Source: Euglena gracilis
Lineage: Eukaryota
Length of the DNA: 64,000 nt
Direction: 5' to 3'
Assembly (NCBI GenBank): GCA_039621445.1
Contig: CP154954.1
Coordinates: forward strand, 34,073,737 to 34,137,736
A program made the translations under genes and the position numbers. Under the pieces are notes generated by a model, which had not been told where the DNA came from, searched no databases, and saw only the letters and a list, made by a program, of their open reading frames with translations. Positions 1 through 64,000 of this stretch are shown here, piece after piece (the stretch's first letter is position 1; each line of letters opens with the position of its first letter).

Positions 1-79
1 GTGCACTCTAGGAGAAATTTCCACACAACCAACAACCAAACACAAAAGGAAATAACTGAAACCAAACTAACCACCACCC

Positions 80-460
80 CCGCGCCTATGGCGCCCCCGC
101 CACTCAAGCCCCTATGGCACCCACCACCCCCTGCGCCTTTGGCGCCTCCCTGCGCATATTGTGCAAAGTGCGCATAGCACAGACGTTGCGCCTATGGCGC
201 CACCAACCCTCGCGCATAGCGCAAATCTTGCGCATAATGCCCCCCCTCCCCCGCGCTATATGGCGCCCCCAACCACCGCGCCTACAGCGCTGACACCCCC
301 GCGCATATTGCGCTCCCCACGCGCATAGCGCTCATCGCGTGCATATTGTTTTGCACACCGCGCATAGCGCACACCTCCCCACCCGCGCATATTGCGCAGC
401 CCGCAAACAAGATGCGCCCCCCCCCTCCCCTCACCCGTGCATAGCGCAAATCTCGCACAA
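80..460. repeat. Array of short GCGC-N3-5-GCGC palindromes separated by C-runs (~20-bp period)
   Basis: gcgcctatggcgc, gcgcctttggcgc, gcgcatagcgc and gcgcatattgcgc recur; homologous copy at 26580-26960. Confidence 0.75.
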
Positions 461-781
461 TTGTGTATGTCTTACAAATGGGTATCTGCCCAACCCACCC
501 ATATTCTTTTGGGGATAAGTCCCAAAGATGTTTGTGTACATATTTCACAATGGCACTTTTGTTGTTGATTTGCAAACCACATGCTCAAAATGCAGATTTG
601 GTTTACTTAAGCAACAAAAGTGGCCATCCCCCCTTCTTTGACCACGAACTTGTTGGTCAAATCGGCGAAAACCAAAGGAGTTTTGATCATTCAAGCGCAC
701 AATTGCGCCAACCTCAAAGATATTTGCAGAAACACAAGGTGTGTGATAAGTTTTTGGGATACATTGCAAATACTGCATTTT

Positions 782-1095
782 TGTGTACCAGGCGTATGCT
801 TCTGTCCCCTTCCGTTGAGGAAGTTAGGATGGAAGTAGATCCTATTAGGATCTTCTAATGGGTGCCCCTTCTCTCTCCACAGGTGGTATTCTTATTCTGT
901 TTGTCTTTCCTTTTCTCCGGACCGGACTTGGTTATCCAGTCCGTCCTCCCTGCATTGCTCTGTGCTTTGCTTCTTGGGAAGTGGGAAAAGGGTTTTTACT
1001 GTTACTCTGATTTTCAGTTCCCACGTAGGTGCGCCAAGGCGAAAGCGAAGGCTTTTGGGAATTGGGAAAGTGGAATTGGGAATCAGACGTACACT
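782..1095 (+). repeat. 5' LTR of element A
   Basis: TGTGTACC...GTACACT; near-identical to 32043-32356 (about 4 substitutions seen by eye); followed by PBS. Confidence 0.93.
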
Positions 1096-1105
1096 TGGTA
1101 GCAGA
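1096..1105 (+). promoter_or_regulatory. Primer-binding site, tRNA-iMet type
   Basis: TGGTAGCAGA directly after the LTR, complementary to the 3' end (TCTGCTACCA) of AGCAGA-type initiator tRNA-Met. Confidence 0.85.
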
Positions 1106-1141
1106 TTAGGTCACGATCCTACACATACAGCCCATACAGGA

Positions 1142-1393
1142 TAATACCGCGCGCACATCGCGATAATGCGGGTCGAGGATATCCTCGCCCGATTTCGCGG
1201 ATGGCGTTTGGGTTCCCACCAGTACATCATCGATGTACACCAGAGCAAACGGTACATCGCGCAAAACCCACTGGATCATGCGTTGAAACATGGCTGGGCC
1301 ATTCTTAACACCCATGGGGAGTACCGTCCATTGGTACACACCTTTGGATGTCATGAATGCCGTGTACGGTTGCGAATCAGGATGCAAATGCAA
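1142..1393 (-). pseudogene. pol: Reverse transcriptase middle fragment (YIDD active site)
   Basis: HLHPDSQPYTAF...LPMGVKNGPAMFQR...VYIDDVLV: gypsy RT motifs; continues the RT broken at 5945. Confidence 0.93.
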
Positions 1394-1406
1394 ATGCAAT
1401 CATCCC

Positions 1407-4400
1407 GATCGCCGACCTCTAGCCGGGGCAGAGCGCTCGTTTTTGGAGCGCCGGCGCAGCCGATTTCGGCCGAAAACGGCCGAAAAATGACGTTTTTCGG
1501 GGTGTTCGTGGTTTACGTGCTATTTTGCGCCTCCCGGGCGGTAACGGCTGCGTTTTACGCACGCCCACCGCGGGCAAAATTGCGCCTATCCGCCCGCCGC
1601 CCTTCGCAACAATTAGAGAAAGGATCGCCGACCTCTAGCTGGGGCAGAGCGCTCGTTTTTGGAGCGCCGGCGCAGCCGATTTCGGCCGAAAACGGCCGAA
1701 AAATGACGTTTTTCGGGGTGTTCGTGGTTTGCGTGCTATTTTGCGCCTCCCGGGCGGTAACGGCTGCGTTTTACGCACGCCCACCGCGGGCAAAATTGCG
1801 CCTACACACTTGCCGCCCTTCGCAACAACTAGGTAAAGGATCGCCGACCTCTAGCCGGGGCAGAGCGCTCGTTTTTGGAGCGCCGGCGCAGCCGATTTCG
1901 GCCGAAAACCGCCGAAAATGACGTTTTTCGGGGAGTTCGTGGTTTACGTGCTATTTTGCGCCTCCCGGGCGGTAACGGCTGCGTTTTACGCATCCCCGCC
2001 GCGGGCAAAATTGCGCCTATCCGCCCGCCGCCCTTCGCAACAATTAGGTAAAGGATCGCAAGACCTCTAGCCAGGGCAAAGCGCTCGTTTTTGGAGCGCC
2101 GGCGCAACCGATTTCGGCCGAAAACGGCCGAAAATTGACGTTTTTCGGGGTGTTCGTGGTTTACGTGCTATTTTTTGCCTCTCGGGCGTTAACGGCTCTA
2201 TTTTAAGCAACCCCGCCGCGGGCAAAATTGCGCCTATCCGCCCGCCGCCCTTCGCAACATTTAGGTAAAGGATCGCCGACCTCTAGCCAGGGCAAAGCGC
2301 TCGTTTTTGGAGCGCCGGCGCAGCCGATTTCGGCCGAAAACCGCCGAAAAATGACGTTTTTCGGGGTGTTCGTGGTTTACGTGCTATTTTGCGCCTCCCG
2401 GGCGGTAACGGCTGCGTTTTACGCACGCCCGCCGCGGGCAAAATTGCGCCTAACCGCCCGCCGCCCTTCGCAACAATTACGTAAAGGATCGCCGACCTCT
2501 AGCCGGGGCAGAGCGCTCGTTTTTGGAGCGCCGGCGCAGCCGATTTCGGCCGAAAACGGCCGAAAAATGACGTTTTTCGGGGTGTTCGTGGTTTACGTGC
2601 TATTTTGCGCCTCCCGGGCGGTAACGGCTGCGTTTTACGCACGCCCACCGCGGGCAAAATTGCGCCTATCCGCCCGCCGCCCTTCGCAACAATTAGGTAA
2701 AGGATCGCCGACCTCTAGCTGGGGCAGAGCGCTCGTTTTTGGACTGCCGGCGCAACCGATTTCGGCCGAAAACGGCTGAAAAATGACGTTTTTCGGGGTG
2801 TTCGTGGTTTATGTGCTATTTTGCGCCTCTCGGGCGGTAACGGCTCTGTTTTACGCAACCCCGCCGCGGGCAAATTTGCGCCTATCCGCCCGCCGCCCTT
2901 CGCAACAATTAGGTAAAGGATCGCCGACCTCTGGCCGGGGCAGAGCGCTTGTTTTTGGAGCGCCGGCGCAGCCGATTTCGGCCGAAAACGGCTGAAAAAT
3001 GACGTTTTTCGGGGTGTTCGTGGTTTATGTGCTATTTTGCGCCTCTCGGGCGGTAACGGCTCTGTTTTACGCAACCCCGCCGCGGGCAAATTTGCGCCTA
3101 TCCGCCCGCCGCCCTTCGCAACAAGCACGTAAAAGGACCGACCTCTTGCCAGGCAGAGCGCTCGTTTTTGGAGCGCCGGCGCAACCGATTTCCGCCGAAA
3201 ACGGCCGAAAAATGACGTTTTTCGGGGTGTTCGTGGTTTGCGTGCTATTTTGCGCCTCCCGGGCGGTAACGGCTGCGTTTTACGCACGCCCGCCGCGGGC
3301 AAAATTGCGCCTATCCGCCCGCCGCCCTTCGCAACAATTAGGTAAAGGATCGCAAGACCTCTAGCCAGGGCAAAGCGCTCGTTTTTGGAGCGCCGGCGCA
3401 GCCGATTTCGGCCGAAAACGGCCGAAAAATGACGTTTTCCGGGGTGTTCGTGGTTTGCGTGCTATTTTGCGCCTCTCGGGCGTTAACGGCTCTGTTTTAC
3501 GCAACCCCGGCGCGGGCAAAATTGCGCCTATCCGCCCGCCGCCCTTCGCAACAATTAGGTAAAGGATCGCCGACCTCTAGCCGGGGCAGAGCGCTCGTTT
3601 TTGGAGCGCCGGCGCAGCCGATTTCAGCCGAAAACCGCCGAAAAATGACGTTTTTCGGGGTGTTCGTGGTTTACGTGCTATGTTGCGCCTCTCGGGCGGT
3701 AACGGCTGCGTTTTACGCACGCCCGCCGCGGGCAAAATTGCGCCTATCCGCCCGCCGCCCTTCGCAACAATTAGGTAAAGGATCGCCGACCTCTAGCCGG
3801 GGCAGAGCGCTCGTTTTTGGAGCGCCGGCGCAGCCGATTTCGGCCGAAAACGGCCGAAAAATGACGTGTTTCGGGCTGTTCGTGGTTTACGTGCTATTTT
3901 GCGCCTCCCGGGCGGTAACGGCTGCGTTTTACGCACGCCCGCCGCGGGCAAAATTGCGCCTATCCGCCCGCCGCCCTTCGCAACAATTAGGTAAAGGATC
4001 GCCGACCTCTAGCTGGGGCAGAGCGCTCGTTTTTGGAGCGCCGGCGCAGCCGATTTCGGCCGAAAACGGCTGAAAAATGACGTTTTTCGGGGTGTTCGTG
4101 GTTTATGTGCTATTTTGCGCCTCTCGGGCGGTAACGGCTCTGTTTTACGCAACCCCGCCGCGGGAAAATTTGCGCCTATCCGCCCGCCGCCCTTCGCAAC
4201 AAGCAGGTAAAAGGACCGACCTCTTGCCGGGCAGAGCGCTCGTTTTGGAGCGCCGGCGCAACCGATTTCCGCCGAAAACGGCCGAAAAATGACGTTTTCC
4301 GGGGTGTTCGCGGTTTACGTGCTATTTTGCGCCTCCCGGGCGGTAACGGCTGCGTTTTACGCACGCCCGCCGCGGGCAAAATTGCGCCTATCCGCCCGCC

Positions 4401-5944
4401 GCCCTTCGCAACAATTAGGTAAAGGATCGCAAGACCTCTAGCCAGGGCAAAGCGCTCGTTTTTGGAGCGCCGGCGCAGCCGATTTCGGCCGAAAACGGCC
4501 GAAAAATGACGTTTTCTGGGGTGTTCGTGGTTTACGTGCTATTTTGCGCCTCTCGGGCGTTAACGGCTCTGTTTTACGCAACCCCGCCGCGGGCAAAATT
4601 GCGCCTATCCAGCCGCCGCCCTTCGCAACAATTAGGTAAAGGATCGCCGACCTCTAGCCGGGGCAGAGCGCTCGTTTTTGGAGCGCCGGATTTCAGCCGA
4701 AAACCGCCGAAAAATGACGTTTTTCGGGGTGTTCGTGGTTTACGTGCTATGTTGCGCCTCTCGGGCGGTAACGGCTGCGTTTTACGCACGCCCGCCGCGG
4801 GCAAAATTGCGCCTATCCGCCCGCCGCCCTTCACAACAATTAGGTAAAGGATCGCCGACCTCTAGCCGGGGCAGAGCGCTCGTTTTAGGAGCGCCGGCGC
4901 AGCCGATTTCGGCCGAAAACGGCCGAAAAATGACGTGTTTCGGGCTGTTCGTGGTTTACGTGCTATTTTGCGCCTCCCGGGCGGTAACGGCTGCGTTTTA
5001 CGCACGCCCGCCGCGGGCAAAACTGCGCCTATCCGCCCGCTGCCCTTCGCAACAATTAGGTAAAGGATCGCAAGACCTCTAGCCAGGGCAAAGCGCTCGT
5101 TTTTGGAGCGCCGGCGCAACCGATTTCGGCCGAAAACGGCCGAAAAATGACGTTTTCTGGGGTGTTCGTGGTTTACGTGCTATTTTGCGCCTCTCGGGCG
5201 TTAACGGCTCTGTTTTACGCAACCCCGCCGCGGGCAAAATTGCGCCTATCCGCCCGCCGCCCTTTGCAACAATTAGGTAAAGGATCGCCGACCTCTAGCC
5301 GGGGCAGAGCGCTCGTTTTTGGAGCGCCGGCGCAGCCGATTTCAGCCGAAAACCGCCGAAAAATGACGTTTTTCGGGGTGTTCGTGGTTTACGTGCTATG
5401 TTGCGCCTCCCGGGCGGTAACGGCTGCGTTTTACGCACGCCCGCCGCGGGCAAAATTGCGCCTATCCGCCCGCCGCCCTTCGCAACAATTAGGTAAAGGA
5501 TCGCCGACCTCTAGCCGGGGCAGAGCGCTCGTTTTAGGAGCGCCGGCGCAGCCTATTTCGGCCGAAAACGGCCGAAAAATGACGTGTTTCGGGCTGTTCG
5601 TGGTTTACGTGCTATTTTGCGCCTCCCGGGCGGTAACGGCTGCGTTTTACGCACGCCCGCCGCGGGCAAAATTGCGCCTATCCGCCCGCTGCCCTTCGCA
5701 ACAATTAGGTAAAGGATCGCAAGACCTCTAGCCAAGGCAAAGCGCTTGTTCTTGGAGCGCCGGCGCAACCGATTTCCGCCGAAAACGGCCGAAAATTGAC
5801 GTTTTTCGGGGTGTTCGTGGTTTATGTGCTATTTTGCGCCTCTCGGGCGTTAACGGCTCTGTTTTACGCAACCCCGCCGCGAGCAAAATTGCGCCTATCC
5901 GCCCGCCGCCCTTCGCAACAATTAGGTAAAGGATCGCCGACCTC
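1407..5944 (+). repeat. 216-bp satellite block (~21 monomers, variant subfamily) inserted into RT
   Basis: Tandem 216-bp units homologous to the main array but with ttcggggtgttcgtggttt in place of ttgggggcgtccgttactt. Confidence 0.96.
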
Positions 5945-8347
5945 CTGATGGAAACCGTCTTCCAGATCAAAGATTGACCACAACCGGTTATCCGATTGTT
6001 TTGTGATCAAATCCTCGATCAGCGGTAACGGGAAGGGGTCATCCTTCGTTTGGGAGTTCAAGTACCGGTAATCCAGCACTAGTCTCCACTTCTTCTGACC
6101 AGACTGGTCAGCGGGTTTGGGCACCACAAAAGCTTGTGATGTCCACTCGCTCTTGGAAGGGATAATCCACTTCCGCTGGATGAGCTTCTCAATCATCTCG
6201 TTGAGAGCCTGTTCGCGTTCACCCGAACAACGGAAGAATTTCCGGTGCATAGGTTTAGCGCCTACCTTGAGCTCGATTTTGCAAACACCGAACGGACCGC
6301 AAATCGCGGGGTCGATGTCGCAGGCGTAAACTGGATTATCCAGTACACCATGAAATTTGCGAGCAATTCGCGAACAATAATCAGCAGACTTGGGATGTTG
6401 GTCCGCACTCTCAATGACCGCAGAAATCTGTGTTGAGGGTGTGGCATCCCCACTGGTGCCAAGGTATCTTGACACACGCACATCGGATATTCCGAATGCG
6501 TCGAAGAAACAAACGCGAACAATGATTTCTTTGACAGGTGGTAATAATATACCACAAAAATCCTCAAATAGTGGTACATCAGCGGGTAAATCCCACCAAT
6601 GAAAACACACATGGGATAGTTGGTGAAACCAATCCGCATTCGGATTGACCGGTATGAGGAGAGCTCCTCGCGCTTCATCGCGGAGGATTTTCTCCACCGC
6701 ATCCGGGATAAGTTTTGGGGGAGGGTGCATCCATAGCACCGTATCACCCCAGAATTTAAAAAATGTGTTGGTATGTCGCGACCAATATCGCGACAAGCGC
6801 GCATGCGCTTTTGATAAAAACGCATCAATTTCCAACGACAAATCGAAGGAATCAGCCAAAGCCGCGATTTTGGAGAACCATTCCTCCAAAATACGGTATT
6901 GACCAAAATTAAATGCGTTCCATACGCGCATCGCGTATGTGTCGACCTGGTTCGCGGGTTGAAGAGCGGTAACGCAATTCAGGGATCCGCAAACATAGGT
7001 CAAGGGTGTGTCATCCACACTCCCAAGGGGCATTCCCAAGGGTTGATGGGTTGGATGGGTGCATACCCAGTCCATATCATGCCAGATGGAGGTGGGGGAG
7101 GTGTGTGACACGGATTTCGCGGTCCCAAACAACAAGGCAATACCCCGTTGTTGGAGCACTTGATGTACGGTCGCGCATTGCGATCCGCAACCAAGTGTAT
7201 GGTTACGCGAAATTGGGATTAGTGTTGGTGTTTGGACTAGACATCCACAATCGAAATCTGGCTGGGCGGAAATTCTCCTACAGTGCACACATTGGAAGGA
7301 AGTGTCGGAGTAGTGGTCCTGGTCGCGCATGTTGGTCTGGTGGGGGTGTGTGTAAAAGTTGGGATGCGCTGTTGTAGCTGCTGGGGGGTGTACAGATGTA
7401 TCTGAAAGCGATACATCTGGTGGAAAACGGGGTATTAGTGCAGCTGGGCGACTACTCGACACCGTTATAACTTCAGGCCTTTGGGCTTTCGTCTTGTAAC
7501 CCAGTGAAACGAGGGGGGTACCGCTACTCGCTTGCCCTGCCTCATGGGGAACGGAAGTTGGTGTGTCAATGGGCAGGGGGTGAACTTTCTCGGTACACCC
7601 GGTGTGGAAAACGTTGGTTGGTGTGGTTGGTAACGGGGTAAAAGTTTTCGAAAACGGTGTGGAAAAATTGGTGGCTATCGCGGTTGACGCCACAGGTGAT
7701 GAGGGTTTGGGGGGCAATGAGGAGAATGGTGATGTGCGCAAACCGTGGGAGTGGCAATCCACTACCAGCCGGTGCTGACGTAAAAAGGGGTATCCCAGGA
7801 TTACGTCAGAACCATGGATTCCGGATTCATATCCCCAGGTATCCGGAAAATTTTGCGGTTGGGGGGGGTGTGAGTGGTGCTTGGGGATGAGGGGTAGGAC
7901 AATGTCCAAAAAGCATCCCAAGTCACCACCGCACATGGGGGTGTTGTCAGCCGTCGTAATTTTGATCGGCTTCTTGGCTTGTACCAAGAGGGGGGTTGGT
8001 ATCAACCCGAACCGAAAAAGTAGTGCAATGCGACAACCAGTGTCAATGAGAATTTTGACTTTTGCACAAAAATTTTGGATTTTGATTTCCGCTTGGACCA
8101 AAAGTTCCATGGGGGGTAAGCAAAGTGAAGGGTCTGGCGAAAATGCGTTTTCTTGCCAGCTTTCCCATGAACCCTTTCCTACTTTGCACAACATTCCGAG
8201 CGGAAAGTTGGAGTGGGGGGTGGGGGACCCGAAAATTTTCCGGGTACCGACCAGAAAGGCAGATGGGCAGGGGGGGCAGGGTTGATCAGGTCCTACCTCC
8301 ATCTGTTCATCAGCCCAGAGGTCCGTGCCCTCGGACCTCGGGCTCCC
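5945..8347 (-). pseudogene. pol: pol 5' part: aspartic protease, spacer, Dam-like methyltransferase domain, RT N-terminus
   Basis: ILIDTGC protease motif and DVILGYPFL; RT motifs SKSEWTSQAFVVPK, WRLVLDYRYLN, FPLPLIED, FDLEDGFHQ; truncated by the satellite. Confidence 0.92.
6490..6900 (-). other. DNA N6-adenine methyltransferase-like domain (phage Dam / DIRS MT type) within pol
   Basis: IDAFLSKAHARLSRYWS..NTF...W....LWMHPPPKLIPDAVEKI..D....ALLIPV...DWF follows the DLFAS..N..Y.S..DAF..W..NPPF.LI..KI..LI.P.W pattern. Confidence 0.75.
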
Positions 8348-8350
8348 CTA
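8312..8350 (-). promoter_or_regulatory. gag UAG stop followed by stem-loop: putative stop-codon readthrough signal
   Basis: TAG GGG AGCCC GAGGTCCG AGGGCA CGGACCTC T GGGCT; pol continues in the same frame with no further stop. Confidence 0.65.
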
Positions 8351-11300
8351 CTCCAGGTCCGAACCGGCCGAATAGCCGGCTATGGGCCTTTTAGATGTAT
8401 AAACCGATTTCAACGTGCGCACCGCCATGTGGGCCTCGTCGAAATCGGTATCCGTGGTCTCATCCCCCTCCCTGCCCGCAGCCGGGGTGTCATCCTCCAA
8501 ACAAGATATCTTGAAACCGACTTTATGGCGGTTGGAGGAGTGACCCTTGTCACCGTGATTCATACCGCGATGACGTTGGCCAGGGCGGGGAGAACGAGAA
8601 CGCGGACATTTGGATGGATGGTGATCACTCGATCCACAAAGCGAACACCGAGATTTGTGTCGCGAGGCTGGGTAAAGGGGGGATCGGTTTCCCGATTTCC
8701 CGTCAAACCGTCGTGGTGACCGGATATCCCGTCGACCATGACCGGTGTATCGGGGTTTTCCTGATGAGGATCGCGAAGAAGATGATCCGCTTCGCGAACG
8801 TGATCGCGATGTCTCGCGATGAGAATCACGCTTCTTGGCAGGGGCACCGGGTGACCTACCCCGAGGGGTACCGTGTTTCCGCTCATCGCGGAACGGGATC
8901 CGGGGGCTAATACCACCGGAACGGGGACCCGATGACCGTGAATTGCCCGATTGGCGTGAAAACGCGGAGGAACCCGGACCTCGTGATGAGGTCGAGCCTC
9001 GCGGACTCTGAATACGCTTACGCGCTTCAGGATTAGGACATTCCCGAGACATATGTCCCAATTTGTTACACAAAAAGCACACTTTATCCGTGGCTTGGTC
9101 CGAAGAACGCGGGTATCGCGTTTTCGATCCCGTGGTGGGTGAAGTGGGTGAAACCGGTGATTTTTGTAATGCGTTCACCGAACTAGCCGGTAATCCAGCG
9201 GTTGGGTGTGCGGTATACGCGGATTGAATCTGACCAAGAAGCTGTGATAGCTTCAGTTGCTTGGAAACATAATTCCAGCGTTGGTCAAGAGTCATTGCAT
9301 TACCCGCCAACTCCTCACGATGGATATCCTTGATGAGGCTAGGCGTGAAATGCATCAAAACAGCGTCAAACTCTTCTAGCATTTGCTTTCACTCAGTTCA
9401 TCACTTCAGCGGCAAGGCCTAAACATTTGGCATCCCAAAGGTCAATGGGATTCCATTCGCAGCTGGGTGGGGCGCATTGCCGGCACTTGGCCTCCAGGGT
9501 AATCTGGGCGACCAAACTCGAACTGGTGGCAGCGTATTGCCCCACCAGATCATCAAAGGAAACGCGGTAGCGAATGACGAGTTGTCGCGCGCGCTCCTTT
9601 TCATCCCTAGGGAGGCAATCGATGAATTCCATCTTGATCACCTCCGGGTTTGTGTCCTGGGTTGGCCCTTTCAATGCCCAGTAGTACTCCCAGTCCCGGA
9701 AAAACTGTCTCCATGTGGTTGGGTCACCGTCCCATTGGGGCTTCACCTTATTCGCGATTGCGATGGTGCCCTTGAAGTCTTTCTGAAAAACCCGTTGGCC
9801 CTCGGTGGTATTCCGTGGATTCGGGCCCGGGTACGCTCGAGCACCAAGCGTATCCTTTCCGGATTCTTGTCGGAATCGCGAAATTTCTGGTGAAGGTGAA
9901 TCCTGGTACCGGAAATCCGGTCGCAAACCCTGTTGGTCACCCGTAATAGGGGGACACTCCGGTGTGGGGGTATGTCGCGCATGCAACATGTGACCCACTC
10001 CCGGTGTACGGGTTTGGCTCATTCCACGCACAAGCATGGAATGATGGATTTCTTGGTGGAGACTTGGCGGAATCGCCGTGTTTTCCGAAAATTCGGTTCC
10101 CGTAATGGGAGATTCATCCGAAAACTGGTTTTGAGTTGTAGGCAAGGCCAATGGTGGCACAATTCGCGGAATCGCGGATTGTGACACTCGGGACACGGGT
10201 GGTGGTGGTGCATGTGCACCCAGATTCGGGTGGTGGAAACGCGAATCTGGAGCATCTGGCGCATCTTCGGCAATGCATACTGCCGAATTGCGGTGTGAAA
10301 CCCGCTGTTGGTTGGACACATTATCCAAACCCACAGACAAGTCATGCACACTTTGCTCCAAATGCTCAACGAGTTGGAGTTGGCCGCAAATACGGTCAAC
10401 TTCATCCTCCAAAGCGCGAATACGCTTGCGGTAACGGGAAAAGTCATCCAAGTGCGGAATCCTTTCGGAAATTCCGGTAACATCTTGGACAAGTTTCCCG
10501 TGAGACTTATCCAGTATTTGGAGTTGTCCCATTAATGCTTTTACAGCATTTGAGAGAATCTGCAAAGGTGATGTCACCTTGGTTGGTGTGGTGGTGGGTG
10601 CAACTGGTGCAGGGTTATCCGAGAACGCGGTTGTGGTACCCATGGGCAAATTTCCGGGTTGTGGCTTATCCAACAACACGGAAATTCGCTCATCCAACCT
10701 GGTAATCTCACTTTGCGTGGATCGGGCATTCCGATTCACCGATTCCTCAAGCCGTAACAGGCTGTTACAGAAATCTTGCAAGGTTTCCTGATTGTTAGTG
10801 AGCATTTTGTCATAAAATGCCTTGAAATCAGGGTTCTCGGTAATCCGAGAACTGGAACCTGCAGGTAGAGACTGCATTTCCATTACTTTGGTAGACACCG
10901 ATGCATACCGGGTCTGGAGTTCCCCAATAGCAGTCTGAATGCCGCTAATGTCCAGAACTCGGTGGGAAAGTGCAGAATAGCTTTGTTGCAAACCCGCAAT
11001 GGCCGAGTTAATCCCGCCAATGTCGGATTGCAACTGCAACTGCAGGGAATCCTGCCGTTGTGCCATTTCCGCGACTTTCGCGCTCAGATTGGATAATCCA
11101 ACCCGATTCGCGTCACAATAGCAGGTTTTCTGCTCCAAACGGGAAAGTCGCTCCTCCAACTGCCGCACATACGTGTGGGGAGCAAAATTCTCGTTGGCTT
11201 GTGACTGGAATTGCCGAAACTTTTCCGTTTCATCGCACAACTGCATAATGCGGTGTTGCGATTCATGGAAAGTTGCGGACAATGTGGTGAAATGGTCCAT

Positions 11301-12329
11301 AGACACAAATCCACCACTGCTGGATGTTGCAGACGAGGAATCTCGTGCATGCAACTGTTGTTGCAAATGCAACAACGCAGATGAACAGGACTCCATTTGT
11401 CCCGATAACTGCTGTAGTGAGCCATGCAAGTGCAGAAACTTGGAGTCATTCCGCGTTTCCGCTTCATGCATGCATTCACTAATTTGCCGGAAGTTTTGCG
11501 GGAGCTGTTGGCATATTCTGTCAAAGGTTTCCCGAAAGTTTGCAAGGTCAATACCCGCACTTTCGAAATTCCTCTGGCAATATCTGCCAACTTCCTGCAA
11601 GTAATTCCAGCAGTGTTCCAGCTTGGTGAAGACATGTTTCTGGTTGTCCTCGTCAAACTGAAGCACTTTGTTCAATGCGGTTGCACACTCTGCAACGCAT
11701 TGTTGCACATGGTTGAACTGCCTCACAAGGGGGTGATCCCCTGGAAGCCGAGCAACAATATCCTGCACATCCTCAGCAGTTGGGAGCTCACCAGTGCCCT
11801 TCCCATAGTCATCCATGGGTTGGGATGTACCGGAGAATTCCGGCACCACGAGGCGAGTCTCCGGTTGCCAAGGTAGTACGGGATAGCACCCGATATCGGG
11901 GGGTGGTGGCAAAGCTCTGTAAGGGCTTGCTGGTGGAAGAACGGGTGGTGGTTGAAAGAAACGCGGGGTTTCCAGTCCACCATCACCAGAGAAGCCCGGT
12001 GGCGGAATCACCACGGGTCTCTCCGGTGTGCGCAGCTGCACCATTGCCGCAAACAGATGCGAATACCCCCGTTGTGGCAAGGTGAGTGCGGAAGAGGCCG
12101 CATTAGCCTCTGAAGCCAATGAAGTGGAGGGCTCATCGCCGACCACTGTCAATGATGACAAGTGTTGCAATTGTGACAATTGAATCAATTGTGCCTCATC
12201 GGCGTGGGAGTGGGAACTGGAAGCACTTTCAGATAAAAGCTTCCAATCCCCATTTTCTTGGTCAATGTCTTGCAATGATGCCTGTAATAAGGCATAATTG
12301 AATTGATGGTTGGGGCCTGTGCTTTGCAT
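8348..12329 (-). pseudogene. gag: gag of element A (~1,330 codons; frameshifted near 9390)
   Basis: Long heptad-rich N-terminus; capsid-like WDGDPTTW...WEYYW region; two CCHC knuckles (CFLCNKLGHMSREC, CSLCGSSDHHPSKC); collinear with gag at 22471-25830. Confidence 0.88.
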
Positions 12330-12533
12330 CTTTCTGATGACAAAAACAGCAAAAACCCACAAAACTAAGCAGTTGTGCTGGCACCAGAGGGGCTGTGACG
12401 GGTAATACCGTACAGAGCCTTCCGGAGCCTGCTCGTCTGCTTAGACGTTGACTAGAAGCCGGGAGCTGACGCTGCGACCGTGTAATAACGGTGCAGGGGC
12501 TCTCTGCTGCCAGTCAGCGTAGGATCGAACCAA

Positions 12534-12543
12534 TCTGCTACCA
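12534..12543 (-). promoter_or_regulatory. Second PBS (tRNA-iMet type) at the end of the inverted segment
   Basis: Minus strand reads TACACT-TGGTAGCAGA-TTGGTTCGATCCTAC, i.e. LTR tip plus PBS upstream of gag. Confidence 0.85.
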
Positions 12544-12556
12544 AGTGTAATACGTG

Positions 12557-15028
12557 ATAGCGTTCCAAAAGCATGTGCTTTTTGTGAAGGGTTCCAAAAT
12601 GCACCTGTTTCGCAAAATTATTAAGTTTTGCGGACACATCCTGAGCAACGGGCAGCGTAAAGCCGCACCCAGTAAGATGGAGGCCATTAGGAAATGGACT
12701 CGTGAGGTCATTAATACCTTAACGCATTTAAAGGTATTTTTGGGATTAGCCCAGTACTACGCGATTTACATGAAAGATTTTGCAAAAATCGCGGTACCCC
12801 TAACCCGACAACTCAAAAATCGGACACCCGATAACGCAAAAGTCATTTGGGATGACCAAATGCGCGAGGCCTTGAATAAAATCAAGGACTTGCTCCTCAA
12901 GAACGTGGTTCTCGATATCGCGGATCCATACAAACCGTATGTCCTGGAAGTCGACAGCAGCGATTACGCTGTTGGCGGGGTTCTTAGCCAGCATAATGCG
13001 GCGAATGAACTCCGACCTGTGGCTTTCTTTAGCAGGAAGCTACAGGGTGACAACGGGAAAGGACAGGTTAAATGGAGCATTCGCGAAAAGGAGACATATG
13101 CCATTGTGCTGATTCTCCAGAAGTTTCGCAGCTGGATAGCCAGCAGCTTGGTCCAGATACTAGTGTTGACGGATCATGAGAGCCTTCAACACTGGTATAC
13201 CGAGGACCTGAACAAGGCCATGTCATCAGTTGGCAGAAGATCCCGATGGCATGAGTTCTTGAGCCAGTTTAACCTGGTGGTAGTTTATACCCCAGGTCAT
13301 ACACAAAAAGTTGCGGATCCTCTCAGCCGAGCCCCCTGGTATTATCCTGGGAACCCGGATGAGGGTGATGCGACTTTTCATGGCAGCCATGAGGCTGACC
13401 AGTTCGCACGTCGATCCGACGCTGCGGACAACATGCTCGATTCACTACCGGTTTCCCGGGAGTATCGCAGCATCGCCATTTCACCATTGCGTGGAAGGCG
13501 CCGGCGTGGACGCACTGCCGGACCCCGTCGCATTACGCGTACGCAAACTCCTACCCCCCTATTTTTCCGCGAATGAGATTATTCGCGTGACCCTGTATAT
13601 AGTACCATTGTGAATAGACTTCGTAATGGTGAATCCATAGAGAATTACTCTCTATCACCATTGCGGCTTATTTTCCGGAATGATTCTGGTTATAAATATT
13701 GTATACCCCAAGACCTGGTTGATGATGTGATTTTGAGCTATCACAACCATGGTCACCCTGGGGCCCCCAAACTTCTTTCACTAGTGGGTCGCAGATATTG
13801 CACAACCCTGAGTGAAAAAGATTTATATTCGCGCTGTTTGCGAATTTCGCAACGGTGCCAAATTTGTCAGGCTGTGAAACCGCGCAGAGGTACCCCCCCT
13901 GGTACGATGGACTTTTTCCCCGTACCACCTGACATTTTTACGTCCCTCTGCATTGATTTTCTCGAACTTGAACCTTGCAAAGGATCAGATGACAGAATTT
14001 AAGATTACGTTTTTGTTGTCGTCTGTCGGCTGAGTGGGTACATAGTAGCCATTCCATGCCGGAAAGCAGGGTTGACAGCGCAAATTTTGGCATCTATATT
14101 CCTGGAAAAATGCATCTGCTTAATGGGTTTACCGAACGAAATCGTGAGTGATCAAGATCACTTGATCTCTTCGCGGTTTTTCACCACTTTGTGCGGTTTA
14201 CTCGGCATTGAGCAGCATTTTTCCATTATATACCGCCCGAAAGGCAATGGTAGAGCCGAGGCAGCCGTGAAATCCGTTGTCAATATGCTTCGCCTTTCAC
14301 TGGCTGACTCGGGTAAGAATTGGTTATCCGTTCTTCATTGGTGTTTATTTTACATCAATACCTTGCCAGGGTTGGTATTACCACACTCACCGTACAAAAT
14401 CGTTTTCGGACGAGACCCTCCGGCCATAGGGGATATCCGCTCGGAGAGACCCGCCCGAAGTAGCGTCAGCTGTGGAACGTGGTTTGCAGAAGTGGAATCA
14501 CTCCGCTCTGCAGTCCAATCACGTATCACAGAAATTCATTCCAACAAACGGAAATCGTTTTTACAAAACTTCAACACACCTGTGTATAGTCCAGGTGACC
14601 GCGTGTGGGTACGGAATAACCGCACCCGCATGCAATCTTCCAAGCTAGATCCTCTTTGGCTCGGCCCATGCGAAATTTTGGAGAGGTTAGGTAGTAGCGG
14701 GCGATATAAAGTTGCCTTGCCCAACGGGATTGAGGACGTCCATATGGACGACTTCAAACCGTACCTAAGCCCCCTAGACGGAAAAGCTATCCCCTGCCTA
14801 TATTTCAAGCCCCGTTCCAGATTACCTGAAACGGACGACTTTGTGGTCGATAAGATAATAGACCACAAGGTCGACAGGGGTGTGCACTACTGGAAAGTTC
14901 GCTGGAAAGGGTATGGGCCAGAGGAGGACACTTGGGAGCCAGCATCCAGTTTTGTTGGATATATCCAGCAGGATTGGAAGCTGTGGAACAAGCGCAATAA
15001 CATAGACATAAACATAAACACTTTCTGA
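12557..15028 (+). pseudogene. pol: pol 3' part: RT C-terminus, RNase H, integrase, chromodomain (two in-frame stops)
   Basis: KFCGH, FLGLAQYY; RNase H DSSDYAVGGVL/EKE/TDHESL/ADPLSR; integrase H-H-CC and D,D,E (IDFLE, SDQD, GRAE); chromodomain [25 protein letters not shown]. Three ORFs lie in one frame, split by TGA 13574 and TAA 14000. Confidence 0.95.
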
Positions 15029-15224
15029 AACGATTTCGTTTTGGGAGAATGCGTGTGTTTTATGTGAATGTTTCGCGTTTATAACCCCCCGTGCACTTCA
15101 TTCTTTCTCTATCTTTCTCGCAGAGCCTTTGATTAAGATAGAAGTTTCCTTTTTCAGTGCCACAGCACTCAAAGCGACTAACAACAAGGTTACCCTTAGT
15201 TGTCGTCGTCGTTCGGGTAGCATC

Positions 15225-16690
15225 ATGCTGCCTGGGCGCGGACCTGGACCAGGTCCACCATGGCCGCAGCCTTCTGGCGCGCCACACCCCCAGTACCCTC
15301 AGTATGCTGAGGCCCCGATTCCGGGTGCCCCACATCCTGAGAGGGTTTCAGCCCCGGTATTCGCCGCGGCTACCAGCAGCCGGTCCGCATATGCGGTACC
15401 AGATCCATCTGCCGTCCAGCAGCCGGCACCTCAGCCACCAGCGCAGCGCAGATCGCGCTTGCCCCCGTATGCGGGAGAGATGATCTTCCGCACTACGGAG
15501 ACGTTGGAGCGGGCGATGCGTATGTGCGCGCACCCCCCAACGGAGCCCTTTATGCAAGCCCTTTGGGATGCATACTGTGCTCAGCTGTTGGTGGTAGCCA
15601 ACACCCCTGTGGCTCAGTGGTGTCCCTGTGGTCAGGCCCTGATGACAGGGAGACGGTATTTCTCGTCGGCATCGGATTCCGGATTTGAACCCGGCGAGAC
15701 CATGATGGACCTGGGCGTGTATGTGCCGCCCATGCTGCAAACGCAGACGCCGGTGGGATCCCACACCGTGCATATGCGTGAGCACACGCCCCCACCGGTA
15801 GGTGAGGCTGTGCATGTCCCACCTGGGATGACAAGAATTTTTGCTCGCCCGCCCTCGCCGCAGCGAATGCCGCCACGCGAGCCGCCAGCGGAGCAATTTG
15901 TCTCGCGGTACGCGACGCACGCGGATTACCCGCGCGGCGCACGCGTTCTCCCAGCCGGACAGTCGGACGTGCCCCCTGAGGCATACGTCCAACACATGTT
16001 CACGCACTGGATGCCACAAGCATCACCGGTCGCCCCTGTCCCTGGCGTTGAGCCACGGAGGCGGGAGGAGCCCATAGTGGTGGAGGATGAACCTCCCCAC
16101 CGTGAGGCAGCCCGACCGCCCAGTGCAGCCCCTGTCCAGACTGGGGATGTTCCCCGTCGGCAGGAGACTTCGTACTACCACATGGCACCTCCGGGAACCG
16201 AGCAGGATGAGCTTGCTCGGAATTTCCTGCAGGAGCCAGTATTCACGTCTGAAGAGCACCGGGCGAGGTATTACTCCTCGCTGGCCGCCCTTCAGGGCCG
16301 TGGATACACCCCGTACTATCCGTACCAACCGCAGCTGCGGGTGGTGACCCCGGTATTACCCGGTGAGCCCCCGGCCGGAGCGGCAGGATTACCTGCCACC
16401 CTGAAGCGCGATAGGGTTACGGAGAACCTTACCCCACAGCCCAGGCGACCCAGCCCACGGGACGCGGAAGGCGGTGCGGCAATGCAGGTGGAAGCCAGCC
16501 AGGATACCCCGGCTGGGCAACCACCGGCAGTGGCACAGGCAGCGATGAGCCGTCCTGTTGCCGCAATGCCACCACCGATCCCTCCGGTATGGAAGGAGCC
16601 GCGACCCCCTACGCCGAAACCAAGCCCACGCCAGGCTCCTAGCCAGCGCCCAGCCACGCCGTCACCGCGACGTGCAGCGGAACGGCAAGG
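15225..16690 (+). pseudogene. Accessory ORF3 of element A, segment 1 (Pro-rich)
   Basis: Open from ATG 15225; cut by mini-element at AAGG TSD; rejoins 18372 in frame (AERQG|PSPEMEW). Confidence 0.75.
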
Positions 16691-17289
16691 TGTGAGCGCG
16701 GGCCAGATTTGAGATTTATTTTTGTAAGAACTGCCAGCAGAAATTAGGCATTGCCTCACAGAGATTTTGGGGAATTACATTTTTCACAGGCAAGCTGGCA
16801 AACAGTGTACAAGTTTGCGTGGGACTCTGAACTGGATTCAAAGTATCAAGTCTTGTCTTCTGGGGTGCTGTGTGGGGAAGTTTGGGAAGAAGACCCCTGA
16901 AGGCTGAAAAGTTGGAATTGGCCAGAAGTCTGATGTGGTGAAATTATCTGGACACACTGGACCATCCCCCAACTTGCACAAACTTGTATGAGATTTGCAG
17001 TGCAGAAAAGCCCCGTACAAACGTACCTGTGGAGCCGGGGACACTCAGAAGTGAAAAGGCATGGAAGTGGCAGGCCAGCTCAGCAGCAGAAGGGGGACAA
17101 GGCAGAGGAAGGCATCAGTTGGCACACAGTGAGATGCTGTGTTGGGCCACCATGATCAACTCTCCAGATGAAGCTAGCAGCAGGTGATCCTGGAGTTGGT
17201 GCTGCTGTGGGTCTTGGTTTGAGCCTGGGCTGAAGGACAGACGGAAATGTCAATCACAGCCCGCCATCATCATCAATAATCTCAATCTC

Positions 17290-17550
17290 CAAAATGTGTG
17301 TCAAGATGTCATTTCAGGGTCAAGTTCAAGTCAAGATGTCAAGTTCAATTTCAAGATCCCAAGGAATCTGTGGTGGAAGAAAGTTGTCATGTCAAGATTT
17401 CAATTTCCCAAGGTCAATCTGTGAAGGAGTTCTGTCATCATTTCCAAGATTTCAAGTTCCCAAGGTCAATCCGTGGAGGAGCCAAGGTGTGATGTCCAAG
17501 ATTTCAGTTTCCAAGTTCAAGATGTCAAGTTTCAACGTCACTGGTCAAGT
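17290..17550 (+). repeat. Low-complexity TCAAG-rich repeat inside the mini-element
   Basis: tcaagatgtc, tcaagttc and ccaagatttc motifs recur about every 10-25 bp. Confidence 0.7.
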
Positions 17551-17971
17551 TCCCCCTGGAGATTTCGGCGCGAGGAGCCTGACCTCGTAAAAAACAGTGA
17601 TCAGGGTTGTGCAACAACCCTACAAATGCACATCTGGTGATCATCTTCAAGTTTGTCAACCTGTTGCTGCTGTGATGGCTGTGGTGTGTGCCGCCTCCCC
17701 GTTCGGTGCTGGGCCGCTTCAAGGGGGCTCTGCTCCGGTTTGGCTCGGCGGGGGTCGCCGAAGCCCCGGCTGGACCCCATGGGGGGTCATGTTGTACGGG
17801 GTAGGTCGTACGACATGGCTCTCTAAGGTGGAAAGGCTGGGGTGGAGGTAGACGGGCCCCACATGGTATTTATCTGTGGATTTGGACATGATTACGATTA
17901 TCTGTGGATGCGAAGATTTTACAATTTAAATGCGAGAACCGCCATTCGTCACTTTTCCATGTCGCTGCTGC

Positions 17972-17993
17972 GTGTGTGTGTGTGTGTGTGTGT
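17972..17993 (+). repeat. (GT)n microsatellite
   Basis: About 11 GT units. Confidence 0.9.
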
Positions 17994-18371
17994 TGAATTT
18001 TTATCTCCGGCCCGCTCATTTTTTACTTCCGTTTTGGACAATTGCCTGGCAATTGTTTTTGGGAAGGGGGGTGTGAGCGCGGGCCAGATTTGAGAATTAT
18101 TTTTGTAAGAACTGCCAGCAGAAATTAGGCATTGCCTCACAGAGATTTTGGGGAATTACATTTTTCACAGGCAAGCTGGCAAACAGTGTACAAGTTTGCG
18201 TGGGACTCTGAACTGGATTCAAAGTATCAAGTCTTGTCTTCTGGGGTGCTGTGTGGGGAAGTTTGGGAAGAAGACCCCTGAAGGCTGAAAAGTTGGAATT
18301 GGCCAGAAGTCTGATGTGGTGAAATTATCTGGACACACTGGACCATCCCCCAACTTGCAAACTTGCAAAGG

Positions 18372-21300
18372 TCCCTCCCCAGAGATGGAATGGGAAGGTA
18401 CCGAACCGACTCCTGCCGCACCGAGCGCCCGACCCTCTGGTATTCGCCAGACAGGGAAGGACAAAGGTAAGGCTGAGGGCAAAGGCAAGGGAGAAGGCAA
18501 AGGCGTGGCCGGCAAAGGTAAGGGTGAGGGCAAGGGTAAGGGTACAGCCCGTGAGGAGGAGGAAGAACCAGCAGAAGTCCTCTCGGACTTTGAGCAAATG
18601 CTCAGGTTCAAGGAGGAGCTGGAGGACGAAGGCTGGCGAATGCAGCATGATTACCATGTGGCAGGAAACCGCCCCGTCACCCCTCCGGAAGCAGTCATCG
18701 AGGTGGTATTACACCACACCGAAAACCGAGTCAGACAATTCCATTACGGAATTGACCTGTACGCCTTCGAAGGTGAAGGTGGCAGACCCTTGCTGGATAT
18801 CCAGCCGGGTTTCTGGGAACTCTGGTTTTGGCTGGGATACCCCTGCCAGAACTGGGGTCTCTTCAGCGACTCCACTGGCCGCAGTTACCTGCACCAGTTA
18901 GGATTTCGGGACCAGCATGTGTTGGCCCGAAGGCTGAATGCAATCTTCGACTGTATTCACACAGTCGGGCCCCTCGGTGTGCAGTGGAAATACTACCCGC
19001 TGAACCCCGACATCAAACGCCTGATCGAGGTGTTGTGGTGCAACAACCTCCACGTGTGGCTGGTGAGCCATTACGGCTCCACCTTCCGCGTTAGGCGTGT
19101 TTCCCTGGCTTACCCGCAGAGGTATGACCTCTGCTGTAAGTACTGCCGGCAGGAATTTCCTGTCGACTTCTGGGGATTCGGCGTGCGCGGAAGTCCTCCA
19201 CCGCCTCGGGATAACCCGGGCCTGGAGATGGGACGCCGCATGCTTATGCATGTGTGCCGCGACGCCCCGGATGTCCAGGGCAAAAGTCGCCGCGTCCACA
19301 AGCAGCGTATTTTTATGCTGCAGCAGTTCTGGTGGCGAGCCTGGACCACCTATGTCATGGAGGTGTATATACATCTCCGTGACCCCTAGGACGATAGGCC
19401 TGGTATGGACAGTTTGCCACCAGACTAAGGCGACCCCGTTGAAGGACCCCGTCGTCGTCGGGTTATCGCTGACCTGCGCCCCAACTGGCACCTGGCCGGG
19501 ATAGACCTGGAGGAACATTTGAGGCGACAGTTTGGCGGTACCCTCGACAGGGAGGTATTCCTCCAGCTGATGACTTACCCGAAGGCCATCCTCGACCTAG
19601 GTACGCCGATTCTGGCATGCGTGCAGGAGTTCGAGGAGGGCTTTTTCGAGGTCTGGGAGGACACGCGTTACCGCGGTTTCCTGGGCCCGAACAGGCCTGC
19701 AAACGCTTGGGTGCAGCCATCATGGCCGCCACCCTGGCCCAACAGCGCCAGTAGCAGTACGCTGGCCTTTTACAGGCTGGCGGATGCCCAGGGATGCCGA
19801 TGGCACCCCGACGATCCTCGTTCGCCCGAGGATCTGCGCGCCTTCATCGCCCCAGAGGATGAACCTCTGGCGCGAAGGAGACGGGAGGCGTCAGTCGCTT
19901 CCACCACCGCGATTCCACGGCAGGAGGAACGCGACCGCAGCCCCTCCGTCACCATTCTGGAGGCAGCGCCGCCGTCTCCGACAGGAACGGCTGTATCCTT
20001 CGTCTCTGCCCCGCGAGCGGCAGGGGAACGATCGGTTTCCCCGGCCCCCGCGACGGCTCTCGTCTGTCCACCGGTAGGTGGAGACCAGGAACTTCCTGAG
20101 GAGGAAGGTGAGAACGTGGAGGATATCCTCTACGCTGCTCTGCATGCTCCGGCACAGCCTCGGCCAGACGAAGCACCCGCAGGGGATATACCTGTGGCTG
20201 CTACGCCTGTCCCAACGGCTGAGCCTCCAGCCGAGATGACTGGTATGGTCGTCGAGGATATCCTCGAAGAACCTACCAGCCCCGCAGCACGCACCTCATT
20301 AGGAGGCCGTGTGCTCGGCGCCGTAGTCACCGGCATTACTGCCGTGGCTGCTGCACTCACGCCACGAGGTGGAGGCGTAGCGTCAAGCTCCGCCGCTGAG
20401 GTCGTGGAGACACCAGATGTCGGTGTCCCCACACCCCCATCTCCGGCAGCAGTGCAACCACCATCAGGGGATGAACCCCGACCGACAGAGCCATCTGTCG
20501 CACCGGCTACACCGGAGGATCAACCTCCTGTAGCACCTGCGCCAGCGGTTGTGGAGGATCAACCTCCTAGACCGGATGTCGAAATGGAAGTGGAGGAGAT
20601 ACCTCCACGACCACCGACACCGCGCAGGGTCCCTGCCGTCCCGAGGACAATGGCAGAGTTTCTGGGAGCGCCAGCGCCTGTGGAAGCACCGATTCCGGTG
20701 ACGACCACAGTGCCACGCCTCGTCGGACAGGACGAACCTGCTCGGCGACGGCCGGCTGAACAACCCCAGGAACGAGTGCCGACCCCTCGGAGCGTCATGC
20801 GCGACCCAGCGGTCAGTATGCCCGCTTCGCCCAGACGGCAAACGTCTACTCCGGCACCATCGGCTCCTGATACCAGGAGTAAGCCGCAGGCGTCACCTCC
20901 TGATTCCGGGAGTGCGAAGCCGAAAGGAGGCAAACCGGGTGCTGCACCCTGTAAGCCCCCTTCCAAAGGCGGTGATGGGAAACCACCACCGAAAGGTGGC
21001 GCTGGAGGTCAGACTGGCAGACAGCCGAAAGGCCCTACGACAATGCACGACTATTCGGCCATTGCATCGTCCGGGTACGGCCAGAGCAAACCGAAAGGTA
21101 AGGCTCGTGGTCGACAGGCCCAATCTTCCGCCGGATCGACGGATGAGGAGCAGGATGAACCTGTTTCACCTCCTGTGCCTGCGGATGCCCAGCTCTGGAC
21201 CCAGGATATCCTGACCAGACTAGGCACCGTGGAAGAGAGGACGAGGAAACTGGCTGCTATTAGGCACCAGACAGGGTCACTGAATCGATGGATTCAGCCC

Positions 21301-21820
21301 CTCTTCGTCCGCGGAGAACCTTTCCACTATGTCCCGGAACATACCTGGACATTCTGGAACTGGCGCTCACCCAGAGTACTGGCACAGTACTTTGGCGAGG
21401 ACTGCGTGTTGGACTTCCAGCACGGCACGTCCTTTGCCTGGACGTGCACCGTGTGCCACCATGTGCGGCACAACCAACCGCTTGTGCATGTGTGCAAGCG
21501 GCAGGTGCAATCCTCGTGGTTCCATCACAGGGCATATGTACCGAACTGTGTGGCGCTCGTATGTGGCGAGTGCCTGAATGCCTGGAAGCACAGCTTGAAC
21601 TACTCCTACAGTGAGAATGCTCACGACAGGGATATCCCTGCCTTGTGCATCAACTGTATAGGAGGCAAGTTCGTGCAGACTGCTGATGGAGCAGTCACCA
21701 CCATTGTCCCCCAGCACTGGGAGACACTGGAGAAGTGGAAGAAGGAGTACAAGCAGGTGGAAGGCCGCCTGAAGCACTCCGAGTTCAAAAAGGTAGAAAG
21801 CTACCGCCACACGGGAATGG
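18372..21820 (+). pseudogene. Accessory ORF3, segment 2 (GK repeats, Cys/His clusters, Pro/Ala-rich linker)
   Basis: ORFs 18316 and 19519 share a frame, separated only by TAG 19387 and TAA 19426; cut by element B at the AATGG TSD. Confidence 0.75.
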
Positions 21821-22230
21821 TGTGTACCAGGCAGCATGAACATGGCACTGTGCATAGCAGCAGACTGCGAAATGTACAATGTCATGCCAGATAGTACTAT
21901 TCCATGTTCTGCAATACAAATTGCAGAATTAGGAATAGCCTATCCTATCTCGGATCTGCCTTCCCTTTCACAGGTGGTATTATTTTATTCTTCTCATCAA
22001 AAGCCTGATCAAAGGCAATTTCAATTCCAACACTCCGATTGGAGAACACTTGTGGAACTAGTTTCCAAAGAAACCCTCTGGTTTGCCTTGTGCTCTGCAT
22101 AAGCCCAAAGGCAATAAAAACTAATAGTTAAGTGAAAGACTTTCTTTTTTGTTACTCTCCTGGTTCTGTTCCCACGGGAGGGTGTAAGTAGGCCGACAGG
22201 CAGTGGGAATAGAGTCAGGGGACGTACACT
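21821..22230 (+). repeat. 5' LTR of element B
   Basis: TGTGTACC...GTACACT followed by TGGTAGCAGA. Confidence 0.93.
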
Positions 22231-22240
22231 TGGTAGCAGA
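22231..22240 (+). promoter_or_regulatory. PBS (tRNA-iMet type) of element B
   Basis: TGGTAGCAGA abutting the LTR. Confidence 0.85.
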
Positions 22241-22470
22241 TTAGGTTTCTTTCCTACGCCCCTTCTCCCCCCCATCTTAACAGGTGACTTCAAACAGTGA
22301 GTGGTGCGCAGCCTATAGGCTACAAAGCATCCACGAGTTGTTTGGAGCCAACTTATAAGCACAGGTACGAGCTTCAGGAGGCTCTGGGCAGTATACACTG
22401 CCACATCCTTCTAAGTTTGTTCCTTTGCTTACTTTTTGGGGTTTCTTGTGTTTTTTCTGCAAATAAAAAT

Positions 22471-25400
22471 ATGCAGAGCTCAAGCACCAACACACTCATT
22501 GATTACCAAGAATTGATTGGTTCTTTGAGAAGCACTTCACATGAATTGTCACAAGAGGAGTATACGCTCCAGTCCAGGTATACCCCAAGCTCTATAGAGC
22601 ATCCCCACGACAAAATTTCCAGCTCTATTGAGCATCTCCCCACCCCAATGGTTTCCAGCTCTATTGAGCACCCCCCCACCCCAGTTTTCAGCTCTATTGA
22701 GCATCCCCTTACCGTAATTTTCAGCTCTACCGAGCATTCCCCCACCCCGCTTTCCAGCTCTATCGAGCATTCCCCCCACAGCTCTATCGAGCAAGCCCCC
22801 ACCCAATGGGTGCCACACCTAACGGTGTCCAGCTCTATCGAGCATCCCCCCACAGTGGCCAGCTCTATCGAGCAATTACCTCCAACCCCCAGCTCTATAG
22901 AGCATTCCCCCACCGTTCTCAGCTCTATCGAGCATTCCAACACCCAAAGGGTGCAATACCTAACGGTGTCAAGCTCCATCGAGCATTTCCCCACCCATGA
23001 GTTTCCACACCTAACGGTGTTTGATTTAGGCGATAACCCCTCTGCGCAATGGGTGCAACGCCTATCGGCGTGTGGCTCTATCGAGCAACCCAGCGCCCAG
23101 TTTGATTGTCAATTTTTGCTGCAAAGTCACGCACCTTGTGGTAACTCTCTGCATGAGGATGTCGCAACGGTGCCTACAGGCACAATTCGCAAACAAACCA
23201 CTGATGTGGTTTATCGCATGTTGCCAAAGGAGGCATTTTTGCACATGCAACATAGTTTGCAAAGGTTGATTACAAAATTGGAGCCAATAACGGCACTTTT
23301 TGAGCACAAAAATCCTGATATGGGAGCTTTTGTTACGTTGGAGCAGTTCACTGCATTCCAGGAAGCGCAACAGCGCATTATGCAACTGAGCCGTGAATCA
23401 GCAAATTTTCACCATACGCACACCCAACGTGGTGAAGGTTTCGCTTCCAGCACTTATGTGCAGCAATTGGAGGAAAGACTTTCCCGGTTGGAGCGAAACT
23501 CATGCAGGTGTGGTGAAAATTCTGCTGAAATAACAAGTTTTTACACCCATATCGCGAATATCGCAAGCAGGCAGGATGCGTTCCACCAACGGTGGCAGAA
23601 TAATATTGTTGACATCCAAACCGCAATTGCGGAGTTGCAGAACCGCAATGTGGTACCATGTTCGCATAATTTAGAATTTCAGCGATTTTCTGCAGATATG
23701 CGTGATGAAAATCACCAAGTCAAGAAGAATTTTTGTGACGGTCCGATACGGACTGAGGAAACAGTGAATCAGCAAGTCAAAAAGTTGCAGAAAGATTTCG
23801 CAGCGCTATCCGCGCAAGTTTCGGTGTTTTTGGAACAGCCAATGGCTGAAAACGTGCGGAATCCGCAAAATACCCCTCCTTCCAAACCACCTCCACAACT
23901 GGAGCCTATTTCCGAAGCGGTGCACACTCTAGCTGTGCGACTACGGGAATTGGAAAGTGGTTTTGGAAAAATTTCGCAAGATTTCCGGTCTTTTTCTGAC
24001 AAAATCCCTCTTCTGGACGATATGTCCAAACACCGCAGGCGTATTAAGCGTTTGCAGGAAGATATTGGTGCAATCACCGATCATCTGAAAATTCTCGATG
24101 GTTTGGAGAAAAATTTTGGTGACTTCACAGAAAATTTGGATCAAGTACACGCACAATTGCGTTTATTACCACAAAAACCCGATACGGGTGTTGTAGGCAC
24201 ACTTGCCGCAGATTCCAGCTCCAAAAGCGCCAATAGCGCACCTGTGGCGGAGCCTATTGGCACATTGCCACAAAATTACGATTCTGCTCATGCAGTGGTC
24301 CCTCCCCCAGCGGTACCAGTCCCAATGGACCATTTTTTGGATGATGGGGTTGGTTTTCAAGAGAAAGCCAAGCGAAACCCTCAAAGAAATCGAAAAATTT
24401 GGGAATATGAACTTTGTCGCGGTATGAGCCGCACTCCCGCACATGGAATTGATCCTGAGATGCATCAGCATCACCATTCGCGCATTCGCGATTCACCAAG
24501 TTTGCAAGGTACCTATGGTACACCAAGTGGAATATTGAATGCGCATTCGCAAAATACACCCAAAAGTACACTTGGTGCAACCACCGAGGTACCCGCGCAT
24601 GGTGCGGTTTTGCGCCCAGGCCCATCCTCCTTGAATACCACCGAAGGGCCATGGGAGTCTCAGAAAGATATCAAAGGAATCATCGCTATCGCGAAAAAGG
24701 TAAAGCCCCAATGGGACGGTGACCCAACAACATGGAAACAGTTTTTCCGTGATTGGGAATATTATTGGGATCTGAAAGGATCAACCCACAACGTAAACCC
24801 AGAGGTAATCAAAATGGAATTCGTAGATTGTCTACCAAAAGATGAAAAGGAACGCGCCAGACAATTGGTCATTCGCGGGCGCATTTCTTTTCAGGATTTG
24901 GTTGAGCAATATGCTTCATCATGTTCCAGTTTGGTTTCCAGAATCACTCTGGAGAAAAAATGGCGGCAATATGCCCCCCATGACCGAAAATGGAGGTCGA
25001 TAGACCTATGGTACTCAAAATGGCTCGCATTGGCAGCCGAAGTAGACGAGTTAGGCGAAACCCAAATGAAAGAGCAATTTGACGCAGTATTGCTGCACTT
25101 TATACCCAAACTCATCAAAGATATTCACCGCGAGGAACTCGCAGGACATATTTTGACGCTCGATGAGCGATGGAACTATGTTTCCAAACAGTTGAAGCTA
25201 TCACAGCTTTTAGGACAAATCCAGTCGGCTTATACGAGCCACCCCACAGCAGAAATACCCGCTATACAAGTCAATTATGTGAAAAAAGTGTCACGCTTAT
25301 CACATACCGCTATAGCGGAATCCAAATTGCGCAATTCGCGCTCTTCAGAAGAATTTTCGGACAAATTGTGCTTTTTGTGTAACAAAAAGGGTCATATATC

Positions 25401-25830
25401 TTGCCATTGTCCAAATCCCGCAGCGCGAAAGCGTAACCCAAGCCCAAGAGGATCACCCTCATCAGGCAGTTCTCGTTTTTCACAAAATGCGCATTCGCAA
25501 AATTCAAAATATCGATCAAGATCCACATGTTCACTGTGCGGATCCACCAACCACCCCTCACCCAAATGTCGCTATGCGACTCCTCCCCACCCAAGCCAGA
25601 GTCATCGCGATATGAGTCGCAGTTCAAAAGATCATACTTCAGCCAAAAGGCACAAGGTAGGTCAAACAACAACCTCTATCGAGGATTATCACCCGGCTTC
25701 GGGCAGGGAGGGGGATGATACCCCACGTAACCAAAGGGATCATCCCCGCTGTAGCGCTCATTTAGTCAGAGACGTATATGCGTCAAGAAAGTCAACGGCT
25801 GATATGGCCATTGGTTCGGATTTTGAGTGA
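22471..25830 (+). CDS. gag: Intact gag of element B (~1,119 aa)
   Basis: Uninterrupted ORF; strong similarity to A gag (KVKPQWDGDPTTW..FFRDWEYYW, KQLKLSQLLGQIQSAY); two CCHC knuckles. Confidence 0.88.
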   Translation: MQSSSTNTLIDYQELIGSLRSTSHELSQEEYTLQSRYTPSSIEHPHDKISSSIEHLPTPMVSSSIEHPPTPVFSSIEHPLTVIFSSTEHSPTPLSSSIEHSPHSSIEQAPTQWVPHLTVSSSIEHPPTVASSIEQLPPTPSSIEHSPTVLSSIEHSNTQRVQYLTVSSSIEHFPTHEFPHLTVFDLGDNPSAQWVQRLSACGSIEQPSAQFDCQFLLQSHAPCGNSLHEDVATVPTGTIRKQTTDVVYRMLPKEAFLHMQHSLQRLITKLEPITALFEHKNPDMGAFVTLEQFTAFQEAQQRIMQLSRESANFHHTHTQRGEGFASSTYVQQLEERLSRLERNSCRCGENSAEITSFYTHIANIASRQDAFHQRWQNNIVDIQTAIAELQNRNVVPCSHNLEFQRFSADMRDENHQVKKNFCDGPIRTEETVNQQVKKLQKDFAALSAQVSVFLEQPMAENVRNPQNTPPSKPPPQLEPISEAVHTLAVRLRELESGFGKISQDFRSFSDKIPLLDDMSKHRRRIKRLQEDIGAITDHLKILDGLEKNFGDFTENLDQVHAQLRLLPQKPDTGVVGTLAADSSSKSANSAPVAEPIGTLPQNYDSAHAVVPPPAVPVPMDHFLDDGVGFQEKAKRNPQRNRKIWEYELCRGMSRTPAHGIDPEMHQHHHSRIRDSPSLQGTYGTPSGILNAHSQNTPKSTLGATTEVPAHGAVLRPGPSSLNTTEGPWESQKDIKGIIAIAKKVKPQWDGDPTTWKQFFRDWEYYWDLKGSTHNVNPEVIKMEFVDCLPKDEKERARQLVIRGRISFQDLVEQYASSCSSLVSRITLEKKWRQYAPHDRKWRSIDLWYSKWLALAAEVDELGETQMKEQFDAVLLHFIPKLIKDIHREELAGHILTLDERWNYVSKQLKLSQLLGQIQSAYTSHPTAEIPAIQVNYVKKVSRLSHTAIAESKLRNSRSSEEFSDKLCFLCNKKGHISCHCPNPAARKRNPSPRGSPSSGSSRFSQNAHSQNSKYRSRSTCSLCGSTNHPSPKCRYATPPHPSQSHRDMSRSSKDHTSAKRHKVGQTTTSIEDYHPASGREGDDTPRNQRDHPRCSAHLVRDVYASRKSTADMAIGSDFE
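22587..23095 (+). repeat. In-frame minisatellite encoding SSIEH-P repeats in gag B
   Basis: About 12 copies of agctctat(c/t/a)gagca with frame-preserving spacers. Confidence 0.88.
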
Positions 25831-26520
25831 AGGAACCAAAAATCCAAGGATGCGGACTACAGAGGCTACTAGAAAGGAGGTGACAGGAGTCGCGACCCTA
25901 GTCATCCCCTGCCCAGTATCCTTTCTGGTCAGTGTGCAAGGATTTTCTGGTGTCCCCGCTCAAAATTTACATGAACCTTTGACATATACACACTTTTGTG
26001 TTTCCAGTTGTGGTGCATCGTGGGATACCCCATGTATGGCCATGTGGTTGAGTGGATTCCCCCTCCAAAAATGCACACAACACCGCAAAATTCTTCCCCC
26101 CCTCAAACTTCCACTAATCATCACTTTTACATACCGTTTTCGATGACAGCAACACCGTTTTCAACAACACCAACACCGTTTTCAACCCGGGGTAAAGAGA
26201 AAGTGCCCCCCCTACCCACCGCATATCCACAAACGTTCCACATGCGGTAGGGGTAACAAGTAGCTCAACCCGGATCGTTTCACTGGGTTCCAAGACGAAA
26301 GCCCAAAGGCCTGAAATTCGAATGGTGTCGAGTAGTCGCCCAGCTGCTTTCATTTTTCGTTATCCACCAGGTTTGTCGATTGCAGACAATCCTGTACACC
26401 CCCCGCAGCTCAAATTCGCATACAATTTTTCTTACACACTCCCCCCCCAGACCAACATGCGCGACAAGGACAACTACTCAGCACCCCCCCCCAAAGCGTA
26501 CACTCTGGGAAAAATATCAA
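25831..26520 (+). pseudogene. Degenerate pol remnant (spacer region only) of element B
   Basis: gtttcactgggttccaagacgaaagcccaaaggcctgaa and cagaccaacatgcgcgac match the reverse complement of A 7300-7520; no PR, RT or IN motifs remain. Confidence 0.7.
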
Positions 26521-26579
26521 CACAACCAACAACCAAACACCAAAGGAAATAACTGACACCAAACTAATCACCACCCCCG

Positions 26580-26960
26580 CGCCTATGGCGCCCCGCCACT
26601 CAAGCGCCAATGGCACCCACCACCCCCCGCGCCTTTGGCGCCTCCCTGCGCATATTGCGCAAAGTGCGTACAGCACAGACGCTGCGCCTATGGCGCCACC
26701 CACCCTCGCGCATAGCGCAAATCTTGCGCATAATGCCCCCCCCCCCCCCTGCGCTTATGGCGCCCCCAACCACCGCGCCTATGGCGCTCACACCCCCGCG
26801 CATATTGCGCTCCCCACGCGCATGGCGCTCATAATTGTTTTGCACACCGCGCATAGCGCACCTCCCCACCGCGCATGGTGCGCAGCCCGCAAACAGCCCC
26901 CCCCCCACAAGATGCGCCGCCCCCCCCACCCCCCACCCGTGCATAGCACAAATCTCGCAT
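26580..26960. repeat. GCGC-palindrome / C-run array (copy in B)
   Basis: Same pattern as 80-460. Confidence 0.75.
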
Positions 26961-29900
26961 AATTGCGTATATCTTACAAATGGGTATCTGCCCAACCCAA
27001 CCATATTCTTTTGGGAATAGGTCCCAAAGATGTTTGTGTACATATTTCATGATGGCATTTTGTTGTTGATATGTAAACCACATGCTCAAAATGCAGATTT
27101 GGTTTACTTCAGCAACAAAAGTAGCCGCCCCCCCCCCCTCTTTGACCACGAACTTGTTGGTCAAATTGGCAAACACCAAAGGTGTTTTGATCGTTCAAGC
27201 GCACAATTGTGCTCACTTCAAAGTTATTTGCAAAAACACAAGGTGTGTGATAAGTTTTTTGGGATACATTGCAAATACTGCATTTTTTCCCATGAACTTG
27301 CACAGCATTGTGAAGAACAGCTATTTTGTGAACAAAATGGCCTTTTTCTTATTGCAGAAGTGAATCCCGATAGGGAAATAAGTTGAATTCCTCGAGAAAA
27401 TCTGCCAACTAGTTGGCCCCCGCCCCCGCCCCGCCCCCCCGCCCCCCCCCCCCCCCCCCCCCCCAAATGAATAAATTCATTCAAACATGCATTTTTTGTG
27501 GACTTGACCACTTAGCCTTAGGTCTATGTGACCAATACACCCTATGATGTGCAAGGCCTATGGGCCGTTACCCATGTGGTCCATGGGTCCATAGGACCAA
27601 TTTGCACAAAATGCAAGGACCAAAAGGACCAAAGGCCCACAATTCCATATTATAAAGTGAAAAGTCCATAGGACCTCAAAAAATGGCACAAAAAGCCATA
27701 TCACATGGCTGAAAGTGGCTGAATTGGCCAAAACAAGCCAAATAGGCTAGTTTTATGCAGATTTGCATAAGTGTCACTTTGGCATAGCCTCAAAACCACC
27801 ACAAAAGCTTCAAAATTTCTGGCACCTCGTGCCATGAGGTTTTGACTGTATGTAGTAGTGCCTATGAGATAGAAACCAAAAGTTGTCTTTGTAGAATAAA
27901 TTATGGACGCTCATAGCAAAAGCTCACTCACACAGTCAAAAGATCAAAGACGTATCTCAGCGTCCGTAGCTGGCCGATAGGCCATGTTACCCCTCATTCG
28001 AAAGCTCGTTGGACGAGCCGTCCAGCGATGCTATCAGATCGCTGTAACTCTGCACGGTACTCTTATTTGAAGAGATCGTGAAATTTTGAATTAGGCCCAG
28101 CCAATTTGGCCAAACCCAACTTTTTTCAGCCAGATGTTGTACGATCGTGTACCACACTGGCAAATCAGCCTGAAAGGCTTCTATACTGTTCCCTACATCG
28201 TTTCTGATGGCTAATTACCATTGGTTACCAGTTTGGCTAATGGCCATTTTTTAGTACCTTTGGCAGCATTCTGCCCATTGCCCCCTCTGTATGGCCTATT
28301 AGGCCTGGTACAGTTCAGAGGGCTATAGCCCACAATTTGGAGTCATTTCGACTCACTAGAATCATTTTTAGGAGCACTTATGTGCAAATTTTCATTTAAA
28401 TCATTGATTTTCTGCAATTTTTGGTGATTTTTCCCTATTCTGGCACTCATATCCCTAATGGGAGTGACCATGAGGCACTATGCCAGAGTGGAATGCAAAG
28501 GGATATGCTGATAATGGCAATTTTTCCTTTGCTCAAGATGTCATAGACATGTTTTACTTGTATTTTCAAGCGTATTTTTGCTTTTTTTTGCGATATTCTG
28601 CACAATTTCACAGCTTTTGGGGTGATGTGGTGTTATTAGACACCCAAAACCCAAAATCTTTACAACAACAAACATGCAGTGTTATTGGACACTCTCAACA
28701 AGCACTATGTGCACTTGGCAAATTTGCAGTCTTAAATGACTCAAAATGCAACAAAGTTGCACTTTTGGCAACAAAAATGCAACTTTAGACGCAGAATCTG
28801 CATTTCTGCCCTAAATCCTGATAGGGATTTCCACAAAAATCTGACAAAAGTCAGTATTTCTCAGTGGCATAGTCACTAATGATGAGATTTTGTCATGTTT
28901 GCAGTATTTTTTTCTGCTTACCACACTAACGGCATTCTTGCCCCCCCCCCCCACTTTATTCAGTGGGACCCCCTTACCGATATAATTCGGACCCCCCCCC
29001 ACTTTATTTAGTGGGACCCCCTTACCGATATAATTCGGAGGACCCAATGGTCATCATGTGCAACACCAATGGTGTCATTCTGCAAGGTTTATAAGAACCA
29101 TAGCTCAAAAATGGTGAAATCCAGCTTTTTTTGATGAATTTCACCGCAGTGGAACAATGTTCCATCCTTTTATGTGCATTCACAGTTCATTTGCGGTTTT
29201 TCAAAGTGGTATAAGCCACACCAACCACAGTTGTTCTGTGATTTGGCAGCAGCCTGCCACAATTCCGCATTTTTTCTGCGGTTGTACACATCAGTATGAT
29301 CTTTTTGGCAATCTGCCGAAATTTTTGATTCGGGTATACACCCATTAGTATTTTTGTGCCATGCATATTCCGCAAGGCAATGTTTCTGGGCGATAAAGCC
29401 TACCCCCCCCATTATTTTTGGCTAATGCCAACCCTTCAGCCTACAGGCTGCACACCCATGGCACAAATGCCAAATCTACAGTTTTTAGGGCTACTGCCCG
29501 CTATTATGAGGTATACGCCTCTGGGGATACCCCATCGACAACATCGTGCTCGCGCTGCACTGTGAAGACTTCATAGCGGTATATGCCGCAGTAAGAAGAC
29601 GCACAGCGTACAGCGCGCACACCGTAATAATAGGGCCAACTTGTTACTTTTCGGCCTTAAGGCCCCCATAAGACTGCCAGACAGCAAAAATGCTTTGTAA
29701 GGTCTTTAGACCAGCCCCCCACCCCTCTCTCCTTTCCCCCCCGGGCAAAACCGCTGTCGCCGGCAGTTGGTTTTGTAAATAGGCTTTCTTCCCTGGTCAG
29801 GTATGACTGGCCAGGTGCCCCTCCTTCCACACCCTACCTCTACAATCTTTTCCGATCATGGAATGAGACCACCACAAGTGCCATAGGCACACCCCAAACC

Positions 29901-30199
29901 GGGCGGATGGGACTCTCTGGAATGGAAACCTTCCAGCCCAATTTTCCAATGGGCTCTTCCACTTCCACCCCTTTACCGCAATAAGTAGGTAGCCGCATAA
30001 GCGGGTAACCTCTTTTGCGCGTTTTGGGTTTTTGGGTTCCCCTCCCTTTCTTCCTTCCCTTTCTGGTTTTTTTACCTTGTGATGGAGAAGCAGACCCAAG
30101 ATATGCTTTCCTGGTGTACATTCCCCAGTCTTAGAGCTACGCTTGAATCCTTGCTGGCCTGGTCCAGTAAGGAAATCGGGCAAAGCCCTGGGAGGGGGA

Positions 30200-30609
30200 T
30201 GTGTACCAGGCAGCATGAACATGGCACTGTGCATAGCAGCAGACTGCGAAATGTACAATGTCATGCCAGATAGTACTATTCCATGTTCTGCAATACAAAT
30301 TGCAGAATTAGGAATAGCCTATCCTATCTCGGATCTGCCTTCCCTTTCACAGGTGGTATTATTTTATTCTTCTCATCAAAAGCCTGATCAAAGGCAATTT
30401 CAATTCCAACACTCCGATTGGAGAACACTTGTGGAACTAGTTTCCAAAGAAACCCTCTGGTTTGCCTTGTGCTCTGCATAAGCCCAAAGGCAATAAAAAC
30501 TAATAGTTAAGTGAAAGACTTTCTTTTTTGTTACTCTCCTGGTTCTGTTCCCACGGGAGGGTGTAAGTAGGCCGACAGGCAGTGGGAATAGAGTCAGGGG
30601 ACGTACACT
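30200..30609 (+). repeat. 3' LTR of element B
   Basis: Preceded by PPT; followed by TSD AATGG. Confidence 0.93.
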
Positions 30610-30614
30610 AATGG

Positions 30615-31219
30615 CCCGTGAGTTCCAGATCGACGCTGGGGCAATGCGCCTCGCCGTCGAGGAACACGCCAAGGTAAGAATGCCTTACCTCTGGACTGAT
30701 GGCGAGTGGGAGACACAGGTTTACCCCCTGTTCTCCAAGCGTCAGCATGGCGGATACGCCTTGCCACTGTGGCCTCCTGAAGAACACGATTTGGTGGACT
30801 TCAGAGGTTGGTTGGCGGCTGTATTACGGCCCCATACCGCAAGAGCTCGGACAGCGAGGTGGATGTATGACATCAACTTCAAGCAGACCCCGGGGATGCC
30901 CCCGAACGTGCCTGCGAATCACCCCCGGATGAATTACATCATCTGGCCGGTGATGCTGCCCAGAATTTTCTGGGAGCAACTCCAACGGTATCTTCAGCAT
31001 CATGCTGAACGTACCAGGGAGAAGCTGCCGGATAATTGGATCAAGGACTGGGAGACCCCTTCCTTTGATGTCAACGATCCGGAGCTCAACACCATTCGGA
31101 GTGAATCAGCTCCGCCGCGTTCCCCACGCCAACTGGAGTTGGTTGAGGACCCATTAGGGGACCCCCAATACGACTACTGGCGTGAGGTGCGCGAACGTCT
31201 AGCCGATAAAGGCAGGTGA
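30615..31219 (+). pseudogene. Accessory ORF3, segment 3 (C-terminal Trp-rich part)
   Basis: In-frame continuation after removing B (ESYRHTGM|AREFQIDAG); ends at TGA 31217-31219. Confidence 0.78.
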
Positions 31220-32032
31220 GGTGTCTGTCAGCACCAATGCGGCGTCTTTCAGAACCCTCGTCAGCTATTCGCCTGACACCCTGTTTGGGTATTCGCCCGA
31301 ACAGCCCCTTCGAAGACCCGTTGCGGTATTCGCCGCTAGTAAGTTCCCACCGGGATGCTGCCATGTGCAGGATTCCGTGCGCATGCATGCACACCCCTCT
31401 CCCCTCTCCCCTCTCGCGGGCGTGCGACACGCAGCGCACAGGGCCGACGGCCTCTTTTCCTTTCCCTTTCTTTTCTTTTCGGCCGTTTGAGGCCTTAAGG
31501 CTGCCAGACAGCACCATTTTTCTGGCCTAAGCCAACCCCCCACTCCTCTCTACTTTCCCCCCGGGGCAAATGCTGTCGCCGGCAGTTGGTTTTGTAGAGT
31601 AGGATTTCCTTTTGCGTGGTCAGGTTTGACTGGCCATGCGCCCTGCCCAGGTTTGACTGGTCAGAGGCCCCCTCCTTCCACACCCTCCCCATGGGTTTTC
31701 CTGGAATGCCCATGGACCCAACCCCAAGTGCCTTGGGCACACCCAAACTGGGTGGATGGGTTTGCTTGGCAAGGAAACCTGCCAGCCCCATTTTCCCCAA
31801 TGGGCTATAATATACTATATACCCATAAGCCACCGCAGAATAGGTGAAACCATTTTGCGCGTTTTGGGCTTTTTGGGTCCCCTCCTTTCCGCCCCCCCCC
31901 TTTGAGTGGACCCCTGTGCGACGGAAAGGGCCCCTGTGGATGCGCCAGGGTGCACCTCCCACAGACCAGGTCTGTGTCCGAAATCCCTGTGGCCAGAATG
32001 CCTGGTCCAAAGGGGAAATCGGGCATAGCCCT

Positions 32033-32042
32033 GGGAGGGGGA
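32033..32042 (+). promoter_or_regulatory. Polypurine tract of element A
   Basis: GGGAGGGGGA immediately before the 3' LTR; same tract precedes the B and C 3' LTRs. Confidence 0.88.
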
Positions 32043-32356
32043 TGTGTACCAGGCGTATGCTTCTGTCCCCTTCCGTTGAGGAAGTTAGGATGGAAGCAGA
32101 TCCTATTAGGATCTCCTAATGGGTGCCCCTTCTCTCTCCACAGGTGGTATTCTTATTCTGTTTGTCTTTCCTTTTCTCCGGACCGGACTTGGTTATCCAG
32201 TCCGTCCTCCCTGCATTGCTCTGTGCTTTGCTTCTTGGGAAGTGGGAAAAGGGTTTTTACTGTTACTCTGATTTTCAGTTCCCAAGTAGGTGCGCCAAGG
32301 CGAAAGCGAAGGCTTTTGGGAATTGGGAAAGGGGAATTGGGAATCAGACGTACACT
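32043..32356 (+). repeat. 3' LTR of element A
   Basis: Direct repeat of 782-1095, followed by TSD ATTTT and resumption of element C sequence. Confidence 0.93.
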
Positions 32357-35185
32357 ATTTTTCCCATGAACTTGCACAGCTTTGTGAAGAACAGCTATTT
32401 TGTGAACAAAATGGCATTTTTCTTATTGCAGAAGTGAATCCCGATAGGGAAATAAGTTGAATTCCTTGAGAAAATCTGCAACATAGTTGCCCCGCCCCAA
32501 AAATAATGAAGAAAATTCATTCAAACATGCATTTTTGTGGACTTGACCACTTAGCCTTAGGTCTATGTGACCAACACACCCTATGATGTGCAAGGCCTAT
32601 GGGGCCTTATTACCCACGTGGTCCATGGGTCCATAGGACCAATTTGCACAAAATGCAAGGACCAAAAGTACCAAAGGTCCACAAATCCATATTATAAAGT
32701 GAAAAGTCCATAGGACCTCAAAAAATGGCACAAAAAGCCATATTACATGGCTGAAAGTGGCTGAATTGGCCAAAACAAGCCAAATAAGCTAGTTTTATGC
32801 AGATTTGCACAAGTGTCACTTTGGCATAGCCTCAAAACCACCACAAAAGCTTCAAAATTTCTGGCACCTCGTGCCATGAGGTTTTGACGGTATGTAGTAG
32901 TGCCTATGAGATAGGAACCAAAAGTTGTCTTTGTAGAATAAATTATGGGAGCTTATAGCAAAAGCTCACTCACACAGGCAAAAGATCAAAGACGTATCTC
33001 AGCGCCTGTAGCTGGCCGATAGGCCATGTTACCCCTCATTCGAAAGCTCGTTGGACGAGCCGTCCAGCGATGCTATCAGATCGCTGTGACTCTGCACGGT
33101 ACTCTTATTTGAGGAGATCGTGAAATTGAATTAAGCCCAGCCAATTTGGCCAAAAGCCAAATATGGGGCCATATCTTGTACGATCGTGCACCAGACTGGC
33201 AAATCAGCCTGAAAGGCTTCTATACTGTTCCCTACATCGTTTCTGATGGCTAATTACCATTGGTTACCAGTTTGGCTAATGGCCATTTTTAAGCTCCTTT
33301 GGCAGCATTCTGCCCATTACCCCCTCTGTATGGGCTATTAGGCCTGGTACAGTTCAGAGGGCTATAGCCCACAATTTGGAGTCATTTCGACTCACTAGAA
33401 CCATTTTTAGGAGCACTTATGTGCAAATTTTCATTTAAATCATTGATTTTCTGCAATTTTTGGTGATTTTCCCCTATTCTGGCACTCATATCCCTAATGG
33501 GAGTGACCATGAGGCACTATGCCAGAGTGGAATGCAAAGGGATATGCTGATAATGGCAATTTTTCCTTTGCTCAAGATGTCATAGACATGTTTTACTTGT
33601 ATTTTCAAGCGTATTTTTGCTTTTTGCGATATTTTTGCACAATTTTACAGCTTTTTGGGTGATGTGGTGTTATTAGACACCCAAATCCCAAAATCTGTAC
33701 AACAACAAACATGCAGTGTTATTGGACACTCTCAACAAGCACTATGTGCACTTGGCAATTGCAGTCTTAAATGACTCAAAATGCAACAAAGTTGCACTTT
33801 TGGTGACAAAAATGCAATTCTCGACGCAGAATCTGCATTTCTGCCCTAAATCCTGACAGGGATTTCCCTAAAAATCTGACAAAAGTCAGTATTTCTCAGT
33901 GGCATAGTCACAAATGATGAGATTTTGGCATATTTGCAGTATTTTTTTCTGCTTACCACACTAACGGCATTCTTGCCCCACCCCCCCCTCACTTTATTCC
34001 GTGGGACCTTACCGATATAATTCGGAGGACCCAATGGTCATCATGTGCAACACCAATGGTGTCATTCTGCAAGGTTTATAAGAACCATAGCTCAAAAATG
34101 GTGAAATCCAGCTTTTTGTGATGAATTTCACCGCACTGGAACAATGTTCCATCCTTTTATGTGCATTCACAGTTCATTTGCGGTTTTTCAAAGTGGTATA
34201 AGCCACACCAATTACAGTTGTTCTGTGATTTGGCAGCAGCCTGCCACAATTCCGCATTTTTTCTGCGGTTGTACACCTCACTATGAATTTTTGGCAATCT
34301 GCCGAATTTTTTTGATTCGGGTATACACCCAGTAGTATTTTTGTGCCATGCGTATTCCGCAAGGCAATTTTTCTGGGCGATAAAGCCTACCCCCACCATT
34401 ATTTTTGGCTAATGCCAACCCTTCAGCCTACAGGCTGCACACCCAAGGCACAAATGCCAAATCTACAGTTTTTAGGGCTACTGCCCGCTATTCTGAGGTA
34501 TACGCCTCTGGGGATACCCCATCGGCAACATCGTGTCCGTGCCGCGCTGCGAAGTCTTCCCCAGCGGTATAGGCCGCCATTAAGAAGACGCACAGCGCAC
34601 AGCGCGCACACCGTAATAATAGTTCCCAACTTGTTACTTTTCGGCCTTAAGGCCACCATAAGACTGCCAGACAGCAAAAATTCTTTGTAAGGTCTTTAGA
34701 CCAGCCCCCCACTCCTCTCCCCTTTCCCTCCCGGGCAAAATCGCTGTCGCCGGCAGTTGGTTTTGTAAATAGGTTTACCTCCCTGGTCAGATACGACTGG
34801 CCAGGTGCCCCTCCTTCCACACCCTACCCTTGCAATCTTTTCCGATTATGGAATGAGACCACCCAAAGTGCCATAGGCACACCCCAAACGGGGTGGACGG
34901 GACTTTCTGGAATGGAAACCTTCCAGCCCCATTTTCCAATGGGCTCTTCCACTTCCACCCCTTTACCGCAATAAGTAGGTAGCCGCATAAGCGGGTAACC
35001 TCTTTTGCGCGTTTTGGGTTTTATGGGTTCCCCTCTCTTCCTTCCGTTTCTGGTTTTTGACCTTGTGATGGAGAAGCAGACCCAAGACATGCGTTCCTGA
35101 TGTACATTCCTCAGTCTCAGAGCTCTGCTTGAATCCTTGCTGGCCTGGTCCAGTAAGGAAATCGGGCAAAGCCCTGGGAGGGGGA

Positions 35186-35598
35186 TGTGTACCAGGCAGC
35201 ATGAACATGGCACTGTGCATAGCAGCAGACTGCAGAATGTACAATGTTATGCCAGATAGTACTGTTCCAAGTTCTGCAATACATGTTGCAGAATTAGGAA
35301 TAGCCTATCCTATCTCGGATCTGCCTTCTCTTTTCACAGGTGGTATTGTTATTCTGTTTCACATTTCATTAGCCCAAAAGGGCAAACCAAGATTTCAAGT
35401 TCAACACTCCGATAGGAGGACATTGGAGGAACGAGTTTCCAAACAAATCCCTCTCTTTGCCTTGTGCTCTGCCCAAAGGCAATAAAAACTAATAGTTAAG
35501 TGAAAGATTTTCTTTTTTGTTACTCTCCTGGTTCTGTTCCCACGGGAGGGTGTAAGTAGGCCGACAGGCAGTGGGAATAGAGTCAGTGGACGTACACT
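35186..35598 (+). repeat. 3' LTR of element C (diverged B-type LTR)
   Basis: PPT + TGTGTACCAGGCAGC...GACGTACACT, then satellite (ggcgtccgttac). Confidence 0.9.
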
Positions 35599-38500
35599 GG
35601 CGTCCGTTACTTACGTGCTATTTTGCGCCTCCCGGGCGGTAACGGCTGCGTTTTACGCACGCCCGCCACGGCCAAAATTACGGCTATCTGCCCGCCGCCC
35701 TTCGCAACAGTTAGGTAAAGGATCGCCGGCCTCTAGCCGGGGCAGAGCGCCCGTTTTTGGAGCGCCGGCGCAGCCGATTTCGGCCAAAAACGGCCAAAAA
35801 TGACATTTTGGGGGGCGTCCGTTACTTACGTGCTATTTTGCGCCTCCCGGGCGGTAACGGCTGCGTTTTACGCACGCCCGCCACGGGCAAAATTACGGCT
35901 CTCCGCCCGCCGCCCTTCGCAACAGTTAGGTAAAGGATCGCCGACCTCTAGCCGGGGCAGAGCGCCCGTTTTTGGAGCGCCGGCGCAGCCGATTTCGGCC
36001 GAAAACGGCCAAAAAATGACGTTTTTGGGGGCGTCCGTTACTTACGTGCTATTTTGCGCCTCCCGGGCGGTAACGGCTGCGTTTTACGCACGCCCGCCAC
36101 GGGCAAAATTACGGCTATCCGCCCGCCGCCCTTCGCAACAGTTAGGTAAAGGATCGCCGACCTCTAGCCGGGGCAGAGCGCACGTTTTTGGAGCGCCGGC
36201 GCAGCCGATTTCGGCCGAAAACGGCCAAAAAATGACGTTTTTGGGGGCGTCCGTTACTTACGTGCTATTTTGCGCCTCCCGGGTGGTAACGGCTGCGTTT
36301 TACGCACGCCCGCCACGGGCAAAATTACGGTTATCCGCCCGCCGCCCTTCGCAACAGTTAGGTAAAGGATCGCCGACCTCTAGCCGGGGCAGAGCGCACG
36401 TTTTTGGAGCGCCGGCGCAGCCGATTTCGGCCGAAAACGGCCAAAAAATGACGTTTTTGGGGCCGTCCGTTACTTACGTGCTATTTTGCGCCTCCCGGGC
36501 GGTAACGGCTGCGTTTTACGCACGCCCGCCACGGGCAAACCCGCCCGCCGCCCTTCGCAACAGTTAGGTAAAGGATCGCCGACCTCTAGCCGGGGCAGAG
36601 CGCCCGTTCTTGGAGCGCCGGCGCAGCCGATTTCGGCCGAAAACGGCCAAAAAATGACGTTTTTGGGGGCGTCCGTTACTTACGTGCTATTTTGCGCCTC
36701 CCGGGCGGTAACGGCTGCGTTTTACGCACGCCCGCCACGGGCAAACATACGGCTATCCGCCCGCCGCCCTTCGCAACAGTTCGGTAAAGGATCGCCGACC
36801 TCTAGCCGGGGCAGAGCGCCCGTTTTTGGAGCGCCGGCGCAGCCGATTTCGGCCGAAAACGGCCAAAAAATGACGTTTTTGGGGGCGTCCGTTACTTACG
36901 TGCTATTTTGCGCCTCCCGGGCGGTAACGGCTGCGTTTTACGCACGCCCGCCACGGGCAAAATTACGGCTATCCGCCCGCCGCCCTTCGCAACAGTCAGG
37001 TAAAGGACCGCCGACCTCTAGCCGGGGCAGAGCGCCCGTTTTTGGAGCGCCGGCGCAGCCGATTTCGGCCGAAAACGGCCAAAAAATGACGTTTTTGGGG
37101 GCGTCCGTTACTTACGTGCTATTTTGCGCCTCCCGGGCGGTAACGGCTGCGTTTTACGCACGCCCGCCACGGGCAAACATACGGCTATCCGCCCGCCGCC
37201 CTTCGCAACAGTTAGGTAAAGGATCGCCGACCTCTAGCCGGGGCAGAGCGCCCGTTTTTGGAGCGCCGGCGCAGCCGATTTCGGCCGAAAACGGCCAAAA
37301 AATGACGTTTTTGGGGGCGTCCGTTACTTACGTGCTATTTTGCGCCTCCCGGGCGGTAACGGCTGCGTTTTACGCACGCCCGCCACGGGCAAAATTACGG
37401 CTATCCGCCCGCCGCCCTTCGCAACAGTCAGGTAAAGGATCGCCGACCTCTAGCCGGGGCAGAGCGCACGTTTTTGGAGCGCCGGCGCAGCCGATTTCGG
37501 CCGAAAACGGCCAAAAAATGACGTTTTTGGGGGCGTCCGTTACTTACGTGCTATTTTGCGCCTCCCGGGCGGTAACGGCTGCGTTTTACGCACGCCCGCC
37601 ACGGGCAAAATTACGGCTCTCCGCCCGCCGCCCTTCGCAACAGTTAGGTAAAGGATCGCCGACCTCTAGCCGGGGCAGAGCGCCCGTTTTTGGAGCGCCG
37701 GCACAGCCGATTTCGGCCGAAAACGGCCAAAAAATGACGTTTTTGGGGGCGTCCGTTACTTACGTGCTATTTTGCGCCTCCCGGGCGGTAACGGCTGCGT
37801 TTTACGCACGCCCGCCAGGGGCCAAATTACGGCTATCCGCCCGCCGCGGGCAAACATATGGCTATCCGCCCGCCGCCCTTCGCAACAGTTCGGTAAAGGA
37901 TTGCCGACCTCTAGCCGAGGCAGAGCGCCCGTTTTTGGAGCGCCTGCGCAGCCGATTTCGGCCGAAAACGGCCAAAAAATGACGTTTTTGGGGGCGTTCG
38001 TTGCTTACGTGCTATTTTGAGCCTCCCGGGCGGTAACGGCTGCGTTTTACGCACGCCCGCCACGGGCAAAATTACGGCTATCCGCCCGCCGCCCTTCGCC
38101 ACAGTTAGGTAAAGCATCGCCGACCTCTAGCCGGGGCAGAGCGCCCGTTTTTGGAGCGCCGGCGCAGCCGATTTCGGCCGAAAACGGCCAAAAAATGACG
38201 TTTTTGGGGGCGTCCGTTACTTACGTGCTATTTTGCGCCTCCCGGGCGGTAACGGCTGCGTTTTACGCACGCCCGCCACGGGCAAACATACGGCTATCCA
38301 CCCGCCGCCCTTCGCAACAGTTCAGTAAAGGATCGCCGACCTCTAGCCGGGGCAGAGCGCCCGTTTTTGGAGCGCCGGCGCAGCCGATTTCGGCCGAAAA
38401 CGGCCAAAAAATGACGTTTTTGGGGGCGTCCGTTACTTACGTGCTATTTTGAGCCTCCCGGGCGGTAACGGCTGCGTTTTACGCACGCCCGCCACGGGCA

Positions 38501-41500
38501 AAATTACGGCTATCCGCCCGCCCTTCGCAACAGTTAGGTAAAGCATCGCCGACCTCTAGCCGGGGCAGAGCGCCCGTTTTTGGAGCGCCGGCGCAGCCGA
38601 TTTCGGCCGAAAACGGCCAAAAAATGACGTTTTTGGGGGCGTCCGTTACTTACGTGCTATTTTGCGCCTCCCGGGCGGTAACGGCTGCGTTTTACGCACG
38701 CCCGCCACGGGCAAAATTACGGCTATCCGCCGCCGCCCTTCGCAACAGTTAGGTAAAGGATCGCCGACCTCTAGCCGGGGCAGAGCGCCCGTTTTTGGAG
38801 CGCCGGCGCAGCCGATTTCGGCCGAAAACGGCCAAAAAATGACGTTTTTGGGGGCGTCCGTTACTTACGTGCTATTTTGCGCCTCCCGGGCGGTAACGGC
38901 TGCGTTTTACGCACGCCCGCCACGGGCAAAATTACGGCTATCCGCCCGCCGCCCTTCGCAACAGTTAGGTAAAGGATCGCCGACCTCTAGCCGGGGCAGA
39001 GCGCCCGTTTTTGGAGCGCCGGCGCAGCCGATTTCGGCCGAAAACGGCCAAAAAATGACGTTTTTGGGGGCGTCCGTTACTTACGTGCTATTTTGCGCCT
39101 CCCGGGCGGTAACGGCTGCGTTTTACGCACGCCCGCCACGGGCAAAATTACGGCTATCCGCCCGCCGCCCTTCGCAACAGTTAGGTAAAGGATCGCCGAC
39201 CTCTAGCCGGGGCAGAGCGCCCGTTTTTGGAGCGCCGGCGCAGCCGATTTCGGCCGAAAACGGCCAAAAAATGACGTTTTTGGGGGCGTCCGTTACTTAC
39301 GTGCTATTTTGCGCCTCCCGGGCGGTAACGGCTGCGTTTTACGCACGCCCGCCACGGGCAAAATTACGGCTATCCGCCCGCCGCCCTTCGCAACAGTTAG
39401 GTAAAGGATCGCCGACCTCTAGCCGGGGCAGAGCGCCCGTTTTTGGAGCGCCGGCGCAGCCGATTTCGGCCGAAAACGGCCAAAAAATGACGTTTTTGGG
39501 GGCGTCCGTTACTTACGTGCTATTTTGCGCCTCCCGGGCGGTAACGGCTGCGTTTTACGCACGCCCGCCACGGGCAAAATTACGGCTATCCGCCCGCCGC
39601 CCTTCGCAACAGTTAGGTAAAGGATCGCCGACCTCTAGCCGGGGCAGAGCGCCCGTTTTTGGAGCGCCGGCGCAGCCGATTTCGGCCGAAAACGGCCAAA
39701 AAATGACGTTTTTGGGGGCGTCCGTTACTTACGTGCTATTTTGCGCCTCCCGGGCGGTAACGGCTGCGTTTTACGCACGCCCGCCACGGGCAAAATTACG
39801 GCTATCCGCCCGCCGCCCTTCGCAACAGTTAGGTAAAGGATCGCCGACCTCTAGCCGGGGCAGAGCGCCCGTTTTTGGAGCGCCGGCGCAGCCGATTTCG
39901 GCCGAAAACGGCCAAAAAATGACGTTTTTGGGGGCGTCCGTTACTTACGTGCTATTTTGCGCCTCCCGGGCGGTAACGGCTGCGTTTTACGCACGCCCGC
40001 CACGGGCAAAATTACGGCTATCCGCCCGCCGCCCTTCGCAACAGTTAGGTAAAGGATCGCCGACCTCTAGCCGGGGCAGAGCGCCCGTTTTTGGAGCGCC
40101 GGCGCAGCCGATTTCGGCCGAAAACGGCCAAAAAATGACGTTTTTGGGGGCGTCCGTTACTTACGTGCTATTTTGCGCCTCCCGGGCGGTAACGGCTGCG
40201 TTTTACGCACGCCCGCCACGGGCAAAATTACGGCTATCCGCCCGCCGCCCTTCGCAACAGTTAGGTAAAGGATCGCCGACCTCTAGCCGGGGCAGAGCGC
40301 CCGTTTTTGGAGCGCCGGCGCAGCCGATTTCGGCCGAAAACGGCCAAAAAATGACGTTTTTGGGGGCGTCCGTTACTTACGTGCTATTTTGCGCCTCCCG
40401 GGCGGTAACGGCTGCGTTTTACGCACGCCCGCCACGGGCAAAATTACGGCTATCCGCCCGCCGCCCTTCGCAACAGTTAGGTAAAGGATCGCCGACCTCT
40501 AGCCGGGGCAGAGCGCCCGTTTTTGGAGCGCCGGCGCAGCCGATTTCGGCCGAAAACGGCCAAAAAATGACGTTTTTGGGGGCGTCCGTTACTTACGTGC
40601 TATTTTGCGCCTCCCGGGCGGTAACGGCTGCGTTTTACGCACGCCCGCCACGGGCAAAATTACGGCTATCCGCCCGCCGCCCTTCGCAACAGTTAGGTAA
40701 AGGATCGCCGACCTCTAGCCGGGGCAGAGCGCCCGTTTTTGGAGCGCCGGCGCAGCCGATTTCGGCCGAAAACGGCCAAAAAATGACGTTTTTGGGGGCG
40801 TCCGTTACTTACGTGCTATTTTGCGCCTCCCGGGCGGTAACGGCTGCGTTTTACGCACGCCCGCCACGGGCAAAATTACGGCTATCCGCCCGCCGCCCTT
40901 CGCAACAGTTAGGTAAAGGATCGCCGACCTCTAGCCGGGGCAGAGCGCCCGTTTTTGGAGCGCCGGCGCAGCCGATTTCGGCCGAAAACGGCCAAAAAAT
41001 GACGTTTTTGGGGGCGTCCGTTACTTACGTGCTATTTTGCGCCTCCCGGGCGGTAACGGCTGCGTTTTACGCACGCCCGCCACGGGCAAAATTACGGCTA
41101 TCCGCCCGCCGCCCTTCGCAACAGTTAGGTAAAGGATCGCCGACCTCTAGCCGGGGCAGAGCGCCCGTTTTTGGAGCGCCGGCGCAGCCGATTTCGGCCG
41201 AAAACGGCCAAAAAATGACGTTTTTGGGGGCGTCCGTTACTTACGTGCTATTTTGCGCCTCCCGGGCGGTAACGGCTGCGTTTTACGCACGCCCGCCACG
41301 GGCAAAATTACGGCTATCCGCCCGCCGCCCTTCGCAACAGTTAGGTAAAGGATCGCCGACCTCTAGCCGGGGCAGAGCGCCCGTTTTTGGAGCGCCGGCG
41401 CAGCCGATTTCGGCCGAAAACGGCCAAAAAATGACGTTTTTGGGGGCGTCCGTTACTTACGTGCTATTTTGCGCCTCCCGGGCGGTAACGGCTGCGTTTT

Positions 41501-44500
41501 ACGCACGCCCGCCACGGGCAAAATTACGGCTATCCGCCCGCCGCCCTTCGCAACAGTTAGGTAAAGGATCGCCGACCTCTAGCCGGGGCAGAGCGCCCGT
41601 TTTTGGAGCGCCGGCGCAGCCGATTTCGGCCGAAAACGGCCAAAAAATGACGTTTTTTGGGGGCGTCCGTTACTTACGTGCTATTTTGCGCCTCCCGGGC
41701 GGTAACGGCTGCGTTTTACGCACGCCCGCCACGGGCAAAATTACGGCTATCCGCCCGCCGCCCTTCGCAACAGTTAGGTAAAGGATCGCCGACCTCTAGC
41801 CGGGGCAGAGCGCCCGTTTTTGGAGCGCCGGCGCAGCCGATTTCGGCCGAAAACGGCCAAAAAATGACGTTTTTGGGGGCGTCCGTTACTTACGTGCTAT
41901 TTTGCGCCTCCCGGGCGGTAACGGCTGCGTTTTACGCACGCCCGCCACGGGCAAAATTACGGCTATCCGCCCGCCGCCCTTCGCAACAGTTAGGTAAAGG
42001 ATCGCCGACCTCTAGCCGGGGCAGAGCGCCCGTTTTTGGAGCGCCGGCGCAGCCGATTTCGGCCGAAAACGGCCAAAAAATGACGTTTTTGGGGGCGTCC
42101 GTTACTTACGTGCTATTTTGCGCCTCCCGGGCGGTAACGGCTGCGTTTTACGCACGCCCGCCACGGGCAAAATTACGGCTATCCGCCCGCCGCCCTTCGC
42201 AACAGTTAGGTAAAGGATCGCCGACCTCTAGCCGGGGCAGAGCGCCCGTTTTTGGAGCGCCGGCGCAGCCGATTTCGGCCGAAAACGGCCAAAAAATGAC
42301 GTTTTTGGGGGCGTCCGTTACTTACGTGCTATTTTGCGCCTCCCGGGCGGTAACGGCTGCGTTTTACGCACGCCCGCCACGGGCAAAATTACGGCTATCC
42401 GCCCGCCGCCCTTCGCAACAGTTAGGTAAAGGATCGCCGACCTCTAGCCGGGGCAGAGCGCCCGTTTTTGGAGCGCCGGCGCAGCCGATTTCGGCCGAAA
42501 ACGGCCAAAAAATGACGTTTTTGGGGGCGTCCGTTACTTACGTGCTATTTTGCGCCTCCCGGGCGGTAACGGCTGCGTTTTACGCACGCCCGCCACGGGC
42601 AAAATTACGGCTATCCGCCCGCCGCCCTTCGCAACAGTTCGGTAAAGGATCGCCGACCTCTAGCCGGGGCAGAGCGCCCGTTTTTGGAGCGCCGGCGCAG
42701 CCGATTTCGGCCGAAAACGGCCAAAAAATGACGTTTTTGGGGGCGTCCGTTACTTACGTGCTATTTTGCGCCTCCCGGGCGGTAACGGCTGCGTTTTACG
42801 CACGCCCGCCACGGGCAAAATTACGGCTATCCGCCCGCCGCCCTTCGCAACAGTTAGGTAAAGGATCGCCGACCTCTAGCCGGGGCAGAGCGCCCGTTTT
42901 TGGAGCGCCGGCGCAGCCGATTTCGGCCGAAAACGGCCAAAAAATGACGTTTTTGGGGGCGTCCGTTACTTACGTGCTATTTTGCGCCTCCCGGGCGGTA
43001 ACGGCTGCGTTTTACGCACGCCCGCCACGGGCAAAATTACGGCTATCCGCCCGCCGCCCTTCGCAACAGTTAGGTAAAGGATCGCCGACCTCTAGCCGGG
43101 GCAGAGCGCCCGTTTTTGGAGCGCCGGCGCAGCCGATTTCGGCCGAAAACGGCCAAAAAATGACGTTTTTGGGGGCGTCCGTTACTTACGTGCTATTTTG
43201 CGCCTCCCGGGCGGTAACGGCTGCGTTTTACGCACGCCCGCCACGGGCAAAATTACGGCTATCCGCCCGCCGCCCTTCGCAACAGTTAGGTAAAGGATCG
43301 CCGACCTCTAGCCGGGGCAGAGCGCCCGTTTTTGGAGCGCCGGCGCAGCCGATTTCGGCCGAAAACGGCCAAAAAATGACGTTTTTGGGGGCGTCCGTTA
43401 CTTACGTGCTATTTTGCGCCTCCCGGGCGGTAACGGCTGCGTTTTACGCACGCCCGCCACGGGCAAAATTACGGCTATCCGCCCGCCGCCCTTCGCAACA
43501 GTTAGGTAAAGGATCGCCGACCTCTAGCCGGGGCAGAGCGCCCGTTTTTGGAGCGCCGGCGCAGCCGATTTCGGCCGAAAACGGCCAAAAAATGACGTTT
43601 TTGGGGGCGTCCGTTACTTACGTGCTATTTTGCGCCTCCCGGGCGGTAACGGCTGCGTTTTACGCACGCCCGCCACGGGCAAAATTACGGCTATCCGCCC
43701 GCCGCCCTTCGCAACAGTTAGGTAAAGGATCGCCGACCTCTAGCCGGGGCAGAGCGCCCGTTTTTGGAGCGCCGGCGCAGCCGATTTCGGCCGAAAACGG
43801 CCAAAAATGACGTTTTTGGGGGCGTCCGTTACTTACGTGCTATTTTGCGCCTCCCGGGCGGTAACGGCTGCGTTTTACGCACGCCCGCCACGGGCAAAAT
43901 TACGGCTATCCGCCCGCCGCCCTTCGCAACAGTTAGGTAAAGGATCGCCGACCTCTAGCCGGGGCAGAGCGCCCGTTTTTGGAGCGCCGGCGCAGCCGAT
44001 TTCGGCCGAAAACGGCCAAAAAATGACGTTTTTGGGGGCGTCCGTTACTTACGTGCTATTTTGCGCCTCCCGGGCGGTAACGGCTGCGTTTTACGCACGC
44101 CCGCCACGGGCAAAATTACGGCTATCCGCCCGCCGCCCTTCGCAACAGTTAGGTAAAGGATCGCCGACCTCTAGCCGGGGCAGAGCGCCCGTTTTTGGAG
44201 CGCCGGCGCAGCCGATTTCGGCCGAAAACGGCCAAAAAATGACGTTTTTGGGGGCGTCCGTTACTTACGTGCTATTTTGCGCCTCCCGGGCGGTAACGGC
44301 TGCGTTTTACGCACGCCCGCCACGGGCAAAATTACGGCTATCCGCCCGCCGCCCTTCGCAACAGTTAGGTAAAGGATCGCCGACCTCTAGCCGGGGCAGA
44401 GCGCCCGTTTTTGGAGCGCCGGCGCAGCCGATTTCGGCCGAAAACGGCCAAAAAATGACGTTTTTGGGGGCGTCCGTTACTTACGTGCTATTTTGCGCCT

Positions 44501-47500
44501 CCCGGGCGGTAACGGCTGCGTTTTACGCACGCCCGCCACGGGCAAAATTACGGCTATCCGCCCGCCGCCCTTCGCAACAGTCGGTAAAGCATCGCCGACC
44601 TCTAGCCGGGGCAGAGCGCCCGTTTTTGGAGCGCCGGCGCAGCCGATTTCGGCCGAAAACGGCCAAAAAATGACGTTTTTGGGGGCGTCCGTTACTTACG
44701 TGCTATTTTGCGCCTCCCGGGCGGTAACGGCTGCGTTTTACGCACGCCCGCCACGGGCAAAATTACGGCTATCCGCCCGCCGCCCTTCGCAACAATCAAG
44801 TAAAGGATCGCCGACCTCTAGCCGGGGCAGAGCGCACGTTTTTGGAGCGCCGGCGCAGCCGATTTCGGCCGAAAACGGCCAAAAAATGACGTTTTTGGGG
44901 GCGTCCGTTACTTACGTGCTATTTTGCGCCTCCCGGGCGGTAACGGCTGCGTTTTACGCACGCCCGCCACGGGCAAAATTACGGCTATCCGCCCGCCGCC
45001 CTTCGCAACAGTTAGGTAAAGGATCGCCGACCTCTAGCCGGGGCAGAGCGCCCGTTTTTGGAGCGCCGGCGCAGCCGATTTCGGCCGAAAACGGCCAAAA
45101 AATGACGTTTTTGGGGGCGTCCGTTACTTACGTGCTATTTTGCGCCTCCCGGGCGGTAACGGCTGCGTTTTACGCACGCCCGCCACGGGCAAAATTACGG
45201 CTATCCGCCCGCCGCCCTTCGCAACAGTTAGGTAAAGGATCGCCGACCTCTAGCCGGGGCAGAGCGCCCGTTTTTGGAGCGCCGGCGCAGCCGATTTCGG
45301 CCGAAAACGGCCAAAAAATGACGTTTTTGGGGGCGTCCGTTACTTACGTGCTATTTTGCGCCTCCCGGGCGGTAACGGCTGCGTTTTACGCACGCCCGCC
45401 ACGGGCAAAATTACGGCTATCCGCCCGCCGCCCTTCGCAACAGTTAGGTAAAGGATCGCCGACCTCTAGCCGGGGCAGAGCGCCCGTTTTTGGAGCGCCG
45501 GCGCAGCCGATTTCGGCCGAAAACGGCCAAAAAATGACGTTTTTGGGGGCGTCCGTTACTTACGTGCTATTTTGCGCCTCCCGGGCGGTAACGGCTGCGT
45601 TTTACGCACGCCCGCCACGGGCAAAATTACGGCTATCCGCCCGCCGCCCTTCGCAACAGTTAGGTAAAGGATCGCCGACCTCTAGCCGGGGCAGAGCGCC
45701 GTTTTTGGAGCGCCGGCGCAGCCGATTTCGGCCGAAAACGGCCAAAAAATGACGTTTTTGGGGGCGTCCGTTACTTACGTGCTATTTTGCGCCTCCCGGG
45801 CGGTAACGGCTGCGTTTTACGCACGCCCGCCACGGGCAAAATTACGGCTATCCGCCCGCCGCCCTTCGCAACAGTTAGGTAAAGGATCGCCGACCTCTAG
45901 CCGGGGCAGAGCGCCCGTTTTTGGAGCGCCGGCGCAGCCGATTTCGGCCGAAAACGGCCAAAAAATGACGTTTTTGGGGGCGTCCGTTACTTACGTGCTA
46001 TTTTGCGCCTCCCGGGCGGTAACGGCTGCGTTTTACGCACGCCCGCCACGGGCAAAATTACGGCTATCCGCCCGCCGCCCTTCGCAACAGTTAGGTAAAG
46101 GATCGCCGACCTCTAGCCGGGGCAGAGCGCCCGTTTTTGGAGCGCCGGCGCAGCCGATTTCGGCCGAAAACGGCCAAAAAATGACGTTTTTGGGGGCGTC
46201 CGTTACTTACGTGCTATTTTGCGCCTCCCGGGCGGTAACGGCTGCGTTTTACGCACGCCCGCCACGGGCAAAATTACGGCTATCCGCCCGCCGCCCTTCG
46301 CAACAGTTAGGTAAAGGATCGCCGACCTCTAGCCGGGGCAGAGCGCCCGTTTTTGGAGCGCCGGCGCAGCCGATTTCGGCCGAAAACGGCCAAAAAATGA
46401 CGTTTTTGGGGGCGTCCGTTACTTACGTGCTATTTTGCGCCTCCCGGGCGGTAACGGCTGCGTTTTACGCACGCCCGCCACGGGCAAAATTACGGCTATC
46501 CGCCCGCCGCCCTTCGCAACAGTTAGGTAAAGGATCGCCGACCTCTAGCCGGGGCAGAGCGCCCGTTTTTGGAGCGCCGGCGCAGCCGATTTCGGCCGAA
46601 AACGGCCAAAAAATGACGTTTTTGGGGGCGTCCGTTACTTACGTGCTATTTTGCGCCTCCCGGGCGGTAACGGCTGCGTTTTACGCACGCCCGCCACGGG
46701 CAAAATTACGGCTATCCGCCCGCCGCCCTTCGCAACAGTTAGGTAAAGGATCGCCGACCTCTAGCCGGGGCAGAGCGCCCGTTTTTGGAGCGCCGGCGCA
46801 GCCGATTTCGGCCGAAAACGGCCAAAAAAAATGACGTTTTTGGGGGCGTCCGTTACTTACGTGCTATTTTGCGCCTCCCGGGCGGTAACGGCTGCGTTTT
46901 ACGCACGCCCGCCACGGGCAAAATTACGGCTATCCGCCCGCCGCCCTTCGCAACAGTTAGGTAAAGGATCGCCGACCTCTAGCCGGGGCAGAGCGCCCGT
47001 TTTTGGAGCGCCGGCGCAGCCGATTTCGGCCGAAAACGGCCAAAAAATGACGTTTTTGGGGGCGTCCGTTACTTACGTGCTATTTTGCGCCTCCCGGGCG
47101 GTAACGGCTGCGTTTTACGCACGCCCGCCACGGGCAAAATTACGGCTATCCGCCCGCCGCCCTTCGCAACAGTTAGGTAAAGGATCGCCGACCTCTAGCC
47201 GGGGCAGAGCGCCCGTTTTTGGAGCGCCGGCGCAGCCGATTTCGGCCGAAAACGGCCAAAAAATGACGTTTTTGGGGGCGTCGGTTATTTACGTGCTATT
47301 TTGCGCCTCCCGGGCGGTAACGGCTGCGTTTTACGCACGCCCGCCACGGGCAAAATTACGGCTATCCGCCCGCCGCCCTTCGCAACAGTTAGGTAGGTAA
47401 AGGATCGCCGACCTCTAGCCGGGGCAGAGCGCCCGTTTTTGGAGCGCCGGCGCAGCCGATTTCGGCCGAAAACGGCCAAAAAATGACGTTTTTGGGGGCG

Positions 47501-50500
47501 TCCGTTACTTACGTGCTATTTTGCGCCTCCCGGGCGGTAACGGCTGCGTTTTACGCACGCCCGCCACGGGCAAAATTACGGCTATCCGCCCGCCGCCCTT
47601 CGCAACAGTTAGGTAAAGGATCGCCGACCTCTAGCCGGGGCAGAGCGCCCGTTTTTGGAGCGCCGGCGCAGCCGATTTCGGCCGAAAACGGCCAAAAAAT
47701 GACGTTTTTGGGGGCGTCCGTTACTTACGTGCTATTTTGCGCCTCCCGGGCGGTAACGGCTGCGTTTTACGCACGCCCGCCACCGGCAAAATTACGGCTA
47801 TCCGCCCGCCGCCCTTCGCAACAGTTAGGTAAAGGATCGCCGACCTCTAGCCGGGGCAGAGCGCCCGTTTTTGGAGCGCCGGCGCAGCCGATTTCGGCCG
47901 AAAACGGCCAAAAAATGACGTTTTTGGGGGCGTCCGTTACTTACGTGCTATTTTGCGCCTCCCGGGCGGTAACGGCTGCGTTTTACGCACGCCCGCCACG
48001 GGCAAAATTACGGCTATCCGCCCGCCGCCCTTCGCAACAGTTAGGTAAAGGATCGCCGACCTCTAGCCGGGGCAGAGCGCCCGTTTTTGGAGCGCCGGCG
48101 CAGCCGATTTCGGCCGAAAAACGGCCAAAAAATGACGTTTTTGGGGGCGTCCGTTACTTACGTGCTATTTTGCGCCCCCCGGGCGGTAACGGCTGCGTTT
48201 TACGCCCGCCACGGGCAAAATTACGGCTATCCGCCCGCCGCCCTTCGCAACAGTTAGGTAAAGGATCGCCGACCTCTAGCCGGGGCAGAGCGCCCGTTTT
48301 TGGAGCGCCGGCGCAGCCGATTTCGGCCGAAAACGGCCAAAAAATGACGTTTTTGGGGGCGTCCGTTACTTACGTGCTATTTTGCGCCTCCCGGGCGGTA
48401 ACGGCTGCGTTTTACGCACGCCCGCCACGGGCAAAATTACGGCTATCCGCCCGCCGCCCTTCGCAACAGTTAGGTAAAGGATCGCCGACCTCTAGCCGGG
48501 GCAGAGCGCCCGTTTTTGGAGCGCCGGCGCAGCCGATTTCGGCCGAAAACGGCCAAAAAATGACGTTTTTGGGGGCGTCCGTTACTTACGTGCTATTTTG
48601 CGCCTCCCGGGCGGTAACGGCTGCGTTTTACGCACGCCCGCCACGGGCAAAATTACGGCTATCCGCCCGCCGCCCTTCGCAACAGTTAGGTAAAGGATCG
48701 CCGACCTCTAGCCGGGGCAGAGCGCCCGTTTTTGGAGCGCCGGCGCAGCCGATTTCGGCCGAAAACGGCCAAAAAATGACGTTTTTGGGGGCGTCCGTTA
48801 CTTACGTGCTATTTTGCGCCTCCCGGGCGGTAACGGCTGCGTTTTACGCACGCCCGCCACGGGCAAAATTACGGCTATCCGCCCGCCGCCCTTCGCAACA
48901 GTTAGGTAAAGGATCGCCGACCTCTAGCCGGGGCAGAGCGCCCGTTTTTGGAGCGCCGGCGCAGCCGATTTCGGCCGAAAACGGCCAAAAAATGACGTTT
49001 TTGGGGGCGTCCGTTACTTACGTGCTATTTTGCGCCTCCCGGGCGGTAACGGCTGCGTTTTACGCACGCCCGCCACGGGCAAAATTACGGCTATCCGCCC
49101 GCCGCCCTTCGCAACAGTTAGGTAAAGGATCGCCGACCTCTAGCCGGGGCAGAGCGCCCGTTTTTGGAGCGCCGGCGCAGCCGATTTCGGCCGAAAACGG
49201 CCAAAAAATGACGTTTTTGGGGGCGTCCGTTACTTACGTGCTATTTTGCGCCTCCCGGGCGGTAACGGCTGCGTTTTACGCACGCCCGCCACGGGCAAAA
49301 TTACGGCTATCCGCCCGCCGCCCTTCGCAACAGTTAGGTAAAGGATCGCCGACCTCTAGCCGGGGCAGAGCGCCCGTTTTTGGAGCGCCGGCGCAGCCGA
49401 TTTCGGCCGAAAACGGCCAAAAAATGACGTTTTTGGGGGCGTCCGTTACTTACGTGCTATTTTGCGCCTCCCGGGCGGTAACGGCTGCGTTTTACGCACG
49501 CCCGCCACGGGCAAAATTACGGCTATCCGCCCGCCGCCCTTCGCAACAGTTAGGTAAAGGATCGCCGACCTCTAGCCGGGGGAGAGCGCCCGTTTTTGGA
49601 GCGCCGGCGCAGCCGATTTCGGCCGAAAACGGCCAAAAAATGACGTTTTTGGGGGCGTCCGTTACTTACGTGCTATTTTGCGCCTCCCGGGCGGTAACGG
49701 CTGCGTTTTACGCACGCCCGCCACGGGCAAAATTACGGCTATCCGCCCGCCGCCCTTCGCAACAGTTAGGTAAAGGATCGCAACCTCTAGCCGGGGCAGA
49801 GCGCCCGTTTTTGGAGCGCCGGCGCAGCCGATTTCGGCCGAAAACGGCCAAAAAATGACGTTTTTGGGGGCGTCCGTTACTTACGTGCTATTTTGCGCCT
49901 CCCGGGCGGTAACGGCTGCGTTTTACGCACGCCCGCCACGGGCAAAATTACGGCTATCCGCCCGCCGCCCTTCGCAACAGTTAGGTAAAGGATCGCCGAC
50001 CTCTAGCCGGGGCAGAGCGCCCGTTTTTGGAGCGCCGGCGCAGCCGATTTCGGCCGAAAACGGCCAAAAAATGACGTTTTTGGGGGCGTCCGTTACTTAC
50101 GTGCTATTTTGCGCCTCCCGGGCGGTAACGGCTGCGTTTTACGCACGCCCGCCACGGGCAAAATTACGGCTATCCGCCCGCCGCCCTTCGCAACAGTTAG
50201 GTAAAGGATCGCCGACCTCTAGCCGGGGCAGAGCGCCCGTTTTTGGAGCGCCGGCGCAGCCGATTTCGGCCGAAAACGGCCAAAAAATGACGTTTTTGGG
50301 GGCGTCCGTTACTTACGTGCTATTTTGCGCCTCCCGGGCGGTAACGGCTGCGTTTTACGCACGCCCGCCACGGGCAAAATTACGGCTATCCGCCCGCCGC
50401 CCTTCGCAACAGTTAGGTAAAGGATCGCCGACCTCTAGCCGGGGCAGAGCGCCCGTTTTTGGAGCGCCGGCGCAGCCGATTTCGGCCGAAAACGGCCAAA

Positions 50501-53500
50501 AAATGACGTTTTTGGGGCGTCCGTTACTTACGTGCTATTTTGCGCCTCCCGGGCGGTAACGGCTGCGTTTTACGCACGCCCGCCACGGGCAAAATTACGG
50601 CTATCGCCCGCCGCCCTTCGCAACAGGATCGCCGACCTCTAGCCGGGGGGGAGCGCCCGTTTTTGGAGCGCCGGCGCAGCCGATTTCGGCCGAAAACGGC
50701 CAAAAAATGACGTTTTTGGGGGCGTCCGTTACTTACGTGCTATTTTGCGCCTCCCGGGCGGTAACGGCTGCGTTTTACGCACGCCCGCCACGGGCAAAAT
50801 TACGGCTATCCGCCCGCCGCCCTTCGCAACAGTTAGGTAAAGGATCGCCGACCTCTAGCCGGGGCAGAGCGCCCGTTTTTGGAGCGCCGGCGCAGCCGAT
50901 TTCGGCCGAAAACGGCCAAAAAATGACGTTTTTGGGGGCGTCCGTTACTTACGTGCTATTTTGCGCCTCCCGGGCGGTAACGGCTGCGTTTTACGCACGC
51001 CCGCCACGGGCAAAATTACGGCTATCCGCCCGCCGCCCTTCGCAACAGTTAGGTAAAGGATCGCCGACCTCTAGCCGGGGCAGAGCGCCCGTTTTTGGAG
51101 CGCCGGCGCAGCCGATTTCGGCCGAAAACGGCCAAAAAATGACGTTTTTGGGGGCGTCCGTTACTTACGTGCTATTTTGCGCCTCCCGGGCGGTAACGGC
51201 TGCGTTTTACGCACGCCCGCCACGGGCAAAATTACGGCTATCCGCCCGCCGCCCTTCGCAACAGTTCGGTAAAGGATCGCCGACCTCTAGCCGGGGCAGA
51301 GCGCCCGTTTTTGGAGCGCCGGCGCAGCCGATTTCGGCCGAAAACGGCCAAAAAATGACGTTTTTGGGGGCGTCCGTTACTTACGTGCTATTTTGCGCCT
51401 CCCGGGCGGTAACGGCTGCGTTTTACGCACGCCCGCCACGGGCAAAATTACGGCTATCCGCCCGCCGCCCTTCGCAACAGTTCGGTAAAGGATCGCCGAC
51501 CTCTAGCCGGGGCAGAGCGCCCGTTTTTGGAGCGCCGGCGCAGCCGATTTCGGCCGAAAACGGCCAAAAAATGACGTTTTTGGGGGCGTCCGTTACTTAC
51601 GTGCTATTTTGCGCCTCCCGGGCGGTAACGGCTGCGTTTTACGCACGCCCGCCACGGGCAAAATTACGGCTATCCGCCCGCCGCCCTTCGCAACAGTTAG
51701 GTAAAGGATCGCCGGCCTCTAGCCGGGGTTTTTGGAGCGCCGGCGCAGCCGATTTCGGCCGAAAACGGCCAAAAAATGACGTTTTTGGGGGCGTCCGTTA
51801 CTTACGTGCTATTTTGCGCCTCCCGGGCGGTAACGGCTGCGTTTTACGCACGCCCGCCACGGGCAAAATTACGGCTATCCGCCCGCCGCCCTTCGCAACA
51901 GTTAGGTAAAGGATCGCCGACCTCTAGCCGGGGCAGAGCGCCCGTTTTTGGAGCGCCGGCGCAGCCGATTTCGGCCGAAAAAGGCCAAAAAATGACGTTT
52001 TTGGGGGCGTCCGTTACTTACGTGCTATTTTGCGCCTCCCGGGCGGTAACGGCTGCGTTTTACGCACGCCCGCCACGGGCAAAATTACGGCTATCCGCCC
52101 GCCGCCCTTCGCAACAGTTAGGTAAAGGATCGCCGACCTCTAGCCGGGGCAGAGCGCCCGTTTTTGGAGCGCCGGCGCAGCCGATTTCGGCCGAAAACGG
52201 CCAAAAAATGACGTTTTTGGGGGCGTCCGTTACTTACGTGCTATTTTGCGCCTCCCGGGCGGTAACGGCTGCGTTTTACGCACGCCCGCCACGGGCAAAA
52301 TTACGGCTATCCGCCCGCCGCCCTTCGCAACAGTTAGGTAAAGGATCGCCGACCTCTAGCCGGGGCAGAGCGCCCGTTTTTGGAGCGCCGGCGCAGCCGA
52401 TTTCGGCCGAAAACGGCCAAAAAATGACGTTTTTGGGGGCGTCCGTTACTTACGTGCTATTTTGCGCCTCCCGGGCGGTAACGGCTGCGTTTTACGCACG
52501 CCCGCCACGGGCAAAATTACGGCTATCCGCCCGCCGCCCTTCGCAACAGTTAGGTAAAGGATCGCCGACCTCTAGCCGGGGCAGAGCGCCCGTTTTTGGA
52601 GCGCCGGCGCAGCCGATTTCGGCCGAAAACGGCCAAAAAATGACGTTTTTGGGGGCGTCCGTTACTTACGTGCTATTTTGCGCCTCCCGGGCGGTAACGG
52701 CTGCGTTTTACGCACGCCCGCCACGGGCAAAATTACGGCTATCCGCCCGCCGCCCTTCGCAACAGTTAGGTAAAGGATCGCCGGCCTCTAGCCGGGGCAG
52801 AGCGCCCGTTTTTGGAGCGCCGGCGCAGCCGATTTCGGAAAAAAAAAAAAAAAAAATGACGTTTTTGGGGGCGTCCGTTACTTACGTGCTATTTTGCGCC
52901 TCCCGGGCGGTAACGGCTGCGTTTTACGCACGCCCGCCACGGGCAAAATTACGGCTATGTGCCCGCCGCCCTTCGCAACAGTTAGGTAAAGGATCGCCGG
53001 CCTCTAGCCGGGGCAGAGCGCCCGTTTTTGGAGCGCCGGCGCAGCCGATTTCGGCCGAAAACGGCCAAAAAATGACGTTTTTGGGGGCGTCCGTTACTTA
53101 CGTGCTATTTTGCGCCTCCCGGGCGGTAACGGCTGCGTTTTACGCACGCCCGCCACGGGCAAAATTACGGCTATCCGCCCGCCGCCCTTCGCAACAGTTA
53201 GGTAAAGGATCGCCGACCTCTAGCCGGGGCAGAGCGCCCGTTTTTGGAGCGCCGGCGCAGCCGATTTCGGCCGAAAACGGCCAAAAAATGACGTTTTTGG
53301 GGGGCGTCCGTTACTTACGTGCTATTTTGCGCCTCCCGGGCGGTAACGGCTGCGTTTTACGCACGCCCGCCACGGGCAAACATACGGCTATCCGCCCGCC
53401 GCCCTTCGCAACAGTTAGGTAAAGGATCGCCGACCTCTAGCCGGGGCAGAGCGCCCGTTTTTGGAGCGCCGGCGCAGCCGATTTCGGCCGAAAACGGCCA

Positions 53501-56500
53501 AAAAATGACGTTTTTGGGGCCGTCCGTTACTTACGTGCTATTTTGCGCCTCCCGGGCGGTAACGGTTGCGTTTTACGCACGGCCGCCACGGGCAAAATTA
53601 CGGCTATCCGCCCGCCGCCCTTCGCAACAGTTAGGTAAAGGATCGCCGACCTCTAGCCGGGGCAGAGCGCCCGTTTTTGGAGCGCCGGCGCAGCCGATTT
53701 CGGCCGAAAACGGCCAAAAAATGACGTTTTTGGGGGCGTCCGTTACTTACGTGCTATTTTGCGCCTCCCGGGCGGTAACGGCTGCGTTTTACGCACGCCC
53801 GCCACGGGCAAAATTACGGCTATCCGCCCGCCGCCCTTCGCAACAGTTAGGTAAAGGATCGCCGACCTCTAGCCGGGGCAGAGCGCCCGTTTTTGGAGCG
53901 CCGGCGCAGCCGATTTCGGCCGAAAACGGCCAAAAAATGACGTTTTTGGGGGCGTCCGTTACTTACGTGCTATTTTGCGCCTCCCGGGCGGTAACGGCTG
54001 CGTTTTACGCACGCCCGCCGCGGGCAAAATTGCGGCTATCCGCCCGCCGCCCTTCGCAACAGTTAGGTAAAGGATCGCCGACCTCTAGCCGGGGCAGAGC
54101 GCCCGTTTTTGGAGCGCCGGCGCAGCCGATTTCGGCCGAAAACGGCCAAAAAATGACGTTTTTGGGGGCGTCCGTTACTTACGTGCTATTTTGCGCTCCC
54201 GGGCGGTAACGGCTGCGTTTTACGCACGCCCGCCGCGGGCAAAATTACGGCTATCCGCCCGCCGCCCTTCGCAACAGTTAGGTAAAGGATCGCCGACCTC
54301 TAGCCGGGGCAGAGCGCCCGTTTTTGGAGCGCCGGCGCAGCCGATTTCGGCCGAAACGGCCAAAAAATGACGTTTTTGGGGCGTCCGTTACTTACGTGCT
54401 ATTTTGCGCCTCCCGGGCGGTAACGGCTGCGTTTTACGCACGCCCGCCACGGGCAAAATTACGGCTATCCGCCCGCCGCCCTTCGCAACAGTCAGGTAAA
54501 GGATCGCCGACCTCTAGCCGGGGCAGAGCGCACGTTTTTGGAGCGCCGGCGCAGCCGATTTCGGCCGAAAACGGCCAAAAAAGACATTTTTGGGGGCGTC
54601 CATTACTTACGTGCTATTTTGCGCCTCCCGGGCGGTAACGGCTGCGTTTTACGCACGCCCGCCACGGGCAAACATACGGCTATCCGCCCGCCGCCCTTCG
54701 CAACAGTTAGGTAAAGGATCGCCGACCTCTAGCCGGGGCAGAGCGCCCGTTTTTGGAGCGCCGGCGCAGCCGATTTCGGCCGAAAACGGCCAAAAAATGA
54801 CGTTTTTGGGGGCGTCCGTTACTTACGTGCTATTTTGCGCCTCCCGGGCGGTAACGGCTGCGTTTTACGCACGCCCGCCACGGGCAAAATTACGGCTATC
54901 CGCCCGCCGCCCTTCGCAACAGTTAGGTAAAGGATCGCCGACCTCTAGCCGGGGCAGAGCGCCCGTTCTTGGAGCGCCGGCGCAGCCGATTTCGGCCGAA
55001 AACGGCCAAAAAATGACGTTTTTGGGGGCGTCCGTTACTTACGTGCTATTTTGCGCCTCCCGGGCGGTAACGGCTGCGTTTTACGCACGCCCGCCACGGG
55101 CAAAATTACGGCTATGTGCCCGCCGCCCTTCGCAACAGTTAGGTAAAGGATCGCCGACCTCTAGCCGGGGCAGAGCGCCCGTTTTTGGAGCGCCGGCGCA
55201 GCCGATTTCGGCCGAAAACGGCCAAAAAATGACGTTTTTGGGGCGTCCGTTACTTACGTGCTATTTTGCGCCTCCCGGGCGGTAACGGCTGCGTTTTACG
55301 CACGCCCGCCACGGGCAAACATACGGCTATCCGCCCGCCGCCCTTCGCAACAGTTAGGTAAAGGATCGCCGACCTCTAGCCGGGGCAGAGCGCCCGTTCT
55401 TGGAGCGCCGGCGCAGCCGATTTCGGCCGAAAACGGTCAAAAAATGACGTTTTTGGGGGCGTCCGTTACTTACGTGCTATTTTGCGCCTCCCGGGCGGTA
55501 ACGGCTGCGTTTTACGCACGCCCGCCACGGGCAAAATTGCGGCTATCCGCCCGCCGCCCTTCGCAACAGTTAGGTAAAGGATCGCCGACCTCTAGCCGGG
55601 GCAGAGCGCCCGTTTTTGGAGCGCCGGCGCAGCCGATTTCGGCCGAAAACGGCCAAAAAATGACGTTTTTGGGGGCGTCCGTTACTTACGTGCTATTTTG
55701 CGCCTCCCGGGCGGTAACGGTTGCGTTTTACGCACGGCCGTCACGGGCAACATTACGGCTATCCGCCCGCCGCCCTTCGCAACAGTTAGGTAAAGGATCG
55801 CCGACCTCTAGCCGGGGCAGAGCGCACGTTTTTGGAGCGCCGGCGCAGCCGATTTCGGCCGAAAACGGCCAAAAAATGACGTTTTTGGGGGCGTCCGTTA
55901 CTTACGTGCTATTTTGCGCCTCCCGGGCGGTAACGGCTGCGTTTTACGCACGCCCGCCACGGGTAAAATTACGGCTATCCGCCCGTCGCCATTCGCAACA
56001 GTTAGGTAAAGGATCGCCGACCTCTAGCCGGGGCAGAGCGCCCGTTTTTGGAGCGCCGGCGCAGCCGATTTCGGCCGAAAACGGCCAAAAAATGACGTTT
56101 TTGGGGGCGTCCGTTACTTACGTGCTATTTTGCGCCTCCCGGGCGGTAACGGCTGCGTTTTACGCACGCCCGCCACGGGCAAAATTACGGCTATCCGCCG
56201 GCGCCCTTCGCAACAGTTAGGTAAAGGATCGCCGACCTCTAGCCGGGGCAGAGCGCCCGTTTTTGGAGCGCCGGCGCAGCCGATTTCGGCCGAAAACGGC
56301 CAAAAAATGACGTTTTTGGGGGCGTCCGTTACTTACGTGCTATTTTGCGCCTCCCGGGCGGTAACGGCTGCGTTTTACGCACGCCCGCCACGGGCAAAAT
56401 TACGGCTATCCGCCCGTCGCCCTTCGCAACAGTTAGGTAAAGGATCGCCGACCTCTAGCCGGGGCAGAGCGCCCGTTTTTGGAGCGCCGGCGCAGCCGAT

Positions 56501-57940
56501 TTCGGCCGAAAAAGGCCGAAAAATGACGTTTTTGGGGGCGTCCGTTACTTACGTGCTATTTTGCGCCTCCCGGGCGGTAACGGCTGCGTTTTACGCACGC
56601 CCGCCACGGGCAAAATTACGGCTATCCGCCCGCCGCCCTTCGCAACAGTTAGGTAAAGGATCGCCGACCTCTAGCCGGGGCAGAGCACCCGTTTTTGGAG
56701 CGCCGGCGCAGCCGATTTCGGCCGAAAACGGCCAAAAAAAGACGTTTTTGGGGGTGTCTGTTACTTACGTGCTATTTTGCGCCTTCATGGTGGTAACGGC
56801 TGCGTTTTACGCACGCCCGCCGCGCGCAAAATTACGGCTATCCGCCCGCCGCCCTTCGCAACAGTCAGGTAAAGGACCGCCGACCTCTAGCCGGGGCAGA
56901 GCGCACGTTTTTAGAGCGCCGGCGCAGCCGATTTCGGCCGAAAACGGCCAAAAAAGACATTTTTGGGGGCGTCCATTACTTACGTGCTATTTTGCGCCTC
57001 CCGGGCGGTAACGCCTGCGTTTTACGCACGCCCGCCACGGGCAAAATTACGGCTATCCACCCGCCGCCCTTCGCAACAGTTAGGTAAAGGATCGCCGACC
57101 TCTAGCCGGGGCGGAGCGCCCAATTTTGGAGCGCCTCTGCAGCCGATTTCGGCCGAAAACGGCCAAAAAATGACGTTTTTGGGGGCGTCCGTTACTTACG
57201 TGCTATTTTGCGCCTCCCGGGCGGTAACGGCTGTGTTTTACGCACGCCCGCCACGGGCAAAATTACGGCTATACACCCGCCGCCCTTCGCAACAGTTAGG
57301 TAAAGGATCGCCGACCTCTAGCCGGGGCGGAGCGCCCGTTTTTGGAGCGCCGGCGCAGCCGATTTCGGCCGAAAACGGCCAAAAAATGACGTTTTTGGGG
57401 GCGTCCGTTACTTACGTGCTATTTTGCGCCTCCCGGGCGGTAACGCCTGCGTTTTACGCACGCCCGCCACGGGCAAACATACGGCTATCCGCCCGCCGCC
57501 CTTCGCAACAGTTAGGTAAAGGATCGCCGACCTCTAGCCGGGGCAGAGCGCCCGTTTTTGGAGCGCCGGCGCAGCCGATTTCGGCCGAAAACGGCCAAAA
57601 AATGACGTTTTTGGGGGCGTCCGTTACTTACGTGCTATTTTGCGCCTCCCGGGCGGTAACGGCTGCGTTTTACGCACGCCCGCCGCGGGCAAAATTACGG
57701 CTATCCGCCCGCCGCCCTTCGCAACAGTTAGTAAAGGATCGCCGACCTCTAGCCGGGGAAGAGCGCCCGTTTTTGGAGCGCCGGCGCAGCCGATTTCGGC
57801 CGAAAACGGCCAAAAAAGACGTTTTTGGGGGCGTCTGTTACTTACGTGCTATTTTGCGCCTCCCGGGCGGTAACGGCTGCGTTTTACGCACGCCCGCCAC
57901 AGGCAAAATTACGGCTATCCGCCCGCCACCCTTCGCAACA
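35599..57940 (+). repeat. 216-bp tandem satellite array (~103 monomers), putatively centromeric
   Basis: 216-bp period, nearly invariant across ~38.7-49.7 kb, more variable at the edges. Confidence 0.97.
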
Positions 57941-60900
57941 GGCGCTCTGCCCCGGCTAGTGGTCGGCGGTCCTTTACCTGACTGTTGCGAAGGGCGGCGG
58001 GCGGATAGCCGCAATTTTGCCCGTGGCGGGCGTGCGTAAAACGCAGCCGTTACCGCCCGGGAGGCGCAAAATAGCACGTAACGTAACGTAACGTAACGGA
58101 CGCCCCCAAAAACGTCATTTTTTGGCCGTTTTTGGCCGAAATCGGCTGCGCCGGCGCTCCAAAAACGGGCGCTCTGCCCCGGCTAGAGCTCGGTGATCCT
58201 TTACCTAACTGTTGCGAAGGGCGGCGGGCGGATAGCCGCAATTTTGCCCGCGGCGGGCGTGCGTAAAACGCAGCCGTTACCGCCCGGGAGGCGCAAAATA
58301 GCACGTAAGTAACGGACGCCCCCAAAAACGTCATTTTTTTGGCCGTTTTCGGCCGAAATCGGCTGCGCCGGCGCTCCAAAAACGGGCGCTCTGCCCCGGC
58401 TAGAGGTCGGCGATCCTTTACCTAACTGTTGCGAAGGGCGGCGGGCGGATAGCCGCAATTTTGCCCGTGGCGGGCGTGCGTAAAACGCAGCCGTTACCGC
58501 CCGGGAGGCGCAAAATAGCACGTAAGTAACGGACGCCCCCCAAAAACGTCTTTTTTTGGCCGTTTTCGGCCGAAATCGGCTGCGCCGGCGCTCCAAAAAC
58601 GGGCGCTCTGCCCCGGCTAGAGGTCGGCGGTCCTTTACCTGACTGTTGCGAAGGGCGGCGGGCGGATAGCCGCAATTTTGCCCGTGGCGGGCGTGCGTAA
58701 AACGCAGCCGTTACCGCCCGGGAGGCGCAAAATAGCACGTAAGTAACGGACGCCCCCAAAAACGTCTTTTTTTTGGCCGTTTTCGGCCGAAATCGGCTGC
58801 GCCGGCGCTCCGAAAACGGGCGCTCTGCCCCGGCTAGAGGTCGGCGGTCCTTTACCTGACTGTTGCGAAGGGCGGCGGGCGGATAGCCGCAATTTTGCCC
58901 GTGGCGGGCGTGCGTAAAACGCAGCCGTTACCGCCCGGGAGGCGCAAAATAGCACGTAAGTAACGGACGCCCCCAAAAACGTCTTTTTTGGCCGTTTTCG
59001 GCCGAAATCGGCTGCGCCGGCGCTCCAAAAACGGGCGCTCTGCCCCGGCTAGAGGTCGGCGATCCTTTACCTGACTGTTGCGAAGGGCGGCGGGCGGATA
59101 GCCGTAATTTTGCCCGCGGCGGGCGTGCGTAAAACGCAGCCGTTACCGCCCGGGAGGCGCAAAATAGCACGTAAGTAACGGACGCCCCCAAAAACGTCTT
59201 TTTTTGGCCGTTTTCGGCCGAAATCGGCTGCGCCGGCGCTCCAAAAACGTGCGCTCTGCCCCGGCTAGAGGTCGGCGGTCCTTTACCTGACTGTTGCGAA
59301 GGGCGGCGGGCGGATAGCCGTAATTTTGCCCGCGGCGGGCGTGCGTAAAACGCAGCCGTTACCGCCCGGGAGGCGCAAAATAGCACGTAAGTAACGGACG
59401 CCCCCAAAAACGTCTTTTTTGGCCGTTTTCGGCCGAAATCGGCTGCGCCGGCGCTCCAAAAACGGGCGCTCTGCCCCGGCTAGAGGTCGGCGATCCTTTA
59501 CCTAACTGTTGCGAAGGGCGGCGGGCGGATAGCCGTAATTTTGCCCGTGGCGGGCGTGCGTAAAACGCAGCCGTTACCGCCCGGGAGGCGCAAAATAGCA
59601 CGTAAGTAACGGACGCCCCCAAAAACGTCTTTTTTGGCCGTTTTCGGCCGAAATCGGCTGCGCCGGCGCTCCAAAAACGTGCGCTCTGCCCCGGCTAGAG
59701 GTCGGCGGTCCTTTACCTGACTGTTGCGAAGGGCGGCGGGCGGATAGCCGTAATTTTGCCCGTGGCGGGCGTGCGTAAAACGCAGCCGTTACCGCCCGGG
59801 AGGCGCAAAATAGCACGTAAGTAACGGACGCCCCCAAAAACGTCTTTTTTGGCCGTTTTCGGCCGAAATCGGCTGCGCCGGCGCTCCAAAAACGTGCGCT
59901 CTGCCCCGGCTAGAGGTCGGCGATCCTTTACCTAACTGTTGCGAAGGGCGGCGGGCGGATAGCCGCAATTTTGCCCGTGGCGGGCGTGCGTAAAACGCAG
60001 CCGTTACCGCCCGGGAGGCGCAAAATAGCACGTAAGTAACGGACGCCCCCAAAAACGTCTTTTTTTGGCCGTTTTCGGCCGAAATCGGCTGCGCCGGCGC
60101 TCCAAAAACGGGCGCTCTGCCCCGGCTAGAGGTCGGCGGTCCTTTACCGAACTGTTGCGAAGGGCGGCGGGCGGATAGCCGCAATTTTGCCCGCGGCGGG
60201 CGTGCGTAAAACGCAGCCGTTACCGCCCGGGAGGCGCAAAATAGCACGTAAGTAACGGACGCCCCCAAAAACGTCATTTTTTGGCCGTTTTCGGCCGAAA
60301 TCGGCTGCGCCGGCGCTCCAAAAACGGGCGCTCTGCCCCGGCTAGAGGTCGGCGATCCTTTACCTAACTGTTGCGAAGGGCGGCGGGCGGATAGCCGTAA
60401 TTTTGCCCGCGGCGGGCGTGCGTAAAACGCAGCCGTTACCGCCCGGGAGGCGCAAAATAGCACGTAAGTAACGGACGCCCCCAAAAACGTCATTTTTTTG
60501 GCCGTTTTCGGCCGAAATCGGCTGCGCCGGCGCTCCAAAAACGGGCGCTCTGCCCCGGCTAGAGGTCGGCGATCCTTTACCTAACTGTTGCGAAGGGCGG
60601 CGGGCGGATAGCCGTAATTTTGCCCGTGGCGGGCGTGCGTAGAACACCGCCCGGGAGGCGCAAAATAGCACGTAAGTAACGGACGCCCCCAGAAGCGTCT
60701 TTTTTGGCCGTTTTCGGCCGAAATCGGCTGCGCCGGCGCTCCAAAAACGTGCGCTCTGCCCCGGCTAGAGGTCGGCGGTCCTTTACTTGACTGTTGCGAA
60801 GGGCGGCGGGCGGATAGCCGTAATTTTGCCCGTGGCGGGCGTGCGTAAAACGCAGCCGTTACCGCCCGGGAGGCGCAAAATAGCACGTAAGTAACGGACG

Positions 60901-63900
60901 CCCCCAAAAACGTCATTTTTTGGCCGTTTTCGGCCGAAATCGGCTGCGCCGGCGCTCCAAAAACGGGCGCTCTGCCCCGGCTAGAGGTCGGCGATCCTTT
61001 ACCTGACTGTTGCGAAGGGCGGCGGGCGGATAACCATAATTTTGCCCGTTGCGGGCGTGCGTAAAACGCAGCCGTTACCGCCCGGGAGGCGTAAAATAGC
61101 ACGTAAGTAACGGACCGTCCGTTACTTACGTGCTATTTTGCGCCTCCCGGGCGGTAACGGCTGCGTTTTACGCACGCCCGCCGCGGGCAGAATTGCGGCT
61201 ATCCGCCCGCCGCCCTTCGCAACAGTTCGGTAAAGGACCGCCGAGCTCTAGCCGGGGCACAGCGCCCGTTTTTGGATCGCCGGCGCAGCCGATTTCGGCC
61301 GAAAACGGCGAAAAAAAGACGTTTTTGGGGGCGTGCGTAAAACGCAGCCGTTACCGCCCGGGAGGCGCAAAATAGCACGTAAGTAACGGACGCCCCCAAA
61401 AACGTCATTTTTTGGCCGTTTTCGGCCGAAATCGGCTGCGCCGGCGCTCCAAAAACGTGCGCTCTGCCCCGGCTAGAGGTCGGCGGTCCTTTACCTGACT
61501 GTTGCGAAGGGCGGCGGGCGGATAGCCGTAATTTTGCCCGTGGCGGGCGTGCGTAAAACGCAGCCGTTACCGCCCGGGAGGCGCAAAATAGCACGTAAGT
61601 AACGGACGCCCCCAAAAACGTCATTTTTTGGCCGTTTTCGGCCGAAATCGGCTGCGCCGGCGCTCCAAAAATGGGCGTTCTGACCCGGCTAGACGTCGGC
61701 GATCCTTTACTGAACTGTTGCGAAGGGCGGCGGGCGGATAGCCGTAATTTTGCCCGTGGCGGGCGTGCGTAAAACGCAGCCGTTACCGCCCGGGAGGCGC
61801 AAAATAGCACGTAAGTAACGGACGCCGCCAAAAACGTCATTTTTTGGCCGTTTTCGGCCGAAATCGGCTGCGCCGGCGCTCCAAAAACGGGCGCTCTGCC
61901 CCGGCTAGAGGTCGGCGATCCTTTACCTAACTGTTGCGAAGGGCGGCGGGCGGATAGCCGTAATTTTGCCCGTGGCGGGCGTGCGTAAAACGCAGCCGTT
62001 ACCGCCCGGGAGGCGCAAAATAGCACGTAAGTAACGGACGCCCCCAAAAACGTCTTTTTTGGCCGTTTTCGGCCGAAATCGGCTGCGCCGGCGCTCTAAA
62101 AACGTGCGCTCTGCCCGGCTAGAGGTCGGCGATCCTTTACCTGACTGTTGCGAAGGGCGGCGGGCGGATAGCCGTAATTTTGCCCGCGGCGGGCGTGCGT
62201 AAAACGCAGCCGTTACCGCCCGGGAGGCGCAAAATAGCACGTAAGTAACGGACGCCCCCAAAAACGTCTTTTTTGGCCGTTTTCGGCCGAAATCGGCTGC
62301 GCCGGCGCTCCAAAAACGTGCGCTCTGCCCCGGCTAGAGGTCGGCGATCCTTTACCTAACTGTTGCGAAGGGCGGCGGGCGGATAGCCGTAATTTTGCCC
62401 GTGGCGGGCGTGCGTAAAACGCAGCCGTTACCGCCCGGGAGGCGCAAAATAGCACGTAAGTAACGGACGCCCCCAAAAAATGTCATCTTTCGGCCGTTTT
62501 CGGCCGAAATCGGCTGCGCCGGCGCTCCAAAAACGTGCGCTCTGCCCCGGCTAGAGGTCGGCGATCCTTTACCTGACTGTTGCGAAGGGCGGCGGGCGGA
62601 TAGCCGTAATTTTGCCCGCGGCGGGCGTGCGTAAAACGCAGCCGTTACCGCCCGGGAGGCGCAAAATAGCACGTAAGTAACAGACACCCCCAAAAACGTC
62701 TTTTTTTTGGCCGTTTTCGGCCGAAATCGGCTGCGCCGGCGCTCCAAAAACGGGTGATCTGCCCCGGCTAGAGGTCGGCGATCCTTTACCGAACTGTTGC
62801 AAAGGGCGGCGGGCGGATAGCCGTAATTTTGCCCGTGGCGGGCGTGCGTAAAACACAGCCGTTACCGCCCGGGAGGCGCAAAATAGCACGTAAGTAACGG
62901 ACGCCCCCAAAAACGTCATTTTTTGGCCGTTTTCGGCCGAAATCGTCTGCGCCGGCGCTCCAAAAACGTGCGCTCTGCCCGGCTAGAGGTCGGTGATCCT
63001 TTACCTAACTGATGCGGAGGGCGGCGGGTGGATAGCCGTAATTTTGCCCGTGGCGGGCGTGCGTAAAACGCAGGCGTTACCGCCCGGGAGGCGCAAAATA
63101 GCACGTAAGTAATGGACGCCCCCAAAAATGTCTTTTTTGGCCGTTTTCGGCCGAAATCGGCTGCGCCGGCGCTCTAAAAACGTGCGCTCTGCCCGGCTAG
63201 AGGTCGGCGGTCCTTTACCTGACTGTTGCGAAGGGCGGCGGGCGGATAGCCGTAATTTTGCCCGCGGCGGGCGTGCATAAAACGCAGCCGTTACCGCCAT
63301 GGAGGCGCAAAATAGCACGTAAGTAACAGACACTGCCAAAACGTCTTTTTTTGGCCGTTTTCGGCCGAAATCGGCTGCGCCGGCGCTCCGAAAAAGGGCG
63401 CTCTGCCCCGGCTAGAGGTCGGCGATGCTTTAGCCGACTGTTGCGAAGGGTGGCGGGCGGATAGCCGCAATTTTGCCCGTGGCGGGCGTGCGTAAAACGC
63501 AGCCGTTACCGCCCGGGAGGCGCAAAATAGCACGCCGGCGCTCCAAAAACGTGCGCTCTGCCCCGGCTAGAGGTCGGCGATCCTTTACCTAACTGTTGCG
63601 AAGGGCGGCGGGCGGATAGCCGTAATTTTGCCCGTGGCGGGCGTGCGTAAAACGCAGCCGTTACCGCCCGGGAGGCGCAAAATAGCACGTAAGTAACGGA
63701 CGCCCCCAAAAACGTCATTTTTTGGCCGTTTTCGGCCGAAATCGGCTGCGCCGGCGCTCCAAAATTGGGCGCTCTGCCCCGGCTAGAGGTCGGCGATCCT
63801 TTACCTAACTGTTGCGAAGGGCGGCGGGTGGATAGCCGTAATTTTGCCCGTGGCGGGCGTGCGTAAAACGCAGGTGTTACCGCCCGGGAGGCGCAAAATA

Positions 63901-64000
63901 GCACGTAAGTAATGGACGCCCCCAAAAATGTCTTTTTTGGCCGTTTTCGGCCGAAATCGGCTGCGCCGGCGCTCTAAAAACGTGCGCTGCGCCCCGGCTA
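57941..64000 (-). repeat. Same 216-bp satellite in inverted orientation (with a + block at ~61117-61333)
   Basis: Reverse-complement monomers from ggcgctctgccccggctag at 57941 to the window end. Confidence 0.96.

Follow-up and report, generated by a model that had tools for sequence, protein, structure and literature searches.

Plant LTR retrotransposons are reported to carry sense additional ORFs (aORFs) downstream of pol and ahead of the 3′ LTR (Vicient & Casacuberta 2020, PMC7264820), and the LTR retrotransposons of bdelloid rotifers to carry diverse non-envelope ORF3s (Rodriguez et al. 2017, PMC5408684). In Euglena gracilis, LTR elements are reported to account for between a fifth and a third of the 2.37-Gb genome, and unclassified repeat for about one third (PMC11252322). 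The Ty3-like DAM-LTR/EpiLTR elements have been described from the same host, with EpiLTR being defined by a DNMT (5mC methyltransferase) domain (bioRxiv 10.64898/2026.05.21.726589).

Here, we analyzed a stretch of 64,000 nt of E. gracilis contig CP154954.1 (hereafter, the window), in which an LTR element, element A, carries a third ORF (ORF3) downstream of pol. As in the case of the plant aORFs, ORF3 is sense-oriented, lies between pol and the 3′ LTR, is multi-copy and has no known function; it differs from them in its euglenid host, its length of ~1,840 codons, its lack of env-like features and its lack of similarity to any named family. ORF3 also resembles the rotifer ORF3s in being a non-envelope third ORF taken up by a retrovirus-like element; nevertheless, the latter are recognizable enzymes (GDSL esterase, DEDDy exonuclease), whereas the Euglena ORF3 has no such domain and is several times larger. 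Element A has in common with DAM-LTR/EpiLTR the host, the Ty3-like type, the chromodomain and, as a candidate feature, a Dam-like stretch upstream of the RT, but its Dam match falls below the Pfam cut-off and a DNMT was not detected. In the available text of that preprint, whose supplementary figures may show the region, the terms "additional ORF", "third ORF" and "zinc" are absent. No description of ORF3 was found in the literature searched, an absence that is not proof.

Element A and the rebuilt third frame

Element A is flanked by a 5-bp target duplication, ATTTT. Its features, together with those of the two elements nested in it, are listed below by position in the window, with the strand in parentheses.

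782–1095 (+): 5′ LTR of element A (314 bp), 98.7% identity to 32043–32356, 4 differences
1096: primer-binding site TGGTAGCAGATT, directly after the 5′ LTR
1139–12559 (−): inverted 5′ half of element A, from Pfam and translations
12551–15028 (+): 3′ half of pol, stop TGA 15026–15028
12551–13576 (+): RT C-terminus and RNase H (Pfam RT_RNaseH_2, 2.6e-25)
14003–15028 (+): integrase core, SH3 and chromodomain (Pfam rve 1.7e-06, SH3_Tf2-1 3e-07, Chromo 1.8e-10)
15029–15224 (+): spacer between pol and ORF3, GC 0.43
15225–16690 (+): ORF3 part 1, ATG, 488 codons and 2 further nt, predominantly Pro-rich, one small block with Cys (WCPCG)
16691–18367 (+): mini LTR element, 1,677 bp, second AAGG at 18368–18371
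18372–21820 (+): ORF3 part 2, with GK repeat, D1, Pro/Ala/Glu linker and D2
~18451–18543 (+): GK repeat, in part 2
~18634–19812 (+): module D1, CxxC...HxC, containing both internal stops
20299–20358 (+): hydrophobic segment in the Pro/Ala/Glu linker, in part 2
~21169–21820 (+): Cys/His module D2, in part 2
21821–30609 (+): element B, 8,789 bp, gag-only, second AATGG at 30610–30614
30615–31219 (+): ORF3 part 3, C-terminal module D3, stop TGA 31217–31219
31220–32356 (+): 3′ untranslated region, polypurine tract and 3′ LTR
32033–32042: polypurine tract GGGAGGGGGA, directly before the 3′ LTR
32043–32356 (+): 3′ LTR of element A

The domain order between the LTRs (RT, RNase H, integrase-chromodomain), on which the assignment is based, is Ty3/gypsy chromovirus-like. 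The minus-strand half comprises the leader, gag (12440–9393), a CCHC knuckle (9388–8351) and a protease with DTG, as well as a weak Dam-like stretch and the N-terminal and YIDD parts of the RT, inside which lies a 216-bp satellite array of ~4.5 kb (~1400–5944). Bearing on the inversion, the loose end before position 12560 in a contig of sequencing run X16 is the exact reverse complement of 1139–1168. Dam-type methyltransferases are expected to carry a DPPY-type motif; the Dam-like stretch, a weak match (Pfam E 0.0015, 18.6 bits, under the 28.1-bit cut-off), reads HPPP in translation. No DNMT family was matched by Pfam in the 10 proteins scanned, nor in the relatives of ORF3.

ORF3 is interrupted by two nested insertions. 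The mini element, which starts with TG and ends with CA, is bordered by AAGG at 16687–16690 and 18368–18371, and self-BLAST revealed terminal direct repeats of 298 bp with 99% identity. Element B is bordered by AATGG at 21816–21820 and 30610–30614, and its 410-bp LTRs are 100% identical by the same analysis. With both insertions excised, 15225–16690, 18372–21820 and 30615–31219 join in one frame (1466 + 3449 + 605 = 5520 nt), the codons split at the first and second joins being GG/T and G/CC, respectively. The 5,520-nt third frame proposed in the preliminary description was thus confirmed by reading the junctions and by frame arithmetic, both by hand and by script, and so was its env position inside the LTRs and before the polypurine tract, considering that the pol stop ends at 15028, that the first ATG of the frame is at 15225, and that the polypurine tract and the LTR start at 32033 and 32043, respectively.

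Stops are absent from the 488 codons of part 1 in this frame, while part 2 has two in 1149 codons and part 3 has one in 201, its terminal TGA; the remaining five frames have 5–14, 14–38 and 4–11 stops in the respective parts. Hence, there are two internal stops over 1,837 codons, as opposed to 4–38 per block in the alternative frames. These are the two point stops described previously, TAG at 19387–19389 and TAA at 19426–19428, but the proposal that each is one C>T change from Gln was not confirmed, as relatives show L or W at the first site and S at the second. The 4 differences over the 314 bp of the LTR predict ~1.3 stops accumulated after integration, and 2.6 should the whole divergence have fallen on one copy. 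The observed two stops, with zero frameshifts, are close to this expected decay, which fits an ORF3 that was intact and open when this copy integrated. Within the window, element B included, tblastn detected neither a relic nor a further copy of ORF3.

Copies and relatives of ORF3

The search for uninterrupted family copies suggested in the preliminary description was successful in all four sequencing runs (X1, X15, X16 and X17), whose contigs bridge both empty sites exactly. The empty site of the mini element, a skip of 1,681 nt, is spanned by 20 X1 contigs (7 + 10 + 3), one X15, two X16 and one X17 contig, and that of element B, a skip of 8,794 nt, by nine X1 contigs and one contig in each of X15, X16 and X17. 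Many copies of the element therefore lack the two insertions, and, given the 20 and 9 distinct bridging X1 contigs, ORF3 is carried by many copies and not by one or a few. Additionally, 82,007 X1 contigs align to the 19.9-kb stretch at 90–100% likeness, which indicates many element variants. A candidate derivative devoid of ORF3, a single X1 contig joining 15083 to 31557, was rejected as too weak because its shorter side has 30 letters.

Among 1.84 billion representative proteins, 18 homologues were identified at E≤1e-3, with in-frame matches reaching E values of 6e-155, and 5.8e-12 at 28% identity. Two of them answer the call for expression evidence at the transcript level, not at the protein level: P0002, an E. 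gracilis transcript product with 97% identity over 230 aa to the Cys/His module, and P0012, a second one with 46% identity to ORF3. P0013 and P0019 match D1 at 28–31% and read through both stop sites, whereas P0010 and P0015 match D2–D3 at 26–28%, with one BLASTP HSP each spanning the element-B junction. The module order is the same in protein relatives of 28–97% identity. In many of the diverged relatives the match covers only a short fragment, 37–136 residues, and in one of them, P0003, several Cys ligands are missing, as would be seen in decaying copies. A profile search of word-indexed proteins with alignment A1 matched only P0010, P0016 and P0020, and the D2 region had no match among the proteins of 438–1395 aa in a word-indexed search. 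For part 1 (488 aa), no homologue was detected among the shorter proteins searched, and locus scans of metagenome, viral and prokaryote genome contigs yielded no loci of the distant relatives.

Modules, putative zinc ligands and family searches

The ORF3 protein, of ~1,839 residues, has the conserved modules D1, D2 and D3 between long Pro/Ala-rich linkers. The motifs initially listed (WCPCG, CCKYC..HVC, CTVCHH..HVCKR..NC..VCGEC..CINC and the GK tract) are all present in the translations; D3 has the motif PGMPxxVPxNHPxMNYxIWPV. P0013, P0019 and P0009 share the CxxC...HxC pattern of D1, and, of the 25 cells that P0010, P0015 and P0016 contribute to the 10 Cys/His ligand columns of D2, 23 are conserved, at a background identity of ~26%. 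This conservation of the columns suggests that the clusters probably bind zinc. An internal duplication relating D1 and D2 was discarded (hhalign probability 0.1).

The RING consensus has eight cross-brace ligands, with 2–3 residues between ligands 4 and 5. ORF3 resembles RING and zinc-ribbon fingers in its paired CxxC/HxC/CxxC clusters, conserved across its relatives, but it has no significant match to these families, and the D2 spacing, CTVC-x11-HVC-x24-CGEC-x29-CINC, places 24 residues between ligands 4 and 5. A RING finger was rejected on this spacing and because no Pfam RING match appeared even at E≤5. The profile and structure searches of the Cys/His blocks proposed in the preliminary description returned RING-family (Atlas 0.78–0.82) and zinc-ribbon leads (Atlas 0.89–0.90; PHROG primase, E 0.073; Lar, E 0.037), all of them sub-threshold; of the reading as a zinc finger, the likely zinc binding was retained from the conserved columns and the RING assignment was not. 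No Pfam family matched the four ORF3 pieces at E≤0.01, and 15 relatives searched at E≤5 gave scattered single-member matches only, with E of at least 0.054. The best E values in PDB profile searches were 1 and 0.16, and PHROGs and NCBIfam gave matches only at E values of at least 0.03. Using 7-row alignments, the AlphaFold2 model of P0010 was unusable (pLDDT 37.8); that of P0013, poor overall (pLDDT 51.6, pTM 0.53), has D1 strands at pLDDT 70–84, and its Foldseek comparison with the PDB reached E≤10 in 76 matches and E≤0.001 in none. Considering these poor models and the absence of a Foldseek match, the zinc-finger reading draws on the Cys/His patterns and the sub-threshold leads.

Signal peptides and membrane anchors were judged by a hydropathy scan with a 19-residue window, whose outcome agreed with the earlier impression that neither is obvious. 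The N-terminus, MLPGRGPGPGPP / MLPGRGPGPGPPWPQ, has no hydrophobic stretch, and part 3 peaks at 0.42, with no C-terminal transmembrane anchor. The top hydropathy of ORF3, 1.6, corresponds to the mid-protein, Ala/Gly/Thr-rich segment RVLGAVVTGITAVAAAL, located inside a disordered linker and conserved in P0007.

Gene status, proposed expression and possible role of ORF3

ORF3 is a multi-copy, non-envelope accessory ORF and represents a new protein family without likeness to any of named function; it is very probably a real gene encoded by the element. Its preliminary characterization as an uncharacterised large accessory ORF is in agreement with its many copies, the module order kept in its relatives and the zero Pfam families, and it proved to be neither a known env nor a one-off capture. 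We consider as the best explanation, and a probable one, that ORF3 is the genuine third gene of a ~16.5-kb Ty3/gypsy-type chromodomain element, with a proposed nuclear zinc-binding role.

A chance open frame in GC-rich repeat DNA, as the GC content of 0.54–0.59 and the low-complexity Pro/Ala-rich tracts might suggest, has a negligible probability, given that the longest open stretch of part 2 has 797 codons, whereas 500 shuffles averaged 160 and never exceeded 383, and that homologues are found in frame with E values as low as those given above, including the one at 28% identity. A membrane or envelope-like protein of the kind found in errantiviruses or in the Athila/Tat lineages of plants is also highly improbable for ORF3. 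The env position, the sense orientation and the one hydrophobic segment kept in P0007 would agree with such a protein; nevertheless, that segment is marginal and mid-protein with none near the C-terminus, the N-terminus is unlike a signal peptide, no Pfam env or fusion family was matched, and the Cys clusters are of the zinc type (CxxC/HxC). It seems improbable as well that ORF3 is a passenger, derived from a single transduction of host coding sequence and useless to the element. The GC3 of ORF3 (0.61–0.67, compared with 0.53–0.56 in gag and pol) hints at a separate origin, and P0005 and P0011, two histidine-kinase-like transcript products of E. gracilis, have a 56–67-residue piece of an ORF3 linker at 82–90% identity; however, these chimeric transcripts share the linker only, as expected of element fragments inside genes. 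Furthermore, the frame had remained open up to integration, the D2–D3 order and the Cys/His ligands persist at 26–28% identity in environmental relatives, the element is not limited to one or a few copies, and a useless load of 5.5 kb would soon disappear.

That ORF3 is a C-terminal extension of Pol, produced by read-through of TGA 15026 or continuous with pol in master copies, appears unlikely. A 1-nt deletion at 15043, which would bring ORF3 into the pol frame, is polymorphic, being present in the sole contig in each of X15, X16 and X17 and in 31 X1 contigs. Since the ORF3 frame is open from 15018 in the window, the TGA alone would separate pol and ORF3 after this deletion. Against the extension, the copy in the window and most X1 contigs at 15043 lack the deletion, the GC content falls to 0.43 in the spacer compared with 0.66 at the ORF3 start, the spacer has further indels among copies (at 15126) and no homologue, and thus appears non-coding, and the conserved part begins with an ATG.

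Returning to ORF3 as a separate third gene, its translation would start from its own ATG at 15225, on a subgenomic message that might be formed by splicing or by spliced-leader trans-splicing at pyrimidine-AG sites of the spacer, which is richer in AT. Such tracts terminate in AG near 15123 and 15157; there was no spliced or trans-spliced spacer joint among the joints listed, and the one long RNA-library contig (X17 record 23) is colinear from the integrase into ORF3. The conserved CxxC/HxC/CxxC clusters would bind zinc and contact a nucleic-acid or chromatin partner, with the disordered linkers acting as spacers and the Gly-Lys tract as a basic tether. Such an arrangement would be suited to serving the element in the nucleus, in the handling of the RNP or pre-integration complex, in targeting or in the escape from silencing, and not to cell-to-cell transfer. 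A nuclear nucleic-acid or chromatin role, as in the zinc-finger chromatin or anti-silencing factor put forward in the preliminary description, is possible but tentative. Rather unlikely, although more far-reaching, is a new class of retrotransposon nuclear factor, in which a multi-zinc-module scaffold would cooperate with the chromodomain and the Dam-like domain on the genome of Euglena, which is heavily methylated, and would be expressed by spliced-leader trans-splicing upstream of the ATG. If true, ORF3 would be a protist counterpart of the retroviral accessory genes, reached by a route undescribed for LTR elements.

Nested insertions conceal genes such as ORF3 from ORF-based annotation pipelines, and a multi-copy, conserved 5.5-kb gene implies that a large share of the "unknown" repeat of E. 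gracilis may be coding. The gene repertoire of euglenid elements extends beyond gag, pol and methyltransferases. With ORF3, structural and functional work gains three new protein modules and, as Euglena trans-splices its messages, a test case for how retroelements express an extra gene in a trans-splicing organism.

Element A and the reconstructed third frame

Element A extends beyond the span assigned to it in the preliminary description. Its paired LTRs, together with the pol stop and the polypurine tract (PPT), place ORF3 in the env position, within the LTRs and upstream of the PPT, as had been proposed.

Features of element A and of the ORF3 region (window coordinates)
782-1095 and 32043-32356: LTRs of element A, with 4 differences in 314 bases
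both ends of element A: ATTTT target duplication
directly after the 5′ LTR: primer-binding site, TGGTAGCAGATT
1139-12559: inverted part of element A (leader, gag, CCHC, protease, Dam-like stretch, RT N-terminal and YIDD parts)
12551-13576: RT C-terminus/RNase H (Pfam), upstream of ORF3
14003-15028: integrase core, SH3 and chromodomain (Pfam), upstream of ORF3
15026-15028: pol stop, TGA
15225-16690: ORF3 part 1; 0 of 488 codons are stops in the claimed frame, 5-14 stops in the other five
16687-16690 and 18368-18371: AAGG target duplication flanking the mini element
16691-18367: mini element, TG...CA ends, between the AAGG copies
18372-21820: ORF3 part 2; 2 of 1,149 codons are stops in the claimed frame, 14-38 stops in the other five
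21816-21820 and 30610-30614: AATGG target duplication flanking element B
21821-30609: element B, between the AATGG copies
30615-31219: ORF3 part 3; 1 of 201 codons, the terminal TGA, is a stop in the claimed frame, 4-11 stops in the other five
32033-32042: polypurine tract, GGGAGGGGGA, directly before the 3′ LTR

Excision of the two nested elements joins the three blocks into the single frame claimed earlier (1466 + 3449 + 605 = 5,520 nt, in phase over the split codons), and the only internal stops are indeed the reported TAG at 19387 and TAA at 19426. Within the middle block, up to 797 consecutive codons are open, against a mean of 160 and a maximum of 383 in 500 shuffles. The first ATG of the frame lies at 15225, where the GC content rises to 0.66, and the frame ends at 31219, 813 nt upstream of the PPT. 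ORF3 is a real gene, and a new one.

Self-BLAST delimited the 298-bp terminal repeats of the mini element (99% identity) and the 410-bp LTRs of element B (100% identity); the identity of the latter points to a very recent insertion. Element B has no pol and encodes only a gag-like frame of 1,180 codons, which includes two CCHC knuckles and an SSIEH-type repeat; the LTR ends and 3′ region of this element are similar to those of element A, and it is a non-autonomous relative. The mini element (1,677 bp) is TRIM-like and lacks a long ORF; because contigs of sequencing run X1 cover it, it constitutes a separate repeat family. An older B-like element (1-781 and 32357-35598), whose 3′ LTR (35186-35598) adjoins a satellite, hosts the element A insertion marked by the ATTTT duplication; nesting at this locus reaches three levels in all.

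The 5′ half of element A (1139-12559) is inverted relative to its own LTRs and the remaining pol. The canonical order is seen in a contig of run X16, whose letters before 12560 match the reverse complement of 1139-1168; the orientation in the window reflects either a genuine inversion or a misassembly. Within the RT coding sequence, exactly between ...FDLEDGFHQ and LHLHPDSQPYTAF, lies an array of a 216-bp satellite (~4.5 kb, about 1400-5944), from which RT loses nothing. It is 93-94% alike to an array of >28 kb outside the elements (35599-64000). One frame of the monomer (72 codons) is stop-free, so that open frames in the array reach 1,073 codons (38560-41781).

Uninterrupted copies and relatives of ORF3

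Contigs of four public runs (one DNA, two presumed RNA with differing organism labels, and one recorded metatranscriptome) were compared with positions 12500-32400.

Contigs bridging the empty sites
joint 16686-16688 to 18368-18370, 1,681 nt skipped: X1, 20 contigs; X15, 1; X16, 2; X17, 1
joint 21815 to 30610, 8,794 nt skipped: X1, 9 contigs; X15, 1; X16, 1; X17, 1

Both empty sites are bridged in 4/4 runs, and the skipped lengths equal the element plus one target duplication, exactly as predicted; uninterrupted family copies therefore exist. The 82,007 X1 contigs that match this stretch at 90-100% likeness indicate a many-variant family. At the protein level, a query that joined the final stretch of part 2 to part 3, with X standing for the split codon (junction at residue 287), was aligned by BLASTP across the element B junction, in a single alignment each, with two distant environmental relatives, P0010 (query 91-344, 26% identity, E 2.5e-26) and P0015 (query 192-439, 28% identity, E 1.1e-28).

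When 1.84 billion representatives were scanned in full with HMMER, 18 matches to ORF3 reached E ≤ 1e-3. The best, P0002, is a 230-aa EukProt Euglena gracilis transcript product, 97% identical to D2 residues; P0005, P0011 and P0012 are further E. gracilis transcript products. These matches make E. gracilis, or else a very near relative, the most probable source of the window. The GK tract, D1, the linker and D2 are represented among close and middle-distance fragments (46-97% identity); the distant relatives, from environmental contigs (26-31% identity), match D1 (P0013 and P0019) or D2 and D3 (P0010, P0015 and P0016). A single search, among shorter proteins, found no homologue of part 1. P0005 and P0011 are histidine-kinase/receiver-like, with 56-67 ORF3 linker residues at one end (82-90% identity), and probably represent chimeric transcripts that include a piece of the element.

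The relatives P0006, P0013 and P0019 read through both positions at which the window carries a stop. Over 5.5 kb, the window copy contains 2 stops and 0 frameshifts; the divergence of the LTRs since integration predicts about 1.3 stops, indicating that ORF3 was intact at insertion. Across D2's ten Cys/His ligand columns, 23 of 25 cells are kept in P0010, P0015 and P0016, against a background identity of ~26%. Another relative, P0003, has lost several ligands, and many middle-distance matches span only 37-136 residues, as decaying copies would. Both points, and the lack of a match to part 1, count against conservation.

Modular anatomy and tests of fold

Translations and alignments gave the following anatomy, and all the motifs quoted in the preliminary description were present in the translations.

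Modules of ORF3
part 1: 488 aa, Pro-rich, one small Cys-bearing block
after part 1: Gly-Lys repeat, then an acidic run, both retained in relatives P0004 and P0014
D1: about 390 aa, Trp/aromatic-rich; conserved FWxxxFxxGY, YPQxY and CxxC-x6-DFWGF-x(20-33)-HxC
linker: about 430 aa, Pro/Ala/Glu-rich, one conserved hydrophobic segment
D2: about 215 aa, CTVCH-x11-HVC-x19-C-x4-CxxC-x29-CxNC
D3: 200 aa, PGMPxxVPxNHPxMNYxIWPV

D1 and D2 have no detectable relationship. Pfam returned 0 families at E ≤ 0.01 for four ORF3 pieces and nothing consistent at E ≤ 5 for 15 relatives, and no sequence relative was found in the PDB. The structure models were poor (pLDDT 37.8 and 51.6), with 0 Foldseek matches at E ≤ 0.001 and hence no usable fold match. 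The RING consensus has 2-3 residues between ligands 4 and 5; D2 has 24, so it is not a canonical RING. RING-type families and zinc ribbons appeared as leads, all below evidence level. The earlier interpretation is supported in part: the proposal of an uncharacterised large accessory gene holds, since ORF3 is multi-copy and matches no Pfam family, and the suggested zinc-finger chromatin or anti-silencing role is putative. By hydropathy, ORF3 has neither a signal peptide nor a C-terminal anchor; its sole hydrophobic segment is marginal (1.6) and mid-linker, which makes an envelope protein unlikely. Taken together, we show that ORF3 is an element gene that was open at integration, and that it is multi-copy, modular and non-envelope, with conserved Cys/His clusters.

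Expression, proposed role and known elements

ORF3 sequence is present in transcriptome assemblies. We infer that translation would begin at the ORF3 ATG, on a subgenomic message. In Euglena, spliced-leader trans-splicing could generate this message at pyrimidine tracts of the 196-nt pol-ORF3 spacer (GC 0.43), whose AG ends lie near 15123 and 15157. As the main rival, ORF3 could be expressed as an extension of Pol: a 1-nt deletion at 15043 relative to the window, found in contigs of X15, X16 and X17 and in 31 X1 contigs, changes how pol and ORF3 relate in frame, such that only the TGA would remain between them. The spacer, being AT-richer and indel-variable, speaks against this rival. D1 and D2 probably bind zinc, and the protein might act in the nucleus on nucleic acid or chromatin, beside the chromodomain and Dam-like stretch of the element. 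This nuclear, zinc-module reading is the best single guess at function, and a doubtful one.

The Dam-type methyltransferase match (about 6620-6865, minus strand; residues 495-576 of the window protein P0025) has an E value of 0.0015, below the Pfam cut-off, and lies between protease and RT. Dam-type methyltransferases have a DPPY-type catalytic motif; here the translation reads WMHPPP, so this may be a divergent or an inactive domain. A 2026 preprint (10.64898/2026.05.21.726589) describes LTR elements of Euglena that carry Dam, DNMT and chromodomains; in element A the Dam-like stretch scores below the threshold and no DNMT is present.

In the available account of the 2.37-Gb E. gracilis genome, LTR elements make up 21.8% (Table 4) to 32.8% (text), and unclassified repeats a further third (PMC11252322). 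Extra ORFs in LTR elements are unsurprising in themselves. Additional ORFs (aORFs) located between pol and the 3′ LTR are a familiar feature of plant elements (PMC7264820) and occur in bdelloid rotifers as well, where the ORF3s either encode recognisable enzymes or are env-like (PMC5408684). The preprint text (10.64898/2026.05.21.726589) contains neither "additional ORF" nor "third ORF" nor "zinc", and our literature search found no other description of ORF3. ORF3 is an unusually large aORF whose product represents a new protein family, in a lineage with no previously described aORF, and it raises a testable question about the expression of accessory genes in a trans-splicing host.
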